Virus record (IMG/VR): IMGVR_UViG_3300040801_000321
Location: 1 to 55,489 of that record
Source of the DNA: a virus
Strand: one strand, 5' to 3'
Length of the DNA stretch: 55,489 nucleotides
A program made the translations under genes and the position numbers. Shown here piece by piece: positions 1 through 55,489 of this stretch. The notes under the pieces were generated by a model. The model ran no database searches. It had not been told where the DNA came from and was given only the letters and a program-made list of their open reading frames with translations. How positions within the stretch are numbered: position 1 is the stretch's first letter; every line of letters begins with the position of its first letter.

Positions 1-117
1 CATCATGACTGCGAATACCGCAGCTGGCAAACGAATGAATCCCTTGCCGTCATCATCTCCGTTTGCCATCTTTTAGCCACCTCTCATCTTCAGTCAGTGG
101 TGCGTCGGCAGCTTCCC
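1..117. repeat. Terminal direct repeat, left copy (identical to 55373..55489)
   Basis: The first 117 nt (catcatgactgcgaataccg...cggcagcttccc) are repeated exactly at the 3' end of the window. Genes read through the junction. This fits a circular assembly overlap or terminal redundancy. Confidence 0.95.
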
Positions 118-370
118 GCGCCACGACCTCATATGGATTTTCTCTGTACCCGTAACGTATGTTATACCAGATGTATGTGACGTAGAATTTAATCCACCCG
201 TATTTCTGGACTTGGTAAATGTGCTCTAGCTCGTGCCGGAACAATCGGTCATCAATGTCCTTTTGATCACGCTTAAAAAGCATGAACGGGTAGATGACCA
301 TGCCTGCATAAGCTCCAAGAAACGGCAGGCGAAAGATCCAGTGCTTGTACCGAATCCGAATATCCATCAT
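53..370 (-). CDS. Small hydrophobic HExxH zinc-metallopeptidase-like protein
   Basis: 105-aa ORF with a hydrophobic N-terminal half. It has FRHELEHIYQ (HExxH) followed by NPYEVVAREAA, which supplies a downstream Glu, as in minimal zincins of the DUF4157/SprT type. The stop lies inside the terminal repeat and there is a 4-nt overlap with the upstream gene. Confidence 0.5.
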   Translation of the reverse strand: MMDIRIRYKHWIFRLPFLGAYAGMVIYPFMLFKRDQKDIDDRLFRHELEHIYQVQKYGWIKFYVTYIWYNIRYGYRENPYEVVAREAADAPLTEDERWLKDGKRR

Positions 371-771
371 CTCACGATCCCCTTCAATTGCAGTAAGAAA
401 GCACAGACCGCAGCCAAACGCTTGAGCAGCTCTTTCGCAGAAGCCAGATCAGTCACCTGTGCGTCCACCGCCGCGAACACCTGTGCTGGCGTCTTGTTCA
501 GTAACGTCTGCATGATTGGGTCTGACTCGATTGCTTCCTTGATGCTGAGTTTGTTTTGATAGTACGCGGCCTCATCAGCCCGTATCTGTTCGAGTGGATC
601 CGGGAGTGGCGTATCACGCACAACCAGCTCGCCATCCACCACCTGATACTCGCGCCAGTTCAGCTTCTCAGTTACTTCCAGCAACTCTTCGCCATCAGCA
701 GGCGTGATGTTGCCCCTGAGACCAAAGCCAGTGATCTCGCCCGTCGCAACCACGTATGTAATTTTCATCAT
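367..771 (-). CDS. Hypothetical protein (tail accessory position)
   Basis: 134-aa ORF. Its ATG overlaps the TGA of the giant fibre gene (cgATGATGaaa), which suggests translational coupling. No recognisable motif. Confidence 0.6.
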   Translation of the reverse strand: MMKITYVVATGEITGFGLRGNITPADGEELLEVTEKLNWREYQVVDGELVVRDTPLPDPLEQIRADEAAYYQNKLSIKEAIESDPIMQTLLNKTPAQVFAAVDAQVTDLASAKELLKRLAAVCAFLLQLKGIVR

Positions 772-3700
772 CGCTTGAATCCTATCCCTGTGAGAATCCT
801 ATCACCAACAATAGTCACAGCATATCCAGTGGCCTTGACGTAGATTGTAAACTTCCATCCGCTGGTCTGAGCATAAGCACTGGTCGGTATCGCCCATGTC
901 ACAGTTGCTGTGGTGGCAGATGCTTGTAGCCCGACGAAGTGGTGAGCGAGTGCTATTGATCCGCCACCTACCCCTTGCCATCCCGCAACTCCATAGATGT
1001 CCAGATAACAAGATGCCCCTTGAGATGCTGGAACCGGAAGCGTCAAGGTGAGAATTATGAAGTCACCGTACACGAGCAATGAGGTGTAGTTTAGATAGGC
1101 GTATGAGCTAGTGCTGACGCTGACGTTGGCTGTACTTGTTATTTCGTCAAGGTCAGTTACACCGCCTGCCTGAATGTTTCCTGTTGCGATGATGTCGCCA
1201 CCGATAGATAGCGCACCAGCCGACCCATCCCAACGAATGTACTTTGTTTGGTTGCCGACGCAGAAGTCATGTGCGCCTGCACCGTCATACCCCATGAAGA
1301 TGCCAGCATCTATATCATAGGCCGAAGTCTTTCCAGCGGTGTACAGCTTGCCGTTCGTTCCGAGCATCAGGTAGTTGGTCGCAGTGATGCCTGCCGAGAG
1401 TGTCCCGGTCACTATGTCGGATGGATCATTCTGTTTGCTATACCATGTGCCTTGCCAACGATACAACTTGCCGTCGCCGGTATACAGAAGAACATCAGAT
1501 CCCAAGTATGATGTTGTGGGCTGAGATGTGACTACCTGAATTGGCATGAGCCCGTTCGCGAAGTCCTCAACACTCACAACGCCCAGCACATCTCGTGTCG
1601 TCGGCTCATTCCCATCCATCAAGAATGTTCCAACAGGCATGATGCTGATGCCGTCTGCTGTCGTCTGGCCTGCGCCTGTTGTGTGGTAGCCTAGCCGAAT
1701 GTACTGCGTTGTTGGCGCGGCATTGTCGTGCCGCCACTCGCTGCCAGCGCGCACCTTCGCCCCGGTATCCGGATCGTACAAGCCAGCAATCCCGGAGTCC
1801 GTTGTCGTTCCCATCGGATGGATCACGCCCACTGCGAGATACCACTTGCCGACAGTCATCTCAGACCAAGCATCACTGATGAAATACGGGTTGTTGGTCT
1901 GCGCCCCGGCAAGGCTCATGATGTAGCCGGTCTGTGCTGTGTAACCGAAGTAGACAGAGCGAGTGTTGGCGGTCTTGCGCGCAACCCATGCAAACGTAAT
2001 GTAGCCACGATTCGGGTTAACAGCAAACTGGTGCGCCAATCCGTACACCCACGTCAGTGTGGTGCTGACCGAGAATGTACGGACAACTAGCGGATAGCCA
2101 CCGTTGGGGCCGATGATGTCGCGACGGGCTTCTGCGTTTGCTGTGCTTCCATAAATCGTATACCAGCCGCCCATGCTAGTGGCTAGTGGATACGTCAGCG
2201 TGATTGGCGGGGTTAGGTTCAGCGGTGACGCGTCAGTACCGTCCTCACCATCACTGCCAGCAGACCCACCAATTGTCGTGCTAACTGCTTCGGTAACAGT
2301 AGCAAGATCACCCGAGCCATTGTCATAATCGAAGAGTATGCTGACTGCTTGTGTGCCTGCGCCCTTGACTGTTACGGTTACGTGTGAGGTGTTCAGATCC
2401 GTACCGGATTTGTGCGTAACGGTGGTCACTGTCAGTGCGCCCGTTCCGGTATTCAACGTCAACCGGCGCGCAATGCGAGCGACTTCTGTGCCAGCGCGAA
2501 CAAACGTTGCGTTCAGGTCTGTGTAAGTATCGGAAGGTGTCCACGATCCGCCATCAGGTGCCTTCACCCAAGCGAGTGTGCCAACAGCGCCGCCATAATC
2601 AGCCTCAACATACCCGACTGTTGCGTTGCGACCATCCGCACCCTCATCCCCGTCCAACCCATCAGTCACATCAACAAGCGTGATGGTGTCGAGTGGCGTT
2701 CCACCCGTCCCGTCCTTCAACGTAATGACGATGCTGCTGTTTATCTGAGCGGCTGATAGCGTCTCTTCATACCCGAGTGCTGTGTTGCTTGGGTTGTAAA
2801 GCTGAATCGTTCCACTGGTCAGCTTCGATGCGGCACCATTCTCAACCTTCCAAGCCTCAACAGTCAGCGTCCCGGAGCTGTTCTTGATCGCGGTGCCTGT
2901 GGTGGGCTTGATGTAGTAAAGTGTCGGGGAAATACCGTCATCGCCATCTGCGCCATCATCACCCGACAGCGAGCACAGAACCGTCTCAGCAACCTTCACC
3001 CCGGAAGCAGTGTGCGTGAATATTACGGTGCGCGTCTTACCAGTCCCGGTTGTTGAGACTGTTACGCTGGCCGTTTCATAATCGCCATCCTTATGGGTGG
3101 TCGTGCTAACGGATAGGTTGCCTGCTGCGTCCCGGGTCACTCGTCTTGCGACACGAGCAAGCAGCGTACCACCCTGATAAAAGTATGTGTCCAGATCGAC
3201 ACTGGTCCCGGTGGGGTCCCATGTAACTTGATCAACCGCACGGACCCAAGCCAACGGCGCACTAGGCTCGATCCAGCCGACAACGCCAGCAGGGCCAGTC
3301 CCGCCATCATCGCCATCAGTAATGTCTGCGAGCGTGATCGTGTCGAGTGGTGCGCCAGCCGTTCCATCCTTCAGCGTTATGACGATGCTGCCGTTGATTC
3401 CGGCTGCGGTAAACGTCTCGTCATACCCGAGTGCGGTGTTGCTGGGATTGTAAAGCTGGATTGTGCCTGAAGTAAGTTTCGCCGCAACGCCATTCGCAAC
3501 GCGCCAAGCCTCAACAGTCAGCGTCCCGGTGCTGTTCTTGATTGCTGTGCCGTTTGTCGCCTTGATGTAATAAAGCGTGGGCGATATTCCGTCATCCCCG
3601 TCCGCACCAGTCGCGCCAGACAAGGAAGCCAGCACAGTCTCTGAAACGCTGATCCCGGATGCTGTGTGCTCGAATCGTACTGTGACGACTTTCCCTGTCC

Positions 3701-6700
3701 CGGAAGTTGAGACTGTTACTGCGCCGGTGTTGCTATCCCCGTCCTTGTGCGTCGTTGTGCTGACGCTGAGTGTGCCGTCTGCCGCTCGCGTTATCCGTCG
3801 CGCAATACGCGCCAGCAAAGTTGTGCCCTGATAAAAGTAGCAGTCCAGATCAACAGTGGTGCTGGTCGGGTCCCACGTTGTCTGGTCAACCGCACGTACC
3901 CAAGCCAATGGGCCACTAGGCTCGATCCAGCCGACAACTGCGTCTGAACCGTCTGTCCCATCCTCTCCCGGCTCGCCATCAGTAATGTCCACAAGCGTGA
4001 TGGTGTCGAGTGGTGTGCCACCCGTCCCATCCTTCAACGTAATGACGATGCTACTGTTGATGCTGGCTGCGTTGAACGTCTCGTCAAAACCAAGCGCAGT
4101 ATTCGACGGGTTGTAGAGCTGGATTGTCCCGGAGTTGAGCTTGCTTGCTACTCCGTTCTCAACCTTCCACGCTTCAACAGTCAGCGTGCCTGTGCTGTTC
4201 TTGATTGCGGTCCCGGTTGTTGGCTTGATGAAATAAAGCGTTGGTGAGACGCCATCATCACCATCAGTCCCATCAGATCCGGACAGCGACGTGATAACTG
4301 TTTCGCTCGCAGCAACCCCGGAGGAAGTGTGCTCAAAATTAACCGTCGCAACCCGTCCTGTACCGGAAGTTGAAACGGTTACTGCCCCGGTGTTGTAGTC
4401 ACCATCCTTGTGCGCAACGGTGCTGACGGTAAGGATGCCACTCGCATCCCGGGTTACTCTCCGGGCGATACGTGCTAGAACGATTGCGCCTTGGTAGACG
4501 TAGCAATCCAAGTCCACCGTTGTACTGGTCGGGTCCCATGTGCTTTGGTCAATTGCTCGCGTCCATGCGAGTGGTGCGCTGGGCTCGATCCAAAGTACAA
4601 TTGCGTGATCCCCTGGCTCCCCGTCAGTAATGTCCACGAGCGTGATCGTGTCATAGACTGTGCCTGTTGGCCCGTCTTTCAACTCAACGACGACAGAATC
4701 ACTGATGTCGCCTGCGTCGAAGATGCCGGTGTAGCCATTCGATCCAGTAACAAAGCCATTCGCTGCGGTGACGAGCGTAGTGCCAACATACAGCTGGATC
4801 GTCCCGGAAGACAACAGGCTGTCAGAAGTTCCATCAACATGGCGCGCTTCAATCGTCAGCGTGCCTGTGCTGTTCTTGATTGCGGTGCCGTCTGTGGGCT
4901 TGATATAGTACAAGTTGGCGTTGTTGCCGTCATCGCCCGAAGCACCCGACAATGCAGCACTAACCGTCTCACTAACAGACACCAGCTCAACGGTGTGGGT
5001 AAATTTTACGGATGCGCTGCGGCTACTCGTCCCGGAAAGCGTAACGCCAACATTGCCAATATTGTAATCGCCATCCTTGTGCGTCGTGGTGCTGATGCTG
5101 AGGATGCCGTTCGCGTCCCGGGTCACCCTGCGGGCAATGCGCGCAAGCAGCGTGCTGCCCTTGTAGAAGTATGCGTCCAGATCGACGCTGGTGCCTGTCG
5201 GTGCCCATGTGGTCTGATCGACTGCGCGCACCCACGTGATTGGCGCACTGGGCTCGATCCATGCGATGACCGCATCACTGCCGTCCGTCCCGTCAGTAAT
5301 GTCAACGAGTGTGATGGTGTCGAGTGGGTCACCCGTTGACCCGTCTTTCAACTCAACAACAACAGAGTCGCTGATGTCGCCTGCGTCGAATACGCCAGTG
5401 TACCCATCCGAGCCAGTGGCATAACCGTTCGCAACCGTAACCAAAGACGATCCGACATACAACTGGACGCTGCCTGCGGACAGGTGATTGTCTACACCTC
5501 CCTCGATCTTGTGCGCTTCGACGGTGAGCGTGCCGGAACTGTTCTTGATTGCTGTTCCGTCTGTCGGTTTGATATACCAGACAATGGCATCTTCCCCGTC
5601 GATGCCGGACGTTCCGGCGAGCGACTTTGCGATGACGAACTTTTTGGTGACTGTGACTCCGTTGTACGATCCGTTGAGCGTGAACGTCTCTTGTGTGCTA
5701 GTCCAAGCTGAATCAATATAAAGTTCATACTTGCCTTTGATCCCGGTTGTGAGACGGTTAATGCGCAGCCGCAAACCGTTCTGCGTAACCTGATGCCAGT
5801 CGCCGCTGTTCACTCCCCCATCCACCGTAAATGCAGTGCCTTCGGAAACGTCCGTCAGGCCTTTGTAGATTTCAAAGAAACCGACAGCAGATGTAACGTC
5901 CGCACCAGTTCCATCAGCAGCAGTAGCAACAACGTGGACTTCGTTGGTAAGCCACGCATACAGCGCATCCTCGCCATCAACGCCATCTGTGCCGGAACCA
6001 CTCGACACTTTCGTGATCATGATCTCATCATAGAATCCTTCGCGTGTCGCCCGGACCTTGATGAATGCGTTGTTTGTGATTGCTGTGAAGTTGACCCCGG
6101 TAATACTCGCGGTCAGGTAGGGTGAGCTGCCGATTGTGAGTGGGGTAATTGGATTTCCGAGAGCATCCCACACCGTCCACGTAACGTCGCCGCTCAACAA
6201 GTTTGACTGGACATTGAATTCGATGACGCCCGGGCCAATCAGCGAACCATCAGAGCTGTAGGAAAAGATCTGCCCTGTAGTTGCGAGTCGCAGGAACTGT
6301 GCGACGGACGCCAGTGCTGCTCCGGAAGTAGACGCAGACCACGCCCCGCCAGAGCCATTCACATTGATGATGCGTGCCCAGAAATACCGCGTCGTGGTAT
6401 CATCAAAAATGATGGTGTCATAAACGGTGTGGCCAGTAAGATCAGTTGGGCACTGAACACGAACCGTGTCTGTGATCGTCGCGGTATCGTTCGTGGTACT
6501 CCAGCCGAATTCAATCGCACCAGCGTTTGCGATGCCGCCAGTCAGATCTTCCCACGCCTGCGTGAATTCACAACGCACAGCGACATATCCGTAACCTGCG
6601 GTGAGCGCAGGCACGACGCAGTTGACGACTGGCTCTGTAATCCCGAGCACGGTGTGGTAGATTGGCGCGGTGTCGCCGCTGCTAACGCCTGTTCGACTAT

Positions 6701-9431
6701 ACGCAGTCAGCACGATCTCATAATATGATCCGACCTCGATGTCGGTGATCGTGTACCCGCCAGCACTCGCAGGAATCCCGGAAACCGTTATCAGCTCGCC
6801 AACATAAATAATCGACACGCCATCATACAGACCGCGACGATACCGCAAGGTGACTGTCGCCCCGGGATAGATAGCGTCAGCATTGCTGGGATAGTCCCAC
6901 GCCACCAGCATACGCGGCACGCTGCTGCCGTCCGGTAGGATCGTCAACAGGTTGTCGCCGCTGAACGCTCGCACATTGTATGGCTTTGGCGGCACAAACA
7001 GTCGCGGATCAGCAGGCATGGTTATCCCGGGATCGTATGTCGGGATGGTGCCTGTGTCTGCGGTTAGGATTGCTGGGGCAGAATCGACTGCGATAATCTC
7101 AGCGCCAAGATCAGCGTTGGGCTGAACACCGAGCACCAGCAGTGAAACGGACTCCGCGCCAACAGCGCCAAGCATGACCAAATCGCCAGCCGCCACCCCT
7201 GTGTATGTTCCTTCCACAGTCGATGTGCGGGTGAAGGTGTCCTGCTCTTCTGCGATGGTGGTGCTGACGTTGATTAGTACGCCAGTGCCGTCGCTCTTGC
7301 GAATGCGCATGCGGTAGATCGTGGTTGAGCACGCAATCTTTTCGTCCAGAACGATTGTGTTGCTGGTTACACTTTTGATCCGGGCTTGTCCCGTTCCCCA
7401 CATCGGCACATCGTGCGCAATGCGAATGTGATCTCCGCGCTGGCAGACGATCTGTTCAACGTCTGCGCTGAATGTGTAAACCTCCGGACGTAACCGCAAC
7501 GCAGCAAGATGATACCGGCCAAACTTCCAAGCAATATCAGGATCTGTGATGCCCTTGAACTCAAGCACCTCAAACCGCGAGGCATTCGCAACGCTATAGC
7601 CATCGTCATAGACAATGATCTCATCTTCCTGATAGTCCGCATCTTCAGAAATAAAACGGACCTTCAGTGCGTGCGGTACTTCGATGAACTGCTTGGAAGA
7701 GCTGAACCCGTATGAGTTACGCGGCGTGAAATACTGTACCGGAAGCTGCGTCGTTGATTCTTGAATGACTGTCCACTTGCCGTCGCGATTCGATACCGCT
7801 GCGCGACCAACAGACGCAACACGACGCACAGCGTCAAACACGCTGGTCTGATAGTCGATGACTTCGTTGTATGCGTAACCGGCAGTTGTGCAATCGTTCG
7901 CCCACGACAATATCCCAGCAAGGTCAAGCTGTGCGTCCGTTACTGGGCGAGCATTCGCAGATCCTTTCAGGACATCACACCACGCCCATGCGGGGTTGGT
8001 TGTGGCAGTGGGCGCAGACCAAACTGATCCATTCCATATCGGCAGCTTGCGTGTCGTGATTAGGTTGAGCGTGTCCACGATCCCGGACAGCTTGTCGCTC
8101 GCCCGGAGTCTCATCTTCAGGAACGTCATCTCACCATTGCTGACGTTTACTGCGTTGCTGTCCTTGTATGCGCGCAACGCAGTCCAGACAAAGATGGCCT
8201 GATACTGGCGCCAGACATCGTCATCCTCATACACCGCATTAGAGCTGCCTGAGTTGCTGTTGAACGTCTTGACGCGAGTGATGCGGACTTCATACTGCGC
8301 AGCTTCTGCGACATCCCACTTCAGCCCAACACGCTTTGCATCAATCGACGCGCCAGCAACATGGAAAACGTCTGCTGGCGTAGAAGGCGCACCGAGCCCA
8401 TTGAATGTGTAGAATGGCGCGATGACGTTTGTACCGATGACGGTGTTAGATGTGCCGGTCGTGCTTTCCCAATCAGTATCGCGAACGTTCAGCCATGTAG
8501 ACGTTCCGACCTTCCGGTATTCAACCCGGAAGTAAATGAAACAAATGTACCGGTCACCTTTCTTGGTTGTGAACAGAAGTCCTGCCGGCAGATTGAAGTC
8601 AACAGAGAGCGACAAAGCACCATCAGCAGATGTGCGCGTTGCACTTTCACCTTCCAATGGCGGGTCTTGATGCTGTGCGAGTGTGATGTTGAGCTGATCT
8701 TCTAGGATGGTCGGGAATACCGGGACATCAGATGTGATCGTAACATCAACACCATCATGATCCAGCAAAGCCGTCTCACCGACCTTTACATCCGCAGCAG
8801 CAGCGCTGTACTGCCCGAGCCCAAGGCAATACAGGGCATTGAAGTATTGATCGTTGCCGATGATCTCTGTGTATGGTAACGCTGCGAATGGTGGATAGAG
8901 CTTGTGGGTGCCGTAGCAATTTGGCACTGGGTTGTATGGCGCGACGTTGTTGCGCGAACCAGTGATTGCGTATGCGCGCTTCTGCTCTTGCGGGCCTGAC
9001 ATGTTCGGGATTGCTGGCGGGATGAGCGTGTTAACAAGCATCGAGCCAGCAGCAAACGTCGCACCCATCCAGAATGCTTCGGATGCGAAGAAACCAGTTG
9101 CGCCCGCACCCTGCGCCCACCCAGCGAGTGCCGGCGCATACGTCCACGCGAACCAAGCAACAGCAACAATCGCAAGTGTCCGGAGCAGATCCTTACCAGA
9201 CCCAGCAGGCATGCTGATAAGGTTCACAACATCATCAGTGCCCGGGAACGTTACCTCCCATTGGTCATAGGCAATCGGCTCGCCATTAATGAATGCGAGC
9301 ACTTGGTCACTGGCATTCTCACCCGCAATATCACGGATGCTCATGCCGACTTCGGCCTGCGCCTCTAGCACCTCCCGCGTGAGCGGGTTAGTGAGTGCTA
9401 TGACTCGGATAGTATCTGTAGAAAGATTCAA
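768..9431 (-). CDS. Giant central tail fibre / host-specificity protein (lambda gpI-like N-terminus fused to a gpJ-like body, tandem Ig-like repeats, LamG-like C-terminus)
   Basis: The open frame runs 768..9530.
- N-terminus: IRVIALTNPL...PAGSGKD followed by a Gly/Ala-rich hydrophobic segment, which resembles lambda gpI.
- Body: FEVLEFKGITDPDIAWKFGRYHLAALRLRPEVYTFSADVEQIVCQRGDHIRI resembles the gpJ core.
- Start: uncertain. TTG at 9431 is preceded by GGAAGAG; the alternative is ATG at 9530. Confidence 0.8.
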   Translation of the reverse strand: MNLSTDTIRVIALTNPLTREVLEAQAEVGMSIRDIAGENASDQVLAFINGEPIAYDQWEVTFPGTDDVVNLISMPAGSGKDLLRTLAIVAVAWFAWTYAPALAGWAQGAGATGFFASEAFWMGATFAAGSMLVNTLIPPAIPNMSGPQEQKRAYAITGSRNNVAPYNPVPNCYGTHKLYPPFAALPYTEIIGNDQYFNALYCLGLGQYSAAAADVKVGETALLDHDGVDVTITSDVPVFPTILEDQLNITLAQHQDPPLEGESATRTSADGALSLSVDFNLPAGLLFTTKKGDRYICFIYFRVEYRKVGTSTWLNVRDTDWESTTGTSNTVIGTNVIAPFYTFNGLGAPSTPADVFHVAGASIDAKRVGLKWDVAEAAQYEVRITRVKTFNSNSGSSNAVYEDDDVWRQYQAIFVWTALRAYKDSNAVNVSNGEMTFLKMRLRASDKLSGIVDTLNLITTRKLPIWNGSVWSAPTATTNPAWAWCDVLKGSANARPVTDAQLDLAGILSWANDCTTAGYAYNEVIDYQTSVFDAVRRVASVGRAAVSNRDGKWTVIQESTTQLPVQYFTPRNSYGFSSSKQFIEVPHALKVRFISEDADYQEDEIIVYDDGYSVANASRFEVLEFKGITDPDIAWKFGRYHLAALRLRPEVYTFSADVEQIVCQRGDHIRIAHDVPMWGTGQARIKSVTSNTIVLDEKIACSTTIYRMRIRKSDGTGVLINVSTTIAEEQDTFTRTSTVEGTYTGVAAGDLVMLGAVGAESVSLLVLGVQPNADLGAEIIAVDSAPAILTADTGTIPTYDPGITMPADPRLFVPPKPYNVRAFSGDNLLTILPDGSSVPRMLVAWDYPSNADAIYPGATVTLRYRRGLYDGVSIIYVGELITVSGIPASAGGYTITDIEVGSYYEIVLTAYSRTGVSSGDTAPIYHTVLGITEPVVNCVVPALTAGYGYVAVRCEFTQAWEDLTGGIANAGAIEFGWSTTNDTATITDTVRVQCPTDLTGHTVYDTIIFDDTTTRYFWARIINVNGSGGAWSASTSGAALASVAQFLRLATTGQIFSYSSDGSLIGPGVIEFNVQSNLLSGDVTWTVWDALGNPITPLTIGSSPYLTASITGVNFTAITNNAFIKVRATREGFYDEIMITKVSSGSGTDGVDGEDALYAWLTNEVHVVATAADGTGADVTSAVGFFEIYKGLTDVSEGTAFTVDGGVNSGDWHQVTQNGLRLRINRLTTGIKGKYELYIDSAWTSTQETFTLNGSYNGVTVTKKFVIAKSLAGTSGIDGEDAIVWYIKPTDGTAIKNSSGTLTVEAHKIEGGVDNHLSAGSVQLYVGSSLVTVANGYATGSDGYTGVFDAGDISDSVVVELKDGSTGDPLDTITLVDITDGTDGSDAVIAWIEPSAPITWVRAVDQTTWAPTGTSVDLDAYFYKGSTLLARIARRVTRDANGILSISTTTHKDGDYNIGNVGVTLSGTSSRSASVKFTHTVELVSVSETVSAALSGASGDDGNNANLYYIKPTDGTAIKNSTGTLTIEARHVDGTSDSLLSSGTIQLYVGTTLVTAANGFVTGSNGYTGIFDAGDISDSVVVELKDGPTGTVYDTITLVDITDGEPGDHAIVLWIEPSAPLAWTRAIDQSTWDPTSTTVDLDCYVYQGAIVLARIARRVTRDASGILTVSTVAHKDGDYNTGAVTVSTSGTGRVATVNFEHTSSGVAASETVITSLSGSDGTDGDDGVSPTLYFIKPTTGTAIKNSTGTLTVEAWKVENGVASKLNSGTIQLYNPSNTALGFDETFNAASINSSIVITLKDGTGGTPLDTITLVDITDGEPGEDGTDGSDAVVGWIEPSGPLAWVRAVDQTTWDPTSTTVDLDCYFYQGTTLLARIARRITRAADGTLSVSTTTHKDGDSNTGAVTVSTSGTGKVVTVRFEHTASGISVSETVLASLSGATGADGDDGISPTLYYIKATNGTAIKNSTGTLTVEAWRVANGVAAKLTSGTIQLYNPSNTALGYDETFTAAGINGSIVITLKDGTAGAPLDTITLADITDGDDGGTGPAGVVGWIEPSAPLAWVRAVDQVTWDPTGTSVDLDTYFYQGGTLLARVARRVTRDAAGNLSVSTTTHKDGDYETASVTVSTTGTGKTRTVIFTHTASGVKVAETVLCSLSGDDGADGDDGISPTLYYIKPTTGTAIKNSSGTLTVEAWKVENGAASKLTSGTIQLYNPSNTALGYEETLSAAQINSSIVITLKDGTGGTPLDTITLVDVTDGLDGDEGADGRNATVGYVEADYGGAVGTLAWVKAPDGGSWTPSDTYTDLNATFVRAGTEVARIARRLTLNTGTGALTVTTVTHKSGTDLNTSHVTVTVKGAGTQAVSILFDYDNGSGDLATVTEAVSTTIGGSAGSDGEDGTDASPLNLTPPITLTYPLATSMGGWYTIYGSTANAEARRDIIGPNGGYPLVVRTFSVSTTLTWVYGLAHQFAVNPNRGYITFAWVARKTANTRSVYFGYTAQTGYIMSLAGAQTNNPYFISDAWSEMTVGKWYLAVGVIHPMGTTTDSGIAGLYDPDTGAKVRAGSEWRHDNAAPTTQYIRLGYHTTGAGQTTADGISIMPVGTFLMDGNEPTTRDVLGVVSVEDFANGLMPIQVVTSQPTTSYLGSDVLLYTGDGKLYRWQGTWYSKQNDPSDIVTGTLSAGITATNYLMLGTNGKLYTAGKTSAYDIDAGIFMGYDGAGAHDFCVGNQTKYIRWDGSAGALSIGGDIIATGNIQAGGVTDLDEITSTANVSVSTSSYAYLNYTSLLVYGDFIILTLTLPVPASQGASCYLDIYGVAGWQGVGGGSIALAHHFVGLQASATTATVTWAIPTSAYAQTSGWKFTIYVKATGYAVTIVGDRILTGIGFKR
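2230..5615 (-). repeat. Five tandem ~650-680-nt (~220-aa) coding repeats inside the fibre gene
   Basis: Protein units of the form ...LYYIKPT(D/T)GTAIKNS(S/T)GTLT(V/I)EA...WIEPSAPLAW(V/T)RA(V/I)DQ(T/S)TWDPT...ARIARRVTRD...HKDGDY...SLSG(S/A)DG.DGDDG recur five times. The DNA periodicity is visible at about 2700, 3360, 4020, 4680 and 5340. Confidence 0.85.
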
Positions 9432-9777
9432 TTCTGCTCTTCCACTTGGGTGAATAGATCCACTCCACACAGGATGTCTTTTCTTCCGGGACGTGTAGCA
9501 TGCGCTGGTTGTCGATACACAAGCCAACATGCGGATTGCGCATCGCAGTTAACAGAACAACATCCCAAGCAGCAGGCTCATCGACCTCGCGCCAGCAGCC
9601 TTGTGACTGCGCGAAGTAAACTGCGTTGTGCGCAGTTGCATCGTCATACTTGTAATTCGGCAGGTATAGCCCGAGCTCACACTCATAGATGTGCTCGATC
9701 AAGCCCCAGCAGTCCCATCCATCCGGGCCACGCCCGTGCTTTTTGAATGGTAGGCCAATGTAACGTTCCAGATTCAT
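9388..9777 (-). CDS. Tail-associated NlpC/P60 cysteine peptidase (lambda gpK-like position)
   Basis: GPDGWDCWGLIEHIY supplies a catalytic Cys context and HVGLCIDNQRMLHV a His. The start is refined to MNLERYIG, with an ATGA overlap onto the upstream stop at 9774. Confidence 0.75.
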   Translation of the reverse strand: MNLERYIGLPFKKHGRGPDGWDCWGLIEHIYECELGLYLPNYKYDDATAHNAVYFAQSQGCWREVDEPAAWDVVLLTAMRNPHVGLCIDNQRMLHVPEEKTSCVEWIYSPKWKSRIESFYRYYPSHSTH

Positions 9778-10253
9778 CGCTTGAATAGCCCCGGGAACTT
9801 GTTGGGCGTGAATGCTGGATATGGGAACGGCTCCCGCGAGAATGCTTGCATGCCGAGCGAGAATGTGATGGCGTCTGCGTTGTAGGAAATAGACCTCACA
9901 TCCATTTCCACCGGACCCCACTCGATGGTGTTGGGGCTGTCTGATAGGACAACTTTGAGTGTGACTTTTAGGCCTGCCTGAATGTTCCGGATTTCATCAA
10001 TCAGCTCCCGCGAGACGTTCGCAACGCTGATCTCAGCCACAGGCTCACGATCTTCCAGATCATCAGGCAGCTTCGGGTAGAACGGAAATGCCGTGTAGAC
10101 GTTTCCGCCACTCGTGATGTCTTCTGTGTTGTTGACGAGACGGGCTGTCGTGCCGTATGTGTCGTGGTGAACGTCCATAAGCACAAGGAACACTTTTGAC
10201 GTTTCTTGTGCGAGTGCTGCTTGCATTGCCGCCAGCGAAACGTTCCGCGCCAT
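9774..10253 (-). CDS. Minor tail protein (gpL-like position, DUF1833-like)
   Basis: The start is refined to MARNVSLAAMQ, with a TGATG overlap onto the upstream gene. It sits between the M-like and K-like genes downstream of the tape measure. Confidence 0.45.
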   Translation of the reverse strand: MARNVSLAAMQAALAQETSKVFLVLMDVHHDTYGTTARLVNNTEDITSGGNVYTAFPFYPKLPDDLEDREPVAEISVANVSRELIDEIRNIQAGLKVTLKVVLSDSPNTIEWGPVEMDVRSISYNADAITFSLGMQAFSREPFPYPAFTPNKFPGLFKR

Positions 10254-10600
10254 CAGTACATCTCCAGCAGGTTCATCGTCGCCCGCCACCAGTCATAACC
10301 GATGTAGTCATATGATGGCGGCCCATCAAACCAGAAAGTCCGGGTCGTGCCGTGGGCGTCTGTATGTGAGAACGACAGCGCGCCGTGGGCGCAGGACGTT
10401 GCAAAAAAGTTTCGCATAGTACCGTACTGGGTCTCTGTCAGATCGAGGCTCCCGGACAGCCTCCGCAGGCCTGCAGTGCTCCTGCGGCGACGTTTCGGTG
10501 GGCCTACCTCCATCTGAGACACGATCAGGTTTTCTGCATCCTGCTCTGTGAATCCTCCTGCCCAATAAGCTGGTAAGCCAACCGGCCATGCAACTGCCAT
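10253..10600 (-). CDS. Minor tail protein (gpM-like position)
   Basis: 115-aa ORF starting 4 nt after the tape-measure stop. The call is positional only. Confidence 0.4.
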   Translation of the reverse strand: MAVAWPVGLPAYWAGGFTEQDAENLIVSQMEVGPPKRRRRSTAGLRRLSGSLDLTETQYGTMRNFFATSCAHGALSFSHTDAHGTTRTFWFDGPPSYDYIGYDWWRATMNLLEMY

Positions 10601-10604
10601 AACT

Positions 10605-13600
10605 TTACCTCTGCGCCATTACGTTCCGCAATCCGTATTTAGCACGCAGTGCCCGGGACATCGGCCCATCTTGTGCTATGTCGCTTGTCATTGCGTTCAC
10701 AAGCACCTTGATGAGCTGGCTTCCGTCTGGCTGCCTTTGCGTTTGGACCTGCGGCTGGGGTGCGTCTGCTCCACCCATGTTGATGATTTCGATGCGCGTC
10801 TCTGGGACGTTTACCGTCACTGGCTCTGTGCTTTGCTTCTGTGGCGGCAGCATGATGTGGTTTTCGATCTTCGGCTCAAATGCCTTTTGCTCGCTTTCCA
10901 CTGTGATCTTCCGATCCTCCCGGGCGAGCAGTTCTGCTGATGTCTCGTTGTCGAAGATTCGGCCCATGCGATCTTCCATGAAAATCTCTGGACCTTTCTC
11001 ACCGACAACGTAAGCCTGCCCGGGCAGCACCTTGCCGCCGCGTGCACGTCCCGGGAACATGTTGCCAATGCCTTCTGTGAGCGGCTGGGTTATAAACATC
11101 CGCACCAGAATCCGGATGATGTCCTGCTCAAGCCCCTTCAGCACATCGCTGAAACTCTTCGCCTCAACAATCGCATCCTCGAAAGCAGAAGCAAACGACA
11201 TGCCGAGATTTTCTGCGAGGAACTTGAGACGTTTCATCCCTTCGCTCATCTGCGTTTCGCTTTCGGTCAGCCGCACATACTCTTGTCCTGCTGCCTTGTT
11301 TGCTCTGCGGATGTATTCCTCGATTTGATCTGCCAGCTCCGGATAAGCAGAAATAAGCATACGCTCCAACTGCAACAGCTCTTCGCGCTTGCGGTTGAAC
11401 TCTTCGAGTGGCGTCATGTTCGCTTCAATGAGTTGATCGTATTGCTCGCGCAGCTCTTCTAGTGCCTTGTTGTGCGGATCGAGTGCGGCCTGTGCCTTTT
11501 GAATCTCGATGCGCACAGCCTCCCAATCTTCTCTTGCGCGGCCTAGCAAATCTCCACCAAATCCACGGCGCATATTCTCATCGATCATCGCAATCGCAGA
11601 ATCGACCAGCTTCAGCTGCTGTGCGAGACGTTCTGCTTCAGCAACATCCGGCAGGAACTCTGAGAAGGTGTCTTGTAGTGCTGTTGCTGCTTCGGGATCT
11701 GGCGCTAGTGCTGTTGGCTTCGGCTTTGGCTTCGGCTTTTCGTTTTGGTCCTGCTGATCTTTTAGTGCTGCTGTCGCGGAACGAATGCCCATCTCATACC
11801 GGAAATAGTCATCCGTCGCAGCTTGTATCGCGGCTGTGGCTGCGTCTTGTGTGACCTTGCTTTCTTCGATCTGCGCTTGTAGGCTGGCGACGGAACCTGT
11901 GAGTGCGTTCGCACGCTCCCGCATCAGGTCCGTACTGCTGCGCCAACTCGCGGCAACATCCCCAAACCCCGGGATGTAGTCTGCGACGTTCGCAAGCATC
12001 CCATAGAACCCAGCGAACTTCTCCAACAGCCACGCAAGCACTTCATTCCATGCGATCTTCCAGCGCAACATGAAGCGTTGCGTCGTGCCCTGTAACTTCG
12101 TCCACATCTCATCAAATGCCGCGATAGTAGCCGCAGCAAACAACCGCACCCCGCGAACGTTCTCATACAGCCAGCTACCAATCTGCCAACCCGCAAGCGC
12201 AGCAATCAGCACACCCATCGCTCCCTTCAGCGTTAGCAATGCTGCGCCTGTCGCTTTGATCCCGAGTGCGGTCTTGTGCATCGAGGCTGCGAACAGGTTT
12301 CCAACATGCGTACCTGATATCATCAGTGCGATGGTGGCTGGAAGGTGCTGCGAGTTGAGTGCGATCAGCGCTGCGTTCATCGCTTTGATTGCGACCACGC
12401 CTTTGGTCCACGCGAGGAAGAATGCTGCGAGTGGTGTGCCGTACTTGATGATGTCGATTGTCGTCTTGAGAAGAATCTCAAGCCCACCGACGATGTATGG
12501 AATTGCCTTTGTAAGTGCTGCGATGCCCTTGGAGATTGACGGAAGTGCCTCTGCCCCGAGCTTGATCAGTTCTGCTTTCAGCGAGGCTGAGGCCTGCTGA
12601 AACTTGAACATGGTGTCTTGTGTGACTCCCTCGAAAGCTGTCTTGAGACTCTGACCGGTTTCCTTCGCAAGCGCAGCAAAAATCTCGCGCACAATGTCTG
12701 CGTTCGCGCCGACGAGCGAGAACACGCCCGTCAGTGCGCGGATATTCGGGATCATGGTTGTGAAAACGCTCAGGTCACCTTTCGCAGCTTCCTTCAGCAG
12801 ATGGAGTGTTTCGATCAGCCCGTCATCCCGGAGCGACTTTTGCAGCTGCTCTGACGACAGGCCAACCTTTTTGAACATCTGCTCCTGCTTTTCTGCAGGA
12901 CTGATGATGGCGCTGATGGTGGACTTGAGTGCTGTGGTGGCTTCGGCTGCGTTGATACCGACACGTGTGAGTGCGGCGAGCGTTGCGCCAACTTCTGCGA
13001 ACTCAACACCAGCAGCCTCAGCAACACCAATGACTGGACCAATCGCCGCAGAGATTTCCTCTGCTGCGGCTTTACCTTCCCGGACAGTCGCAACGAGAAT
13101 GCCGACTGCCTTCTCAGCACTAAGGTTCGCAGCACCATAAGCGTTGACAGCTGATGTTGCCGCGTCAGCAACCACCTTAGTCTCGCCCATACCTGCGGCT
13201 GCAGCTTGTGCTGAAGCCCGGAGCACGTCTAACGCTTCCTTGCCACGGAATCCTGCAGACGTGACAAAGAACAGACCTTCTGCCAGCTCCTGCGGGCTGC
13301 GCCCGACTTCGCCAGCCATCTTCAAAACATCATCCGACATCGCATTGACGGATGCGCGTGAGACGCCCACAAGGTTCACGACCTTCGACATCTCACTCTC
13401 AAAAGTAACCGCCATCTGCGTGGCGGCTTTGCCGAAGTTTATGAGGATTGCAGCATTCAGGCCGATGCCGAGAAACGTGCCGAGCTTTTTGAGCTGGCTC
13501 ATTCTGGAGGCTGAATGGAGCTTGTCGAACTTCTGATCCAGCCGCTGTACTTCGTCGCCTGCGCTCTTGGTGCTGCGCTTGAGCTTATTTAGTGCGCCTT

Positions 13601-13673
13601 CTGCCCTTTGCGCCGGCACCACCATTCCGGAAGGATCCAGCTTCAACCGTAATGTGGTTATTTGTTCGCTCAC
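10605..13673 (-). CDS. Tail tape measure protein
   Basis: 1022 aa with long helical Ala-rich regions, hydrophobic glycine-zipper segments and coiled coils. It lies downstream of the G/G-T chaperones. GTG start preceded by GGAGA. Confidence 0.9.
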   Translation of the reverse strand: MSEQITTLRLKLDPSGMVVPAQRAEGALNKLKRSTKSAGDEVQRLDQKFDKLHSASRMSQLKKLGTFLGIGLNAAILINFGKAATQMAVTFESEMSKVVNLVGVSRASVNAMSDDVLKMAGEVGRSPQELAEGLFFVTSAGFRGKEALDVLRASAQAAAAGMGETKVVADAATSAVNAYGAANLSAEKAVGILVATVREGKAAAEEISAAIGPVIGVAEAAGVEFAEVGATLAALTRVGINAAEATTALKSTISAIISPAEKQEQMFKKVGLSSEQLQKSLRDDGLIETLHLLKEAAKGDLSVFTTMIPNIRALTGVFSLVGANADIVREIFAALAKETGQSLKTAFEGVTQDTMFKFQQASASLKAELIKLGAEALPSISKGIAALTKAIPYIVGGLEILLKTTIDIIKYGTPLAAFFLAWTKGVVAIKAMNAALIALNSQHLPATIALMISGTHVGNLFAASMHKTALGIKATGAALLTLKGAMGVLIAALAGWQIGSWLYENVRGVRLFAAATIAAFDEMWTKLQGTTQRFMLRWKIAWNEVLAWLLEKFAGFYGMLANVADYIPGFGDVAASWRSSTDLMRERANALTGSVASLQAQIEESKVTQDAATAAIQAATDDYFRYEMGIRSATAALKDQQDQNEKPKPKPKPTALAPDPEAATALQDTFSEFLPDVAEAERLAQQLKLVDSAIAMIDENMRRGFGGDLLGRAREDWEAVRIEIQKAQAALDPHNKALEELREQYDQLIEANMTPLEEFNRKREELLQLERMLISAYPELADQIEEYIRRANKAAGQEYVRLTESETQMSEGMKRLKFLAENLGMSFASAFEDAIVEAKSFSDVLKGLEQDIIRILVRMFITQPLTEGIGNMFPGRARGGKVLPGQAYVVGEKGPEIFMEDRMGRIFDNETSAELLAREDRKITVESEQKAFEPKIENHIMLPPQKQSTEPVTVNVPETRIEIINMGGADAPQPQVQTQRQPDGSQLIKVLVNAMTSDIAQDGPMSRALRAKYGLRNVMAQR

Positions 13674-14345
13674 TGGCTGTCTCCAATTGCGACCTTTCGA
13701 TCATCTGTATTGCCCAAACGAACTCTTCACGATCTTCGATGGACATTAACTCGCAATAAGCCAGCATCTCACTGAGCTGTATCCGTTCTGTGGCTGCCTG
13801 CCTGAGTTGAACGTATGCGCTGAAATAAATCTCTAAGTCTGTGTACAGTTCAGGCTTGTTCTCAATCGCCGGAACTCGCCTGCCTTGCTCTTGAATCCTC
13901 CTGAGCTTTGGAAGATGAGGTGCCCAGTGCTGCTCCCACCTGAGCACCTCATCTAGTTTTTTACAGCTTCCTCACGCTCACCTTCAGTGAACAAAGCCAT
14001 CTCGTCAGCGTATGCATACACCACGTCGCGGAAGTCCTTGATGCTGAGAACTTCGACTGCGTTCTCAGTGTTGTACTCGATTGCGTTGCCGCTCTCGTCC
14101 TCAAGTCCTTCCCAACCCAGCAGCACCGTCTCAGCCATGCACTCTGCTAAGATACGCTCAGCAACTTCGTCACTCAAGGTTCCCGCACGCAGCTGGTGGC
14201 GGTATGGCTTTGTGGCCTTGCTGAAGTATGCCTTGTACTTCGGATTGCCTAGCCGCGCAACCTTGATCCGGGCACCTTGACCCAGATCAACCCACACCCC
14301 ATCAACTTCCTTCTGCGTGTTGGTCTTGAACTGTGAGATTTTCAT
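13585..14345 (-). CDS. Tail assembly chaperone G-T fusion (requires -1 frameshift at 13956..13962)
   Basis: The -1 frame relative to the G ORF is open from the slippery site down to 13585 (...LDEVLRWEQHW...). This architecture is conserved in long-tailed phages. Confidence 0.6.
13953..14345 (-). CDS. Tail assembly chaperone (gpG-like)
   Basis: 130-aa acidic ORF between the major tail gene and the tape measure. It ends ...EAVKN* immediately after an A_AAA_AAC heptamer. Confidence 0.7.
   Translation of the reverse strand: MKISQFKTNTQKEVDGVWVDLGQGARIKVARLGNPKYKAYFSKATKPYRHQLRAGTLSDEVAERILAECMAETVLLGWEGLEDESGNAIEYNTENAVEVLSIKDFRDVVYAYADEMALFTEGEREEAVKN
13956..13962 (-). promoter_or_regulatory. 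-1 programmed ribosomal frameshift slippery heptamer A_AAA_AAC
   Basis: The minus strand reads gcu gua aaa aac uag. The X_XXY_YYZ heptamer is in the zero frame directly before the G stop, and a -1 shift enters the 13585..13947 ORF frame. Confidence 0.7.
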
Positions 14346-14358
14346 TCAGCCTCCCCGT

Positions 14359-15279
14359 TTATGCTGCTGATCTCGTCATGCGCATCGTCACACCGAGAGT
14401 CGGGTCACGGTACGCGGTAAACGTCATGTCTGCGATGACGTCCTGATTGTTCCCGGGCGTGATCACGTTACCATCCGACCACTTCAGCTTCGGCAGGTTC
14501 ACAAGGTAAGAATTGCCGGCGACATCGGTGAGCGTGAAGGTGAAGGATGATGCGGTGTTGTTGAGATACTTCTCATACAGCGCCCGATCCTCGAAATATG
14601 CCTGCATGCTCCCGGTGACTTGGAACTGACCGAAGCCAATATCCATCGGGCCCAGCACGCCGACTGCGGGCTTGGGACGCGAGTTGTTGTTGACATCGAG
14701 CGAGATTTGCAAGATGTCGCCGCCAAATGCGCTCCCACCTTCCGTTACAGCTGTGACGTTGTCGATGGCGTTGAGCACTGACGTTGTGCTCGCTGCGGTT
14801 GGCGAACCGTCGCCAACAGTCGTGCCGCTCGCCACTGCCTTCTGACCTGCGAAGGTGAATGAGCCGTTGATGATGCTCCCGGGCTCAACAGTCAGAGACC
14901 CACCAGTAACGCGCATGCCGTAGAATGCAACATATTCGCTGATGTCCTGAAACTGCTTCTCGATCAGGAATGACTTCATCGTCGTGCCGTTGCTCAGAAC
15001 GTCCGTGGACCATGTCCCAGCAAGCAACGCTTCGAACAACGCATCATAGGTGCCATACGAAAGCTCAAGGTTGACGCTGCCGCTGGCGCCGATACTCGTG
15101 CGCATGACGTCTGCGACCTGACGATCCGGGCGAATCTCTTCAGATGAAGAAAACTCGGAATCGTGCTTGAGACTTTCCCCGGTAAGACGCAGCGCCGCAA
15201 GTTTCGGTGCAACGCCACCACCATCACCCCAGATCGTTTCCGGAGTAATGTACAAGCCAACTCGTGAACTATCACTCAT
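14359..15279 (-). CDS. Major tail (tube) protein
   Basis: 306-aa ORF between the tail terminator and chaperone genes. The call rests on position and size. Confidence 0.65.
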   Translation of the reverse strand: MSDSSRVGLYITPETIWGDGGGVAPKLAALRLTGESLKHDSEFSSSEEIRPDRQVADVMRTSIGASGSVNLELSYGTYDALFEALLAGTWSTDVLSNGTTMKSFLIEKQFQDISEYVAFYGMRVTGGSLTVEPGSIINGSFTFAGQKAVASGTTVGDGSPTAASTTSVLNAIDNVTAVTEGGSAFGGDILQISLDVNNNSRPKPAVGVLGPMDIGFGQFQVTGSMQAYFEDRALYEKYLNNTASSFTFTLTDVAGNSYLVNLPKLKWSDGNVITPGNNQDVIADMTFTAYRDPTLGVTMRMTRSAA

Positions 15280-15293
15280 GTTCCTGCTCCTGT

Positions 15294-15707
15294 TTACCCA
15301 TAGCTGTCAACTTGGAAACCTGTGCTTGCGTTGATCTGGTACCATGGGCCGGATTGCCCCACGCGATTCATGCTTGTGCCCCGGAAGATGACGCCCTCTG
15401 CTGTCATCGCGCCTTGGAAGCAATCTGCGATGGCTTCATACAGCTCTTCGCCAACACCAGTCCCTGCGTTGTGGGGTATGAAAATCTGGACAATCACAAC
15501 CCCACCAGTCCGCCACCTACGGTTGTTTGGAGTCCCTCCAAGTCCAGCTTGTGACGTTGTACCGGGTAGAATGTTGAACTTGGCCCAGACTGCGTTGTCT
15601 GGCGGCGCAAACTCTTCGTTCTCCCACTCAACTGGATACTGTGGGAACCTATCCTCCCAGTAATCCATAAAACGTTTGCGAATTGCCTGTGCGTGTTCAG
15701 CCTTCAT
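15294..15707 (-). CDS. Tail terminator-like protein
   Basis: 137-aa ORF immediately upstream of the tube gene, with a 4-nt overlap onto the preceding gene. Confidence 0.5.
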   Translation of the reverse strand: MKAEHAQAIRKRFMDYWEDRFPQYPVEWENEEFAPPDNAVWAKFNILPGTTSQAGLGGTPNNRRWRTGGVVIVQIFIPHNAGTGVGEELYEAIADCFQGAMTAEGVIFRGTSMNRVGQSGPWYQINASTGFQVDSYG

Positions 15708-16135
15708 TTGTATCTCGCGATAACTTCAGCCACCGTCACAGCAACCATGCCGCGTGGGGCTTGTGTTGAACCTCGCATCACACCATCAATCTTTCGTCGC
15801 CCGTTCTCCAGCACACCGATGTATGGTGCGTTGTTGAAGATCCAGACAGGCTGGTACGGCATCAGCCCTGTGACACCGGTAATGCTCGCGAGCACTGCAC
15901 CGCTGCCGGATGGGTCTGCGCCGGGAACCTCTGCTTCATTCGGTGTCGTGCCGAGCTGCCAGTTGGCCCGGGCATGACCGCCCACGTATCCCTTTGGACC
16001 TTTCTTGCTCTTCCAGATCGAAGGATTGCCCACTGGCGTTTTCATCACGATTGACCGGAACATATCAAGCGCCAGCTTTTTCGTTCCAGCAACAGCATCG
16101 TCCCGGGCCAGATCCTTGAACTTGTCAAGCTCCAT
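15704..16135 (-). CDS. HK97 gp10-like neck / tail-completion protein
   Basis: PVGNPSIWKSKKGPKGYVGGHARANWQ resembles the HK97 gp10 family. The start is refined to MELDKFKDL. Confidence 0.55.
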   Translation of the reverse strand: MELDKFKDLARDDAVAGTKKLALDMFRSIVMKTPVGNPSIWKSKKGPKGYVGGHARANWQLGTTPNEAEVPGADPSGSGAVLASITGVTGLMPYQPVWIFNNAPYIGVLENGRRKIDGVMRGSTQAPRGMVAVTVAEVIARYK

Positions 16136-16155
16136 GTTGAATGCCTTGATCGTGT

Positions 16156-16515
16156 TCACTTCTGTAGCCTCAAGATGTACGCAGCAACTTGCTCGCCGCT
16201 CCACACAGCCTCAACAGCAACAACTGTCCACGTCGCGCCTGCGAAAATGATGCGGTCCTTTTCGTCCGGGACGATCTCAAGATCAACCGCAGCCACCATC
16301 GTTTTCATCTCGCCCGTCTTTACCATTGCGCCGTCGCGCAACTCTTGGTATGGTTCTGGCGGGGAAAGCTTGATGGTGTACTGCTGGGTTTCTTGCAGAT
16401 AGCCTTTCGACGCGACACGATCATACAAATACTCATCGCGCTGCAAGACTGCGCTGGCACCGAACTGGCCGATCAAATCGGAAGCCAGTGCGCGCATCTG
16501 TGTGTCGAGTGTCAT
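16156..16515 (-). CDS. Head-closure / head-tail joining protein
   Basis: 119-aa ORF in the connector module, with a 4-nt overlap onto the upstream gene. Confidence 0.5.
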   Translation of the reverse strand: MTLDTQMRALASDLIGQFGASAVLQRDEYLYDRVASKGYLQETQQYTIKLSPPEPYQELRDGAMVKTGEMKTMVAAVDLEIVPDEKDRIIFAGATWTVVAVEAVWSGEQVAAYILRLQK

Positions 16516-17033
16516 GCCCGCTCCAGTACCGCGCTGCGCGTCCCGCCTGTAAGCAGATGCCGCAACGAACGATACACCTCATTGTAAGTGGGCTCAGTGT
16601 TCGTTGTGGTGTTGTCGTATTCGACCTCAAGGCTGCCGACCTTCTGCCGACGCACTGCTGCGCCCGGGGCAGTGTCCGGGAGCAGTGTGCCTGCGATGGC
16701 ACGCTCTGCGAGCAGGATCGTTGCTGCGTTGACCTCGCCCGGAACTTCATCAACGCCAATCGCCCACCCAACAGGATACCCGGGCACCGTCACCTCAGCA
16801 CGCGGCCAATCGAGTGACTGTGACTCGGAATACCGCAGCCCCTTCCAGCGCCCACGATACTGCTGTGTGAGATAGTCTGTGGCTTGTACTAGTGCGGCTT
16901 CCTGCTCTGCTTCCGTCTTGGCAATCCATGCTGCGGCTCGATTGCGCGCAGTAAGGTATGCCGTCGCCTGAGCAACCGAAGCGTAACTGTTGGCGCCAGC
17001 GACGACACTCCCATCTTCAACGACAATGGCCAT
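16512..17033 (-). CDS. Head-tail connector (gp6-like adaptor)
   Basis: The N-terminus ...GANSYASVAQATAYLTARN... is typical of gp6-like adaptors. It lies downstream of the capsid gene. Confidence 0.55.
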   Translation of the reverse strand: MAIVVEDGSVVAGANSYASVAQATAYLTARNRAAAWIAKTEAEQEAALVQATDYLTQQYRGRWKGLRYSESQSLDWPRAEVTVPGYPVGWAIGVDEVPGEVNAATILLAERAIAGTLLPDTAPGAAVRRQKVGSLEVEYDNTTTNTEPTYNEVYRSLRHLLTGGTRSAVLERA

Positions 17034-17046
17034 GGCTTGCCCTCAT

Positions 17047-17379
17047 TTACGGCAGCTTGTCTACGGTGTGCTCACTTTGCTTGATCGACTTCGGCTTGGC
17101 TGGCTCTTTCGGCTTTGCGAACAACTCGTCAAGACTGTTGACAATTTTCACATGGCCATCGTATGCCGCTCGCACACGCTCGATCTTTGGCCCTTTCCCG
17201 AGCAACACGATTGTCTTGAACTGGCTGTCTAGCCCGTACTCTGGGTTGAATGCTGATGCGTCTCGCAACTGCACTCGCAGGCCTAGTTCTGATGCCTGCT
17301 TTTTTGCCTCGATGAGTTCGTCAGCCGAACCGAACAACGCCACCTTGGGCGTCTGCGGGATCATAATGCTCTCTGCCAC
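17047..17379 (-). CDS. Hypothetical protein (between capsid and connector)
   Basis: 110-aa ORF with a Lys/Pro-rich tail. No motif recognised. Confidence 0.55.
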   Translation of the reverse strand: MAESIMIPQTPKVALFGSADELIEAKKQASELGLRVQLRDASAFNPEYGLDSQFKTIVLLGKGPKIERVRAAYDGHVKIVNSLDELFAKPKEPAKPKSIKQSEHTVDKLP

Positions 17380-17441
17380 TTCAACCTCCCGTTGATTAAT
17401 GGGCTGCGCGCAACACTACGCTACGCGCAGCCCATCATTGC

Positions 17442-18437
17442 TTACCGCGTGGCCAGACACACACCAGCCAGATCGCGACGATCCGCCATCACGACATCCC
17501 AGTTGGTCGCCGTGCCGAGTGCGGTTGCGTCCGGGTTGAGGCCACCGTTGGCCACATCCCACTTCGCACCCTTGAGGCCAAGGTTCCATGCGTACTCACC
17601 CTGCAGGCGCACAACGATATTCTCCAGACCGGTGATCAGCTCTGCGTGGATCAGCTGCTCTTCGGTCTGCTCAATCGTCACCGCGCCAGCCGTCAGGCCC
17701 AGCGTGTAGTAGGCATCGACGCCAGCAGCAACACCATCCGCCACGACCAGCGAGCTGGAGTCAGTCACAAGCACAGGACGGTTGAAGGTGCGCGGCGTGG
17801 GCTCTGCGAAGATCGCGCCGGCAATCGTGTCCAACTTGTAGTTGGTCATCTGGTCCTTCACCAGATCGAAATACGCTTTCGAGTGCATGACCCAAAGGCC
17901 AATGCGCTCCGCAGCGTCACCGAACTTCGCCATCGCATCCACGAGACCACCAGACGTAATGGCAGCTGCGGTATCGTCCTCATACACCGTTGCGGATGCG
18001 GCGGTGACGAGATGCGCCCGGGTAGCCAGCAGAGCATCGTTCAGCCAGCCCGCAATCTGCGCCTTCGCAATCTGCGTGCCGATGAGGAACGACAAGCTGT
18101 TGACGCCTGCCTGCGAACCGATCTTGCGGAAGCTGTCGAGCGTCTGCGCCACTGGGCCGATGCGCCTGTTCAGCTTCACCTTGACGAACTCATCCTGCGT
18201 CAGCGAATTGTCGGTAACACTCGTCACTGCGGCGATGTCGCGACGATTGATGAGACCGGAAGTGTTCTTGAAGAACGCTTCATAGTCGAAGTGCCCGGGC
18301 TTCTGGTTCGTCGTCATGCGGATACAACCGCGTGACTGGGCGTTGAATGCTTCTGTGTTCTGGACGAGTGTTTCCACAAGTCCACCCTGAATCTGGTCAT
18401 CGTAAATCTTGACGCCAGAATAAGTGCCGATTGCCAT
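17442..18437 (-). CDS. Major capsid protein
   Basis: 331-aa ORF directly downstream of the scaffold gene. Size and position are typical of an HK97-fold coat protein. Confidence 0.8.
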   Translation of the reverse strand: MAIGTYSGVKIYDDQIQGGLVETLVQNTEAFNAQSRGCIRMTTNQKPGHFDYEAFFKNTSGLINRRDIAAVTSVTDNSLTQDEFVKVKLNRRIGPVAQTLDSFRKIGSQAGVNSLSFLIGTQIAKAQIAGWLNDALLATRAHLVTAASATVYEDDTAAAITSGGLVDAMAKFGDAAERIGLWVMHSKAYFDLVKDQMTNYKLDTIAGAIFAEPTPRTFNRPVLVTDSSSLVVADGVAAGVDAYYTLGLTAGAVTIEQTEEQLIHAELITGLENIVVRLQGEYAWNLGLKGAKWDVANGGLNPDATALGTATNWDVVMADRRDLAGVCLATR

Positions 18438-18470
18438 GGTATTGCTCCCGTGATGTAGCTACAAATGGAG

Positions 18471-19250
18471 CTAGTAGGCCAGTGACAAGAAAGACTGAAT
18501 GCCGTGTTTCTCGATGTACTCAGACTTCTCATCAACGGACATTTCGCTCCGTTTCTTTGTGCTTCCCGCACCACCTGATTTGGATGGCGGCGTCCCACCA
18601 CCGGATGCACCAGACCCATCGAATGCGCGACTGAAGATATTGTCGTTGCGCATTTCGGTGATCAGGTCTGTAATTGTCATGTACTCACCGTCTGCGTTGA
18701 CTCGCGGCTCGCCCTTGTTATTGAGAACGCGCACTTCAAACTCGCCATTCTCTTCCACAACCGCAGTACGCGAACGGATATGCGGCAGCAGCAGCTCAGG
18801 TTCTCCCTTTGCGCCGGCAATCGCAGACGTTGCGACGTTGTCAACAATCAACTTCTGGATCTGACCGAGCAGCTGACCCTCGCGCTGCTCGCGCTTGTCC
18901 AGCTCTTTCTTGTGCTGGGTGTTGATCTGTTCCTTGAGCTTGTCCCATTCGCCGGCAGTCTCCAGCTTTTTGCGCTCAGTCTCGTCTTTGAGCTTGCGCA
19001 GCTCTTGGTACTCTTCCAAGTCAACACCTTCAAACTGGGACTTCAGATCGTTCGCAGACCTTTCCATTTTCTTGCGCTGCTCACGCTCTTTCTGAAGTGC
19101 TGACTTCAACCCCGGGACAAGTGCTTCTTCAAGCTGGGACGGATCCACCGCCAGCTTGTAGCCTTTGCCGTCCTCATTTGGGGAATATAGGACGCGCAGT
19201 GGCTCTGCCACACCGTCCAGACTCTCAATGCTCTGCTCAAGTTCCATCAA
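18471..19250 (-). CDS. Capsid scaffolding protein
   Basis: 259 aa, highly charged with coiled coils (EREQRKKMERS..., KKLETAGEWDKLKEQ). It is immediately upstream of the capsid gene. Confidence 0.7.
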   Translation of the reverse strand: MMELEQSIESLDGVAEPLRVLYSPNEDGKGYKLAVDPSQLEEALVPGLKSALQKEREQRKKMERSANDLKSQFEGVDLEEYQELRKLKDETERKKLETAGEWDKLKEQINTQHKKELDKREQREGQLLGQIQKLIVDNVATSAIAGAKGEPELLLPHIRSRTAVVEENGEFEVRVLNNKGEPRVNADGEYMTITDLITEMRNDNIFSRAFDGSGASGGGTPPSKSGGAGSTKKRSEMSVDEKSEYIEKHGIQSFLSLAY

Positions 19251-19302
19251 TGCTCTCCCAGCGTCTCGCTGCTTTGAATTTACTACAGTTGTTGTGCTGA
19301 AT

Positions 19303-19509
19303 CTACATCATTTCATCTTCCGGGATAAACTCACCCGGATCGTCCGTCATGCTCTTAATCCATAGCAGGGTTTCGAACAAATCACCCCATGGTGACTTTG
19401 CTGGCGCTGGATCTTTTGCGCGCAGACTTTCGACCTGCTTTTGCAGTTGCTCTGTCCACTCTTCCTGCCCTTGAATGACGCTTATCGCAAGCTCAAACTC
19501 TTCGCTCAT
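19303..19509 (-). CDS. Hypothetical small acidic protein
   Basis: 68-aa ORF with a 4-nt overlap onto the MuF gene stop. Confidence 0.5.
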   Translation of the reverse strand: MSEEFELAISVIQGQEEWTEQLQKQVESLRAKDPAPAKSPWGDLFETLLWIKSMTDDPGEFIPEDEMM

Positions 19510-21635
19510 GGCTTCACACCAGTGGACGGGAACAGTTTTATGAAGTTGTCGAACGCATCGTCAAAATACTTCACCAGCTTTTTCCCAACAGCATCCTTCA
19601 ACAGTTCGTCGCGAGCAAAGATGTATGCGACGAAGTTCTCAGCATGCCACTCGGTGTAATGGACCTTCCCATACCGGGACAATGCTGGGATGCCTTTTGG
19701 CGGCTTTGATAGATACAGTGTGTGGTAGTGAGACTGGTGACCGAACTCGTGAATATAACTATACAGCATGTCGGCTAGATCTGTGATTGCCTTGCGCTGG
19801 TGATTTGGAAGCTGATAATATGCCGCGACACCAAGCTTGCTAAAGTCTCGCGGCACATAGATGTCGTCTGAGGTGGGCCCAACGTGCCAGCGTGGCTGAT
19901 AGTTTCTTGTCTCTAGCTGCGTTTTGACTGCTTTGCGTATCCCTTCGACCCAGTACTTCATGAAGTGCTCTGTGCCTTCTGACTCCATCACTTCCTTGGT
20001 GATGAATTTCGTTGATGGCTTGATGTAGACGCTGACGTGGTTCCACGTCGCGCAAGTATAGCCACCAATCCCCGGATCTGTATGCATATAATACAACGCA
20101 TCAACAGGACCAAGGTTGTGCATCGGGTCTTTGTAGTTGCCGATCTTTCTCGCAGCTTCCCTCAGCCGCACATCCTTCGACAGATCTGAAATTGTCGATT
20201 GAAGGTTTTTATAGCGCACATCTATGTCGCCAACGTTATCGCGCTGCACAAGCATCGCGACTAGACGATTGTTTTGCTGTGCCCGGATCTGAAGGAACTT
20301 TTGAAACCGCGTCCAGCTCTCTGGCGCATACAGCCCCATATCATGCAGCTTTTCAAATGCATCACCAAGATAGTTGTACTGGCTGTAACTCGTCCCGGGC
20401 AGGTAATGCGCTGGCAGTGCGAACTCGCCTGTTGGCCCGACTGGTGCTGATGGTGCTGCTGGTGGACCTCCCGGGACAGGCTTTGGCGCGGCTTCCTTTG
20501 TGAACCTCGCAAAGTATCGTTCTGCTTGCGTCGCCTTCATGTTGAAGTTGTCGTATGCGAACTTGACGAACTCTTCGCGGGTAACTCCCTTGCGGAACTC
20601 GCCTTGCAGGATCGCAGTCTTGGACCCCGGGCGATATGTTGGGCCTGCTGGTGCTGCTGGTTTGGCTGGCGGCGCAGCCATGTTCTTGATGCGAGCGTTG
20701 TACCATCGTTTCGCCTGCGCAGCCTTCATGTTTAGATTGTTGGCTGCGAACTCTTGGAACTCCGCGAGTGTTGGCATGCGCCCGTTCTGTGCCTGAAAGT
20801 CCTTCACGTAGGTTGTGATGATCTTGGACTTGGTGCTTTCGGTTGCTGCGACTGCCTTGGCACTTATGGACTGGACAGATAACTTCCTGCCTGTCTGGTC
20901 TACCAAATCCCGCAGGGCCAGCTTCCCGGAACGAAACAGCGCGGCTTTTGTCTGGCCTAGCAACTCGATCTGGATTGACTTCGGCTGGCCCTTCAGCCAC
21001 TTGTCGAAACTCATGTCAGCAGCAACCTGCCCGTTCATGCTGGCGCGTGTGCCTGCGGGTAGCTCGCGCTGGTTTATGCCCAGCTCTTCATAGCTCTTGG
21101 TGATTGGGACTAGAACCGAACGACAGTTCCAATGGTGCGGTGGTCCGTTGTTGAATGGAAGCGAGCAACCCAGAATCGGCTCACCATCCAGATCCCACGT
21201 GCCGCCGCTATACGCCATGCAGATCTCAGTGGTGCGATTGTCGAAGGTTGAGATTTGCTCCACGCCCTTCACAACATCAGCGTTAGCACGCAACGATTCT
21301 AGCCGCGTCTGGTTCTGGGCTGCTGTGACGCTTTGCTTTACCAGTGTGCGGGCTTGCGCTCGCGATGTTGCCATGATGCCTTTGATTGGCTCGCCGTTGA
21401 CGATTCCCCCGGTAATGCGCGCAGCCATTGTTGCTGGCGCTTCACCGTTCACGATGCCTTGGCGAATGACGCGTGCGAAGTTCTGCTGCAGACTTGCGGC
21501 CTGCGTGCCCCACCACTCGCGACTCACTGCGCCTTCGATCAACGCATGATTGGTGATGTTCTTCCGGATCGACTTTGGAAGTGCGTCAGCCCGGAATGTG
21601 ACCAGCGGCTTACCCACCCATGGCCTCCCGTACAC
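19506..21635 (-). CDS. MuF/SPP1 gp7-like minor head protein with a long C-terminal extension ending in an HExxH zincin-like domain
   Basis: - MuF motif: STFDNRTTEICMAYSGG...PPHHWNCRSVLVPI.
- Two ~45-aa repeats separated by Pro-rich linkers: NMKAAQAKRWYNARIKNM and NMKATQAERYFARFTKE.
- Zincin motif: YSYIHEFGHQSHYH at about 19738..19755.
- GTG start. Confidence 0.75.
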   Translation of the reverse strand: MYGRPWVGKPLVTFRADALPKSIRKNITNHALIEGAVSREWWGTQAASLQQNFARVIRQGIVNGEAPATMAARITGGIVNGEPIKGIMATSRAQARTLVKQSVTAAQNQTRLESLRANADVVKGVEQISTFDNRTTEICMAYSGGTWDLDGEPILGCSLPFNNGPPHHWNCRSVLVPITKSYEELGINQRELPAGTRASMNGQVAADMSFDKWLKGQPKSIQIELLGQTKAALFRSGKLALRDLVDQTGRKLSVQSISAKAVAATESTKSKIITTYVKDFQAQNGRMPTLAEFQEFAANNLNMKAAQAKRWYNARIKNMAAPPAKPAAPAGPTYRPGSKTAILQGEFRKGVTREEFVKFAYDNFNMKATQAERYFARFTKEAAPKPVPGGPPAAPSAPVGPTGEFALPAHYLPGTSYSQYNYLGDAFEKLHDMGLYAPESWTRFQKFLQIRAQQNNRLVAMLVQRDNVGDIDVRYKNLQSTISDLSKDVRLREAARKIGNYKDPMHNLGPVDALYYMHTDPGIGGYTCATWNHVSVYIKPSTKFITKEVMESEGTEHFMKYWVEGIRKAVKTQLETRNYQPRWHVGPTSDDIYVPRDFSKLGVAAYYQLPNHQRKAITDLADMLYSYIHEFGHQSHYHTLYLSKPPKGIPALSRYGKVHYTEWHAENFVAYIFARDELLKDAVGKKLVKYFDDAFDNFIKLFPSTGVKP

Positions 21636-21933
21636 GCTGTGTCAGGATGTTGCGGACCTCGATGGCCTCAACGTCTGTGAACTCAAACAGCTCATCCTCA
21701 ACCAGATCTGCGATGCGCTTGTAGAAACGCTTGATGACTAGCTGGCTTGCGCTGGCGACTCGCTCTGCTGCTGCCATTGTTGCGGGTTGCCGAGTCTGGA
21801 CGATCTTCGCCAGCTCGCGATGCAGCTCCACAACCATATCATCAACCTGCTCGATTAAACCCTGCTCGAAACGATGCCCACGAACAGTCAGCCGAATGAA
21901 GTCATCCCGGAGCTGTTCGTTGACGGTTTTCAT
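21610..21933 (-). CDS. Hypothetical protein (between portal and MuF)
   Basis: 107-aa ORF. It overlaps the portal stop by 4 nt and the MuF ORF start by 26 nt. Confidence 0.5.
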   Translation of the reverse strand: MKTVNEQLRDDFIRLTVRGHRFEQGLIEQVDDMVVELHRELAKIVQTRQPATMAAAERVASASQLVIKRFYKRIADLVEDELFEFTDVEAIEVRNILTQRVREAMGG

Positions 21934-23372
21934 GCAGCCTCTTCCTCAACCTCTTCCGTCTCAACTTCCTCTTCGTCATCATCCAGCAGCATGGGCGGTG
22001 GCGGCTCTGCGGTTTCCTCCAGCTGCTTTTTCTCTTCCTTGCTGTCGAAGTCCTCGCTGAGTATTCCCCGGCGTTGCAGTTCGTACCAGTATGTTTCAGC
22101 GGTGATGTCGCCATTGACCCGAGACTTAAACAACAGTTCTGCGTCTGTGGTCTTGCCCGGGACGATGTGAAAGTCTGTGTGGAGTGAAAGGCTGCCGACC
22201 TCGCGCTTGATCCATTCACCGAAGTACCGCAGCATGTTGTTGAGCCCGTTCTCAAGCTGCCGCGCCAACACCACCAGTGCGCTGTCGCTTTGTGCGCTGT
22301 CGATGGCTTTCTCTGTTGCTGTGAGCTGGCCCGGACGATTCGACATGATGAGCTCAAGACCAAGCGAGCCCATCTCATCCTTCAGGTCATTCAGATCCTG
22401 TCGCCCTGCCTCGATTGCGTTACCAGCCACCTCAACATACTTCAGATCTGAGGCCACCTCCGGGTTATAGATCATCCGGCTGGCGCCAATCTCAATGTCC
22501 TGTACATCTTGGTCGTTGAACCCCTTACCGAACAGCAATGGAACCCGCGCAACGTGCAAGATGTTGCGCTGATCAGAACTGCTCTGCCAGTGCGTCACGT
22601 TCAAGTACATCAGATCCAGCAGCGGTGGCTTAGCAGTCAGTGCGCCGGTACGCTTGGTGTAGATTGTGACGAGTGGAATCTCAGGCATGCTGGTCGGAAC
22701 GTCCGTCACCAGACGATAATCCGCAGCCCCTTCCACCATCTCATACACGCGCTGCCGGAATGGCTCGATGACGCGAATCCTCTTCATCTCAACAACGCCA
22801 AAGTCGCCATCCGGAACCTCCACAACCTCTTGGAACCGGAGTTGTGTGACTCGCTCGCGACCATGTACCGTTTCGACGCGCCAACCCAACACATTGCGTG
22901 GCGAGAGATGGATTGCGTATGGGCGCAGCTTGCTCTGCCGCTCTTCGTGTAGCGTCAGCTTACGATCCACAATGGGATAGTCCACAAGGATGTGCGTGAG
23001 ACCGTCCGCAAGCGCAGCATCAAACACCCGCAAGCCAAAGGTGTCAACTGTGCTCCCTTGCAGGTCCACATCCTCCATCCACTCTTCAACGTCAGCAGGC
23101 ATGTCTTCAGACAATGTTACTGGCTTGGTGAATGGCTTGGATGCTAACGTCTCGATGGTACGATTCGTGGCATTGAACAGTACGCTACGCTGGAGACGGA
23201 TTGCGTATGCTGTGTCTGACTCTTTCGGCTCTTGGGGCAGGTACTTGCGGCCTGCGGCTCGCATGGCTTCTGTCCCGCCGCGCAATGCGTCCACCATTTC
23301 CCAATAGGGTTGCATGGCTTCAACCGCAGCAGTAATGTGGGAAACGTCGCTTGTTTTACTCACAGGATCCAC
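21930..23372 (-). CDS. Portal protein
   Basis: 480 aa, located between the large terminase and MuF genes. It has an acidic C-terminal tail (DDDEEEVETEEVEEEAA). Confidence 0.8.
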   Translation of the reverse strand: MDPVSKTSDVSHITAAVEAMQPYWEMVDALRGGTEAMRAAGRKYLPQEPKESDTAYAIRLQRSVLFNATNRTIETLASKPFTKPVTLSEDMPADVEEWMEDVDLQGSTVDTFGLRVFDAALADGLTHILVDYPIVDRKLTLHEERQSKLRPYAIHLSPRNVLGWRVETVHGRERVTQLRFQEVVEVPDGDFGVVEMKRIRVIEPFRQRVYEMVEGAADYRLVTDVPTSMPEIPLVTIYTKRTGALTAKPPLLDLMYLNVTHWQSSSDQRNILHVARVPLLFGKGFNDQDVQDIEIGASRMIYNPEVASDLKYVEVAGNAIEAGRQDLNDLKDEMGSLGLELIMSNRPGQLTATEKAIDSAQSDSALVVLARQLENGLNNMLRYFGEWIKREVGSLSLHTDFHIVPGKTTDAELLFKSRVNGDITAETYWYELQRRGILSEDFDSKEEKKQLEETAEPPPPMLLDDDEEEVETEEVEEEAA

Positions 23373-24670
23373 TCCATGCTGGTGACGCCTTGCTTCTTCA
23401 CTGGGAAGCGTTGCGCGATGTAGTAACCGATTGCGTCTGTTATGTGGGTGAGCATTGGGTCAGACTTTTTATCAATCTCCCCGCTCCCACCAGCCAACAA
23501 GCGCACACCCTCAAAATCCTCGATGGTGCGTGGTGCGTGTACCGGATCGACCAGCAAATGCACTTCCCCGGAAATACTCTTCAGCCGACTGTTGACTGCG
23601 TTGATACGGGCACGCTCACGTGGGTTGGCGCGAGGCACCCGGAAGTTCAAACGGTTTCCGAAGATAGGCCGCAACATGGCCTTGATAATATCCCAATCTG
23701 AGCCCATTGTTTGTGCTGTGCCGCGTGAGCCACCCGTCGCGTCACCATACACATAGACCTCGCCAGCATGAGAACCGTACATCTCAATGATCCGGTTACA
23801 AACGGCAATGGTGTTGCTGTTGCGAGGAATCCAGACCTCACCGATCACGCCAGTCACGATCCGTTCCACCATCCCGGGGTGTGGTAGCTCTTGGATCACC
23901 GCTGCTGTTCCGGGCTCAACATTGAAGTCGAAACAAAGCACCAGTGGCTGATACTCGTTGTAGGGTAAGCGCCAGCGCGTGTGTAGGTGCTCGTGGAATG
24001 GATAGTAGCACTGGCCCTCGAAGTTCACGAAGTCTGCTTCATATTCCTGCTTGAATGTGAGCTCGTCCAGATCTTCCTTGGCTTGCTGAATCTCTGAATC
24101 GGGAAGGATGTCTGCGCTGTGCCACGTGAACCCAGCCCACTCCCCGGTCTGGTCTGCTAGTGCTTTCTTCCACATGGTGTAGTAATGGTTGCGCCCTTCC
24201 GGTACACCAATCAACCAAGCACTACCATGTCTGTCTGATAGCGCAGGCCGAATATGCGCAGGCCATGTTTCCTCGCGCATGTTGCCGTACTCATCGAGCA
24301 CGAAATGGTTCCATGGCCTGCCTTCTGCGCGCTCCGGACGATCCAGACCAGTCACATGCAACTGTGCACCGTTCACGAGCGTCAATACCAACTCGGATTC
24401 GCTGGTGTCTTTGACGAGTGGCTTGGGAATGAGTGCTTTTAGGTCTGACCAGTAGATGGCTTTGGCCTGTGACCATGTGGGTGCGCCGAATCCAACGCGA
24501 TAGTCGGGCCAATGGTTAGACCGCAGCGCCATCTTCACTGCTTCGCGCTTGGCGCGTTCTGTCTTGCCGGAACGTCTGCCTGCTGGCACGACTTTGAAGC
24601 GCGCTGTGCTGTTACAAAGATCTGTTTGTGGTTGGTGGGGCTTCAGCTTGGACCAGCGCGGTGTCAGCAT
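23360..24670 (-). CDS. terL: Terminase large subunit
   Basis: Walker A is VPAGRRSGKTE and Walker B is HFVLDEYG. The C-terminal nuclease-like region contains CFDFN, VYGDATG and ITDAIGYY. Confidence 0.9.
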   Translation of the reverse strand: MLTPRWSKLKPHQPQTDLCNSTARFKVVPAGRRSGKTERAKREAVKMALRSNHWPDYRVGFGAPTWSQAKAIYWSDLKALIPKPLVKDTSESELVLTLVNGAQLHVTGLDRPERAEGRPWNHFVLDEYGNMREETWPAHIRPALSDRHGSAWLIGVPEGRNHYYTMWKKALADQTGEWAGFTWHSADILPDSEIQQAKEDLDELTFKQEYEADFVNFEGQCYYPFHEHLHTRWRLPYNEYQPLVLCFDFNVEPGTAAVIQELPHPGMVERIVTGVIGEVWIPRNSNTIAVCNRIIEMYGSHAGEVYVYGDATGGSRGTAQTMGSDWDIIKAMLRPIFGNRLNFRVPRANPRERARINAVNSRLKSISGEVHLLVDPVHAPRTIEDFEGVRLLAGGSGEIDKKSDPMLTHITDAIGYYIAQRFPVKKQGVTSMEWIL

Positions 24671-25026
24671 AGTCCGTCAGCCTCATCCATGTCGGTTAAC
24701 AACTCGCGAATCCGGGCAGCAACCGCATCAGCATCCAGATCGTCGGTGATGTCGAGTGACTTCAGGTCTGGAAGCAGCTTGTTGAGTAACCGGAAGTTCA
24801 ACTCTGCTCGCTGGCGCACTACCGAAACCTTGGCGTTGTAAACTGGTGCTTCGTCCTTTGTGAAGTTCGCATCATCCACCATCTGCGTGTACAGCTCCCG
24901 GAACTGTTGCTCGCATTGAGCTAGGTTTTCCAGAATGCTTTTGCCCTTGATGGACTCGCGAAGTCCTGCTGCCTTCCCGGCAGACTTTCGAGCACCAGCA
25001 GTGAATGAAACTATCTTTCCAGCCAT
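24664..25026 (-). CDS. Putative terminase small subunit
   Basis: 120-aa ORF overlapping the terL start by 7 nt. It is the first gene after the AT-rich regulatory region. ATG 25026 is preferred over GTG 25050, which lies inside a palindrome. Confidence 0.4.
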   Translation of the reverse strand: MAGKIVSFTAGARKSAGKAAGLRESIKGKSILENLAQCEQQFRELYTQMVDDANFTKDEAPVYNAKVSVVRQRAELNFRLLNKLLPDLKSLDITDDLDADAVAARIRELLTDMDEADGLC

Positions 25027-25037
25027 CCCAGCACCAA

Positions 25038-25066
25038 GATGTAGTCTCACGTGAGTGTACTGTCAA
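25038..25066 (-). promoter_or_regulatory. Candidate sigma70-type late promoter with a CACGTG palindrome in the spacer
   Basis: The minus strand reads TTGACA-gtacactcacgtgagac-TACATC. The -35 is perfect, the spacer is 17 nt and the -10 is weak. It lies only about 12 nt upstream of ATG 25026. Confidence 0.3.
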
Positions 25067-25087
25067 GTTGCCAAGATGAAAATACCT

Positions 25088-25108
25088 CCTACCCCTACCC
25101 CTACCCCC
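25088..25108 (-). repeat. (TAGGGG)n tract on the minus strand
   Basis: The plus strand reads cctacccctacccctaccccc, so the minus strand reads GGGGGTAGGGGTAGGGGTAGG. It lies about 60 nt upstream of the late operon. Confidence 0.9.
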
Positions 25109-25400
25109 AACCTCAGTGAACAATCAACCTTCGACATGTAAGCCGATGAACCGGAAGAGACAGCCTCACGTGAATTGTCCATTTTGGGCCGCAAAAAACG
25201 AGACATATCAGCGTACTTGATCAATCCGTAAAATTTAGGGAAAAAATACACATGCTCAAAATCTAGATTAGTTTCCAACTATTGAATTCCGGAAATATTA
25301 CCTATTGTGCTAAGTCCTTGTCCCGGCTACTACACATTGTTCATACAATTTTCAGCCATTTCACATGCCCATTCTCGATTCTAGTTTTCAGCATAAATAT

Positions 25401-25416
25401 TTGTTCACGTGAACAA
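25401..25416. promoter_or_regulatory. Perfect 16-bp palindrome TTGTTCACGTGAACAA (operator-like)
   Basis: Read directly from the sequence. Related TCACGTGA cores occur at 25166..25173 and 25046..25055, and TGAACAAT/ATTGTTCA half-sites recur at about 25107, about 25336, about 41823 and about 41899. Confidence 0.45.
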
Positions 25417-25467
25417 TTCCAGTTTTGCTCTAAACTTTCCTAAAGTCGATGAATGTCGCCACACTTT

Positions 25468-25824
25468 TCAGCTTCGGCTCGCGCTTTCCGGGTAAGGCGC
25501 AGCAGCTTCCAGACGTTTCCAATCCACATCATGGCGCTCGCACCACTTCTGTAATCCCACTCGTGAGATGTCATATCCCGCAGCAGTATGGGCCATGCCT
25601 CCGGTCCTAATTTTCTTCACAACCTCTTCCTTCCCCACACGTTCCATCTTGGCGCGTTTATCACCATACACAGTAAACAGCTCATCCTCGATCTGATCCG
25701 CCAGCAGCAAGATCAGCGACACATCAATCGTCAATCCTTCCTGCTTGTCTACTAGGTCGCGGATCTGGCCGATCCATTCTTGGACCTGTGTTTTGACTTC
25801 AGCCCTGTTCAGATAGTTTTTCAC
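25468..25824 (-). CDS. Putative helix-turn-helix DNA-binding protein
   Basis: 118 aa. The C-terminal GGMAHTAAGYDISRVGLQKWCERH looks like an HTH. It is the last gene before the AT-rich late regulatory region. Confidence 0.4.
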   Translation of the reverse strand: MKNYLNRAEVKTQVQEWIGQIRDLVDKQEGLTIDVSLILLLADQIEDELFTVYGDKRAKMERVGKEEVVKKIRTGGMAHTAAGYDISRVGLQKWCERHDVDWKRLEAAAPYPESASRS

Positions 25825-26218
25825 TCATCTCACTCCAGTTGATAGAACGTTTCCAATAGCCCACAGCACACCGTCGCCAATCCTCCTGCGTAAGCCCATC
25901 GTGCAATTCCCTCACATCACACCAAGCAAACAGGAAGTATTCCCGGGCACTATCCACTCTCACCATCAGCCATGCGTGGTATTGTTCTGCGAACAGCACC
26001 TGTTCCGGGGTCAGCCATCTCAGTCTCACCTTCGTCGCAGGGCGCACAGGCCATCCATAAACGCATTTCAGCTCGATCCATCCGCTCACTTTCCGGGACA
26101 CTGCGCTTTGGAAGTACACATCGGCAATTCCCGGGCCCAGCGACTCGATGCGGCGGGTGCGAATCCCGACCTTGCTCAAGCCGTCTCTCACATATGCCGC
26201 GAGGCTCTTCTCAGCCAT
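25799..26218 (-). CDS. PD-(D/E)xK / VRR-NUC-like nuclease
   Basis: GIADVYF...GWIELKCVYG...LTPEQ matches the D...E-x-K...Q layout of VRR-NUC domains. The start is refined to MAEKSLAAY. Confidence 0.4.
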   Translation of the reverse strand: MAEKSLAAYVRDGLSKVGIRTRRIESLGPGIADVYFQSAVSRKVSGWIELKCVYGWPVRPATKVRLRWLTPEQVLFAEQYHAWLMVRVDSAREYFLFAWCDVRELHDGLTQEDWRRCAVGYWKRSINWSEMSEKLSEQG

Positions 26219-26435
26219 CGCAGGCAACCCCACAGCCCATCTCGCGATCAGCCTGCCTGAGACAGCTCCGGAGCGTGCGCACAACCTCTTCCCCTTCGCC
26301 CTCCAGCGCCGCACGTATCCCTTCCTCAAGCATCCCAGCCCTCTCGCGCCAGAACCCCATCCTCATATGCAGCAGTTCGTTCTCCCGCTCAACCTTCGCC
26401 ACCCACCGTCGCAAGTCCACATGCTCATCGGTCAT
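26211..26435 (-). CDS. Hypothetical protein
   Basis: 74-aa ORF, translationally coupled on both sides by overlaps of 4 and 8 nt. Confidence 0.45.
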   Translation of the reverse strand: MTDEHVDLRRWVAKVERENELLHMRMGFWRERAGMLEEGIRAALEGEGEEVVRTLRSCLRQADREMGCGVACDG

Positions 26436-26641
26436 TTACGCTTCCCCCGTTTCAGCACCGTCACCTTCGGCTCAACAACATCCATACGCACAGCAAACAG
26501 CCGCAGCTTACCTTTACGCTTCACAATCTCGGTCACGCTCTTTTGCTTCCAGTACCACAGTGACGAGTAGCAAGGCGCACACAGCCCACTTTTCTTGTAG
26601 TAGACCTCCCGGTCACAGCCATCCATCACACATTTCTTCAT
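26432..26641 (-). CDS. Small zinc-binding protein
   Basis: MKKCVMDGCDREVYYKKSGLCAPCY provides a CxxxxC...CxxC arrangement, and the tail is basic. The start is refined to the internal ATG. Confidence 0.45.
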   Translation of the reverse strand: MKKCVMDGCDREVYYKKSGLCAPCYSSLWYWKQKSVTEIVKRKGKLRLFAVRMDVVEPKVTVLKRGKRK

Positions 26642-26729
26642 CGCATAATTCCTATAATCAGAGTCACAACAAAAATCCACAGCAGCGTCAGCCAGATCTC
26701 CCCCGGCACACGTTTCGGAATCTTTCGCA

Positions 26730-29468
26730 TCACAACTTCCTCACTTTATCAACCTTCAGTTTGCGGCGGCCATCCTTCAGCGAGCCACCCCACAAAAACC
26801 AATCACCCTCGCCCGACTCTTCCAGAATCAATTTGCGGAACCGCGAGAAGTTCCATCGATCAATCTGCGCCAGCATCGTATCGGAATCGTCCTCAATCAC
26901 AAGGTTGAAGAATTGGCTGTTGTTGTCGATCCGTTTGCCGCCACGCTTGTTGAGGCTCTGTGCTTCGTTCAGATCCCGCAAGTTGCGTTGGACCAGCTTA
27001 CCGATCACAACATAATACCCATCCTCCATCACCTCAATAATCTGTGACACGTGGGTGCTGTATATCTTGTGCTTTTCCGGGTGCTCATAGATGTCCCGGA
27101 ACCGCGTCATCGCAGGGAACAAATCATCAAACGGTGTCACAGCCTCATCCAGCAAACGCATCATAGCAGGCGTTTGCTGAATCCCGTTCTTGCGACGTAT
27201 GACGATCTCAAGTGCTTTCTTCGGGCCAATACCTTTCACATTCGTCAGCCCACCAACCAGCTTCCCTTCCTTGACGCTCCAATCAACCTCGCTGAGCGCA
27301 GCATCAACCGGCACATACTCGATCCCTTCCTTCACCATTTCCCGGAGCAAGCGCAAGGAAGCATCATCTGAGCGAGCATTCTTCAAACACCCCAGCGCGA
27401 ACTCTAGTGGGTGGTGCGCCTTCAGCCACGCACACCAGTACGATATGAGCCCATACGACACAGCGTGACTCTTATTAAACGCCCATGATCCAAATGTACA
27501 GATATTGTCCCAGATCGTCCGTGCGCTCTTCGCGTCCAGCCCGTTCTCAATCGCCCCAGCACAGAACTGTTCCCAGTACTTGCCGAAGAATTCATCACCC
27601 AGCGATTTTGACATTGCTTTTCGCAGGGTAGAAACATCCTCCCACGACAGCTTACCGATCTCACGCGCAACCAGCATCACTTGTTCTTGGTAGATCACGG
27701 TGCCGAAGGTTTCCCCGGTAAACGCCTGCATCATCGGGTGCTGGTACACGACCTCGCCACCACACCTGCGTTCAATCCACTCACTAGTCCCACCCGAGTG
27801 GAGTGGCCCGGGACGTGCCAGCGCAGTAAGCGCCACGATGTCCTCGAAACGTTCCACCCGGGCCTGTCGGGTGATCATGCGCACAGCATCACCCTCAAAC
27901 TGGAATATCCCGGCCAGCCGCATATCTTGGAATACCTTGAACGCATCCGCATCATCCAGCGGCAGCCGGTACAAAGTCTCAAACGTCAGCGTCTCATCGC
28001 CAATAGCCTCCAGCGTATCCCCGATCACGCTGAGTGTGCGCAGTCCCAGCGCATCAATCTTCAGAATGTTCAGCTCTTCTGCGGCTTTCTTATCCATCTG
28101 CGTAACCGCATCCCGGGCCACAGAGCAGTAATTCTGGACTGGCTCGTTGCAGATAATGTAGCCTGCTGCGTGCTGGCCGCTCTGCCTCGCGTGGCCTTCC
28201 AGCCGCGCAGCCAGTCGCATCTTCGGGTACTTCCGCAGAAACTCCTGACCAACGTCCAGCGCAAACGTATCCTCAAGGCAAAACGCAGCACGAGCGTCAC
28301 CAGAGCTGCGCTCAACAATCGCCTGCTTAATCGTTTCGGTTTCATACGCCGGAACGTTGAGTGCCTTTGCTACGTCTATCAATGCGCTGCGCGGTTTATA
28401 CGTCATGACAGTCCCGAGATGGCCGACCTTGTCTGCGCCATACTTGCGCACAATATAGTCCCACACCATCTCCCGTTTCGAGTCCGGGAAGTCAATATCA
28501 ATATCCGGCAGATCTTCGCGGTTGATGTCGATAAACCGTTCAAAGATCAAGCCATGCTGCAGCGGGTCGATCTCAGTGATGCGGGTAAGAAAGCAGACCA
28601 GCGAACCAGCAGACGATCCCCGCGACGGGCCAACAAACATATGCTGCTTCGCGTAAGCCACCAGATCAGCAATCACAAGGAAATAGTCAGCAAACCCCTT
28701 CAACGCAATAAGCTCAAGCTCACGCTTCAGCCGCGCACAATACACCTCATCATGCACAAATCCGCGCACAGACATCTCATGCCAGCACATATCCGCCAGC
28801 GTAACGTTAGGGTCATCGACGCCATAGTGAATATTCTCAGCCGCAGACAGCTCAATCATTGGTAAGTCAGCCAGCCACTTCTCAGTCGCCTCAACCGGCA
28901 ACCCGCGAGCAAACAACTCATCCCCGCTCATGATGTGTCCGGGGTGGGCGAGTGTCTTGCCGGTATACAGCTGCCAGATTTCCCGGTCACTCACCCGGGG
29001 ATAGAAGTTGAATGATGTTGCGAGTTGGCGTGTACCCTTGCGCACGCTCGATCCCGGCACGCACAAGTCCCACCAGTCCAGCCCATCCAGCCTCAACCCA
29101 CCAAAGCTCAACACAGCCCCGCCGAAGTCCATCAGATCCCGGAGCCACAAGCGTGGGCGATAGTAAAAGTGCTCCGGATCGTGCGCCCGGGTGTTGAGCT
29201 GGTAAATCCGGGTCAGATCGTCGCGGCAACGCGGCACCAGCACAAGCCTCGCGCCCCGGGCACGCTCTTTCTCACCTTCCCCTACCACCTCTACAGCCAG
29301 CCCCAGCACCGGACGTTTCCGGGCCTTACGCATGGCCTTGTAGAACGGGATGTGGCCCCACGTATTCGGATCAGCATAGACCGCGACGTCACCCGCGCAC
29401 TCCACCACACTCGGCACATGACCATAGACTTCCTTGAAGCTGTACTCAGTCCTTACAACGAGCATCAT
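26730..29468 (-). CDS. dnaE: DNA polymerase III alpha subunit-like replicative polymerase (DnaE family)
   Basis: FADYFLVIADLVAYAKQHMFVGPSRGSSAGSLVCFLTRITEIDPLQHGLIFERFIDINREDLPDIDIDF is a typical DnaE palm/fingers signature. The N-terminal PHP-like region appears degenerate. Confidence 0.85.
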   Translation of the reverse strand: MMLVVRTEYSFKEVYGHVPSVVECAGDVAVYADPNTWGHIPFYKAMRKARKRPVLGLAVEVVGEGEKERARGARLVLVPRCRDDLTRIYQLNTRAHDPEHFYYRPRLWLRDLMDFGGAVLSFGGLRLDGLDWWDLCVPGSSVRKGTRQLATSFNFYPRVSDREIWQLYTGKTLAHPGHIMSGDELFARGLPVEATEKWLADLPMIELSAAENIHYGVDDPNVTLADMCWHEMSVRGFVHDEVYCARLKRELELIALKGFADYFLVIADLVAYAKQHMFVGPSRGSSAGSLVCFLTRITEIDPLQHGLIFERFIDINREDLPDIDIDFPDSKREMVWDYIVRKYGADKVGHLGTVMTYKPRSALIDVAKALNVPAYETETIKQAIVERSSGDARAAFCLEDTFALDVGQEFLRKYPKMRLAARLEGHARQSGQHAAGYIICNEPVQNYCSVARDAVTQMDKKAAEELNILKIDALGLRTLSVIGDTLEAIGDETLTFETLYRLPLDDADAFKVFQDMRLAGIFQFEGDAVRMITRQARVERFEDIVALTALARPGPLHSGGTSEWIERRCGGEVVYQHPMMQAFTGETFGTVIYQEQVMLVAREIGKLSWEDVSTLRKAMSKSLGDEFFGKYWEQFCAGAIENGLDAKSARTIWDNICTFGSWAFNKSHAVSYGLISYWCAWLKAHHPLEFALGCLKNARSDDASLRLLREMVKEGIEYVPVDAALSEVDWSVKEGKLVGGLTNVKGIGPKKALEIVIRRKNGIQQTPAMMRLLDEAVTPFDDLFPAMTRFRDIYEHPEKHKIYSTHVSQIIEVMEDGYYVVIGKLVQRNLRDLNEAQSLNKRGGKRIDNNSQFFNLVIEDDSDTMLAQIDRWNFSRFRKLILEESGEGDWFLWGGSLKDGRRKLKVDKVRKL

Positions 29469-29637
29469 GCCACCTCTCGCGCATCCCATCAGAGCACAGC
29501 GAGCACATCCCTTCCCACACTAGGTCGCGCCCACAACCTGCACAAATCTCATCACTGCTCTGGTGAGAAGTTGAAGTGGGTTCCTGCGTCCACTTCCCGG
29601 TACGCTTCGTCAAGTCTCTTTCCACAGGTTCCGACAT
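29446..29637 (-). CDS. Possible CxxC...CxxC zinc-ribbon ORF (overlapping)
   Basis: 63-aa ORF containing EICAGCGRDLVWEGMCSLC. It overlaps the 3' end of 29552..29740 by 86 nt and the dnaE start. There is no in-frame start downstream of 29552. Confidence 0.3.
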   Translation of the reverse strand: MSEPVERDLTKRTGKWTQEPTSTSHQSSDEICAGCGRDLVWEGMCSLCSDGMRERWHDARCKD

Positions 29638-29740
29638 AACTCACCCCGTCCTTCATCCACGAATAAGCATACAGCGCATCCCGGAAGCCACGCTTGTACG
29701 CAGCCTCTGGCGTATCAGTCTCACTCTTCCAATCGTCCAT
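29552..29740 (-). CDS. Hypothetical protein
   Basis: 62-aa ORF overlapping the exonuclease stop by 20 nt. Confidence 0.45.
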   Translation of the reverse strand: MDDWKSETDTPEAAYKRGFRDALYAYSWMKDGVSYVGTCGKRLDEAYREVDAGTHFNFSPEQ

Positions 29741-30260
29741 TGTGCTTCCTCCAGCATGCTAGCAAAAGTTTGCAGTCGTCCAGCGCACGATGCGTCTGGC
29801 CTGCGGGTTTGCTGAAGAGATGCTCATACCATTTCTCCAGCTTCATGTATCGTCCGTTGTTGTATGTGGCGCTTACCTCCGCAGTGTCCACAACCTCCGG
29901 GCACCACGGGAACCGGCGCACAAGATCCAACCGCTCAAGCTCAAACCCAAGCAGCCCCAGATCGAATGCCGCGTTGTGCGCAACCAAAGTACCAGCACCA
30001 AGCCAAAAGTCACTCAACCGGGGCAGGATGCGGGCGAATCTTGGCTGGCCGCGCAAATTTTCATCCGTCAGTCCGGTGATCTTGGTAATGATTGGCGGCA
30101 ACGGGATACCCGGATCAACAAGCATGCTCAGCTCGTCTTGAATCTCTAGCGTTACTGGGCAGACCTTGATGGCACCTATCTCAATGATGTGGGGCTGTTG
30201 TTCGAGTGGCAGCACTGGATTCTCGATCAGCCCAGTCGTTTCGCAGTCGAAGATAATCAT
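29721..30260 (-). CDS. DEDDh 3'-5' exonuclease (DnaQ/epsilon-like)
   Basis: The three exonuclease motifs are present: Exo I IIFDCETTGL, Exo II VAHNAAFDLG and Exo III HRALDDCK. Confidence 0.85.
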   Translation of the reverse strand: MIIFDCETTGLIENPVLPLEQQPHIIEIGAIKVCPVTLEIQDELSMLVDPGIPLPPIITKITGLTDENLRGQPRFARILPRLSDFWLGAGTLVAHNAAFDLGLLGFELERLDLVRRFPWCPEVVDTAEVSATYNNGRYMKLEKWYEHLFSKPAGQTHRALDDCKLLLACWRKHNGRLEE

Positions 30261-30757
30261 GCCTTCACCAGCTGAACGAACAGCGCGAGATTGCGCTCAA
30301 CGATCCCCATGATGAAGCAGCAATGAACCGACAGGTGCCAGTGGATCTTGTGCTTGTTGTAGTATGGGGTATTGAATAGAACCTTGAAGGTGTCCTCTGT
30401 GAAGAAATGCTTGTGATCAAGATCATGGTGTGCCATTTCGCTCTTGTAATACGGCACGACGATATTCATCACAGCGCCCTTGCGCATTACCCGTTGGCAC
30501 TCTAGCAGCACACGTACCGGATCGACGCAGTGTTCCAGAAAATGGTAAGCGTGAATCTCCACCACGCTATCAGCATCAAACGGAATCTCATCCCGGTCAG
30601 CATTCCACTCCGGATAGTCCAGCGGCAACGCGCCCATGATGCGGTGGTTGCCTGCGCCTAGATTAAGGCGCACACCATCCATCATACTCGTATCCAGCAG
30701 TGGCGGGATTTCACGCTTCATTCCCAGCTGGAAAAACTCCTGAATAAATATCATCAC
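30257..30757 (-). CDS. Class I SAM-dependent methyltransferase
   Basis: Motif I is VRLNLGAGNH, followed by acidic and FLEH motifs. ATGA overlaps are present on both sides. Confidence 0.6.
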   Translation of the reverse strand: MMIFIQEFFQLGMKREIPPLLDTSMMDGVRLNLGAGNHRIMGALPLDYPEWNADRDEIPFDADSVVEIHAYHFLEHCVDPVRVLLECQRVMRKGAVMNIVVPYYKSEMAHHDLDHKHFFTEDTFKVLFNTPYYNKHKIHWHLSVHCCFIMGIVERNLALFVQLVKA

Positions 30758-30972
30758 TCAACCTCGCTCACGATCTTCTCAACAACCCCGCTGCAGAAGA
30801 ACACGCGGTGCTCGCAATTCGGGCAGCGCCAGTACAACGAGTCAGTCCAGTGCGCGCCCAGATAGGCACCCTCCAGCTTCCCGGTTTCCTCGCAGATCTC
30901 ATCAGCATCCGGGCACAAGAACGATTGCCCAAACGCGAACTCTTCGCCAACCTTCGCACGTCGCAGCTTCAT
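30754..30972 (-). CDS. Small Cys-rich protein
   Basis: 72 aa with CPDADEIC...CPNCEHRVFFC, which is zinc-ribbon-like. Confidence 0.5.
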   Translation of the reverse strand: MKLRRAKVGEEFAFGQSFLCPDADEICEETGKLEGAYLGAHWTDSLYWRCPNCEHRVFFCSGVVEKIVSEVE

Positions 30973-31283
30973 GATGGGTCGCTTCGCTCAATAGATTCCA
31001 GCATGAAAGCATACACGCCCAGATCGTGCACCGAATCGACATGCCCCGGGACTCCGGGCTGAAAGCTCGCCATATATCGCATCAGCTTGTCTACAATCTT
31101 GTGGACGAGTGCGAAGCGATTGTGGTCGTGTGAGCTCATGTCGTTGAGCTTGATACCGTACATTTCGATCAGGCACTCCATGATCACGCCGAAGTGCTTG
31201 TAAGAATCCCCATACTGAACGTTGCGGGTCTGGAACGTATCGCGTGCCAGTTCCAGTATCTCCGGCACAGTTACCTTACTCAT
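30969..31283 (-). CDS. DUF1599-like (nucleotide-modification-associated) protein
   Basis: 104 aa. The pattern RNVQYGDSYKHFG...KIVDKLMRY...DSVHDLGVYA resembles the DUF1599 layout as I remember it. Confidence 0.4.
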   Translation of the reverse strand: MSKVTVPEILELARDTFQTRNVQYGDSYKHFGVIMECLIEMYGIKLNDMSSHDHNRFALVHKIVDKLMRYMASFQPGVPGHVDSVHDLGVYAFMLESIERSDPS

Positions 31284-31503
31284 CAGTCAGCTCTCCCTGA
31301 TAATAGAAACAGTCATTTTGGTTGAGAAGATTGCAAGCAAACTTCATCAGCTCTTTGAGACGTAGCTTGTGGATGTAGACGTGTACCTTTGCTGCGCCTC
31401 CATTCACCAGCATCCTGCGCTTCGCGATTGCCTGCTGCTTGTCGTCGGTGTACCAGCAGCCACCCTTCCACGACACCTCATAAATCACGCGCTTTATGGA
31501 CAC
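31276..31503 (-). CDS. Hypothetical protein
   Basis: 75-aa ORF with short overlaps onto both neighbours. Confidence 0.5.
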   Translation of the reverse strand: MSIKRVIYEVSWKGGCWYTDDKQQAIAKRRMLVNGGAAKVHVYIHKLRLKELMKFACNLLNQNDCFYYQGELTDE

Positions 31504-31760
31504 GGCGGGAAACTCAGCGCATAATCGAAAAAGTCACTCGCACTGCTGATGTTGTATGCGACGTAACGCTGCCCATTGACGCGGTTAACGTATAGCGTCA
31601 TGCGCTTCGACAACGGCCACCAGCTGATGCGGTCTGATCCGAGTGCTGTTGTGATATGGGTCGCTGGCCCTGAGTTGTGGGTGCCGATGACGATGAACTT
31701 TTCCTTCGGCAACTTGCGATGTGCTGCTTCTGCTAGCAGCTCTTTCTTCCAGTCCTTCAC
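31494..31760 (-). CDS. Hypothetical protein
   Basis: The ORF is open to 31814. GTG at 31760 is preferred because it overlaps the thyX stop in a GTGA arrangement. Confidence 0.45.
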   Translation of the reverse strand: MKDWKKELLAEAAHRKLPKEKFIVIGTHNSGPATHITTALGSDRISWWPLSKRMTLYVNRVNGQRYVAYNISSASDFFDYALSFPPCP

Positions 31761-32569
31761 ATTGTCCTCCCTTTGTCTGCTATTGGCTTTGCCTCGTGGC
31801 GCAACTCGTTCCATTTCTTTTCACAAACACGCTTCACCTGATCCCGGTTTGCGATGGCGCCACCGTCCCAAGTGAAGCGATGAATTGGGCACTCTTTGTA
31901 GCGTGGAAAGGCGCATGTCCCGGACTGGACGCACTGCACCTCGATCCAGCCTGCAAAGTACGGGTGGACGTGATAGACCAGATCCCGCATCATTCTAAAC
32001 ACGCTCTGGTATTCGCCTTGTACCCGGGTACACAACCGCACCAGCGCCATCTCGTGTAGCGTCCGGAGATTGAAGCGTGCGATGATGCTGGTTGCTACAT
32101 GCGTCGGCAGCAGCGCCCGGGCATCCTGCGCGTGGAATCCTAGTTCCAACGCAGCACGATACATGTCCATCTCATCATCCAGCGCCGACGCAAGCCAATC
32201 AGCCTTGCTGATTTTTGCTGATGGGGTGATGGGCTCGTCTGCGAGGAATGGTGGCAGCACATAATCCTCCACCTCACTCACAGTGCGCTGCGACTGCTGC
32301 GCGTAGCTGCCGTTGCGTGACCGGACAAGCTGATGGGTGAAGGCGCGTGAGACGTTCTCAATCTCAAACGTATAACTGACGAACTCCCAGCTGCTCTTAA
32401 TTGTATCCTTCATGTACCCAAGGTGCTCGATCTTTTGCTCCATGGGCCAACGTGCGATGGTGTCGATTGTCTCCCCGGCTTTCAGCCGCGTATTCTTGGT
32501 GTAGATTAGAATGTCGAGTGCGTTGGGCTGGAAGTCGATCAGCCTCACGCTTGGTGTTACTGCTGGCAT
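31757..32569 (-). CDS. thyX: Flavin-dependent thymidylate synthase (ThyX family) with a variant signature
   Basis: FTHQLVRSRNGSYAQQSQRTV aligns with the ThyX RHRxxSxxxxSxRY signature, but it reads RSR...RT. Confidence 0.7.
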   Translation of the reverse strand: MPAVTPSVRLIDFQPNALDILIYTKNTRLKAGETIDTIARWPMEQKIEHLGYMKDTIKSSWEFVSYTFEIENVSRAFTHQLVRSRNGSYAQQSQRTVSEVEDYVLPPFLADEPITPSAKISKADWLASALDDEMDMYRAALELGFHAQDARALLPTHVATSIIARFNLRTLHEMALVRLCTRVQGEYQSVFRMMRDLVYHVHPYFAGWIEVQCVQSGTCAFPRYKECPIHRFTWDGGAIANRDQVKRVCEKKWNELRHEAKPIADKGRTM

Positions 32570-32571
32570 GC

Positions 32572-33516
32572 TTACCTCGCATCATACAGTTTTGCAAAAT
32601 ACCCATCAGAGTTGATGAGACGTTCTATCGCCGCGATGTCGTCATAAACGTCATCCAGCAGAATGTTGCGCCAAGTACCAAACCGGCCAAGGCTATAAAT
32701 TCTCAGCCGCATCGTCATGTCCAAAATGAACTGACGCCGCACACGCTCGTCCACCGGCGCAATCTTCCCATACTTCTGATCCTGCCGTTCTAGAAACTGC
32801 ATCTGGTTTCGCTTCATGCCGAAGGAATAGCAGACCTCGCCAATCTCAATGCCGTCAGGGTCGATGTCGTCAACAGACTCAACAATCAGATCCTCGCCAG
32901 TCAGCGTTGCGCGGTAAACCGGCAAATCAGGCTCAGGATAGTAAATTGTTTGATAGACCGCGCAATCAGGAACGTGGAAACGGTGGACGATGATTTTCTT
33001 GTGCTGAAAACTAGAGTCGAAACTTAGCTCATGGTTGGTGATTGATGCGAGAATGTGCATCGGAAGAGTGCTGACGATTGCGTTGATAGACCTATCAAAG
33101 CGAGACGCACCAGCATGGATGAAGCTGTCGTCAATGTAGCCGACCTTCGTGCCCCACCAGATTCGCACGCCCAGTTTCTCGATCAGCCGCAGGTGCAGAT
33201 CGTCCGGGGCAACGTACCGAACAGCAGTGTCAAGGTTCCAGATGCTGCGGTCAAGAATCTTGCCATTACACTTCGCGCTGTATTGGTTCGCGAAACGGAT
33301 GTCTGGCCGGACAAAATTTGAGCCTGTCCAGATCCCCTTGCGGACGGTTACTTGCTTGAATGGTATGCCGACTGCCTTGCCAATCTCGTTGCTGCGGAAC
33401 CGAAGTACAGCGCGATGCTGTGGGCGCTTGAACTCTGTACTCGCTTCGATGACTATTGCTGATGGGTTGATGATGCCGGCGATACAGCCTGCAAGCCCTG
33501 CTCCCAAGATGAACAT
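32572..33516 (-). CDS. FAD/NAD(P)-binding Rossmann protein (UDP-galactopyranose mutase-like?)
   Basis: The N-terminus MFILGAGLAGCIAG is a GxGxxG dinucleotide-binding fold. The C-terminal LGRFGTWRNILLDDVYDDI resembles the UGM GRLxxYxYxxMD motif. Confidence 0.45.
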   Translation of the reverse strand: MFILGAGLAGCIAGIINPSAIVIEASTEFKRPQHRAVLRFRSNEIGKAVGIPFKQVTVRKGIWTGSNFVRPDIRFANQYSAKCNGKILDRSIWNLDTAVRYVAPDDLHLRLIEKLGVRIWWGTKVGYIDDSFIHAGASRFDRSINAIVSTLPMHILASITNHELSFDSSFQHKKIIVHRFHVPDCAVYQTIYYPEPDLPVYRATLTGEDLIVESVDDIDPDGIEIGEVCYSFGMKRNQMQFLERQDQKYGKIAPVDERVRRQFILDMTMRLRIYSLGRFGTWRNILLDDVYDDIAAIERLINSDGYFAKLYDAR

Positions 33517-33723
33517 TTACTTCCCCTTTGTAAGTGGCAGCACATCAATCAGCCGCCAGTGATTGCTACGTGGCCTGTTCATGAGCTTGCGGTAGTGGAC
33601 GCCGCACAGCAGCAGTTCGCGCCCGTCCCGATTCTTCAGCTTGTACTTCCACCGGTTCATGCAAGGCTGATCCCCTCGCAGCAGATCTTCGCACAGGTCA
33701 TCCACTTGTCTTCTCCAGCACAT
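33517..33723 (-). CDS. Small basic Cys-containing protein
   Basis: The ORF is open to 33774 and the internal ATG (MCWRRQ...) is preferred. It contains LLCGVHYRKL. Confidence 0.4.
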   Translation of the reverse strand: MCWRRQVDDLCEDLLRGDQPCMNRWKYKLKNRDGRELLLCGVHYRKLMNRPRSNHWRLIDVLPLTKGK

Positions 33724-34243
33724 CCCGGCAGATATCACTAATGGACCGGCGCAACGATGAAGCAGCCGAAGCACTCAGCGCCCTGCTGTGACACTTCCCG
33801 GGGCCAGTGGTTCCGAACTCCGCGAGCACAGTGATTTGTTCTACCGCGCAACGTAGCAGCTTGATCTGCTGCTCTTTCGAGCACTTGTGCTTGGTCAGGT
33901 ATACAGGGCCAATATCCTCCCCGGACGATCCCGCCAGCAAGCGCATCACGTCCGGGTCAGCAAGCAGTGCCTCGCGCCACTCGTCCAGCTTGTCCTCGCG
34001 CTCAGGCATGACCATTGGACCAACCCTGCGCAGCTCTTTATCATTATCCGCAATGACGATGACCGGACACAAGGCTGTGGGCCCGAGACCAGCATTGTCC
34101 ATGATGTTGTGCTGGTGCCAGTTCTCTATGATCTCATCAGGACTCGCCCCGGGTATCCTGTGAAAAAGATGGCAGTCGTACATTCCATAGACAGAGACTC
34201 GATCTGGAACTGGCACATCCGTGCCGCAGGCATCACACTTCAT
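33698..34243 (-). CDS. Hypothetical protein (first gene of the middle operon)
   Basis: The start is refined to MKCDACGTD, preceded by tatGGAGttgtgATG. The longer listed ORF translates the repeat tract as PYPYPYPY. Confidence 0.65.
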   Translation of the reverse strand: MKCDACGTDVPVPDRVSVYGMYDCHLFHRIPGASPDEIIENWHQHNIMDNAGLGPTALCPVIVIADNDKELRRVGPMVMPEREDKLDEWREALLADPDVMRLLAGSSGEDIGPVYLTKHKCSKEQQIKLLRCAVEQITVLAEFGTTGPGKCHSRALSASAASSLRRSISDICRDVLEKTSG

Positions 34244-34253
34244 CACAACTCCA

Positions 34254-34278
34254 TAGGGGTAGGGGTAGGGGTAGGGGA
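34254..34278 (+). repeat. (GGGGTA)4 tract: canonical G-quadruplex motif on the plus (template) strand
   Basis: The sequence is taGGGGtaGGGGtaGGGGtaGGGGa. On the mRNA-sense strand it reads (CCCCUA)4 and ends 3 nt before the GGAG Shine-Dalgarno of 33698..34243. Confidence 0.9.
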
Positions 34279-34320
34279 TACTGTAACGTGTCAGCTGTGC
34301 GAGTAAAAGGATTTGCACAC

Positions 34321-34358
34321 AAAAAAAAATGGGGCCAACCTCGAAAGGCTGGCCCCAA
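34321..34358 (-). terminator. Rho-independent terminator
   Basis: The minus strand reads UGGGGCCAGCC-UUUCGA-GGUUGGCCCCA, an 11-bp stem, followed by U9. It starts 8 nt after the DUF932 stop. Confidence 0.9.
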
Positions 34359-34365
34359 GTCATAT

Positions 34366-35355
34366 TCATGCGACAAGCTGTTCTGCTTCCTCCCAAGCAC
34401 GAGCCTTCACAAGACGATTGCCACCGAACCACGCATTGTTCATGCGCGTTGATGTGGTGCGTCCGGACTCGTGATCAGTGAAGCGTGTGACTGCGTTAAC
34501 CGCACCCCACAGCGTACCGTTCGCAGACTTCAGCTCTGCGCCCGGACCTGCGGAATACAGCGTCAGCATTCGCTTGATCTTCTGGCTGTTGGCGGTGATG
34601 TCGTGCTCTGTGACACCCTCTTCGGTGTCTAGGCCGATGGCCTTGAAGAAAAAGCGCACAGCATCATCTTCGCTGATCTTCTGCTTCGCCATCTTGGCGG
34701 CTTTCTTCTCAAAGGCGCCAAACGAATCACCAATCAGCCCCAGCTCTTCCTTGATCAGCGTAGCATCAAACTCGCGTGTGTGCGGAACCCGGATGCGTGA
34801 GCTTGGACGCTCAGCAACGGAAAACTCCAGCGTGTTCTGGCACACTACCCGGACAGATGTGAACTGCCCGATTGTTGCGAGTGACTTGTCGCAGGAAGTT
34901 GCCAACAGCAAGTAAGGCTGGATCAGATCCTGACCCTGAATGCGCGCTTCATACTTCGCACGCGCCAGTGCCCAGACCTTCCGGCCACCATCGAGTGAGC
35001 CCGCAGTCTCAATGCGGAAGTCGCCCGATGCCCCAACAAGCTCCCGGTAAAATTCCAGAATCTCGTTGGGCTGGACAACGTTGTAACCATCCGACACAAC
35101 GCTCAAAGGCATCTGCGTGTCGTCGCGGTAAATGACCATGCGGTCACTGTACTCAACAATGTCCATTTTCTTCGCTGTGGGCTTGCTGATGTCGAAGAGT
35201 ACTGGCGCCTGCACGAGATTGAAATTCAACCCCGCAGCAATGCGCCACTCTTCGATGGTTGAGTCTGGGTCAATTGACTGGCCCAGACCATGCCACGGAA
35301 CGTCGCCAACATATGCCATGTTAGCACGCTCATTAGAAAAGTCGATCATGTGCAT
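34366..35355 (-). CDS. DUF932 family protein (phage/plasmid-like protein)
   Basis: The N-terminus ...MAYVGDVPWHGLGQSI... and the 329-aa size are typical of DUF932. RBS is GAGG. Confidence 0.7.
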   Translation of the reverse strand: MHMIDFSNERANMAYVGDVPWHGLGQSIDPDSTIEEWRIAAGLNFNLVQAPVLFDISKPTAKKMDIVEYSDRMVIYRDDTQMPLSVVSDGYNVVQPNEILEFYRELVGASGDFRIETAGSLDGGRKVWALARAKYEARIQGQDLIQPYLLLATSCDKSLATIGQFTSVRVVCQNTLEFSVAERPSSRIRVPHTREFDATLIKEELGLIGDSFGAFEKKAAKMAKQKISEDDAVRFFFKAIGLDTEEGVTEHDITANSQKIKRMLTLYSAGPGAELKSANGTLWGAVNAVTRFTDHESGRTTSTRMNNAWFGGNRLVKARAWEEAEQLVA

Positions 35356-35376
35356 AATTCACCTCACTCTTATCGT

Positions 35377-35448
35377 TGGGATGCCTCATCGGGCTGTGGG
35401 CTCCCACCCCGCAGCGACATGGCCACCCGAAGGCAGCCATGTTTCGGC
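35377..35448 (-). ncRNA. Hammerhead ribozyme-like element, type II topology, core variant (HHR-12)
   Basis: Minus-strand RNA: GCC-GAAAC-AUGGCUGCC-UUCG-GGUGGCCAU-GUC|GCUGCGGG-GUGGGAG-CCCACAGC-CCGAUGA-GGC-A-UCCCA.
- Stem III is 11 bp with a UUCG loop.
- Stem II is 3 bp (GGC/GCC).
- Loop I UGGGA can pair with the UCCCA tail.
- Core position 4 is C, not U.
- The predicted scissile C is complementary to plus-strand 35416. Confidence 0.6.
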
Positions 35449-35453
35449 TCGTC

Positions 35454-35657
35454 CTATCCTCGCAGACCACAATGCATGTACGCACCCACGAGTATCCTTG
35501 CTTCGTGGTACGTCACGCCGAACTCATCCTCAAGATACGGGCCAGCACCAAACATGTTGGTTTCGCCCGAGTCCCGAAGATTGTCCATGAAGTCGGCAAC
35601 CTCATCAATGCTGAGCCCGACTTCGTCACACACGATCCTCGCTTTCTCATAGTCCAT
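35454..35657 (-). CDS. Hypothetical small protein
   Basis: 67 aa (MDYEKARIVCDEV...). It starts 1 nt after the upstream stop. Confidence 0.55.
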   Translation of the reverse strand: MDYEKARIVCDEVGLSIDEVADFMDNLRDSGETNMFGAGPYLEDEFGVTYHEARILVGAYMHCGLRG

Positions 35658-35658
35658 G

Positions 35659-35877
35659 TTACACCTCCCGCTCTTCGACCACCCAGCCGAAGGATTCCCA
35701 ACGGCCATGGGTTGGTGCGAATTTGTTTATCGTCGTGAGCATGACCCCACGCTTCTGCAGCCCGAAGATTTCGGTTGCGTCTTGCGTGTAGGTGGGCCAG
35801 CACTGATCGTACCGCAGCATGTCTACTGGGAACGGACCTTTGCCTGTGGCGATGAACGTTTTCACTTCACACCTCAT
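35659..35877 (-). CDS. Hypothetical small protein (FIATGKGPFPVDMLRYDQCWP motif)
   Basis: The internal ATG at 35877 or GTG at 35868 overlaps the upstream stop. The motif recurs in phage and plasmid small proteins as far as I recall. Confidence 0.5.
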   Translation of the reverse strand: MRCEVKTFIATGKGPFPVDMLRYDQCWPTYTQDATEIFGLQKRGVMLTTINKFAPTHGRWESFGWVVEEREV

Positions 35878-36124
35878 TGCTGTAAACAGCGAACGGCAAC
35901 AACAGCGCAGCAGCACGTACCATTTCGCCATGGTTGCTGCCGAGCGAGTAGAAGATTGCGTGTGCGCGGTTGCTGTAATCGTCTAGCCTACCAGCATCCG
36001 CGCACAGCTCAACAACTTCGTCGCTGCTGTAGTCGCGTGGGGGAAGATCTGGAGCGATGTCGTTCCAGATCCGGTCAATGGCTCGCGCCAAATAATCAAG
36101 ATCGTCCATAGCAGGTGCGGTCAT
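35867..36124 (-). CDS. Hypothetical small acidic protein
   Basis: The start is refined to MTAPAMDDLDYL. GGGAG lies 6 nt upstream, and the start is 4 nt after the previous stop. Confidence 0.55.
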   Translation of the reverse strand: MTAPAMDDLDYLARAIDRIWNDIAPDLPPRDYSSDEVVELCADAGRLDDYSNRAHAIFYSLGSNHGEMVRAAALLLPFAVYSNEV

Positions 36125-36128
36125 GACG

Positions 36129-36395
36129 TTACTCCCAGTCATCAGGGTACATTCCACCAGCAACCGGATCGTCTGGCCCGGGCAGGTGGCTCAGGCTCAC
36201 TTGCGGATCTGTGTATGCGTTGGACGGCTGCGCATGCGGATACTTGGCCTGTGCTAGTTCAAGAGTCTCAAAGCTGTCAAGCCAGTTCCTGCGCGGCTGC
36301 CCAGCCAGCACGCTGTGTGGCGGGTACTCGTCCCAACCGAACACAACCCACGAGCCATTGCGCATACTCGCAGTGTACATTTCATATTGCTTCAT
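36129..36395 (-). CDS. Hypothetical small protein
   Basis: 88 aa (MKQYEMYTASMRNG...), preceded by GGAGAUAGAUAUG. The listed 189-aa ORF is an artefactual extension through HHR-1. Confidence 0.65.
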   Translation of the reverse strand: MKQYEMYTASMRNGSWVVFGWDEYPPHSVLAGQPRRNWLDSFETLELAQAKYPHAQPSNAYTDPQVSLSHLPGPDDPVAGGMYPDDWE

Positions 36396-36409
36396 ATCTA
36401 TCTCCAATC

Positions 36410-36481
36410 GGCTTGTCTCATCAGTGTACCAGTAGCCAACTGATACAGACACTGCCGAGTTGCCCCGGCAGCGTTTCGACG
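36410..36481 (-). ncRNA. Hammerhead ribozyme, type II topology (HHR-1)
   Basis: Minus-strand RNA: GUC-GAAAC-GCUGCCG-GGGCAACU-CGGCAGU-GUC|UGUAUCAG-UUGGCUA-CUGGUACA-CUGAUGA-GAC-A-AGCC. Loop I GGCU pairs with the AGCC tail. Coordinates are +/-1 because, in my reading, the printed sequence and the ORF track differ by one base between about 36361 and 36720. Confidence 0.8.
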
Positions 36482-36874
36482 TTACGAAAGTTGTTGCAGC
36501 GTCATGCGCTCTGCTTTGTCCTTGAGCCGCGTGACTCGCTCGTTGACGAACTTGGTCCGGGACTTCGTGGCGACGTTCGTGTGCAGCCCGATGTGACTGC
36601 GAAGATCGTCCGCAGTCGGCCACCACACCTTGTCGTTCTCTCCGTCCCAAACATGCCAGTAAGATTCGCCCAGCACCTTCATAAAGTTCAGGCGCCACGC
36701 CATCTCAATGACGTCTTTTTCGTCTTTGAGCCCGTTCATGTCAATGAGCAGGCAGGCCCAAATCAGAGCATTGGTCGATTCCTTGAGCATACCCTTGTGG
36801 GTTGTCTCGTCCCAATCCTCAAAGCAGGTTTTCTGCCAGTCGTTGATCTCACTCAGTGACCAATCTAATGACAT
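36482..36874 (-). CDS. Hypothetical protein (Trp-rich)
   Basis: 130 aa. The stop abuts HHR-1 and the gene is preceded by a stem-loop rather than a ribozyme. Confidence 0.65.
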   Translation of the reverse strand: MSLDWSLSEINDWQKTCFEDWDETTHKGMLKESTNALIWACLLIDMNGLKDEKDVIEMAWRLNFMKVLGESYWHVWDGENDKVWWPTADDLRSHIGLHTNVATKSRTKFVNERVTRLKDKAERMTLQQLS

Positions 36875-36895
36875 CGTAGTGCTCCCATCAAAGTT

Positions 36896-36921
36896 GGTGC
36901 CCGGGACGATTCCCGGGCACC
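36896..36921 (-). other. Intercistronic 11-bp stem-loop (no U-tract)
   Basis: The minus strand reads GGUGCCCGGGA-AUCG-UCCCGGGCACC, between 36934..37521 and 36482..36874. This is the only junction in the array without a hammerhead. Confidence 0.6.
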
Positions 36922-36933
36922 GTGTACGCAGAC

Positions 36934-37521
36934 CTAACTCTCAATCACCAGATAGGCTGCCTTGGGGTCGATCAGCTTCTGCAGGACGCCCATAGCAGAA
37001 CCGCGAGAGCTGATGCCCTCAAGTGTCTGCAGCTCCGCGATAAAGTCCTCAACCGGCATCTTGTTGCCGCGTTGCTGCTTCAGCAGCTCCACAGCAGACC
37101 ACCGCAGTGAGCCCTCACGCATCTTCATCAGTGGCTCCGGGTTAACCCGGACGACACCAACAACCGCATTGCGCGTGCGCCCACGAGACTTTTTCACATC
37201 GCCCTTTTCAGGTGGCGTCTTGCCCTTCGGCTTGCTGCCCTTCGGCGCGTCAACCTCCGGCCACTCAGCACCGTCCAGCGCAGCAGCAGTGCGCGTCGCA
37301 GCGTCTGCTGCGGTTGCGAACTTTTTGATGTCTGCTGTCCCGGGGATGCTGTTGTAGATCGAGACGAGTGCCTTGCCCTTAAATGCGGTGGCCACTTGTT
37401 CAGCGGTGCCGACATAGAAGTCAAAGCTGACGCTCTCAGCGTATGCCTCAGCGTCCGCAATCGTCGGGAACTTCCCAACAACCACGCTCTTGTCCACGTT
37501 CACTAAGTATGATGTGCTCAT
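36934..37521 (-). CDS. Hypothetical protein with a basic Lys/Pro-rich linker
   Basis: 195 aa with an ATG start about 24 nt after HHR-2. The middle segment is PKGSKPKGKTPPEKGDVKKSRGR. Confidence 0.65.
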   Translation of the reverse strand: MSTSYLVNVDKSVVVGKFPTIADAEAYAESVSFDFYVGTAEQVATAFKGKALVSIYNSIPGTADIKKFATAADAATRTAAALDGAEWPEVDAPKGSKPKGKTPPEKGDVKKSRGRTRNAVVGVVRVNPEPLMKMREGSLRWSAVELLKQQRGNKMPVEDFIAELQTLEGISSRGSAMGVLQKLIDPKAAYLVIES

Positions 37522-37544
37522 CTATATTCTCCTGTCGTTATGTT

Positions 37545-37613
37545 GTGTCTGTCTCATCAGTGCCCGGATGACACGTTCCGGGCAGACACGCTCCGGGTGG
37601 AGCGTGTTTCGAC
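37545..37613 (-). ncRNA. Hammerhead ribozyme, type II topology (HHR-2)
   Basis: Minus-strand RNA: GUC-GAAAC-ACGCUCC-ACCC-GGAGCGU-GUC|UGCCCGGA-ACGUGUCA-UCCGGGCA-CUGAUGA-GAC-A-GACAC. Here loop I GUGUC pairs with a different tail, GACAC, which is a compensated pseudoknot. The scissile C is opposite 37585. Confidence 0.8.
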
Positions 37614-37614
37614 G

Positions 37615-37956
37615 TTATGAAAGTTCACGCAGCAGCTCTGCGCGCAGCTCAGCATTCGGATCGAATGCGCTGATGGTGTGCTTGTCCTTGTCTTCGTTCA
37701 AGGCTTCCAGCATACCGTCATACGCTTCCATGAAGTGCCTGCGGAAGTTCTTGGCGAACTCATCAGGCATCTTCCGGGCCAGCTCCGGACATCCCTCAGC
37801 GGTCATGTCCAGCGCCAGAAGCGCGCACGCAGAGCTCATCAGCTTCTGCGCAGCCTCAGCGACCTCCAGCGCATTGCGCGGAGAATCGACAGCGAGCATC
37901 AACAATGCTTTGGAAGTGGCATTGATGAGTTCCTTGGCTTCAATCTTTTCTTTCAT
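37615..37956 (-). CDS. Hypothetical small helical protein
   Basis: 113 aa (MKEKIEAKELINAT...), preceded by GGGAGAUGAUCAUG. The stop is 1 nt from HHR-2. Confidence 0.6.
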   Translation of the reverse strand: MKEKIEAKELINATSKALLMLAVDSPRNALEVAEAAQKLMSSACALLALDMTAEGCPELARKMPDEFAKNFRRHFMEAYDGMLEALNEDKDKHTISAFDPNAELRAELLRELS

Positions 37957-37971
37957 GATCATCTCCCAATC

Positions 37972-38035
37972 GGCTTGTCTCATCAGCGCCCGGGTAGCCA
38001 ACCCGGAACGGACGCGCCCGCAGGCGCGTTTCGAC
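37972..38035 (-). ncRNA. Hammerhead ribozyme, type II topology (HHR-3)
   Basis: Minus-strand RNA: GUC-GAAAC-GCGCC-UGCG-GGCGC-GUC|CGUUCCGGG-UUGGCUA-CCCGGGCG-CUGAUGA-GAC-A-AGCC. The scissile C is opposite 38011. Confidence 0.85.
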
Positions 38036-38036
38036 G

Positions 38037-38426
38037 TTATGACTCTTGCGGCCTCATCTGCAGCTTCAGCGTTCCGAGCAGGCCACGATGCTTCATCCAT
38101 TCGTGCACCTCTTTCTCGCCACCATGCGACGCCATGGGCACGTAGTTGTAGATGACGTGGGCGTAACCGCGAACCGCTGCGGCATTCGACTCGTCAGCGT
38201 GACGGAACGTCTGCAGCAGATTGTTCTCGAACACATTGAGCAGGAAGCCACCCATGGGGCGACCATCCATCACATAGGCCAACAGCTCATTCCGCATGTA
38301 GCCCGGAATATCCTGCTCACGCATGCCGGCAGCAACCTTCGCATAGACGGCTTCTGCGACTTCGCGCATGCTCCCATTCAGGTCGGTGTAAGCAGCGCCA
38401 TATTCCCGTTCAAGTTCAACGTTCAT
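38037..38426 (-). CDS. Hypothetical protein
   Basis: 129 aa (MNVELEREYGAAYTDLNG...), preceded by GGAGAUUGAUAUG. The listed 205-aa ORF runs through HHR-4. Confidence 0.65.
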   Translation of the reverse strand: MNVELEREYGAAYTDLNGSMREVAEAVYAKVAAGMREQDIPGYMRNELLAYVMDGRPMGGFLLNVFENNLLQTFRHADESNAAAVRGYAHVIYNYVPMASHGGEKEVHEWMKHRGLLGTLKLQMRPQES

Positions 38427-38440
38427 ATCAATCTCCAATC

Positions 38441-38504
38441 GGTTTGTCTCATCAGCGCCCGGGTAACCACCCCGGAACGGACGCGCCCGCAGGCGCGTTT
38501 CGAC
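38441..38504 (-). ncRNA. Hammerhead ribozyme, type II topology (HHR-4)
   Basis: Minus-strand RNA: GUC-GAAAC-GCGCC-UGCG-GGCGC-GUC|CGUUCCGGG-GUGGUUA-CCCGGGCG-CUGAUGA-GAC-A-AACC. Loop GGUU pairs with tail AACC, which covaries with the GGCU/AGCC pairing in other copies. The scissile C is opposite 38480. Confidence 0.85.
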
Positions 38505-38505
38505 A

Positions 38506-38706
38506 TCAAAAGAAATGTGTGCGGGATTCGCCGCAACGAGTGCATTGAATCTCTTCACCGCCATCTTCCGGATACACCACGCACACTTCCCAACGGTGGC
38601 CGCGAATCCGGCAGACCAACCGCTCAAACTTGTAAGCGATGAAGTCTGCCACACGCAACCGCATTGTTGGGTATGGCGTGTGCAGGAAGTCTTGCCACGT
38701 TAGCAT
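38506..38706 (-). CDS. Hypothetical small protein (C-terminal CxxC)
   Basis: 66 aa with a 7-nt overlap onto the upstream gene. The stop is 1 nt from HHR-4. Confidence 0.5.
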   Translation of the reverse strand: MLTWQDFLHTPYPTMRLRVADFIAYKFERLVCRIRGHRWEVCVVYPEDGGEEIQCTRCGESRTHFF

Positions 38707-38900
38707 GGGGCACCTCGCTCGATCTCAATGTGAAGTATTTCGTGCTGCTCCAGAAGATCGACAACCGCGCATTGAAGTGTGCGGCTATCTTCCAGAGCAT
38801 CAGCAGCAGCCCGCAGCACTTCCGGAAAACTCCGGAACGTTGCTGCTTGCTTGTTGCCGTTAACACGCCAGATGCGGAGCTCAAACGTATCTTCGTTCAT
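38700..38900 (-). CDS. Hypothetical small protein
   Basis: 66 aa with an ATGA overlap onto the stop of 38897..39184. Confidence 0.5.
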   Translation of the reverse strand: MNEDTFELRIWRVNGNKQAATFRSFPEVLRAAADALEDSRTLQCAVVDLLEQHEILHIEIERGAPC

Positions 38901-39184
38901 GCTCTACTCTTCCCGTCGCCCAGCATCACGCGTGTGGCGCGGTTGATCTCGCGCTGTTGCGGAGAGCAAGCCCGTTCCAGACGTTCTTGCTGATAGCGGA
39001 TGTAAGCATCCACATCAGGCTGGACTTCCTCGATCAGCTTCCTGAGCTGATTAAGTTCTGAGTTGAGCTCACGAGCGTATCCGAGTGCGTGCGACTCCAG
39101 CCCGCCACCGCAGCGTTCTGCTTCGATGTACTTGGACTCGATCCGCGACATGGCATTCTTCAGCCAGTGAATTTGTGTCTTCAT
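38897..39184 (-). CDS. Hypothetical coiled-coil protein
   Basis: 95 aa (MKTQIHWLKNAMSRIESKY...), preceded by GGAGACGAAGAUG. Confidence 0.6.
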   Translation of the reverse strand: MKTQIHWLKNAMSRIESKYIEAERCGGGLESHALGYARELNSELNQLRKLIEEVQPDVDAYIRYQQERLERACSPQQREINRATRVMLGDGKSRA

Positions 39185-39198
39185 CTTCGTCTCCAATC

Positions 39199-39263
39199 GG
39201 CTTGTCTCATCAGCGCCCGGGTAGCCAACCCGGAACGGACGGCAGCACTGCTGCCGTTTCGAC
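39199..39263 (-). ncRNA. Hammerhead ribozyme, type II topology (HHR-5)
   Basis: Minus-strand RNA: GUC-GAAAC-GGCAG-CAGUG-CUGCC-GUC|CGUUCCGGG-UUGGCUA-CCCGGGCG-CUGAUGA-GAC-A-AGCC. The stem III sequence differs from HHR-3 and HHR-4 but stays paired. The scissile C is opposite 39238. Confidence 0.85.
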
Positions 39264-39264
39264 T

Positions 39265-39462
39265 CTAGAATTCAACTGACCTGCCCGTCTCTTCCCAGCA
39301 CGTCAGGTCAAACTTGAAGAACCTGCCCTGCCCGCAAAGCAGCGTTGCCATTTCGCGTGCCTTTGTGGTGGCTTCCTCGCGATTCACGTGACCGAACTCA
39401 ACGCGGCAGTAGTGCTTGACGCGGGTGTCGGTGATCTCTGCGATGTTCAGTGAGTATCTCAT
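39265..39462 (-). CDS. Hypothetical small protein
   Basis: 65 aa (MRYSLNIAEITDTRVKHY...), preceded by GGAGAUGAUAAUG. Confidence 0.55.
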   Translation of the reverse strand: MRYSLNIAEITDTRVKHYCRVEFGHVNREEATTKAREMATLLCGQGRFFKFDLTCWEETGRSVEF

Positions 39463-39476
39463 TATCATCTCCAATC

Positions 39477-39539
39477 GGTTTGTCTCATCAGTGATGAAGT
39501 AACCAGCTTCACCAGACGCGCCCGCAGGCGCGTTTCGAC
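39477..39539 (-). ncRNA. Hammerhead ribozyme, type II topology (HHR-6)
   Basis: Minus-strand RNA: GUC-GAAAC-GCGCC-UGCG-GGCGC-GUC|UGGUGAAG-CUGGUUA-CUUCAUCA-CUGAUGA-GAC-A-AACC. The scissile C is opposite 39515. Confidence 0.85.
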
Positions 39540-39540
39540 T

Positions 39541-39822
39541 TCACGAGTCATCCTCTTCAGCATCAGCATTTGCTGCCTTGATCTGATCGTCGTGCTCGCC
39601 TTTGTCGAGGATTCGATCAACGATGTCCTCTTCGGTGCCGTTGCACTCTTCGTTCACCAGCAAAGCAATCTGTGCGCACATCGAGACCAGCTCAATGGCT
39701 GCGCGCTCTTCGTCGCGGGACAGCTTGCCTTTGCCTTCGACAAAAAGAGTCTCAAGCGCCAGCTGGCACTCGCCAAGATCAGTCAGCGTATTCTGGAACC
39801 GGCAGTAGCTCATATTGCTCAT
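39541..39822 (-). CDS. Hypothetical acidic protein (MSNMSYCRFQNT... N-terminus)
   Basis: 93 aa, preceded by GGAGAUGAUAAUG, with an acidic C-terminus. Confidence 0.6.
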   Translation of the reverse strand: MSNMSYCRFQNTLTDLGECQLALETLFVEGKGKLSRDEERAAIELVSMCAQIALLVNEECNGTEEDIVDRILDKGEHDDQIKAANADAEEDDS

Positions 39823-39836
39823 TATCATCTCCAATC

Positions 39837-39902
39837 GGTTTGTCTCATCAGCGCCCGGGTAACCAGCCCGGAACGGACGGCAGCACGTGCTGCCGTTTCG
39901 AC
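39837..39902 (-). ncRNA. Hammerhead ribozyme, type II topology (HHR-7)
   Basis: Minus-strand RNA: GUC-GAAAC-GGCAGC-ACGU-GCUGCC-GUC|CGUUCCGGG-CUGGUUA-CCCGGGCG-CUGAUGA-GAC-A-AACC. The stop codon of the upstream gene overlaps the first ribozyme nucleotide. The scissile C is opposite 39876. Confidence 0.85.
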
Positions 39903-40189
39903 TATGACCGCACCTTGAATGCGGTGAGTGGATATGCCCAGCCCGAAGTCGGGCTGCCACGCTCCGGGACAGCATACACTTCAAACTCAGCAGGCGCGTA
40001 ACTCTTCAGCATCGAGTTGCGACTGCCGGGATTGTATGTGCGTCCCGGAACCTTGATCACGACCACATCATTGGAGTCTTGGATGAGCTTGGTGCCGTTT
40101 GGCGTTTCCCATCCCCTGCGAATGACGTTATCGGGATCTGACCAGTCCATGTAGACTCTGGATGTGCTTGTGACTTTGTTAACGTACAT
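39902..40189 (-). CDS. Hypothetical small protein
   Basis: 95 aa (MYVNKVTSTSRVYMDW...), preceded by GGAGAUGAACAUG. Confidence 0.6.
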   Translation of the reverse strand: MYVNKVTSTSRVYMDWSDPDNVIRRGWETPNGTKLIQDSNDVVVIKVPGRTYNPGSRNSMLKSYAPAEFEVYAVPERGSPTSGWAYPLTAFKVRS

Positions 40190-40203
40190 GTTCATCTCCA
40201 ATC

Positions 40204-40267
40204 GGCTTGTCTCATCAGCGCCCGGGTAGCCATCCCGGAACGGACGCCACCGCAGTGGCGTTTCGAC
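40204..40267 (-). ncRNA. Hammerhead ribozyme, type II topology (HHR-8)
   Basis: Minus-strand RNA: GUC-GAAAC-GCCAC-UGCG-GUGGC-GUC|CGUUCCGGG-AUGGCUA-CCCGGGCG-CUGAUGA-GAC-A-AGCC. The scissile C is opposite 40243. Confidence 0.85.
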
Positions 40268-40268
40268 A

Positions 40269-40520
40269 TCAGCTCGTCACAACCTCGCGCCAGTCGGTCC
40301 CGGCCAAGATCTGCTCAGCTTGCTTGCGGCTGATCTGGCCATAAAGCGAGTGCTGGAACGTCACTCGCGTCTTGTCGTTGGAAGTGAAGTGCTTCACCTC
40401 AACCGACACGCCATGCTCGCCTTGGACCACCGTGGAATATCCCGGCTTACCTCTCATGTACAGGTAGCACCTGTCTTCCTGTGCGCGAGCCTTATTGATA
40501 AGTTGTAAGGTTCTGTTCAT
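40269..40520 (-). CDS. Hypothetical small protein
   Basis: 83 aa (MNRTLQLINKARAQEDR...), preceded by GGAGAUUGAUAUG. Confidence 0.6.
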   Translation of the reverse strand: MNRTLQLINKARAQEDRCYLYMRGKPGYSTVVQGEHGVSVEVKHFTSNDKTRVTFQHSLYGQISRKQAEQILAGTDWREVVTS

Positions 40521-40534
40521 ATCAATCTCCAATC

Positions 40535-40600
40535 GGTTTGTCTCATCAGTGGCGAAGTAACCAGCTTCACCAGACGCGCCCTCCATGGGCGCGTTTCGAC
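40535..40600 (-). ncRNA. Hammerhead ribozyme, type II topology (HHR-9)
   Basis: Minus-strand RNA: GUC-GAAAC-GCGCCC-AUGGA-GGGCGC-GUC|UGGUGAAG-CUGGUUA-CUUCGCCA-CUGAUGA-GAC-A-AACC. The scissile C is opposite 40573. Confidence 0.85.
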
Positions 40601-40601
40601 G

Positions 40602-40916
40602 TTAGTGGATCGAAACAAGGTCAGCGGCTTCCATCGTCCGGAGCAGCCACTTGGCGCGGCCAACCGGATTCGCTGCGCCATTCCTCTCAAGCGCAACCGC
40701 GATACGCTTCAGTGCGTAGGCAGTCTTGACCCTGTTCTTGGCATCTGCGTGCTGGCGAAGAGTCGTGATGGCGATGTCGCGCTCAGAACCTTCGAACACG
40801 TAGCGGTCCTCAAGTGCCTTCTCATGAAGCACCACAGAACCATCATTCCAATTGCGGCGGTTGTAGGTCTTGCCGTAGTTGGTGCCATGTGCCGTCTTGT
40901 TAGTACGTGCGTTCAT
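40602..40916 (-). CDS. Hypothetical protein
   Basis: 104 aa (MNARTNKTAHGTNYGK...), preceded by GGAGAACUGAGAUG. Confidence 0.65.
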   Translation of the reverse strand: MNARTNKTAHGTNYGKTYNRRNWNDGSVVLHEKALEDRYVFEGSERDIAITTLRQHADAKNRVKTAYALKRIAVALERNGAANPVGRAKWLLRTMEAADLVSIH

Positions 40917-40938
40917 CTCAGTTCTCCATTTAGTTATC

Positions 40939-41001
40939 GGCTTGTCTCATCAGTGTAACGGGAGCCACCCGTTACAGACGCGCCCGCAGGCGCGTTTCGA
41001 C
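40939..41001 (-). ncRNA. Hammerhead ribozyme, type II topology (HHR-10)
   Basis: Minus-strand RNA: GUC-GAAAC-GCGCC-UGCG-GGCGC-GUC|UGUAACGGG-UGGCU-CCCGUUACA-CUGAUGA-GAC-A-AGCC. The scissile C is opposite 40977. Confidence 0.85.
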
Positions 41002-41002
41002 A

Positions 41003-41203
41003 TCAGCTGACCTTGTGGCTGCGAAGTGCCTTGTATGCGGCATCGCGAGCTGCGACCAGCGCAGCTTCCAAACGTTCCACATCTTCCATGCTCCAATCTT
41101 CATCGGAACAGTTCAGCTCATCCGTCATTCTGCTATCAAAAAGTTCCTCGAACATCTCATCAAGCAGACCAGAAGCAGCAATCTTGATTTGGCGCTTGTT
41201 CAT
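41003..41203 (-). CDS. Hypothetical small acidic protein
   Basis: 66 aa (MNKRQIKIAASGLLDEMFEE...), preceded by GGAGAUUAUCAUG. It is the first cistron of the array. Confidence 0.55.
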   Translation of the reverse strand: MNKRQIKIAASGLLDEMFEELFDSRMTDELNCSDEDWSMEDVERLEAALVAARDAAYKALRSHKVS

Positions 41204-41217
41204 GATAATCTCCAATC

Positions 41218-41297
41218 GGCTTGTCTCATCGGTGCCGTGGTAGCCGACCACGACAGACACCCAACGTCCCTGTGGGACGGCTTACGGGTGTTTCGAC
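41218..41297 (-). ncRNA. Hammerhead ribozyme-like element, type II topology, core variant (HHR-11)
   Basis: Minus-strand RNA: GUC-GAAAC-ACCC-[GUAAGCC GUCCC-ACA-GGGAC GUU]-GGGU-GUC|UGUCGUGG-UCGGCUA-CCACGGCA-CCGAUGA-GAC-A-AGCC. Core position 4 is C instead of U. Stem III carries an insert that is also found as a repeat at 41489..41512. Confidence 0.6.
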
Positions 41298-41515
41298 ATT
41301 TGGAGTAGATGAATATGACTTATCAGCAGGCAGCGTCTATCATGGCGCATCCCTGTGGGATGACTTATGCCGTTCTGTCGCGACATGGGGCTGTCGCGAA
41401 CTCTGAACATCTGACGGCTTACGTTGTGGAGTTGACCTGCTGTTGTTGGATACCGTTCTGCGGTCTTGCCAAATTTGGAGCTGGTGTTAACGTCCCTGTG
41501 GGACGGCTTACAACA
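41263..41515. repeat. Iteron-like degenerate direct repeats (CCCTGTGGGA-YG-RCTTAY)
   Basis: - Full copies: caacgtccctgtgggacggcttac at 41263..41286 and aacgtccctgtgggacggcttac at 41489..41512.
- Variant: catccctgtgggatgacttatgcc at about 41348..41372.
- Partial copies: acggcttac at 41414..41422 and tgacttatcag at about 41316.
- Also present: tgtcgcga twice, at 41376 and 41391. Confidence 0.6.
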
Positions 41516-41519
41516 GGCA

Positions 41520-41750
41520 CAGCTTCGCCTTTGGCTTCTCAGATTGGGCAACCGCAGGTTCTTGCTCGGTGCCTCCTTGAGCCCCTAGCTTTTCGGGAGT
41601 CCTTCCGGTTAGCGGTCTTGGCTTTCGCCTCACGAGTGGTCCCGGTTGGGCCGAACTCTCCAGTTTCCAGTGCCGCCTCCCGGCGTGATCCCCTTGGGGG
41701 AAACTGGTCGCCACCTCTAGGTCGGTGACTTGGCGGTTTTCTCCCCGCCT
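41520..41750. other. GC-rich, densely self-complementary noncoding segment (candidate structured RNA or origin element)
   Basis: No convincing ORF. Many local helices can be drawn, for example CCAGUUUCC...GGAAACUGG (9 bp) enclosing GCCG-CCUCC-CGGC, as well as GGCGG-UUUUCUCC-CCGCC and GAGU-GGUCCCGGUUGGGCC-GAACUC. The strand is unknown. Confidence 0.3.
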
Positions 41751-41853
41751 GCAGATAGTGTAGGTGATTTGTGAACTAAAGTAAAGGATAGTTTTGCTTT
41801 GATTTTCAACACCTTACAAGCCATTGTTCACTGTTTAGGCCAAAAATCTGTGG

Positions 41854-41884
41854 TTTTTCGGGGTTTTCGGGCACTTTCGGGCAG
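41854..41884. repeat. Three phased TTTCGGG repeats (about 10-11 bp period)
   Basis: The sequence is tttttcgggg ttttcgggcac tttcgggcag, which has helical phasing suggestive of intrinsically bent DNA. It lies between ATTGTTCA (about 41823) and TGAACAAT (about 41899). Confidence 0.5.
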
Positions 41885-41934
41885 AAAGCGTGGCACCTGA
41901 ACAATCCATTTCACAAGGTAATTCCCAGCATATC

Positions 41935-43476
41935 CTAAGATCCAGTGCGTGCAACCCCTATATTTGCAGCATAAAACTGTGCCATGTTGGCTAGGGGATC
42001 GTAAAAGTACTGCCACTGGGGTGTGACTACGTGGAGACGTTCCAGCGCCCGGGTCACAGCGACGTAGAACACGCGATGCTCGTCGTCAGACAATCCATAC
42101 TTCAACGCCAGATACGTCGCACGCGTCACATCAGTCATCACGATCACGTTCTGGCACTCGCCACCTTTGGCGCCATGGATTGTGCTCAGCTCGATGCGTG
42201 GCTTCAATCCTTCCAGCTTCCCGTAACGCTGGTGGACGCGCAGCAGGTACTGTGTCTGCTTCGGCTGGATGCCCCGGAACACGTGGTATGGATTCTCTGG
42301 TAGTTGGATCTGTAAACGCTTCAGGTTGTACTCGCCACTGCGTGTGACGATAAACGGTGGACGCAATCTGCTGAGGTGGAGGAATTGTCGAATCTTCTCT
42401 CCACGCAACGTCTCACCGCGCAGCAACCGGAAGTAAGCATCCACCGCCTGCGCCTCTGCGAGCTGATAGGCTGGACGGTGCCGGAAGATATACGGCAAGC
42501 CCCAAGTCCGCAAGCGACCAATAAAAGACTTCACCATGGGCGTGGTAAAGTTCCGGGACAGCACAAGCCACTCTTGATCTTCGTCATCCCACAACGGCAG
42601 AGACTCGTGACAGTTGTAGAAAATCACATCACCTATCTCCGGGCGAGGATTCCAGTGCTTGTAACGTCTGTTCTCGATCTTGTTGGCGATTGTGAGTGCG
42701 ACTTCCTGTGGCCGAATCGGAACGCGATATGACTGGCCTAGCACTTCGACGTTACCGGGAAGCTGGATGAGACGATTCACATCAGCACCGTTCCATCGGT
42801 AGATTGCTTGGTCATCGTCGCCGGCAACATAGATGCGCGATGCGCTGCGGAAAGAGTTAGCAATCATCTTCCACTGCTGTACCGTCAGATCCTGCGCTTC
42901 GTCAATAATCGCAACATCAACGTCCAGCTCAATATCGCGCCGGTTATATTCAATGATCATGTCGGTGTAGTCGAATATGCCTTGGTCATCTTTGTACTTG
43001 GCATACTCTGCTGCGAAACGCTTCAGACGTATGACGTTGGTCTGAAGGTTCTGCTCCCGGAGGATCGTGCTCATCGGCACTTCCCGGATGCGTGACTGTG
43101 TGTAGATGAACTCTAGCAGATCGTCGCTGGGCTCCTGGGTCCACCGCGACTCCTGCCGGAAGTTGCCTGTGAGACGGAAGCCAGTGCGCTCCTGGAACTC
43201 TTCACGATGGACTCGCGTAAACAACATGTCACGCGAAATGCCGAGTGCCTTGAACGCTGTACTGTGTAGCGTCCGGAAGTATGGCATGTCGATCCGGCGA
43301 ACATTCAGCTGTGACCGCACCCGGGCCACACCCTCATCAACTGCCTTGTTTGTGAACGATACGAACGCGATGCGCTCAGGTGATATGCCCAGCTCCAGCT
43401 CGCGCTGGATGATGTTGAGTAGCCTTGTGGTCTTGCCCGTCCCGGGTGGCCCAAGGATGATATGAATCTCCGGCAC
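41935..43476 (-). CDS. UvrD/Rep-like superfamily 1 DNA helicase
   Basis: Motifs present: Walker A GPPGTGKTT, IIDEAQD, VAGDDDQAIYRWNGA, STIHGAKGGE and YVAVTRALERL. Confidence 0.9.
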   Translation of the reverse strand: MPEIHIILGPPGTGKTTRLLNIIQRELELGISPERIAFVSFTNKAVDEGVARVRSQLNVRRIDMPYFRTLHSTAFKALGISRDMLFTRVHREEFQERTGFRLTGNFRQESRWTQEPSDDLLEFIYTQSRIREVPMSTILREQNLQTNVIRLKRFAAEYAKYKDDQGIFDYTDMIIEYNRRDIELDVDVAIIDEAQDLTVQQWKMIANSFRSASRIYVAGDDDQAIYRWNGADVNRLIQLPGNVEVLGQSYRVPIRPQEVALTIANKIENRRYKHWNPRPEIGDVIFYNCHESLPLWDDEDQEWLVLSRNFTTPMVKSFIGRLRTWGLPYIFRHRPAYQLAEAQAVDAYFRLLRGETLRGEKIRQFLHLSRLRPPFIVTRSGEYNLKRLQIQLPENPYHVFRGIQPKQTQYLLRVHQRYGKLEGLKPRIELSTIHGAKGGECQNVIVMTDVTRATYLALKYGLSDDEHRVFYVAVTRALERLHVVTPQWQYFYDPLANMAQFYAANIGVARTGS

Positions 43477-44957
43477 TAGAATTGCTCCGCGTCATCTTCG
43501 CTCTTGGTGTTGGTGAAGGTTGGTACGCTCCAGATCTCATACTCATCGCCATAGATTGGCTTGCGATGAATCTTTACCACGTCGCGCAACGCCTTGTGTA
43601 TGTCTGCCTTCGTCGCCTTCATGCCACGCTCGCGGTTGTAGGCCTGCAAAAATCGCATCGGCTCAAAGTAAGTATCCGTGCCATTCTTCCAAGCCCCATC
43701 CTCAATCACTTCCTCGATCTGCCTTGCTGGCGCTCTCATAGTACAGAACACCCGCAGGAAGTCTCGAATGGGTGCGCGATGTGATGTGTCTGTTCCCGTC
43801 TCAACAATCTCGGCACGCGCTGCCATATCACTCATCATGATCTCAAACTTTTTCGACGGGATGGTGAGGATGTAGATTGCGCCTTGGTCGATCACCGTCT
43901 TGCGGAATCTTGTCTGGCTTACCATATCCTCACTTGTGATCTCAACGCGCATGCCGTTTACTTCGGCAATATACAGCACAGGATCAACATTCACGCGCAA
44001 TGGGTTCTTGATCTCGATCCCAAGCTCATCCAGCGCAGCGTCCATGCCGATGCCAAAACGTTTCTTCAGGCACTCGTGCCGCTGGCACACTGGCGCGATA
44101 GGCTGCTCACGGCATCTGTAGCTGTACTCTTTCTTGCCGATGTTCTTGATGACTTGCTTGACTTCGCTGTCTGGAAGTGGATCGCCCATATACAGCTGAT
44201 TCATTTCAACCAGCTTGTCTTGGTAATCCTCGCCCCAACGCTTCCGGCAATACACCCCGAGATTAAACAGCCCAAGGTTCCGGGAACCGTCCGGGAAACC
44301 TCCCGCTGCGAGTGTCACGAGACACGGTGGAGCCTCGCGTAGCAGCTCCGGGGATTCGGGCTCAGCCTCTAGATCGTCCGGAAGAACAGCGCAGCTTATA
44401 GCGTGTGCTATAAAGTCCTGTGCGCTGAGTTGCTGCCCGTCCACGATGGCATACTGGACTGTGTCCTTGCCCTCGAAATAAGGCATGTTGATCCAGTTCC
44501 CGGTATCGTCGTCATTGATCAGCCGGTCCTGCTTCGGGAATATCTCCACACCGCCATAGCCCAGCACAGCAGAGTAGTGCGCGAGACGTTCGCGCACCTT
44601 GTTGGCTGCTGCTGGCTTTTTCAAAAACAAGTAGCAGTGAGCACCGCCACTCTTACTCCGGCACAGGACCAAAGGCATCTTGTGCTTTTTAATGGCCTGC
44701 TCTAGCTTCAGCAGGTCCAAGTCATAATCGTCCACATCAATCGCACCAAACACGCACGTCCCGTTCTGGCGTATTGGCACGATGCCTAGAAACTGATCCC
44801 CGGATAAATGACGCTCCCACAATTCAGTTGTTACATCTGACTTGATTGTTCGCCCTTGGCCGGTGCGCTTTTTGCCCTTTACTTCCTTGATCGTGTAAGT
44901 GCCGTATGCGCGCCGAAGTCCGGAGAATAATGTGTCAAACTTCTCAGCCAATGACAT
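43476..44957 (-). CDS. Primase-polymerase (archaeo-eukaryotic primase superfamily)
   Basis: FGAIDVDDYD supplies the DxD metal site and CRSKSGGAHCYLF the sGGxH motif. The start is refined to MSLAEKFDT, preceded by GGAGAAUACCAGAUG. Confidence 0.7.
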   Translation of the reverse strand: MSLAEKFDTLFSGLRRAYGTYTIKEVKGKKRTGQGRTIKSDVTTELWERHLSGDQFLGIVPIRQNGTCVFGAIDVDDYDLDLLKLEQAIKKHKMPLVLCRSKSGGAHCYLFLKKPAAANKVRERLAHYSAVLGYGGVEIFPKQDRLINDDDTGNWINMPYFEGKDTVQYAIVDGQQLSAQDFIAHAISCAVLPDDLEAEPESPELLREAPPCLVTLAAGGFPDGSRNLGLFNLGVYCRKRWGEDYQDKLVEMNQLYMGDPLPDSEVKQVIKNIGKKEYSYRCREQPIAPVCQRHECLKKRFGIGMDAALDELGIEIKNPLRVNVDPVLYIAEVNGMRVEITSEDMVSQTRFRKTVIDQGAIYILTIPSKKFEIMMSDMAARAEIVETGTDTSHRAPIRDFLRVFCTMRAPARQIEEVIEDGAWKNGTDTYFEPMRFLQAYNRERGMKATKADIHKALRDVVKIHRKPIYGDEYEIWSVPTFTNTKSEDDAEQF

Positions 44958-45010
44958 CTGGTATTCTCCAATTCCCACCAACCCACCCTTGATTCGGCTT
45001 GCGCTACTGC

Positions 45011-45805
45011 TTAGAACGCTTCATCATCCTTCGGCTGTTCGCCTGCGAGCACTTCATCCGCACCAGCACGATCCGTGTCGATCTTCCCGGACGTGATGTT
45101 GTTGCGGAATCCCTTGCTGTGGTTGTAAAGCGACGTATCAGCCACCATGCCCTCGCGCTCAATCGCCCAACCGTACCATGTGCCCTTTTCATTGGACTCT
45201 TGGGTTGAGGTCAGCTTGTAGATGTGCGAGAACATTGGCGCCCGGAACTGCCCGTGCGAACCGTTCAGGAAGGTATTATTCATAATCGTCATCCACTGCC
45301 GGGACTTTTTGATCTGCGATGACGTCATGCTGATGAGCGCAGGCTCATACGATCCGTCATCATTGATCACGACCACGTAGTGGTTGCGGTTGTCGTTGAG
45401 CACATTCCCGTTCGGCAGCACGCGTGCCTTGGTCTTGGGATTGATATCACAACGCTCGTACAACTCCAGACCTTGCTCCTGATCGTACTCCGCGACGAAG
45501 CCACCACCCTCATCCCGGGGCACCCACTCCACAAACGTCCGGGTGTAGTGAACCGGGATCACGCGGATGTTGTCATAGCAACGCTTTGTGACGGTGTTGA
45601 TGATCTTGCCGACTTCTGCCCCGGGAATTTTCCCTGACCCGGGCTGGACCGCTGGCGACAGCGGCTGCAGGATTGCGAGAAACGGAATTGCGAAGCTGTC
45701 CTTGGTAGCCTCTTCAAAACCGATCCCGGCGTCAGCTTGGAACTCCATCATCACCTCAGCAGGCAATGCGGTCTTGTCTTCCTTCTGTGCGATCTGCTTA
45801 CTCAT
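45011..45805 (-). CDS. Hypothetical replication-module protein (possible ssDNA-binding or annealing protein)
   Basis: 264 aa with RBS GAGAGGAAAA and an acidic C-terminal tail (EQPKDDEAF), as in SSB-type proteins. The function is not established. Confidence 0.35.
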   Translation of the reverse strand: MSKQIAQKEDKTALPAEVMMEFQADAGIGFEEATKDSFAIPFLAILQPLSPAVQPGSGKIPGAEVGKIINTVTKRCYDNIRVIPVHYTRTFVEWVPRDEGGGFVAEYDQEQGLELYERCDINPKTKARVLPNGNVLNDNRNHYVVVINDDGSYEPALISMTSSQIKKSRQWMTIMNNTFLNGSHGQFRAPMFSHIYKLTSTQESNEKGTWYGWAIEREGMVADTSLYNHSKGFRNNITSGKIDTDRAGADEVLAGEQPKDDEAF

Positions 45806-45813
45806 TTTTCCTC

Positions 45814-46359
45814 TCACTTTATCTTAGCAACGTTACGAACATACACACCAAACAGATCCGGAGGCACAGGCCTGCCGGATTCTGATTGCTCTTTCACAAA
45901 CGCCTTGAGCGTCTGCGGGTGCACCAGAGTCTTGTCTGAAAATTCGTAGCCCTGATCCATCAGGTAATCCGCGAGTGCGGCGGCACGCTCGTCCTCAGAG
46001 CGAGTAAAGTTCATCTGCAGTTGGTGCTTGATCAGATCTGCGAAACCGTTTTTGCGCAGCCACTCAAACGCCTGCTCCTGCAGCTTCCCGGGAATGCTGG
46101 CGTGGTATGTGGTCTCGATGGAAACTTGCGAACCGTCTGCGAGCGAGATTTTCACCATACCCAACTCATTCATCGCTTCCGGCAGCTGATCCTCCACGAC
46201 CACCTTCAGCTGCGCATTGAGTGCTGACAGCTCTTCGGAACGCTGCGCGATTTCAGCCTGCAATTCCCGGGCCTTTCGCGTCAGCTTAGAAACTAGGCTG
46301 AGGTCATCGCCTGATATCTGCTCAATATCAGACTCAAAATCAATCTGTCCAGTCATCAT
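45814..46359 (-). CDS. Hypothetical protein with an N-terminal coiled coil
   Basis: About 181 aa. GGAGG lies just upstream of tandem ATGs. No motif recognised. Confidence 0.5.
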   Translation of the reverse strand: MMTGQIDFESDIEQISGDDLSLVSKLTRKARELQAEIAQRSEELSALNAQLKVVVEDQLPEAMNELGMVKISLADGSQVSIETTYHASIPGKLQEQAFEWLRKNGFADLIKHQLQMNFTRSEDERAAALADYLMDQGYEFSDKTLVHPQTLKAFVKEQSESGRPVPPDLFGVYVRNVAKIK

Positions 46360-46696
46360 TGCCTCCATTAACGTTATATCGAATCGCAGTGTACCTGCGA
46401 GTGTGATGGTCCCACTTCAACAAACGGAACCAGTTCCACCCCATGCTGTGGAGTAGAAACCCTGTTGCTACCATGATAGCAGGATCACCCACAGGCAGGA
46501 TGTAATCCTCTGCTGGGTCGAAGTCCCGCAGCTGCTCGCGCATATTCAGTAGCATCGGCCCAGCAGCATAACTGATAGGCCCATCCGGATTCAGGAACAC
46601 AATGTCCCCATACGCGGTAGCAGGACGAATGTCGAACTTCATCCGGCGCTGGCCGTTATCAAACACCACTGGCTCTTGTGTAACGTACACGGTCAT
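46340..46696 (-). CDS. Hypothetical protein
   Basis: 118-aa ORF with an ATGA overlap onto the SNF2 helicase stop. Confidence 0.55.
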   Translation of the reverse strand: MTVYVTQEPVVFDNGQRRMKFDIRPATAYGDIVFLNPDGPISYAAGPMLLNMREQLRDFDPAEDYILPVGDPAIMVATGFLLHSMGWNWFRLLKWDHHTRRYTAIRYNVNGGNDDWTD

Positions 46697-48156
46697 ATCC
46701 AGTCCCTTAATTTATCGCCGGTGATTGCGTCTGCGATTGACTTTTTACTGCGGAGTGCCGCGACGATCCGGCTGTCCACAGTCCCGCGAGCCTCCATGTC
46801 TGTGTACAGAACATTGTTGCGCTGGCCGATACGGTGCGCACGATCTTCGCTCTGTAGCCTTGCCTCTAGTGAGAAGTCATTGCTGTAATAAATGACGTTG
46901 CTGGCAGCGTGTAGCGTGAGCCCGTAACCTGCGCTGTGTGGCTGGCCAATGAAGAAACGCGATGTGCCCTCTTGGAACCGCAGCAGGCCTGACTGACGAT
47001 CTTCCTGCCTTATCTCGCCCCACCAGCAAGCCACACTCCCCGGGCCATAGTTGTCGATGAGGATGTCACGGATCATCTGCAACTCCGCAACGAAACGCGC
47101 CCAGATGATTATGCTGCCTGATGTTTCCTCGATGAGCTCAAGCATCGACTCAATGCGCGGGTTATCCCCGGGAATGCGCTGCGGCCTACCATCGTCAACC
47201 GGGACAAACCCGCCAATCACCTGCTGTAGCCGCAGCATCCGCACCATGGCTTCCTGTACTGTGAGTGTGTGGCCTGAGTCTAGCTCTGTCACGACTTGCT
47301 TGCGGATCTGATTGTACAGCTTTCGCTGCTCGTCGCTCAGTGAGACGTATCTCCGCTCATATATCTTCTCAGGCAGGTCCAGACACTCAGCCTTCAAAAC
47401 CCGGAAGCTGTGCGGTGCGATCTTCTGCTTCAGCTCATCGATGTTGCGGTATCCCTTGAGGCTTGGATACTCGCGCCCTGTCTTGCGGTTGAGTTTGCGC
47501 TCCCAGACAGCGTAGTGATTCTTGTAGGTGAAGAAACTCTTGTGCCCAAGAATATCCGGAGACAGAAACCCAAACTGTGAGTACAGATCGAGTGGGCCTT
47601 GCGTGATGGGCGTACCGGTAAGGATGGCGCGGCACTCCGCGAGTCTGCCTAGCCGCGCAATGTTCTTTGTGCGCGCTGCCCCGGGCGACTTGATGCGACT
47701 CGATTCATCAACCACCATGTGGCAGTTCGTGCTATTTAGAAAGTGCTCTGCGAACTTGGTGCCCTTTCCTTGCTTGATCTGAAAGGCTTCAATGTTCATT
47801 GCGATGATGCGGAGTCCTGCGAACTCAGGATCAAGCACCTCATTAACCGCAGCCAGCTCGTCTTTCTTCATCGCGCTATACCAAGACGCAGCGCGATAGC
47901 TCACCCACTCCGGCATGTGCGTTGGAATCTCGTTGATGATCCAATTCTCGTGCACCCCGTTAGGCGCGACGATTAGCAAAGCGTCAATGAATCCCTCAGA
48001 CCACAAGTATGCGGTCTTGTCGATAATCATTTTGGATTTGCCTGTGCCTTGCTCGCACAGGTATGCGAAGAAACGCTTGCGCCTGCCGAGTTCAAATGCC
48101 TTGGCTTGATGCGCGAACGGGGTGTGCTTGAACTTGAAGTCCTGCTTCTCTATCAC
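46693..48156 (-). CDS. SNF2/DEAD-like superfamily 2 helicase
   Basis: FAHQAKAF, Walker A CEQGTGKS, motif II VVDESSRIK and C-terminal helicase motifs (QSEDRAHRIGQ). GTG start with no clear SD. Confidence 0.85.
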   Translation of the reverse strand: MIEKQDFKFKHTPFAHQAKAFELGRRKRFFAYLCEQGTGKSKMIIDKTAYLWSEGFIDALLIVAPNGVHENWIINEIPTHMPEWVSYRAASWYSAMKKDELAAVNEVLDPEFAGLRIIAMNIEAFQIKQGKGTKFAEHFLNSTNCHMVVDESSRIKSPGAARTKNIARLGRLAECRAILTGTPITQGPLDLYSQFGFLSPDILGHKSFFTYKNHYAVWERKLNRKTGREYPSLKGYRNIDELKQKIAPHSFRVLKAECLDLPEKIYERRYVSLSDEQRKLYNQIRKQVVTELDSGHTLTVQEAMVRMLRLQQVIGGFVPVDDGRPQRIPGDNPRIESMLELIEETSGSIIIWARFVAELQMIRDILIDNYGPGSVACWWGEIRQEDRQSGLLRFQEGTSRFFIGQPHSAGYGLTLHAASNVIYYSNDFSLEARLQSEDRAHRIGQRNNVLYTDMEARGTVDSRIVAALRSKKSIADAITGDKLRDWI

Positions 48157-48445
48157 GTCAAATATACCGTTATCAGGGGACGTTCCCGGCGAGTATACGG
48201 ATCGAAACTGAGAAGAAAACTGTATGCGCGTGGAGACATAACGCGACTTTAGTTTCAGGGTTTGACGGAAACTAAACCCGGAAACAGTTTTGTCAGTGTG
48301 AACTATCCTCGATGCATGTTAACATTTTTTCAGCTTCAACCGGGACAGTAACTTAGCTGGATCCGTTATATTTTCGGATTCCGATAGTTGATAACTGTCC
48401 TCGATTTTAGGCATCATGTTTTTTCCCTTAATATTACCGATCCAT

Positions 48446-48483
48446 CCCTAGCCCCTACCCCTACCCCTACCCCTAGCCCCTAC
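48446..48483 (-). repeat. (TAGGGG)n / CTAGGGG tract: strong G-quadruplex motif on the minus strand
   Basis: The plus strand reads ccctagcccctacccctacccctacccctagcccctac, which gives five GGGG runs and one GGG run on the minus strand. It sits in the 435-bp intergenic region between the end of the late operon and the start of the replication operon. Confidence 0.9.
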
Positions 48484-48591
48484 AATTTACAGCATAGCCT
48501 TTCTCCGGGACGCTGCGACGGACCCTGTAGGGGTGGATAGGTCTCAACACGTTCGTTGTGCCTGCGATTTTAGGCATGGATCTAGACACAT

Positions 48592-49035
48592 TCAAGGGTC
48601 AACTCTTCGGTCCACCAGCTCGAAATGTGGCAGGTCATCGAAGTCTTGGTCATACACATCGCCATCCATGTCCCAATCCCCGCCCCAACGCACCGGGATA
48701 TTGAGCTCACGCGCAGTCGCCAGAACTATTCCCGCCAACCTGTAGAAGTTTCCAATTGCTTTTACCCGGTGGGGGTCGCCCGGGTTGCCCCATCGTATGG
48801 GATATGGAACTAGGTCTACAGCGTTGGCGGGAACAGAATTGTGTTTCGACTTCGGCCACTCAACCTTGCTCGCCCCGAGAGCGAAGGCAGCATCTTGCTC
48901 TTCCTTGCTGCGGTGGCCTTGTGTGACGGAAAAGTCCATCAGCTGTTTGTCCATGACGGCTTGTGCGAGGATCTGCAACCTTGTGTCAGCAGTCGCGAGA
49001 CGCATGAGGCTGGTGTTACCGAAACGAAACATCAC
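48592..49035 (-). CDS. Endolysin, M15-family L-alanyl-D-glutamate peptidase (T5 Lys-like)
   Basis: FRFGNTSL...DFSVTQGHRSKEEQ...SKHNSVPANAVDLVPY...RWGGDWDMDGD...DLPHFELV gives the H/D/H zinc ligand layout of VanY/M15C endolysins. Confidence 0.85.
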   Translation of the reverse strand: MMFRFGNTSLMRLATADTRLQILAQAVMDKQLMDFSVTQGHRSKEEQDAAFALGASKVEWPKSKHNSVPANAVDLVPYPIRWGNPGDPHRVKAIGNFYRLAGIVLATARELNIPVRWGGDWDMDGDVYDQDFDDLPHFELVDRRVDP

Positions 49036-49547
49036 ATCATACCAGCAGCCATTGCTTCGGTCTTGGCTTTGCTGCCGGCGCTGGAACCAAACCAGAAGTC
49101 CATGACCTTGATCACGCCTGCGGTCAAGACACCAACCAAGCCAGCCAGCAACTCACCAGCACCCTCAGGCGGCATCCAGTTCCCGGTAATCAGCTGCGCA
49201 AGAATCAGGAAATACCCGACCACAAACACAACCGACAAAGTAACCTGCGGCACCATTCCCTTCGCAATCGCCAGCGCCCGGGCATCTGCGCGGTCCTTCT
49301 GGTGCAGCTCTTCCTCGCGCAGCCCCAGCTCTTTCATTTTCAGCTTGAAGTCGTGCTCTGATTCTTTCACCTTCATGAGCAGATCCGGGTCACCGCCCAG
49401 CACAGCAGCTTCAACCTTGTCCGGGTCCAGCCCGATCTTCTCAGCCAGCACATTCAGTGCTAGGCCAGCAAACGGACCACCCAGTGCCGTCGCAATAGTC
49501 GGCGCGAGTTGCTTGATGACCCCTAATGCATTTTTGCTAAAGCTCAT
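49032..49547 (-). CDS. Holin (3-TM, gene-transfer-agent-type holin family)
   Basis: The N-terminus LAPTIATALGGPFAGLALNVLAEKIGLDPD is followed by a charged helix and C-terminal TM segments. There is a 4-nt overlap onto the endolysin start. Confidence 0.65.
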   Translation of the reverse strand: MSFSKNALGVIKQLAPTIATALGGPFAGLALNVLAEKIGLDPDKVEAAVLGGDPDLLMKVKESEHDFKLKMKELGLREEELHQKDRADARALAIAKGMVPQVTLSVVFVVGYFLILAQLITGNWMPPEGAGELLAGLVGVLTAGVIKVMDFWFGSSAGSKAKTEAMAAGMM

Positions 49548-49601
49548 CGCGTATCTCCCTTGAAGTTGGGGCTGGCGCTTTTACACGCCAGCCCCATATC
49601 A

Positions 49602-50519
49602 TCACGCACCGAAAGCGACAAACACGACAGTCGGGCCAGACGTATCCAGCTCAGCCGAGATGTCCACATCGATGTAGTTCGCAGAGCCAGTCAAGCTCCG
49701 GAACCGCAACGCGCCATACTTCATGCCGTCGCCACTCGTCATGGTGAGCCCGCTGGACTCAGCATTCGCAAACGAACGCTCCGCAGTACCACCACCACTC
49801 GTCCATGTGAAGTTGTTGGTCGCCTGTACTGAGTGATTGACCAGCTCCACAGAAGCGATGCCGCCGTTGTTCGCCCATGCCGAGAGAATCGCCAGCGTCA
49901 GCGACGTGTCAGTGAACACACTCCCGGTATACGGGTTGCTGTCGAGTGCGATGTAGTCTGCGCCGCTAGGTGCATCCCGCACATAGAACGTATCGCTGCT
50001 CTGCGTGTTCTGTGTGTTGGAATCTTCCAGATCAGCCTTGAAGTAATTGATCTGGCCACCCGCAGAACTGACAACCGGGGAAGTCCCGGCGTCTTGCGTG
50101 TATGCCCAGCCGACCTGATAGCTGATGTCGGTCTTGTTCCCGGCACCTGCGAACGGATCGTTCACAATCGTCAGCGTCGTGCCGCTCGCCACAGATGCGA
50201 TCAGGTAGATGCCGTCAGTGATACCGGCATGCGACAGGTAAATCGGATCACCAGCCGTCAGCCCAGTCGTGCTGCTGATGGTGAGGATGTCTGTGGTGTC
50301 GTTGTACGATCCCGCGACACCCGCAGTGACAACCGTCGCAGCAGGCGACAGGCTAGACTTTACGCTGTTCGTCCCGGGGAAGCCTGAACCCTGATCAACG
50401 AACACGTCATTGACCGTCGCCACGTCCAGCGTGGAGGCTGCGACTGCGAGCTTGATCCGGAGTCCGTCAAGAATAGGATCAGCTGCGCTGGCGCCAGCGC
50501 CATTAATCAAGATGCTCAT
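49602..50519 (-). CDS. Structural (fibre or side-fibre-like) protein
   Basis: 305 aa, rich in Ser/Thr/Gly/Ala with a beta-rich composition, in the distal tail module. Confidence 0.45.
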   Translation of the reverse strand: MSILINGAGASAADPILDGLRIKLAVAASTLDVATVNDVFVDQGSGFPGTNSVKSSLSPAATVVTAGVAGSYNDTTDILTISSTTGLTAGDPIYLSHAGITDGIYLIASVASGTTLTIVNDPFAGAGNKTDISYQVGWAYTQDAGTSPVVSSAGGQINYFKADLEDSNTQNTQSSDTFYVRDAPSGADYIALDSNPYTGSVFTDTSLTLAILSAWANNGGIASVELVNHSVQATNNFTWTSGGGTAERSFANAESSGLTMTSGDGMKYGALRFRSLTGSANYIDVDISAELDTSGPTVVFVAFGA

Positions 50520-50737
50520 GCCTCACCTCCCACTACCCAGTGCCCGTCCACGATGTGGTGGGTGTCCTTGAAATGCTGCTTTGCCTTCCCCATGAAATGG
50601 GCGAAGTCACTGCCGTCCGGTTTGGCCGCTGATTGTACTTCTGCGAGCATGCTGTTGATCTGATCGAGTGTCAGCTTCACGCCGTTGATGCTCCGGAGTC
50701 CACGCGGCACTTCATAGATCGTCTTGAAGTTAGCCAT
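50516..50737 (-). CDS. Hypothetical small protein
   Basis: 73-aa ORF with a 4-nt overlap onto the downstream gene. Confidence 0.5.
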   Translation of the reverse strand: MANFKTIYEVPRGLRSINGVKLTLDQINSMLAEVQSAAKPDGSDFAHFMGKAKQHFKDTHHIVDGHWVVGGEA

Positions 50738-50903
50738 GGTGTATTTTCCTCTTGCGCAAGAGATGTCGAATGGATTTGGCCATCTTTGTTACGTGATGGC
50801 CGCAGTATGGCGCGTATGGCTCTCCCTTACGCGGATCAATTGTGAACGTGTTACGGCACCCGGGGTAGCCACACGCCACCAGCTTCTCGCTTTCTCGCTT
50901 CAC
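50730..50903 (-). CDS. Unlisted 57-aa zinc-ribbon ORF
   Basis: Hand-translated as (V)KRESEKLVACGYPGCRNTFTIDPRKGEPYAPYCGHHVTKMAKSIRHLLRKRKIHHG. The GTG start overlaps the upstream TGA (GTGA), and the stop overlaps the next gene by 8 nt. It fills an otherwise 160-nt gap. Confidence 0.45.
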   Translation of the reverse strand: MKRESEKLVACGYPGCRNTFTIDPRKGEPYAPYCGHHVTKMAKSIRHLLRKRKIHHG

Positions 50904-51241
50904 GCGAATACACTCCCAATGTCACTCACAGCACCAGTCGTCACCAGAAACTCAATGTGCCGGGATGCTACGATTCCCCCAACCAATTTTACTACAACCT
51001 GAAGTATGTACATGCCTTCCTGAGTGAACAGCCCCTGCGGCACGACGATATTGACTGAGCCTGTCTCGATGTCAACCCGATCCCCGTTGGGAATGCTAGG
51101 CTGCGGGATGGGCGCGGTCCCGTCAGGCCGCAACCAAGCAGCCCTCACATCCGAGTCCAGCAGCCCAGTCATGTCGATGCCGGTGACCATGTTGAAATAG
51201 AAACCGTACTCACCGACATAGAAAACGTTCTCAATTCTCAT
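50900..51241 (-). CDS. Hypothetical structural-module protein
   Basis: 113-aa ORF with a 4-nt overlap onto the upstream gene. Confidence 0.5.
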   Translation of the reverse strand: MRIENVFYVGEYGFYFNMVTGIDMTGLLDSDVRAAWLRPDGTAPIPQPSIPNGDRVDIETGSVNIVVPQGLFTQEGMYILQVVVKLVGGIVASRHIEFLVTTGAVSDIGSVFA

Positions 51242-51720
51242 AGCTCAATTCCCCTGCGGCGAGCATTAACCCCAATGGCAAGATTCCTGCCGACATTAAT
51301 CTGAAACCCGAGACGCGCCACCACGCCGATGCCGACAACATAAGGATTCTCAGACGTCACCAGAGTCAGCATCAATGCCAGCACACGCTCATCCCCGAAA
51401 GGATTCAGCACGCTGTTGCTGATGGTATAGTTGCCGTATGGATCCCGACACCGGAACCGCAACTCATATGCTCCGTTCGGTAAAGTGCTGAGCGGAGAGT
51501 AGACGCCAGAGAACACATCATTGTCCACGCCCGGAGTATCCCCGGGAACCGGCAGCATGGAGACTTGGTAGTTGGTTTCTGTGCCGACATGGTATAGTGT
51601 GATGAAGCCATCGTTGCCGAAATAGTCCTCAAGATAGTCCGTGTCCAGAACGCCAAGTGGTTCGTCGCTCGTCAGCTTCAGCCACAGCTGCGTAAAGTTT
51701 CCCCGGGCGAATGTCGTCAT
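51238..51720 (-). CDS. Hypothetical structural-module protein
   Basis: 160-aa ORF with a 4-nt overlap onto the upstream gene. Confidence 0.5.
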   Translation of the reverse strand: MTTFARGNFTQLWLKLTSDEPLGVLDTDYLEDYFGNDGFITLYHVGTETNYQVSMLPVPGDTPGVDNDVFSGVYSPLSTLPNGAYELRFRCRDPYGNYTISNSVLNPFGDERVLALMLTLVTSENPYVVGIGVVARLGFQINVGRNLAIGVNARRRGIEL

Positions 51721-53555
51721 GCGCCGAATCCTCTAAATGTAATCACCATGCCTGCTGCTTCAGTTATGTTGGCGGTTGCGTATGGCGTTGCGAAGTCGCC
51801 CACATATAGCTTCACCACATCCCCATTCAGCAAATCGTTCGCAACAAACTCCAATGCTGCCTCGATTTCAGCCTCATCCGATCCAGCAAAGCTGATCGTG
51901 GGCGCGAGCAGGCTGGTGGGAACCTGATACTGATAGAGTGTTTCGCCGCTATATGCCGCGAAGTACAGGCCATAATCGTTCCAGATCGTGCAGTAACAAT
52001 CGTAGTCAGCAACATACAGCTGGAGTGATCCGACGTAGGTGCGAGAGCTGACGTCATAAGGCGTTGACAAGTCCCACTCATACAGATTGCGCGAGGATGT
52101 AATGATCAGCTTCGTTCCGTCGCTGTTAAATGACATGCTACCTTCATCAGTTCCAAGCTGCGCTGTGAGGTCGATAGCGCCATCATAAGACATCGACGAC
52201 AAACTGTAGGCAGTGCCGCCGCTGTAGAGATAGAGCCATCCAGCCTTCAGGAAGTACAGCTCAGTTCCGTCCGGACCCCACGCCATGGATATTGCAGAAC
52301 GGGAAAATGATGTTGAGAAGGCTGCTGTGCTGATGTCCCATGCAGTGCTCAGCGTGTACTCTTTGATGAGGTTGTTTGTTTGGTCAACGAAGAAACACTT
52401 GGTGCCGTCAGGCTTGAACGTAAGTGAGTGGGAAACGTATCCCGGATCATAGTATGAGACGTATGATTCTGTGCTCTCAATGTCCCACGCAGTAGCAAGG
52501 GTGTAATGAATCCACGGATTCCCGTCCCACGCTTTGTAATAGAGTCGCGTCCCATCAAGATAGAACGAAGCAAGATATGTGATTGCTTTTGTTTTGTATG
52601 GTGTCGCGTTCAGCGCACTGGCGGCTGCATCCCCTTCCATCACACCATCATTGTCAGTGATGAAAGTCCCTGTGCCGAGCTGCTGAGTGGTATCGTCGCC
52701 GTGCGTGAGATTGCTGCTGTCAAAATAACGGATGACGCTTGAGGCTGCACCAACTTCTGTCAGGCTCCCGGAATTCAGCTGGTACTTCAGCGCCACCTCA
52801 TAATTTGCCGATACACCATTCAGCTCTTCCAGCAGGAAACGCAGACGGGCTGCGACGTTGCCGCTGCTGATGTTGATGGATGCTGCGGCATTAAGGTCAG
52901 CCATCCATGTCGCAGTAGACTCGCTGCCGTCATCGTTTCGCCAGCGATACGCTTCCAGTGAAACATCTGCAGCCGACACGCTGACGGCAGGTGAATCCAG
53001 AACAGGGGCACCAGCAGTAATGCCGAGTGGAACAACCTCAACAGGTCCGCCAGTATACTCAATCGTCAGGCTGATGTTGTCAAGCGCAAATCCAGTTACA
53101 GCGCCGCCAGAGTTGCCATTGTCTAAGTATGTTGCGAGCCTTATCGTAACAGCAGTGCTCGCGCTGTCGGAAAGTCCTGTGAGCGTGTTTTCGTTTGAGA
53201 TCAGCCGCGACTCACCAAGATAGGTGAAGTAAGGTTGCGAGCTGATAAAGTTATGTTCTGTGCCGCTGTTTACGCTGAAGTTGTATGGGTAAATGTAATC
53301 GCCAGTATCCCAAGCGATGACCGTACCGTTGAAGCTCGCAGCGGAGACACCTGTTACTGTTGTCCCGGCAGGAACTCCCAACGCTTGCCAAGTCGTGTTG
53401 ATGTACCAGTATCCGCTGGACTCGAATTTGTTCCTGCCAGAGTTACTGATTTCAAGGCGTCCATTCGCCCACGAATAGACTCCGTTGCCGCCAGCTACAT
53501 AAGTCCAACCTTCAGCGCTGCTGGTGAAGGTGAATGTCTTAGTTACGCTGCTCAT
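51717..53555 (-). CDS. Receptor-binding or fibre protein with a C-terminal beta-propeller-like repeat domain
   Basis: 612 aa. Blades of about 45-50 aa recur in the pattern ...DGT(K/E)xxF......L.EY.LSTAWDIST... (TLATAWDIESTESY, YTLSTAWDISTAAF, WDLSTPYDVSSRTY). Confidence 0.55.
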   Translation of the reverse strand: MSSVTKTFTFTSSAEGWTYVAGGNGVYSWANGRLEISNSGRNKFESSGYWYINTTWQALGVPAGTTVTGVSAASFNGTVIAWDTGDYIYPYNFSVNSGTEHNFISSQPYFTYLGESRLISNENTLTGLSDSASTAVTIRLATYLDNGNSGGAVTGFALDNISLTIEYTGGPVEVVPLGITAGAPVLDSPAVSVSAADVSLEAYRWRNDDGSESTATWMADLNAAASINISSGNVAARLRFLLEELNGVSANYEVALKYQLNSGSLTEVGAASSVIRYFDSSNLTHGDDTTQQLGTGTFITDNDGVMEGDAAASALNATPYKTKAITYLASFYLDGTRLYYKAWDGNPWIHYTLATAWDIESTESYVSYYDPGYVSHSLTFKPDGTKCFFVDQTNNLIKEYTLSTAWDISTAAFSTSFSRSAISMAWGPDGTELYFLKAGWLYLYSGGTAYSLSSMSYDGAIDLTAQLGTDEGSMSFNSDGTKLIITSSRNLYEWDLSTPYDVSSRTYVGSLQLYVADYDCYCTIWNDYGLYFAAYSGETLYQYQVPTSLLAPTISFAGSDEAEIEAALEFVANDLLNGDVVKLYVGDFATPYATANITEAAGMVITFRGFGA

Positions 53556-53923
53556 GCTGGATCAGGAATGCCGATCTTGAAGGAAGGACTGGTCCACGTA
53601 CCAGAGCCGCTCAGACTGACGCCAGATTGCAAGCTCCCCGCCGCAAGCAAGCGAGAGTTTGTTGGGTCTGTAATTGCGTAGTATGACGCCGTGCCAGTTC
53701 CGGTAATAACACCATCTGTGACCGCAGGAATCGTAACCTCACGACCACCACCAGTGCGATCTGCTGGGGCAGGAATAGACAGGCCAGTCTTGTTGCCGAG
53801 TGTGTATGTGCTGGTTGCTGCTGCGTAGGTTGTCGGCAGCGAAGAGCACAAGTCCATTCGCGTTCCACGAACGTCTAGCTCATTCAGCCCGAAGTCAAAA
53901 AGATAATCCCCGAATGCAGCCAT
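53552..53923 (-). CDS. Hypothetical structural-module protein
   Basis: 123 aa with RBS GAGGUGA and a 4-nt overlap onto the downstream gene. Confidence 0.55.
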   Translation of the reverse strand: MAAFGDYLFDFGLNELDVRGTRMDLCSSLPTTYAAATSTYTLGNKTGLSIPAPADRTGGGREVTIPAVTDGVITGTGTASYYAITDPTNSRLLAAGSLQSGVSLSGSGTWTSPSFKIGIPDPA

Positions 53924-53926
53924 AAC

Positions 53927-54151
53927 TCACCTCAAATTGCGCGCTTTGTACGTCCACTCTTCTGCGCCGACTAGCTGCGGCCAGCAATCCAGCTCAAACC
54001 AATAAAATCGTGCAGGCCCGCCATTGTGAAAAGGCAAACTATGGACGCACTTGTTGGATGGAAGGGAATTATCCAGCACCAGTGGACGGCGCACCGACCC
54101 ACTTTGTGTTTTGTCTGGTAACCTCGTGCCCATCCTTCGGCCACCCCGCAC
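53927..54151 (-). CDS. Possible hypothetical protein
   Basis: 74-aa ORF filling the gap between 54161 and 53923. Its TGA lies inside the next gene's RBS. A competing frame (53971..54159) exists. Confidence 0.3.
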   Translation of the reverse strand: MRGGRRMGTRLPDKTQSGSVRRPLVLDNSLPSNKCVHSLPFHNGGPARFYWFELDCWPQLVGAEEWTYKARNLR

Positions 54152-54160
54152 AAATTCATT

Positions 54161-54553
54161 CTACTCTACAGCAGCTGCGAATTCAGCCAGCCCAGTCGGC
54201 GCGTCATAATCCAGTGTCGCAGAAGCAAACGCAGGCTCAGACACATTCCCGTCCGTATCCACAACAGTCCCGCGATAGAACCAGTCACCCGGGGCAACAT
54301 CTTCCACCAGCAACTCGGTTGCGGGCGCATCCACAATCGCAATCTCGGTCCACGGCAGATCTTCCGACACGCGTGCCTCGATCTGTACATGGGCAATCGG
54401 GCGCTGCCGGTTAGACGGCACAGGCAGCTTCCAAGTCAGTCTCACATTACTCATATCAAAGTCCTCAGCGATAAATCGTTTCAGCGATTTAGGTCCAGTC
54501 CACCACAGGGCGATCATAGCCCACAATTTGCGTAGTGCCTTTTTCATCCACAA
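54161..54553 (-). CDS. Fibronectin type III-like domain protein with an N-terminal hydrophobic anchor
   Basis: VRLTWKLPVP...IAHVQIEARV...WTEIAIVDAP...GDWFYRGTVVDTDGNVSEPA fits an FN3 strand pattern. The N-terminus is KKALRKLWAMIALWW. Confidence 0.55.
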   Translation of the reverse strand: MWMKKALRKLWAMIALWWTGPKSLKRFIAEDFDMSNVRLTWKLPVPSNRQRPIAHVQIEARVSEDLPWTEIAIVDAPATELLVEDVAPGDWFYRGTVVDTDGNVSEPAFASATLDYDAPTGLAEFAAAVE

Positions 54554-55146
54554 TCAGCAAGCGCAACTTCCGTTCGTACCGTACCAGCCCAGACAACAGC
54601 AGACTTCGGCACAACGTTGGCTTGGATGCCGTTGGAGTCGCGCACAAATTGGCTGGTGTCGCATTCCGTTCCCGGAGGAACAATTCCAACAGGCACCAAC
54701 GCAATACGATCAACTGTCCTTTCAAGCGTGTAAGCAACTCGCTCTTCGTCCAGCACAATCACATCGCCCGGGGGCAACGGTGGAGATTGGACGATTGTCT
54801 TGGAGACTTCGGCGCTGTATGCGCTCTCAAGCCCATCAGCATCAAACGCAGTGACTGCGAAGTAATGTGTGCCCGGGGGAAGTTCCAAGATGGTGTAGGT
54901 GAGAGTGCTTGGATCGTTGATCAAAGTCTCTGCGGTGTAATTGCGCGGCGCAGTTCCCCAGAGCACGCGATAGCCCGCGAGATTGTCAAGTGCAGATCCG
55001 TCAACACGCTGCGTCGGAGCAGACCATGAAACTTTTGCTTCGCCTGCTCTCGCCATCGCGGTCATCGAGATGACCATGAGCAGGATACAGATCACCCACA
55101 GCGCCATCCAAAATAATTCATCAAACAATTTCGAGTATTTCATCAC
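54544..55146 (-). CDS. Secreted or membrane-anchored fibronectin type III-like domain protein
   Basis: A signal-anchor (FWMALWVICILLMVISMTAMA) is followed by KVSWSAPTQRVDGSALDNLAGYRVLWGT...GTHYFAVTAFDADGLESAYSAEVS. Confidence 0.65.
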   Translation of the reverse strand: MMKYSKLFDELFWMALWVICILLMVISMTAMARAGEAKVSWSAPTQRVDGSALDNLAGYRVLWGTAPRNYTAETLINDPSTLTYTILELPPGTHYFAVTAFDADGLESAYSAEVSKTIVQSPPLPPGDVIVLDEERVAYTLERTVDRIALVPVGIVPPGTECDTSQFVRDSNGIQANVVPKSAVVWAGTVRTEVALADCG

Positions 55147-55150
55147 AGCC

Positions 55151-55441
55151 TCACTTCAGCAGGTGTGCTTCGTCTCTGTGTAGAGACTTTATCAGGACTT
55201 CCAGCTTCAGCAGTCGCTCATTTTGTCGCTCGCGAATCCCTTCACAGCGCTTCTCTTCAGCCTTCCACTCAGCCTCCAGATCATGGATTGTATTCTCCAG
55301 CTGTGCGACTCTAGACCTCATCGTGGACAGTGTGTCACTGACGTATGCTGCCGTGACAGAAAATCCAATCGTCATCATGACTGCGAATACCGCAGCTGGC
55401 AAACGAATGAATCCCTTGCCGTCATCATCTCCGTTTGCCAT
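55151..55441 (-). CDS. Membrane-anchored coiled-coil protein (i-spanin-like architecture)
   Basis: 96 aa with an N-terminal TM segment (AAVFAVMMTIGFSVTAAYV) and then a coiled coil (RVAQLENTIHDLEAEWKAEEKR...). The start codon lies inside the terminal repeat, equivalent to position 69 of the left copy. Confidence 0.5.
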   Translation of the reverse strand: MANGDDDGKGFIRLPAAVFAVMMTIGFSVTAAYVSDTLSTMRSRVAQLENTIHDLEAEWKAEEKRCEGIRERQNERLLKLEVLIKSLHRDEAHLLK

Positions 55442-55489
55442 CTTTTAGCCACCTCTCATCTTCAGTCAGTGGTGCGTCGGCAGCTTCCC
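55373..55489. repeat. Terminal direct repeat, right copy (identical to 1..117)
   Basis: Exact 117-nt identity with the start of the window. Confidence 0.95.

Follow-up and report, generated by a model that had tools for sequence, protein, structure and literature searches.

Why does an uncultivated tailed phage carry predicted self-cleaving RNA motifs at gene junctions of a 6-kb operon made up of small genes without known function? The window (IMG/VR record IMGVR_UViG_3300040801_000321, the whole stretch of 55,489 nt that was analyzed) contains twelve complete type II hammerhead motifs (HH1–HH12), all on the minus strand between positions 41297 and 35377, and none elsewhere. A whole-window Rfam scan with RF02276 (Hammerhead_II; gathering score 37) yielded eight matches that reach the gathering score, each of them on the minus strand. 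A permissive scan of positions 33000–44000 added matches at 39195–39264 (36.2 bits), 35375–35449 (32.7 bits), and 41214–41298 (27.9 bits), and the twelfth copy, at 36406–36481, scored 25.0 bits (E = 0.0022) when its region was searched alone. The alignments of all twelve copies, including the four below the threshold, cover model positions 1–66. Our own descriptor (stem II, GAAA, stem III hairpin, UH, stem I hairpin, CYGAUGA, stem II) picked the same twelve copies and no others on either strand of the window; in 4.06 Mb of control loci, it matched five times (N7 left free, at least eight stem pairs required). The sequence CTGATGAGNC occurs 11 times, against 0.76 occurrences expected. The twelve motifs reported in a preliminary description are borne out by both searches; of its predicted 10–12 matches above the gathering threshold, eight were obtained, the other four being full-length but below it.

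The first copy, HH1 (41217–41297; Rfam, descriptor, and segmentation), lies upstream of the first gene, g1, and has its cleavage-site residue C17 at 41256. The next six copies occupy consecutive junctions: HH2 (40938–41001; g1/g2; C17 at 40977; 44.3 bits), HH3 (40534–40600; g2/g3; C17 at 40573; 37.4 bits), HH4 (40203–40267; g3/g4; C17 at 40243; 38.1 bits), HH5 (39836–39902; g4/g5; C17 at 39876; 39.6 bits), in which the final base of the upstream TAG stop codon doubles as the 5′ G of stem II, HH6 (39476–39539; g5/g6; C17 at 39515; 40.2 bits), and HH7 (39198–39263; g6/g7; C17 at 39238; slightly under the gathering score). They are followed by HH8 (38440–38504; g9/g10; C17 at 38480; 47.2 bits), HH9 (37971–38035; g10/g11; C17 at 38011; 39.3 bits), HH10 (37545–37613; g11/g12; C17 at 37585; 49.6 bits), HH11 (36409–36480; g13/g14; C17 at 36448), and HH12 (35377–35448; g17/g18; C17 at 35416). 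Each of these was matched by Rfam and the descriptor and then segmented, and HH10 also stands out in the structural alignment. The derived C17 positions agree with those predicted earlier to within 1 nt.

The catalytic core is strictly retained. The GAAA, the A15.1–U16.1 pair, the GUC cleavage triplet, and the permuted topology are present in all twelve copies, as previously claimed; the CUGAUGA attributed to every copy is found in ten, whereas the first and last copies (HH1 and HH12) have CCGAUGA (U4C). The motifs share with the published type II hammerhead (RF02276; PMC3088659) the core, the topology with capped stems I and III and a short open stem II, the phage context, and a pseudoknot (5 bp here) in which loop I pairs with the nucleotides that immediately follow stem II on its 3′ side. 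They differ from it in that C4 replaces U4 twice, stem I has a bulged U in five copies, loop III of HH1 contains a 23-nt hairpin insert, and four copies remain below the gathering score.

The helices covary. In a hand-made structural alignment of 27 pairs (stems I–III and the pseudoknot), 99.6% of the cells are paired and both sides have changed in 18 pairs, a level of covariation matched by none of 500 shuffles; slid controls were paired at 32–41%. The pseudoknot is 100% paired, co-varies at four of its five pairs, and occurs in five versions (UGGCU/AGCCG, CGGCU/AGCCG, UGGUU/AACCG, the wholly different GUGUC/GACAC of HH10, and the UGGGA/UCCCA of HH12). It is the strongest single sign that the ribozymes work. 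Compensatory change had been proposed to hold the helices, which is supported, but several copies have identical stems: one stem III is common to four copies and one stem I to five, and there are about eight independent versions of each of these stems, not twelve. Stem II is GUC/GAC in 11 of the 12 copies and GCC/GGC in HH12. Stem III is long in HH11 (9 bp) and reaches 11 bp in HH12, where it is closed by a UUCG loop. In minimum-free-energy folds, eleven copies form both stem I and stem III, and HH12 forms stem III alone. The pseudoknot had been overlooked in the preliminary description.

The ribozymes are embedded in a single co-directional unit, on the coding strand between cistrons, as had been described. 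Its seventeen small genes g1–g17 (65–195 aa; 35454–41203, minus strand; analyzed as open reading frames with Pfam, PHROGs, and all-against-all BLASTP) are each preceded by a GGAG-type ribosome-binding site. Pfam and PHROG scans indicated no function for any of them, and all-against-all BLASTP detected no paralogs; the genes are mutually unrelated, whereas their junctions repeat. The final gene, g18 (34366–35355, minus strand), directly follows HH12 and encodes a DUF932 (TIGR03299-type phage/plasmid) protein (PF06067, E = 3e-56; phrog_1221). After it comes a strong intrinsic terminator (34320–34357, minus strand; 12-bp stem, then T9), at which the transcription unit is predicted to end; there are no strong terminators within the array. 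A non-coding leader (41298–41934, minus strand) separates the stop codon of a helicase gene from HH1. It has a fold z-score of −2.25 and includes a weak, AT-rich promoter-like stretch near 41752–41786 (TTTACT-17-TACACT); RTAAGYCRTC repeats and 23-nt hairpin repeats extend over the leader and HH1. The operon lies inside the replication module, with the helicase on one side and ThyX/DNA polymerase on the other, and the sequence contains no timing signal in favor of the "early transcript" suggested previously. A search for close phage relatives found none.

The order at the junctions is stop codon, ribozyme, GGAG ribosome-binding site, and ATG. The gap between stop codon and ribozyme is 1 nt in 9 of 11 cases, and that between ribozyme and ATG, which includes the GGAG, is 19 nt in 8 of 12. 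Hammerheads are present at 11 of the 17 junctions among the 18 genes and once upstream of g1, and therefore do not delimit "essentially every cistron," as had been stated. The g12/g13 junction has, in the spot where a hammerhead would be expected, a GC-rich 11-bp hairpin read from the sequence (GGUGCCCGGGA-AUCG-UCCCGGGCACC; 36896–36921, minus strand) without a U-run after it.

The most probable explanation (probability about 0.65) is that twelve working, pseudoknot-stabilized type II hammerheads process and insulate one transcription unit of ~7.4 kb. The unit would begin in the leader, around position 41750, and end with the terminator, at 34330, with the ribozymes in the sense strand. The stem III and stem I hairpins would fold locally as each junction emerges from transcription, the core would next be completed by the 3-bp stem II and by the pseudoknot of loop I with the tail, and self-cleavage 3′ of C17 would follow. 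Cutting at all twelve sites would yield a leader fragment and 12 pieces, nine of them monocistronic (g1–g6, g10, g11, and g18) and three polycistronic (g7–9, g12–13, and g14–17); the purely monocistronic mRNAs envisaged earlier are thus an overstatement. Because of the type II topology, each ribozyme would be split between both products: the upstream piece would end in the GC-rich stem III hairpin and GUC with a 2′,3′-cyclic phosphate, and the downstream piece would begin with a 5′-OH on a base-paired stem I/pseudoknot cap, ~52–63 nt before the ATG, leaving the GGAG free. Each gene cassette would gain a standard 5′ UTR and defined ends that resist nucleases, so that unrelated accessory genes would be independent of their neighbors in stability and translation without the help of a host RNase. 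The array probably serves to divide a long mRNA into pieces that are each stable on their own. The motifs with their core, strand, placement, pseudoknot, and covariation are shown by the sequence, and cleavage in vivo and a stabilizing or insulating effect are inferred. U4C has been reported to "considerably decrease activity in vitro"; slower cutting is likely for the copies at both ends of the array.

Several features count against this explanation, namely, the four copies below the Rfam gathering threshold, U4C in HH1 and HH12, and the bulged U in stem I of five copies. With 1 nt between stop codon and ribozyme, folding would be blocked transiently by any ribosome that is terminating there. 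What follows from a 5′-OH depends on the host: Bacillus subtilis uses RNase J1 to degrade the 5′-OH product of glmS, and cleavage could therefore destabilize rather than stabilize the products.

Comparable systems exist in phages and among synthetic constructs. Dunn and Studier reportedly described the processing of the early polycistronic mRNA of phage T7 by RNase III, whose sites are likewise intercistronic structures that yield gene-length mRNAs with protective end hairpins. Phage T7 requires a host enzyme, whereas self-cleavage of the present RNA would produce 5′-OH and 2′,3′-cyclic phosphate ends. Lou et al. (2012) and Qi et al. (2012) are said to have introduced synthetic counterparts, namely, ribozyme insulators such as RiboJ and the processing of operons with Csy4. 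Insulators of the RiboJ type also place a self-cleaving hammerhead just before the ribosome-binding site, which standardizes the 5′ UTR and uncouples expression from the upstream sequence. However, they are engineered type III hammerheads (sTRSV-derived) that are used singly, whereas the present series is a natural set of 12 type II copies that would also leave a hairpin on the upstream product.

The interpretation as mRNA processing has been put forward before. Perreault et al. (2011) reported type II hammerheads, their pseudoknot, and prophage clusters flanking single genes, and proposed that long phage transcripts are processed into mRNAs of single-gene or operon length (PMC3088659). Cleavage by type II hammerheads that have the pseudoknot is fast at 0.5 mM Mg2+, and the triple arrangements of three bacteria all cleaved during transcription of native fragments of ~2 kb (PMC3088659); in D. 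vulgaris, three type II hammerheads cleave in vivo (PMC8782182). The prophage triples (Agrobacterium tumefaciens around ardA, Clostridium scindens, and Azorhizobium caulinodans; PMC3088659) likewise have their ribozymes on the coding strand between small, non-conserved phage genes. By contrast, the present array has 12 copies in 5.9 kb instead of three, all type II and of a single pseudoknotted subfamily, at near-fixed distances to stop and start codons.

The repetition of the junctions could also reflect a role at the level of DNA. The ~90-nt unit of ribozyme, tail, ribosome-binding site, and ATG may mainly be a linker at which cassettes of accessory genes are exchanged, acquired, or lost by homologous recombination, with ribozyme activity secondary or carried along. 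The genes between the junctions are all unrelated, whereas the junctions contain long identical tracts (...GGAGAUGAUAAUGAG in HH5 and HH6; ...GGAGAUUGAUAUGAAC in HH3 and HH8) that extend across the ribosome-binding site, spacer, ATG, and next few bases. Stem versions are combined like a mosaic (version A of stem III occurs with three versions of stem I, and version x of stem I with three of stem III), which is the expected product of gene conversion between copies, and homologs of g10, g14, and g18 adjoin hammerheads in unrelated contigs. A linker of this kind is nevertheless unlikely to be the main role, as it leaves unexplained the strict retention of the catalytic core, the compensatory changes in three helices, and the co-varying pseudoknot. 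Roles in DNA and as ribozymes are compatible with each other.

The chances are slim that cleavage is instead conditional or regulatory, gated by translation of the upstream gene (conceivable given the 1-nt distance to its stop codon), by divalent ions, or by a protein on the stem III loop hairpin of HH1, with slow U4C copies at the ends setting the persistence of leader- or g18-attached RNA. U4C is rare (4 of 154 descriptor matches overall) but occupies the first and last positions here and the last two copies of an independent 11-copy array (L117; see below). The leader contains the 23-nt hairpin module of the HH1 stem III loop two more times, with a compensatory replacement of G-C by A-U, and core variants of phage hammerheads with altered ion preference are known, e.g., A6C in Bcep176 (PMC7151607). 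However, a ligand-binding or switch structure is not evident, U4C may be mere tolerated drift, and the consensus cores and stable local hairpins of ten copies favor fast, constitutive cutting. It is very improbable that the copies are relics that do not cleave in vivo and serve as structured intergenic repeats (hairpins for RNA pausing or protection, or host RNase sites). Four copies under the gathering score, two of the twelve with a core substitution, and the simple hairpin at g12/g13 would fit relics, but invariant GAAA, A15.1–U16.1, GUC, and (C/U)GAUGA in all twelve copies while the helices compensate would be unexpected, and comparable natural type II hammerheads are active in vitro and in vivo. 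Re-joining of the pieces into circular or spliced RNAs by the reverse reaction or a host RtcB-type ligase, already raised by Perreault et al. and conceivable because the stem II shared by 11 copies could pair the 5′ and 3′ half-ribozymes of an excised piece, bringing 5′-OH beside cyclic phosphate, is highly implausible, since a 3-bp stem II must close a loop of 200–1000 nt, those authors sought spliced or circular products and found none (PMC3088659), and no RNA ligase was detected among the open reading frames of the window scanned with Pfam (some had a PHROGs scan only).

Arrays resembling the one proposed here to process its own transcript occur in other phages. Among the matches listed for a comparison sample of at least 120 hammerhead-bearing IMG/VR stretches are arrays of 11 copies (IMGVR_UViG_3300038412_000035; L117), 9 copies (IMGVR_UViG_3300046664_000025; L128), and 8 copies (IMGVR_UViG_3300037508_001314; L008), for none of which a description was found in the literature searched. 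They belong to other ribozyme subfamilies and unrelated phages but have the same order of stop codon, ribozyme, ribosome-binding site, and ATG, with one ribozyme per ~450–560 nt; L117 also has U4C copies at its end and a DUF932 gene after them. With arrays of this size at the same spacing, and prophage clusters published in 2011 (PMC3088659), the "exceptional density" ascribed to the locus is overstated. The present array of 12, the largest among the matches listed, is extreme yet not different in kind from known arrays, and it is useful as a test-bed.

The twelve type II hammerhead motifs that the preliminary description placed on the minus strand of the window (41297 to 35377; HH1 to HH12, numbered 5' to 3') are correctly identified, and the assignment is strongly supported by the Rfam model, a structural descriptor, and covariation. 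Eight copies, all on the minus strand, reach the gathering score of the Hammerhead_II model (RF02276; 37 bits) with 37.4–49.6 bits, fewer than the 10–12 that had been expected to do so; the four remaining copies score 36.2, 32.7, 27.9, and 25.0 bits. The first three of these are recovered in a permissive scan with the same model and the fourth (36406–36481; E = 0.0022) when its region is searched alone, but the whole length of the model is covered in all twelve alignments, including those of the sub-threshold copies. Our own descriptor (stem II, GAAA, stem III hairpin, UH, stem I hairpin, CYGAUGA, stem II) matches exactly these 12 copies and nothing else in the window, and five sites in unrelated control loci totalling 4.06 Mb when N7 is left free and at least eight stem pairs are demanded. 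The motif CTGATGAGNC occurs 11 times, against 0.76 occurrences expected. The predicted cleavage nucleotides (C17) given previously differ by at most 1 nt from those derived independently. Twister, pistol, hatchet, and all other ribozyme classes are absent from the window at Rfam gathering scores.

All copies share the type II permutation, with loops capping stems I and III and stem II open, and the same order of elements (stem II 5' strand, GAAA, stem III hairpin, C17, stem I hairpin, CUGAUGA, stem II 3' strand). GAAA, the A15.1–U16.1 pair closing stem III, and the cleavage triplet GUC (required form N-U-H, with H17 not G) are invariant in the twelve copies; the core strand (C3-U4-G5-A6-N7-G8-A9) reads CUGAUGA in ten of them and CCGAUGA (U4C) in HH1 and HH12. 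For the analysis of covariation, each copy was cut into hammerhead-numbered segments, which were compared with the sequence and padded with N, and MAFFT returned this alignment ungapped; it replaced a plain MAFFT alignment in which stem III of two copies was shifted. In the resulting 12-copy alignment, which is a structural one fitted by hand to the hammerhead, standard pairs occupy 99.6% of 285 cells (100% in stems II and III, 98.9% in stem I), and both sides change in 18 of 27 pairs overall and in 14 of the 22 stem pairs. None of 500 shuffled controls reaches the observed pairing values, and sliding the 3' partners by 1–3 columns reduces pairing to 32–41%. The copies are not twelve independent samples: the stem III sequence GCGCC-UGCG-GGCGC is common to four of them and one stem I to five, and about eight versions per stem are combined in a mosaic fashion. 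Stem I contains a bulged U in five copies.

Covariation bears out the three stems that had been proposed but also reveals a fourth helix that had been overlooked. In every copy, nucleotides of loop I form a 5-bp pseudoknot with tail positions 2–6 just 3' of stem II; it is 100% paired, four of its five pairs co-vary, and it occurs in five sequence versions (UGGCU/AGCCG, CGGCU/AGCCG, UGGUU/AACCG, GUGUC/GACAC, and UGGGA/UCCCA). At physiological Mg2+, fast cleavage was shown to depend on the same loop I/tail pseudoknot (Perreault et al.; PMC3088659). In 11 of the 12 copies, minimum-free-energy folds recover both stem III and stem I; in HH12, they recover only stem III.

The hammerheads lie on the coding strand of one co-directional unit, which comprises 17 small genes (g1–g17; 65–195 aa) and a DUF932 gene (g18) and is situated between a helicase gene (41935–43476) and the ThyX/polymerase genes. 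All genes of the operon have GGAG-type ribosome-binding sites, and none of g1–g17 is assigned a function by Pfam or PHROG. Of the 17 junctions among g1–g18, 11 contain a hammerhead, and one more hammerhead precedes g1; at the remaining junctions, the genes overlap or abut. The exception is g12/g13, which carries in place of a ribozyme a GC hairpin (36896–36921, minus strand; 11 bp, AUCG loop, no U-run) that may serve as a site for RNase III or stabilise a 3' end. The ribozymes are 58–75 nt long and begin 1 nt after the stop codon at nine of the 11 junctions, whereas HH5 overlaps the stop codon by one base. The distance from ribozyme to ATG is 19 nt in eight of twelve cases, a stretch that holds the pseudoknot tail and GGAG. 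Successive C17 sites are spaced by 279, 404, 330, 367, 361, 277, 758, 469, 426, 1137, and 1032 nt, and the last piece extends for about 1.09 kb from the final C17 to a strong intrinsic terminator (34357–34330, minus strand; 12-bp stem, T9) after the DUF932 gene. Twelve cuts are predicted to yield a leader fragment and 12 pieces, nine of them monocistronic and three polycistronic.

The mRNA-processing function proposed for this array is the standard hypothesis, and it builds on cleavage that is predicted from sequence. The idea is not new; it was stated in PMC3088659 and restated, as unproven, in a 2019 review, and the role of self-cleaving ribozymes in bacteria and phages is considered an open question in reviews (PMC6155905; PMC6765202). 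The attribution to an "early" transcript in the preliminary description is unsupported. Because stems III and I are local hairpins, each junction could fold as soon as it is transcribed; the 3-bp stem II and the pseudoknot would then close the core, and the RNA would be cut 3' of C17. The type II topology would share the ribozyme out between the two cleavage products: the upstream RNA would retain the stem III hairpin and end in a cyclic phosphate, whereas the downstream RNA would have its 5'-OH on the first base of stem I, which is paired, and carry the pseudoknot, with the ribosome-binding site free a few bases further on. Each cassette would thereby obtain its own protected ends and a standard 5' UTR of 52–63 nt, and the decay and translation of unrelated genes would be uncoupled without the need for a host RNase. 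We infer protection and insulation of the cassettes by cleavage; the consequence of the 5'-OH end is host-dependent. Both products of a type II cleavage would carry a hairpin, which may account for the dominance of this permutation in phage arrays. Early mRNA of phage T7 is processed by RNase III, and engineered ribozyme insulators are in use; the phage array would be a self-contained, natural analogue of both.

The main value of the array is that of an experimental test-bed. Its twelve ribozymes keep fixed distances to the stop and start codons, the genes between them are unrelated, and there is a single leader and a single terminator; it is about the cleanest natural system in which the processing model can be tested at 12 sites at once. 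The series offers two natural variants with a probably slow core (U4C) and twelve putative insulator parts, compatible and pseudoknotted, for building synthetic operons.

The repeats at the junctions are not confined to the ribozymes but also take in the ribosome-binding site, the ATG, and a few bases beyond it. No two of the genes g1–g20 are paralogous, which rules out that the array grew by tandem duplication of gene-plus-ribozyme units. Together with the mosaic stems, the extended repeats agree with recombination or gene conversion between junctions, a pattern that would also allow the junctions to act in cassette shuffling at the DNA level. It is very improbable that the pieces between neighbouring ribozymes are re-ligated into circular, exonuclease-proof mRNAs, either by the reverse reaction or by host RtcB, which would turn the array into a factory for circular phage messages. 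Each piece begins with the 3' half of one hammerhead and ends with the 5' half of the next, and since the stem II sequence GUC/GAC is common to 11 of the 12 copies, it could re-form a complete nicked hammerhead; RNA ligases are absent from the window ORFs scanned against Pfam. We consider circularisation very unlikely.

Arrays of the same kind exist elsewhere, and the density that had been called exceptional was overstated. A scan of IMG/VR with a generic type II pattern returned at least 120 stretches; among the 120 listed, the number of hammerheads on the best strand is 0 in 46 loci, 1 in 52, 2 in 14, 3 in one, 4 in three, and 5, 6, 7, and 11 in one locus each. The contig IMGVR_UViG_3300038412_000035 (L117) has eight copies at E < 0.05 by Rfam and 11 by descriptor, IMGVR_UViG_3300046664_000025 (L128) has nine copies in 5.0 kb by Rfam, and IMGVR_UViG_3300037508_001314 has six by Rfam and two more by descriptor. 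These three arrays have the same layout of stop codon, ribozyme, ribosome-binding site, and ATG as the window, whose 12 copies are the largest count among the arrays listed but not a different kind. The clustered phage and prophage hammerheads of Perreault et al. (2011) are likewise several, closely set, located on the coding strand, and flank single genes or short blocks. None of the papers covered by our literature search reports arrays this large; the twelve-ribozyme operon is a very large instance of an arrangement that has already been described. Two type II hammerheads on the minus strand of L128 (5049–5185) stand back to back, separated by only about 4 nt and by no gene, and a group I intron (RF00028, 56.4 bits) is present at 5086–5307 of an unrelated 105-kb viral contig (L016).

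The U4C cores of the window are located at 41223–41229 in the first and at 35383–35389 in the last ribozyme. U4C is a known natural variant of the hammerhead with reduced activity in vitro, and it is rare, with four cases among 154 descriptor matches in loci that were selected for hammerheads. It is present also in the last two copies (412–471 and 175–234) of the unrelated 11-copy array of L117. In both the window (34366–35355) and L117 (1–166), a DUF932/TIGR03299 "phage/plasmid-like" gene directly follows the last hammerhead, and in another locus (L323, 9907–11001) such a gene is flanked by hammerheads on both sides. Among the best 80 DUF932 relatives in IMG/VR, however, only one has hammerheads; DUF932 is therefore rejected as a regular partner of hammerhead arrays, and the link is occasional rather than a rule. 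A 4,894-nt contig (IMGVR_UViG_3300040796_000015) encodes a protein 100% identical to that of g18 with HH12 upstream and seems to be a piece of the same phage genome. In the collections searched, the full genome did not turn up.

The window is a segment of a tailed-phage genome with almost all genes on the minus strand. It encodes structural proteins (a 2920-aa tail fibre J homologue, tape measure, tail tube, major capsid protein, portal, and large terminase) and replication proteins (a DNA polymerase III alpha-type polymerase, ThyX, primase, and two helicases). In the tail fibre J-like protein (768–9530), the match to phrog_31 is confined to residues 69–1616, with the C-terminal 1300 residues outside. 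Within 26730–29489 and 45011–46368, the phage encodes the polymerase, an alpha subunit of DNA polymerase III of the bacterial type (PF07733, PF17657), and in addition Pam3 gp33-like and gp34-like proteins. The portal shares at most 41% identity with that of an uncultured siphovirus and about 40% with those of Xanthomonas and Stenotrophomonas siphophages; the nearest deposited phage by portal (MW202621, 41%) is without a hammerhead. Megablast of the operon and of positions 1–25000 against 50,697 phage records gave no match, and the exact junction motif CTGATGAGACAARCCGATTGGAGA is absent from IMG/VR and the JGI metagenomes. The upstream helicase has relatives of at most 35% identity in collections of viruses, genomes, and metagenomes, and hammerheads are practically absent from the loci of these relatives (one descriptor match in one of 240 loci).

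The 640-nt leader contains repeats of its own. Within 41263–41511 on the minus strand lie five clustered copies of RTAAGYCRTC (four exact, one mismatched), spread over the leader and HH1, and a 23-nt module (GUAAGCCGUCCCACAGGGACGUU) in triplicate, which folds into a 6-bp hairpin with ACA as its loop; these repeats may serve as iterons, for the binding of a protein, or as a signal for processing. An interpretation of the repeated 5-bp/3-nt hairpins of the leader as N4-type promoters for a virion RNA polymerase was abandoned, since the protein of 2920 aa is homologous to tail fibre J and is not such a polymerase. One copy of the 23-nt module lies within the loop of stem III in HH1, and a second copy has undergone a compensatory change from G-C to A-U (CGUCCC/GGGACG to CAUCCC/GGGAUG).

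Follow-up and report, generated by a model that had tools for sequence, protein, structure and literature searches.

A phage operon of small orphan genes punctuated by twelve type II hammerhead ribozymes

Clusters of type II hammerhead ribozymes in prophages were described by Perreault et al. (2011; PMC3088659). Self-cleavage of such clusters was demonstrated both in vitro and in vivo, and that of triple arrangements in vitro; ardA was found flanked by hammerheads, and a role in the processing of long phage transcripts was proposed. In a second related system, the PeSL cassettes of T4-type phages (Arbiol et al., 2010, PMC2839356; Comeau et al., 2014, PMC4122927), the repeated element comprises a promoter and a terminator stem-loop, such that each gene is its own transcription unit.

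We analyzed a 7-kb phage operon (41297–34330, minus strand) in a 55.5-kb viral sequence, hereafter the window. As in the prophage clusters, its ribozymes are type II hammerheads with a pseudoknot between loop I and the 3′ tail, and they flank single genes or short blocks of variable identity.

Extent of the operon and anatomy of its ribozymes

The operon contains 17 small ORFs (41203–35454; 65–195 aa), a DUF932 gene and a terminator, all on the minus strand, as are all features below unless noted. A GGAG-type Shine–Dalgarno site precedes each of the 17 small ORFs. Their codon usage is phage-like: the score was positive in the annotated frame of all 17 and exceeded that of every alternative frame in 16. 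Gene 18 (34366–35355) encodes a 329-residue DUF932 protein (PF06067, E = 3e-56). Downstream of it is an intrinsic terminator (34330–34357) with a 12-bp stem, a 4-nt loop and a T9 tract, the sole hairpin and T-run of such strength on either strand of the window. These ORF, family and terminator data bear out an earlier note on this DNA, which had described 17 small genes of 65–195 aa ending in a DUF932 gene and the only strong terminator.

The ∼630 bp upstream of the first ribozyme, J1 (41299–41934), look non-coding: the codon-usage score was negative in all six frames, including that of a 139-aa plus-strand ORF (41309–41728). This stretch carries two copies of a 23-nt hairpin motif (41489–41511 and 41346–41368), a third copy of which lies within J1. 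It is probably a non-coding leader or regulatory region, and we infer that it probably holds the operon promoter. Across the cassette region, promoter-like sites were no more frequent than in shuffled sequences.

Complete type II hammerhead ribozymes occur at 12 junctions. The Rfam Hammerhead_II model placed eight above the gathering score (37 bits) and three below it. The twelfth, J14 (36405–36480; predicted cleavage after 36448), was unlisted by Rfam cmscan and was recognized by eye and with a custom model, in which it scored 76 bits as a member of the model's own training set. This model had no further matches elsewhere in the window. The Rfam-detected ribozymes are J1 (41213–41297; 27.9 bits; cleavage predicted after C 41256), J2 (40934–41001; 44.3 bits; after 40977), J3 (40530–40600; after 40573), J4 (40199–40267; after 40243), J5 (39832–39902; after 39876), J6 (39472–39539; after 39515), J7 (39194–39263; 36.2 bits, just below the gathering score; after 39238), J10 (38436–38504; 47.2 bits; after 38480), J11 (37967–38035; after 38011), J12 (37541–37613; 49.6 bits; after 37585) and J18 (35373–35448; 32.7 bits; after 35416).

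All 12 share stem II, the GAA and CUGAUGA core elements and C17, together with a stem III of 7–11 bp, a stem I of 8–9 bp and a 5-bp pseudoknot between loop I and the 3′ tail. The pseudoknot covaries between junctions (UGGCU/AGCC, UGGUU/AACC, GUGUC/GACAC and UGGGA/UCCCA). Stem II is GUC/GAC in 11 of the 12. J18 has stem II GCC/GGC and pseudoknot UGGGA/UCCCA; J12 has the distinct pseudoknot GUGUC/GACAC and a distinct leader; in J1, stem III is lengthened by the 23-nt hairpin motif. The core of J1 and J18 is the U4C variant, CCGAUGA, a substitution expected from mutational work to slow cleavage. Among 47 ribozymes of this type from the operon and other viral contigs, 98.2% of base-pair cells could pair, versus 65% after shuffling, and double changes occurred in 16 of 19 base pairs.

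Junction layout and the orphan genes

Every ribozyme starts 0–3 nt past a stop codon, the first G of J5 doubling as that of the gene 4 TAG, and is followed by a near-uniform Shine–Dalgarno leader. The order stop codon, ribozyme, uniform leader and ATG was found in all arrays examined, in which the leader sequence is phage-specific. The earlier note had described ribozyme-delimited units behind near-identical junctions, which holds in part. Eleven of the 17 small genes (1–7, 10, 11, 12 and 14) lie directly behind a ribozyme. Of the other six, genes 8, 9, 15, 16 and 17 overlap the preceding gene or start 1–4 nt after it, and gene 13 follows a ribozyme-free 59-nt spacer with a GC-rich 11-bp hairpin that lacks a U tract (36896–36921, read from the sequence). 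The leader GATTGGAGAT is exact in seven junctions and altered at one base in two more. Identity above 85% applies to a few pairs (J4/J10 and J10/J11, 88%; J5/J7, 90%), the rest being lower: it spans 69–90% in the most similar group (J4, J5, J7, J10 and J11) and is 83% for J3/J6.

The first six genes are gene 1 (41003–41203; 66 aa, acidic), gene 2 (40602–40916; 104 aa, basic), gene 3 (40269–40520; 83 aa), gene 4 (39902–40189; 95 aa), gene 5 (39541–39822; 93 aa, acidic; phrog_8760) and gene 6 (39265–39462; 65 aa). The N-terminus of the gene 5 product, MSNMSYCRFQNT, is invariant across 17 homologues; its AF2 model, a helical hairpin, resembles no PDB entry. Genes 7, 8 and 9 (39184–38897, 38900–38700 and 38706–38506; 95, 66 and 66 aa) overlap one another in a tricistronic unit (38506–39184) without an internal ribozyme; the Cys pairs of gene 9 weakly match DUF1660 and phrog_2670. 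Gene 10 (38037–38426; 129 aa) is distantly homologous to gp61 of EBPR podovirus 2. Gene 11 (37615–37956; 113 aa, helical and acidic) has only two credible homologues among 1.84 billion representatives. In the product of gene 12 (36934–37521; 195 aa), a basic linker separates the N-terminal domain from a three-helix domain at the C-terminus; its AF2 model (pLDDT 62) yielded no fold match. Gene 13 (36482–36874) encodes 130 residues, including nine Trp. Genes 14–17 (36395–36129, 36124–35867, 35865–35659 and 35657–35454; 88, 85, 68 and 67 aa; gene 16, phrog_11674) form one tetracistronic unit (35454–36395).

The acidic, Trp-rich and Cys-pair proteins described from the sequence were all recovered, with a pI of 4.1–4.6 for genes 1, 5, 14, 15 and 17. 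The 17 small proteins have no paralogues and no match in Pfam, NCBIfam or PDB; they are true orphans. The suggestion that they are host-takeover or anti-defence factors is thus unconfirmed by family or structure (0 of 17) and draws on context: DUF932 here, the ArdA, DUF932 and DUF2786 cargo of other ribozyme arrays, and the hammerhead-flanked ardA of Perreault et al. Because the cargo proteins are orphans, the case for an anti-defence role is circumstantial. They are a set of unrelated accessory proteins, and it is possible, though somewhat short of an even chance, that they act in host interaction or anti-defence.

Cassette loss and junction reshuffling

One metagenomic contig from this phage, L165, is missing 422 bp (37606–38027) that correspond exactly to J11, its leader and gene 11. 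The deletion is bounded by a 15-nt direct repeat, TCATAACGTCGAAAC (38028–38042 and 37606–37620), and the crossover lies within this repeat at the 5′ edges of two ribozymes. L165, the one short-read contig from which the variant is known, also differs at a single position (SNP) of gene 10. In four other samples, contigs retain gene 11, whose presence varies in the population.

The junctions also bear signs of exchange. Stem III is 100% identical among J2, J6, J10 and J11, as is stem I between J7 and J11, identities that base pairing alone does not require. All four combinations of stem III type with pseudoknot type are present, as are those of stem I type with leader type. These incompatible combinations indicate, at the level of sequence, that ribozyme halves and leaders have been reshuffled among junctions.

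At the junction orthologous to J12, the stem III of a 74%-identical relative, L179, is of another type. The site is only 69% identical, yet its fold is conserved through compensatory changes (stem II AUC/GAU; pseudoknot GUCU/AGAC). The hairpin stem between genes 12 and 13 is likewise kept, though the spacer is just 56% identical. Between the window and L179, dS is 0.36 in gene 11, 0.93 in gene 12 and 1.68 in gene 13. Since similarity persists through the first third of gene 12 (dS 0.48), this break does not fall exactly at the ribozyme. Comparison of unrelated viral contigs also locates mosaic breaks, and the edges of cassette indels, where a ribozyme or leader begins or ends: two indels with such edges, each of a whole cassette, distinguish L086 from L093, and in L087, L094, L095 and L091 an identity of 86–93% in the ribozyme drops to the random baseline in its flanks. 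Homologues of genes 5, 10, 13, 16 and the DUF932 gene in other phages have no adjoining ribozyme, so cassettes do not travel with a ribozyme over long evolutionary distances. No close complete relative was found for a genome-wide comparison of cassette order.

Overall, the proposal in the earlier note that junctions serve as recombination portals is supported by the unit lost from L165, the reshuffled junctions, stem III of L179 and the breaks in other lineages. Gene content changes at ribozyme or leader boundaries both in L165 and between L086 and L093.

Proposed processing and turnover, and comparison with known systems

We consider it probable that this is a ribozyme-cut operon yielding insulated messages, in which cassettes turn over by recombination within the junctions; this is the best explanation of the data. 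A single ∼7 kb transcript, running from ∼41.3 kb to the terminator at 34.33 kb, would cut itself at the 12 hammerheads into 12 RNAs: eight monocistronic small-gene mRNAs (predicted 277–469 nt), three short polycistronic mRNAs (genes 7–9, 12–13 and 14–17) and the DUF932 mRNA. As each ribozyme starts 0–3 nt after a stop codon and would be cut 27–45 nt beyond its start, the upstream product would keep its stop codon and terminate in a 2′,3′-cyclic phosphate after the GC-rich hairpin of stem III. The downstream product would begin with a 5′-OH and a stem I hairpin locked by the pseudoknot, followed by the standard leader, GAUUGGAGAU N4 AUG. With such defined ends and a standard leader, the ribozyme may act as a natural insulator: any ORF behind it would acquire an identical 5′ end and ribosome-binding context, with protected ends of its own. 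The many copies of one junction would also supply homology through which ribozyme–leader–ORF units may be deleted, inserted or exchanged, each product remaining expressible. We infer cleavage in vivo and an effect on mRNA stability or translation; in thermodynamic folding, Shine–Dalgarno accessibility was not consistently raised after cleavage.

The similarity of the junctions might instead reflect tandem duplication and selection for one ribozyme and ribosome-binding site, the ribozymes serving in processing only and L165 being a rare accident or an assembly error. The combinations of stem III and stem I by themselves do fit a recombination-free tree, this phage yielded just one deletion contig, and cargo homologues occur elsewhere without ribozymes. 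Against this, two character pairs show all four combinations, and the indels and mosaics of independent lineages break at the same kind of boundary. The free covariation of other ribozymes shows that identical stems are not needed for function. As for L165, it has its own SNP, and the assembler presumably used long k-mers, at which a repeat of 15 nt would not suffice to create a false join. We regard processing without recombination as unlikely.

Two further explanations were considered. Because 11 of the 12 ribozymes share stem II GUC/GAC, neighbouring cut ends could rebuild a hybrid hammerhead, and ligation by the ribozyme or host RtcB would give exonuclease-resistant circular mRNAs. Viroids and retrozymes provide precedents for such circles, and hammerhead cleavage yields the 5′-OH and 2′,3′-cyclic phosphate ends suited to RtcB. 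Perreault et al. (PMC3088659) raised this possibility; however, they sought circular or spliced products of clustered hammerheads and found none. Moreover, a stem II of 3 bp would close a loop of 300–1100 nt only weakly, GCC would face a mismatched GAC in the last internal unit, and none of the window ORFs scanned with Pfam matched an RNA ligase, RtcB or an end-healing enzyme. Circularization is accordingly very improbable. Still less credible is that the hammerheads are functionless relics left by a repetitive mobile element, of RNA or DNA, as it spread between genes. The copies are indeed repeated and similar, but all lie on the coding strand in fixed register with the stop codon and Shine–Dalgarno site, their core is intact, their base pairs covary, and the fold is conserved at the divergent orthologous site of L179.

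Compared with the prophage clusters, the operon cut by insulating ribozymes that we favour has 12 ribozymes within 7 kb and a near-uniform Shine–Dalgarno leader fused to the ribozyme tail, and it provides direct evidence of cassette loss and junction reshuffling, of which we found no earlier description for clustered hammerheads in the literature searched. Arrays of at least seven hammerheads occurred in 3 of 100 sampled ribozyme-bearing viral loci. RiboJ-type synthetic insulators place a hammerhead-type ribozyme just 5′ of the ribosome-binding site, where cleavage standardizes the 5′ end of the gene. The arrangement here is similar, the ribozyme being immediately upstream of the ribosome-binding site, but is natural and multi-copy and would also form the 3′ end of the mRNA upstream.

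As in the PeSL cassettes, small ORFan genes of a plastic region are interspersed with copies of one short, conserved regulatory motif, recombination between copies leading to gene insertion, deletion or replacement. By contrast with PeSLs, the operon has a single terminator and a single putative promoter, and what is repeated is a self-cleaving ribozyme that acts on RNA. Integrons also have promoterless single-ORF cassettes in one orientation behind a common promoter with a structured repeat between them; here, the repeat is a ribozyme rather than attC, the sole deletion seen was between short direct repeats, and none of the scanned window ORFs was recognized as an integrase. Hammerhead clusters in phages have been on record since 2011; the novelty of this locus is the size of the array, its uniform leader and turnover at the level of the cassette.

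Organization of the array and its junctions

Every gene of the window is encoded by the minus strand. From 41203 to 35454, this strand carries 17 ORFs encoding proteins of 65–195 residues, each with a GGAG-type Shine-Dalgarno sequence. According to a codon-usage score trained on the large genes of the window, every one of these ORFs was positive in its annotated frame, and 16 scored higher in that frame than in any other. The small ORFs look like real, long-resident genes. The next gene encodes DUF932 (gene 18; 35355–34366, minus strand; E = 3e-56), whose product scored 191 bits against a cutoff of 23 for PF06067 and covers positions 1–223 of the 227 in the profile. We found no function for DUF932 in the literature. 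Nine nt past the DUF932 stop codon begins an intrinsic terminator comprising a 12-bp stem with eight GC pairs, then T9. The earlier note had called this the only strong terminator and, indeed, no second hairpin and T-run as strong was found when both strands were scanned over the full length of the window.

Twelve junctions of the array (J1–J7, J10–J12, J14 and J18, each numbered by the gene behind it) contain a hammerhead motif. Eight reached the gathering threshold of the Rfam Hammerhead_II model (RF02276; 37 bits), at 37.4–49.6 bits, and three scored 36.2, 32.7 and 27.9 bits. The twelfth, J14, ahead of gene 14, was not listed and was recognised by eye. The core is CUGAUGA in ten copies and CCGAUGA (U4C) in J1 and J18; no copy departs from GAA or from the GUC cleavage triplet. 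Stem II of the 12 dissected ribozymes is GUC/GAC, except for GCC/GGC in J18. Each copy also has a stem III of 7–11 bp, a stem I of 8–9 bp and a pseudoknot in which loop I pairs with the 3' tail over 5 bp. The pseudoknot occurs in five covarying versions, with a sixth in L179, a contig ∼74% identical to the window; the versions include UGGCU/AGCC, UGGUU/AACC, GUGUC/GACAC and UGGGA/UCCCA. A covariance model trained on the same 12 ribozymes recovered exactly these and none elsewhere in the window. In an alignment of 47 ribozymes from the window and other viral contigs, which was fitted to the model and is thus biased towards structure, pairing was present in 98.2% of cells versus 65% in shuffles, and 16 of the 19 pairs had changes on both sides. 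Judged from sequence, the junctions are type II hammerhead ribozymes with an open stem II, and self-cleavage is predicted. J1 (41213–41297) and J18 (35373–35448), which open and close the array, are its most divergent copies; these two U4C ribozymes may be slow or regulated cleavers.

The ribozymes start 0–3 nt past the upstream stop codon, in one case sharing a base with it, and the predicted cleavage site lies 27–45 nt 3' of that stop. The pseudoknot tail is followed by GAUUGGAGAU, four bases and the ATG; this leader is exact at seven junctions and a one-base variant at two others. A ribozyme immediately precedes just 11 of the 17 small genes. Genes 8, 9, 15, 16 and 17 are coupled to the preceding gene by overlap or by 1–4 nt, and the spacer between genes 12 and 13 is the only long junction without a ribozyme. 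Here, gene 13 is preceded by an 11-bp GC-rich hairpin lacking a U tract (36896–36921, minus strand), whose stem is conserved in L179 despite 56% identity of the spacer. The predicted small-gene RNAs comprise eight monocistronic species of 277–469 nt and three polycistronic species of 758, 1137 and 1032 nt; the predicted DUF932 mRNA is 1086 nt. Using a folding model without pseudoknots, we detected no consistent difference in Shine-Dalgarno accessibility before versus after cleavage.

The ∼630 bp upstream of the first ribozyme (41299–41934) had a non-coding score in all six frames, and we infer that the operon promoter is located in this stretch. A 23-nt motif, GTAAGCCGTCCCACAGGGACGTT, which holds the hairpin GTCCC-ACA-GGGAC, occurs on the minus strand as two exact copies (41263–41285 and 41489–41511), a 74% variant (41346–41368) and a half-site (41413–41423). 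All of these were assigned to the same ∼630-bp stretch, apparently non-coding, and one exact copy forms the tip of J1 stem III. The motif could be an operator, or the site of an RNA-binding protein, controlling the operon or the first cleavage. A 139-aa plus-strand ORF (41309–41728) has a good Shine-Dalgarno sequence and is annotated as a gene in JGI contigs, but we rejected it because codon usage was non-coding-like in every frame. This ORF is probably spurious; if real, it and the start of the first ribozyme would overlap on opposite strands.

Elsewhere in the window, three adjoining genes (45011–46696) match gp34-, gp33- and gp32-like families of phage Pam3. Also encoded in the window are ThyX, an AEP primase domain of the TOTE-conflict-system type and a polymerase of the DnaE type, alongside a separate exonuclease that is RNase T-like. 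Neither an integrase nor a repressor was seen among the window ORFs scanned.

Cargo proteins

The 17 cargo proteins include no paralogues, and none has a Pfam domain above threshold, an NCBIfam match or a PDB sequence match. AF2 models of the gene 5 protein (pLDDT 75), a helical hairpin, and of the gene 12 protein (pLDDT 62) retrieved no fold from the PDB. The description of the small genes as orphans thus holds. Genes 5 and 16 belong to PHROGs lacking an assigned function. A tblastn search of 50,697 phage genomes returned nine weak matches, all to hypothetical proteins, for genes 10, 13 and 16 only, and all of these lay within runs of small genes. Gene 12 has two homologues among 5.8 billion proteins, and gene 11 has two credible ones among 1.84 billion representatives. 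Gene 5 (39541–39822; phrog_8760) has 17, from diverse metagenomes, in which the first 12 residues, MSNMSYCRFQNT, are invariant and the remainder is ∼50% identical. In one scaffold (L180; ENA ERZ23498360 scaffold_769356), a gene 12 homologue contributes its C-terminal 140 residues to an in-frame fusion with a fragment of peptidase S13. At the join lies a 22-nt sequence that the scaffold shares, without a mismatch, with the window, ATCTACAACAGCATCCCCGGGA; the fusion reflects either chimeric assembly or a genuine joining of domains.

None of the 17 proteins matched a known anti-defence family (ArdA, Ocr, Acr and others) by Pfam, annotated PHROG, NCBIfam or PDB. In other hammerhead arrays, few of the 60 ORFs sampled could be named; these include ArdA, DUF932 and DUF2786/DUF7168. 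The occurrence of ardA between hammerheads was found by Perreault et al. (PMC3088659). The anti-defence or host-takeover role put forward in the earlier note is therefore a tentative reading from context, and this context is real but thin.

Junction similarity and cassette turnover

The earlier note had described five junctions as more than about 85% identical. Individual pairs reach this level (J4/J10 and J10/J11, 88%; J5/J7, 90%), but the best group as a whole spans 69–90%. Stem III is 100% identical among J2, J6, J10 and J11. Stem I is 100% identical between J7 and J11 and 92–96% identical to these in J4, J5 and J10, and J3 and J6 have a separate stem I type in common. As base pairing requires no such identity, the stems covarying freely elsewhere, the matching stems point to recent copying. 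All four combinations were observed for stem III type with pseudoknot type and for stem I type with leader type. Such combinations require either exchange between copies or repeated, multi-base parallel change.

No close relative of the array was found in the phage, IMG/VR, JGI or GTDB collections. In phage genomes, neither megablast of the region nor sensitive blastn of one junction gave a match, and a long exact junction pattern was without a match in IMG/VR. Matches to the junction pattern in JGI metagenomes and GTDB genomes fell within coding sequence and were dismissed as chance. The IMG/VR relatives of the helicase adjoining the array are all at most 35% identical, and none has the array. 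Exact-protein look-ups identified further, short contigs from this phage in JGI samples 3300040792–97 and one SRA run, and the gene order was that of the window in all but one.

The exception, L165 (sample 3300040796), spans gene 7 to gene 16 and lacks exactly one unit of 422 bp, made up of J11, the leader behind it and gene 11. The join falls within a 15-nt sequence, TCATAACGTCGAAAC, that forms the end of genes 10 and 11 and the start of both ribozymes. L165 carries a private SNP in gene 10, and contigs from four other samples retain gene 11. Assemblers working with long k-mers should not be misled by a repeat of only 15 nt, and the deletion, seen in a single contig, was therefore taken as a real allele. 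In the more distant L179, the order is that of the window: gene 11, ribozyme, gene 12, hairpin, gene 13, ribozyme. The ribozyme fold is preserved by compensatory changes, and its stem III is of the type in J3 of the window. Nucleotide identity to the window is 91% in gene 11 but drops to 69% in the ribozyme, and dS is 0.36, 0.93 and 1.68 in genes 11, 12 and 13, respectively; the break in divergence does not fall sharply at the ribozyme.

Similar arrays occur in other uncultivated viral contigs: L090 and L251 have 10 ribozymes each, L195 and L261 seven each, and L089 six. Each has the order stop-ribozyme-leader-ATG with a uniform leader of its own. At least seven copies were present in three of 100 sampled ribozyme-bearing loci. 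Among loci L001–L163, a set that includes the arrays of L089 and L090, none encodes a homologue of a window protein. In L090 (positions 1–4611 of IMGVR_UViG_3300033112_000310, a 112-kb contig), at least 10 hammerheads occupy 4.6 kb. These have GCC/GGC in stem II and CUGACGA cores, and many are followed in the leader by an extra short repeat, AAGCGGCAC or similar.

Two related loci, L086 and L093 (∼93% identical), differ by two whole-cassette indels; one crossover lies within the repeated leader and one begins at the 3' end of a ribozyme. In four further loci, L087, L094, L095 and L091, the ribozyme is 86–93% identical, and the 250-bp flanks are at the shuffled baseline (59–65%) in all comparisons but one. 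These two lineages provide the comparison of related genomes that the earlier note had called for; together with the L165 deletion, their indels and mosaics at the ribozyme or leader support its idea that the junctions could act as recombination portals. No ribozyme of any Rfam family was found beside homologues of the cargo or DUF932 genes in other phages; over long distances, the cassettes therefore do not move as units of ribozyme plus gene.

Proposed model and comparison with known systems

The best reading of the locus is a single operon whose RNA cuts itself and in which junction homology allows the turnover of units. Judging from the intact, covarying ribozyme structure, the operon RNA would be cut into gene-sized messages, each with a standard 5' end and ribosome-binding context and with a hairpin at its 3' end. 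Given such standard ends, a unit would therefore be expressible at any position. The repeated junction would provide the homology for deletion, insertion and exchange of units. A further scenario concerns the RNA itself. Because stem II and the core are common to almost all junctions, any excised unit could re-form a hybrid hammerhead from its two ends and be ligated into a circular, exonuclease-resistant mRNA or joined to other units. No RNA ligase or end-healing enzyme was found among the window ORFs scanned. We consider such ligation very improbable; if it occurred, RNA circles and unit joining would be the RNA-level counterpart of cassette shuffling in DNA.

The self-cutting operon with recombining junctions offers a concrete, testable model for the role of phage and bacterial hammerheads. 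In this model, the ribozyme is a built-in insulator, so that whatever gene is inserted receives a standard, protected mRNA. It is also a repeated homology through which phages gain, lose and exchange accessory genes while keeping them expressed. The model would tie ribozyme biology to the turnover of accessory (ORFan, anti-defence) regions of phages, and the locus would be nature's equivalent of engineered ribozyme insulators. The 17 expressed-looking orphan proteins are candidates for host-interaction screens.

Clustered phage hammerheads, and the idea that they process transcripts, date from 2011, and cleavage of clustered hammerheads has been demonstrated by others (PMC3088659). The role of many phage and bacterial hammerheads was still called open in 2019 (PMC6765202). 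In T4-type phages, PeSL promoter-terminator cassettes mediate repeat-based shuffling of small ORFan genes (PMC2839356, PMC4122927). Like the PeSLs, hammerhead arrays show repeat-bounded indels and replacements between related genomes (L165, L086/L093 and L087/L094/L095/L091). By contrast, the window junctions do not carry a strong sigma-70 promoter and terminator stem-loop in each repeat: the array region contains seven promoter-like sites versus 6.3 expected, all weak (9 of 12 matches), and no U tract follows the junction hairpins. Whereas the PeSL repeat is a promoter-terminator, the repeat here is a ribozyme acting on RNA. Nor is the locus an apparent integron, with its tyrosine-recombinase integrase, attI and attC, as the ORFs scanned include no integrase domain. 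The locus stands out for the unusual size of its array and for a cassette deletion captured in a natural population. Overall, the locus combines hammerhead clustering with repeat-mediated shuffling through a different kind of repeat, a ribozyme.

Follow-up and report, generated by a model that had tools for sequence, protein, structure and literature searches.

Type II hammerhead ribozymes packed between stop codons and Shine–Dalgarno sequences in a viral gene array

What purpose might a virus have for 12 copies of one self-cleaving ribozyme between its small genes? The question is raised by IMG/VR record IMGVR_UViG_3300040801_000321, whose whole length of 55,489 nucleotides is the stretch analysed here (the window). 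An earlier note on this DNA had pointed to complementarity between loop I and the 3′ tail of each copy, to its closeness to the Shine–Dalgarno (SD) sequence of the next gene and to a possible coupling of ribozyme folding with translation initiation.

Twelve hammerheads on one strand

The window holds 12 type II hammerheads (Rfam RF02276) between positions 41299 and 35377, a span of 5.9 kb in which all copies and all flanking ORFs lie on the minus strand (Table 1). The element at 37972–38035 on which the earlier note focused is the minus-strand copy HHR-3, matched by RF02276 at 37968–38036 with 39.3 bits (gathering score 37) and by our own covariance model (CM) with 87.1 bits. Eight of the 12 copies reach the Rfam gathering score (37.4–49.6 bits) and three score below it (36.2, 32.7 and 27.9 bits); HHR-1 (36482–36414) is absent from the cmscan output, having been lost at the filters, and has a canonical parse and 75.3 bits with our own CM.

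Each copy can be parsed as a three-way junction in which stems I and III are capped by loops and stem II is open, the RNA ending in stem II. GAAA and GUC are found in all 12 copies, as are a C-G pair at the base of stem II and an A-U plus a C-G pair at the base of stem III. The core sequence CUGAUGA is present in ten copies, the first and last of the array (41299 and 35450) carrying CCGAUGA instead. This U4C change, a documented natural hammerhead variant (viroids) with lower activity in vitro, occurs in 0 of 138 aligned external copies as against 2 of 12 in the window. In the 12-copy alignment stem I is 96.9% paired, with double changes at 8 of its 8 pairs; for all stems taken together, 95.6% of cells are paired versus 77.5% after shuffling, and 15 of 21 pairs vary on both sides.

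Table 1. Positions of the ribozyme copies in array order, of the parts of HHR-3 and of neighbouring features
Feature	Position	Strand	Basis or remarks
HHR-11	41217..41299	minus	first of array; U4C; 31-nt stem III; pseudoknot CGGCU:AGCCG; Rfam 27.9 bits, own CM 70.3 bits
HHR-10	40938..41003	minus	pseudoknot UGGCU:AGCCG; SD farther downstream than in common cassette
HHR-9	40534..40602	minus	pseudoknot UGGUU:AACCG
HHR-8	40203..40269	minus	pseudoknot UGGCU:AGCCG
HHR-7	39836..39904	minus	pseudoknot UGGUU:AACCG; upstream stop UAG overlaps stem II
HHR-6	39476..39541	minus	pseudoknot UGGUU:AACCG
HHR-5	39198..39265	minus	pseudoknot UGGCU:AGCCG; Rfam 36.2 bits
HHR-4	38440..38506	minus	pseudoknot UGGUU:AACCG; 4 differences from HHR-3, 2 of them the covarying pair
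HHR-3 (focal), incl. 5-nt pseudoknot tail	37971..38037	minus	Rfam match, parse, pair counts, own CM
HHR-3 upstream ORF stop UAA	38039-38037	minus	parse
HHR-3 stem II 5′ strand	38036-38033	minus	parse
HHR-3 G12A13A14	38032-38030	minus	parse
HHR-3 stem III hairpin	38029-38012	minus	parse
HHR-3 C17	38011, with the predicted cut between it and 38010	minus	parse
HHR-3 stem I hairpin	38010-37987	minus	parse
HHR-3 pseudoknot 5′ strand UGGCU	37996..38000, within loop I UUGGCUA 38001-37995	minus	parse, pair counts
HHR-3 CUGAUGA	37986-37980	minus	parse
HHR-3 stem II 3′ strand GACA	37979-37976	minus	parse
HHR-3 pseudoknot 3′ strand AGCCG	37971..37975, directly after stem II	minus	parse, pair counts
HHR-3 pseudoknot pairs	U37996-A37975, C37997-G37974, G37998-C37973, G37999-C37972, U38000-G37971 (wobble)		
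SD GGGAG (37967-37963), spacer and start downstream of HHR-3	37954..37967	minus	
113/115-aa ORF after HHR-3	37615-37956	minus	AUG 37956-37954; second in-frame AUG 37962-37960
HHR-2	37545..37615	minus	pseudoknot GUGUC:GACAC; Rfam 49.6 bits
HHR-1	36409..36482	minus	pseudoknot UGGCU:AGCCG; not in Rfam scan; own CM 75.3 bits
HHR-12	35377..35450	minus	last of array; U4C; pseudoknot UGGGA:UCCCA; Rfam 32.7 bits; precedes DUF932 gene 34366-35355
Intrinsic-terminator-like hairpin	34330..34357	minus	12 bp, 8 G-C, T8 tail; just after last hammerhead-led gene

A covarying contact between loop I and the tail

Stem II measures only 3–4 bp in the 12-copy alignment (GAC(A)/(U)GUC), as the earlier note had it, and in every copy loop I forms 5 pairs with the tail, always in the same register (60 of 60 cells paired). 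The pairings that it listed are likewise correct: GGCU:AGCC in six copies, GGUU:AACC in four, and GUGUC:GACAC and UGGGA:UCCCA in one each. Its statement that a C-to-U change in the loop always comes with a G-to-A change in the tail also stands, the ten UGGYU copies comprising six with C-G, four with U-A and none mixed (1/C(10,4) = 0.005 by hand calculation). At this pair no copy has a mismatch or a U-G intermediate, and the near-identical copies 38506/38037 and 39904/39265 differ at four to five of about 70 positions, two of which are the C-G/U-A pair.

Covariation was measured by counting pairs and comparing the counts with those of shuffled, slid and permuted sets. Shuffled sets pair 82.0 ± 2.4% of the pseudoknot cells and 0 of 500 shuffles equal the observed value; sliding the partner by 1–3 columns leaves at most 53% paired, and four of the five pairs vary on both sides. 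These shuffle tests overstate independence, because the copies are paralogues at one locus. Moreover, the sequence between loop and tail is identical in the copies showing the C-G/U-A change, so the covariation within the window, taken alone, could also come from gene conversion spanning both.

A second line of evidence comes from viral contigs, in which a folding-based filter and then a CM identified about 130 independent type II hammerheads. In an alignment-free test of 129 non-redundant members, a pseudoknot of at least 4 Watson–Crick bp can be formed in 77.5%, versus 17.3% when loops and tails are permuted (maximum 25.6% in 200 permutations), and one of at least 5 bp in 47% versus 5%. One hundred of these external pseudoknots represent 55 distinct tail strands, and in 65 of the 100 the tail begins 4 nt past CUGANGA, the register seen in the window copies. 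In a CM alignment of the external hammerheads that was made without the pseudoknot, the columns of the latter are 86.2% paired versus 70.0 ± 1.0, and there are 111 double-change cells versus 34.5 ± 9.3. The complementarity between loop I and the 3′ tail is thus a real, covarying pseudoknot.

It is also a published one. The type II pseudoknot was described, and compensatory mutants of it tested, by Perreault et al. (2011; PMC3088659), who found that truncation lowers k_obs by a factor of about 20 to more than 100, that compensatory mutation rescues cleavage and that the contact forms on an isolated strand without the rest of the ribozyme. The earlier note's view of the pairing as the tertiary contact that type II hammerheads need for fast cleavage agrees with this work, and the covariation claim adds nothing to what was known in 2011. 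Compared with the RF02276 class (Perreault et al. 2011), the window copies have the same core and topology (loops on stems I and III, an open and short stem II), and their pseudoknots likewise start directly after stem II, the class length being 4–6 bp and the majority of members, though not every one, having the contact. The RF02276 model shows the common UGG...CCA-type pseudoknot consensus, the phage or prophage setting is shared too, and there is no structural difference; what departs from the class is the U4C change in two of the 12 copies.

Packing between stop codon and Shine–Dalgarno sequence

In ten of the 12 copies the ribozyme fills the whole intergenic spacer. Its elements follow each other in the order stop codon, 4-nt stem II strand, core, stem III hairpin, GUC, stem I hairpin, CUGAUGA, GACA and pseudoknot tail, after which come a linker of 3–4 nt, GGAG, 6 nt and AUG. 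Ten of the 12 window copies have the stop codon of the upstream gene directly against stem II, as do 75% of the external copies, versus 2.8% of controls. On the downstream side, GAUUGGAGA occurs eight times in the window, each time directly after a hammerhead, and copy 38037 has GAUUGGGAGA. The fold was said to end 4 nt from the ribosome-binding site in most copies; we find 3–4 nt between tail strand and GGAG in nine of 12, the other three (41003, 37615 and 35450) having their SD 11–12 nt after the tail. Among external copies an SD and start codon follow within 30 nt in 73% (median 24 nt) versus 10% of controls, and across the class the pseudoknot ends a median of 19 nt before the start codon.

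Does this closeness couple the ribozyme to the ribosome, as the earlier note suggested? Mutual coupling would require that a 30S subunit on the SD prevents or melts the pseudoknot and blocks cleavage, and that the folded ribozyme in turn hinders 30S loading. The 3–4 nt in nine copies speak for this, as does the median of 19 nt to the start codon, a distance from the pseudoknot end that would be within the region contacted by the 30S subunit. The idea can be extended to the other side: with the stop codon directly against stem II, a ribosome that terminates there necessarily sits on the 5′ portion of the ribozyme and could unfold stems II and III, so that cleavage would be gated by traffic on both sides. 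Precedent, for the idea only, comes from a preprint on 5′ UTR hammerheads of chrysovirids and fusarivirids (10.1101/2024.05.16.594327), in which a self-cleaving ribozyme by the coding start is likewise proposed to serve translation initiation; unlike the window copies, these belong to eukaryotic RNA viruses, are of type I without the usual tertiary contacts and are associated with initiation without an SD.

Several observations argue against such coupling. The SD overlaps a ribozyme helix in neither the 12 window copies nor any of 87 external cases (gap of at least 0). The gap between pseudoknot and SD in the external cases varies, mostly over 0–20 nt (median 8, IQR 5–13.5), shows no correlation with pseudoknot length (rho −0.12, p 0.28) and consists of A-rich, unstructured linkers (47% A); three copies of the very same array place their SD at the longer distance given above. 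Nested-structure folding with ViennaRNA, to which the pseudoknot is external, predicts that the SD is unpaired with essentially the same probability in the precursor and in the 3′ cleavage product (0.72 and 0.72 for the focal copy), and partition-function folding of both RNAs, again for nested structures, revealed no SD-sequestering alternative fold and no anti-SD segment. Because the SD lies outside the helices, the gap is variable and the predicted accessibility is unchanged by cleavage, a ribozyme/translation switch is unsupported, and the economy of phage genomes explains the tight packing equally well. Mutual coupling is therefore speculative and unlikely in our view, and quite unlikely is the stronger notion that the ribozymes are fitted to the nucleotide between stop codon and SD because ribosome traffic gates their cleavage. 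If it were true, a ribosome terminating at the stop codon would have to open stem II, the core and stem III, a 30S subunit on an SD only 3–4 nt from the pseudoknot would compete with the tertiary contact, and junctions would be cut only when translation of a neighbouring gene lapses, or in a pioneer window before ribosomes arrive. Translation status would then set how the mRNA is segmented and how far the individual small genes differ in stability. As it stands, the closeness to the SD is part of a general packing pattern and looks like compaction that leaves the SD free.

Probable intercistronic processing and its alternatives

The array lies between co-directional small ORFs, with blocks of one to three genes between ribozymes. 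It would appear to be part of one long minus-strand unit that comprises the helicase/primase region, about 17 small ORFs, the DUF932 gene and a terminator (34357–34330); the strong hairpin at the latter position is likely the 3′ end of the transcription unit, and promoter-like sites show no excess inside the array. The encoded proteins reveal little: apart from the DUF932 match of the last array gene (34366–35355), PHROGs and Pfam returned nothing for the array ORFs beyond one PHROG of unknown function. The 113-aa cassette ORF had no homologue in a homologue search. For a 129-aa ORF there is no identical protein on record, and the search returned one protein, on a metagenome contig (L132) discussed below. 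Megablast with 35000–42000 as the query found nothing in phage, plasmid and E. coli collections, and by DNA polymerase the best phage relative shares only 44% identity. For the exact cassette string CTGATGAGACAARCCGATTGGAG there were 0 matches in IMG/VR and 0 in metagenome contigs, and the shorter CTGATGAGACAARCCGAT gave 11 scattered single matches in GTDB genomes, none of them in an array or in a relative of this phage. A helicase-based search yielded 80 loci at 35% identity or less, with hammerhead arrays in none.

Taken together, it is likely that the 12 copies are type II hammerheads that serve intercistronic processing and divide a single long operon transcript into mRNAs whose ends are structured. 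The 3–4 bp of stem II are reinforced by the 4–5 bp Watson–Crick pseudoknot between loop I and tail, the published contact of the class, which holds stems I and II parallel and permits fast cleavage at cellular Mg2+. Co-transcriptional self-cleavage would then split the polycistronic RNA into mRNAs of one to three genes. The 3′ end of each upstream product would be the stem III hairpin bearing a 2′,3′-cyclic phosphate, and each downstream product would begin with a 5′-OH followed by the hairpin of stem I and by the pseudoknot, whose two strands remain together on the 3′ product; a free, standardised SD would come within a few nucleotides. Stabilisation by 5′-OH/hairpin and 2′,3′-cyclic phosphate/hairpin ends would be expected from general bacterial mRNA decay, and for natural phage hammerheads may hold by extension. 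The arrangement would be a natural counterpart of the ribozyme insulator, the original design of which is reportedly that of Lou et al. 2012, and would uncouple the stability and ribosome-binding-site context of each small gene from its neighbours. From the sequences we infer both the cleavage of these 12 copies and its effects on stability and translation. The U4C change in the first and last copies and the presence of some block genes without a preceding ribozyme count against a processing role.

Processing would fit what is known of related elements. Hammerhead clusters flank small prophage genes, with cleavage observed in vitro and in E. coli (Perreault et al. 2011; PMC3088659), the flanked genes being small, non-conserved ORFs (de la Pena 2017 review; PMC6155905); in Desulfovibrio vulgaris, in vivo activity is known for three type II hammerheads (PMC8782182). 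What the hundreds of hammerheads in bacteria and phages do biologically is still listed as an open question in review (PMC6155905). The closest parallels are the prophage clusters of Agrobacterium tumefaciens (the ardA triple), Azorhizobium caulinodans and Clostridium scindens (Perreault et al. 2011 Fig. 3, S1–S3; PMC6155905), which like the window have several ribozymes per polycistronic unit that border one gene or a short run of small non-conserved ORFs, and for which processing into gene-length mRNAs has also been proposed. The window differs in coming from an undescribed phage, in a stop–ribozyme–SD fit that has been quantified and in size: its 12 copies in 5.9 kb form the largest array met in this analysis, three other IMG/VR loci (L025, L026 and L070) having 8–9 copies in at most 15 kb. 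A stop/SD punctuation of phage hammerheads was not found in the literature searched, which was mostly without subscription journals and is thus weak evidence of absence.

For a ribozyme-set mRNA 5′ end before a gene, precedent is provided by the HHphage hammerhead of the haloarchaeal viruses HF1 and HF2, which belongs to an early polycistronic transcript, 13 nt ahead of a start codon, and whose cleavage site is no more than 3 nt from a mapped transcript 5′ end (Perreault et al. 2011). Unlike the window copies, it is another structural variant, present as a single copy in an archaeal virus, and no bacterial-type SD arrangement was described for it there. The likeness to the synthetic insulator RiboJ is that of a self-cleaving hammerhead directly 5′ of the ribosome-binding site, whose cleavage strips away what lies upstream, so that the RNA starts with a hairpin followed by a free SD. 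RiboJ, however, is engineered from a satellite-RNA hammerhead with loop–loop contacts and an added hairpin, and is placed after promoters rather than between cistrons. When inserted upstream of a ribosome-binding site, it raises transcript levels about 2-fold and protein levels 2–10-fold (Clifton et al. 2018; PMC6206723).

Might the repeats instead matter mainly as DNA, i.e. as portable gene-boundary modules of about 80 bp (hammerhead plus SD) through which homologous recombination gains, loses and shuffles accessory genes, with RNA cleavage being secondary? Contig L132 is 99.8–100% identical to window positions 38994–35799 and lacks exactly one cassette, consisting of the body of hammerhead 38037 and the 113-aa ORF, with the crossover inside 15 nt (TCATAACGTCGAAAC) common to hammerheads 38037 and 37615. 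In addition, variants of stems III and I are combined mosaically among the copies, the genes between them are ORFans without homologues, and the identities of hammerhead-flanked genes are inconstant (Perreault et al. 2011). However, selection clearly acts on the RNA, in that a catalytic core called invariant, all three stems and the pseudoknot are kept, the latter two by compensatory changes, despite divergence, and this same divergence lowers DNA homology between copies. Any repeat recombines occasionally, so one indel is no proof of a selected function. A primary role as DNA is thus highly unlikely, and shuffling is compatible with intercistronic processing as a side effect rather than an alternative to it.

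That loop and tail are complementary by chance or by hitch-hiking in recent duplicates, with no structural role, could appeal to the one loop/tail family (UGGYU/ARCCG) in ten of 12 copies and to a conversion tract carrying both strands together, but is scarcely credible and effectively refuted by covariation (four unrelated pseudoknot sequences of the window that share one register, and neither mismatch nor U-G intermediate at the covarying pair), by the external copies, in which 55 different sequences make the same contact in independent viral contigs, and by the direct mutational proof in the literature (PMC3088659).

With intercistronic processing as the preferred reading, the locus constitutes a rich natural test bed, combining 12 ribozymes and four pseudoknot sequences in one operon with two natural compensatory double-mutant pairs, two U4C variants and a variant that has lost one cassette. 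The class-wide statistics on stop codons (75%) and on SD and start codons (73%) sharpen the processing/insulator hypothesis into a directly testable form, and also suggest compact natural parts for the design of synthetic operons.

Loop I–tail pairing in the window and in independent viral hammerheads

The element under study lies inside a type II hammerhead ribozyme (Rfam RF02276, 39.3 bits; gathering score 37), one of 12 in the window, every one on the same strand. Eight of the 12 copies pass the gathering score and three fall slightly below it (36.2, 32.7 and 27.9 bits). Copy 36482, which has a canonical, perfect hammerhead parse and reaches 75 bits with a covariance model built from the window copies, is absent from the Rfam scan output even at E ≤ 10 with permissive filters, as the cmscan filters drop it; Rfam can therefore undercount arrays of this kind. 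All 12 copies parse in the same order, i.e. N-(U/C/A)GUC, GAAA, stem III hairpin, GUC (cleavage), stem I hairpin, CUGAUGA, GACA and tail, two of them with the core variant U4C.

These two, the first and last copies of the array, read CCGAUGA for CUGAUGA, a variant that does not occur among the 138 external type II copies in the alignment. U4C reduces activity in vitro, yet is functional in a viroid. With perfect stems and pseudoknots, both copies look maintained as judged from their sequence, and are possibly slower-cleaving boundary copies.

In a MAFFT alignment of the 12 copies, pair counts were compared with those of column shuffles (n = 500) and of a slid 3′ partner. Loop I contacts the tail—the nucleotides directly 3′ of stem II—through five pairs in a single fixed register, the fifth being a U-G wobble in nine copies and Watson–Crick (C-G, G-C or U-A) in three. 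An earlier note had proposed that this pseudoknot covaries across copies, and it does: standard pairs fill 60 of 60 pseudoknot cells (column shuffles: 82.0 ± 2.4%, with 0 of 500 reaching the observed value, although these statistics overstate independence because the copies are paralogues), four of the five pairs show changes on both sides, and sliding the 3′ partner by 1–3 columns leaves 7–53% paired. The individual loop–tail pairings listed in that note are all correct once its labels HHR-1 to HHR-12 are mapped onto the copies (see table). The C/U state of the loop is fully linked to the G/A state of the tail (six C-G, four U-A), with no C-A combination or U-G intermediate among these C/U-type copies. 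Most telling are near-identical copies carrying a double change: 38506 and 38037 differ at four positions and 39904 and 39265 at five, and in each case two of these are paired pseudoknot positions. The two copy pairs sit on different stem III backgrounds. A gene conversion tract spanning loop and tail could in principle produce such linked double changes, and we therefore examined sequences outside the window.

An IMG/VR pattern scan that left loop and tail free yielded 120 viral loci, and 129 non-redundant type II hammerheads from these loci served as an alignment-free test set in which each loop I was compared with its own tail. At least four contiguous Watson–Crick pairs were found in 77.5% of the 129, versus 17.3% when loops and tails were permuted among elements (maximum 25.6% in 200 permutations), and at least five in 47% versus 5%. 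The tail strand begins 4 nt after CUGANGA in 65 of the 100 external elements with at least 4 bp, and these 100 pseudoknots comprise 55 distinct tail sequences. A covariance model built without the pseudoknot aligned 196 hammerheads from the window and 99 loci; here, pairing reaches 86.2% across the five pseudoknot column pairs (shuffles 70.0 ± 1.0), which contain 111 double-change cells (34.5 ± 9.3 in shuffles). The loop I–tail contact is thus real and general.

Natural type II hammerheads were introduced by Perreault et al. (2011, PMC3088659), who described at least 4 bp at the pseudoknot in most type II motifs, a decrease in k_obs of about 20-fold to more than 100-fold upon pseudoknot truncation, regained activity in a compensatory mutant and pseudoknot formation even without the other strand. 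The idea that the pseudoknot is the contact for fast type II cleavage is thus supported and was already published with mutants, making this half of the earlier finding a correct rediscovery.

Coordinates of the array and associated features
Feature	Position	Strand	Remarks
Type II hammerhead array	41299 to 35377	minus	12 copies
HHR-1 to HHR-6	36482, 37615, 38037, 38506, 39265, 39541	minus	copies named by 5′ coordinate
HHR-7 to HHR-12	39904, 40269, 40602, 41003, 41299, 35450	minus	copies named by 5′ coordinate
Element under study	37972-38035	minus	in copy 38037
Copy missed by Rfam scan	36482-36414	minus	copy 36482
U4C cores	41229-41223, 35389-35383	minus	first and last copies
Putative ORF	41282-41551		TTG start
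Double-AUG cassettes	37954-37962, 39460-39468, 39820-39828, 40187-40195	minus	GGAG-AUG-AnN-AUG
Counterpart of contig L132	38994-35799	minus	L132 positions 1-2774
Segment missing from L132	about 38023-37621
Helicase gene	41935-43476		array begins after this gene
DUF932 gene			preceded by last ribozyme of array
Intrinsic-terminator-like hairpin	34357-34330	minus	12 bp, 8 G-C, then T8; directly after DUF932 gene
Tail fibre ORF	768-9530	minus	2920 aa

Packing of stop codon, ribozyme and Shine-Dalgarno sequence

GAUUGGAGA occurs exactly eight times in 55 kb, always directly after a hammerhead tail, and copy 38037 has GAUUGGGAGA at this site. GGAG starts 3–4 nt past the tail strand in nine of the 12 copies, with the AUG 6 nt further, and the Shine-Dalgarno sequence (SD) lies 11–12 nt from the tail in the other three, in agreement with the earlier statement that the fold ends 4 nt from the SD in most copies. 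In ten copies the upstream ORF has its stop codon either immediately next to the 4-nt stem II strand or sharing 2 nt with it, so that the ~80-nt spacer is wholly filled by ribozyme, linker and ribosome-binding site.

External hammerheads (n = 129) are followed within 30 nt by an SD-like motif and an ORF-opening start codon in 73% of cases (median 24 nt), a combination seen at 10% of random positions of the same loci, and in 75% (control 2.8%) an upstream open frame terminates no more than 3 nt to either side of the stem II 5′ strand. Stop–ribozyme–SD packing is thus a class-wide pattern, shared by the window array and the IMG/VR loci L001–L120; our full-text literature search found no statement of it.

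The first hammerhead, copy 41299, departs from the arrangement of a stop codon next to stem II seen in the others: its stem III is unusually long (31 nt) and contains the UAA of a putative ORF, the only sizeable one upstream of it. Four cassettes carry two in-frame AUGs, the first of which is probably unused because it directly abuts the SD; automatic gene callers may choose the wrong start here.

Transcript processing and translation

The window is a segment of a tailed-phage genome whose genes lie almost all on the minus strand. Those identified encode tape measure, portal, large terminase, head morphogenesis and a J-like tail fibre as well as a Pol III alpha-type DNA polymerase, primase, two helicases and ThyX. 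No close relative was found in any collection searched. Central tail fibre J-like PHROGs match the first ~1600 residues of the tail fibre ORF, whose other ~1300 residues carry no assignment. The array punctuates ~17 small ORFs, for which no family could be assigned except one unknown-function PHROG and no homologues were found where searched. The strong terminator-like hairpin likely marks the end of the transcription unit, and promoter-like sites are not enriched in the array region.

The best-supported reading is that one long transcript is cut co-transcriptionally at 12 predicted sites. As type II hammerheads are cut between stems III and I, the upstream mRNAs would each carry a 3′-terminal stem III hairpin with a 2′,3′-cyclic phosphate, and each downstream mRNA would start with a 5′-OH, the stem I hairpin and the pseudoknot—retained because the 3′ product carries both its strands—followed 3–4 nt further by a free SD. 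From general knowledge of bacterial mRNA decay, such RNA ends would be expected to be stabilising. The same logic underlies RiboJ, a synthetic insulator that increases transcript abundance about 2-fold and protein 2–10-fold (PMC6206723). In prophages, multiple hammerheads surround single genes or short gene blocks, array cleavage was observed in vitro and in E. coli, and processing of long phage transcripts to operon- or gene-length mRNAs was suggested; one archaeal-virus hammerhead precedes a start codon by 13 nt, and a 5′ end has been mapped to its cleavage site (Perreault et al. 2011, PMC3088659).

The earlier note further suggested that ribozyme folding and translation initiation could be mutually coupled. 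Across the 87 external elements whose pseudoknot is clear, pseudoknot and SD are mostly 0 to 20 nt apart (median 8, IQR 5–13.5), a distance that shows no correlation with pseudoknot length (rho −0.12, p 0.28), and in none does the SD overlap the tail strand. A makes up 47% of the linkers. When each window cassette was folded with a partition function covering nested structures only, SD unpaired probabilities were similar in the uncleaved RNA and the 3′ product, and no anti-SD partner emerged. Given this variable gap, SD position, similar accessibility and missing anti-SD, a switch is unsupported by anything computable. The SD looks deliberately placed to stay free immediately beyond a compact fold. 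Given the distances, a 30S subunit could plausibly exert a physical, steric effect on the pseudoknot, as could a terminating ribosome on stems II and III, but on balance this is improbable.

Recombination between copies and array size

L132, a 2.8-kb JGI metagenome contig (sample 3300040796), matches the window at 99.8–100% identity, with exactly one cassette missing: the body of hammerhead 38037 and a 113-aa ORF. The crossover lies within 15 nt, TCATAACGTCGAAAC, common to the 5′ ends of hammerheads 38037 and 37615, and leaves a ribozyme that is chimeric but, at the sequence level, intact. The ten UGGYU-type copies (41299-36409) are mosaics of stem III and stem I variants: three different stem I sequences accompany the GCGCCUGCGGGCGC stem III, for example, and the CGUUCCGGG...CCCGGGCG stem I is found alongside three stem III sequences. 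This pattern points to exchange between copies at conserved core segments, by recombination or gene conversion, and, together with the cassette deletion, suggests that the repeats also serve as recombination substrates for accessory gene gain and loss. We regard this role as a side effect because strong compensatory evolution in every helix shows selection on the RNA.

Type II arrays of 6–9 copies within at most 15 kb are present in other viral contigs (L025, L026, L070, L027 and L003, the first three with 8–9 copies each), and each external array shows a conserved SD box of its own after the tail, such as AAUGGAGA in L025 and CGAAAGGAUCAA in L024. The window array of 12 is the largest among those examined, not a different kind. 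With the original observation confirmed and its pseudoknot reading supported but already known, the value of this analysis lies mainly in the class-wide stop–ribozyme–SD statistics and in the locus as an experimental system.
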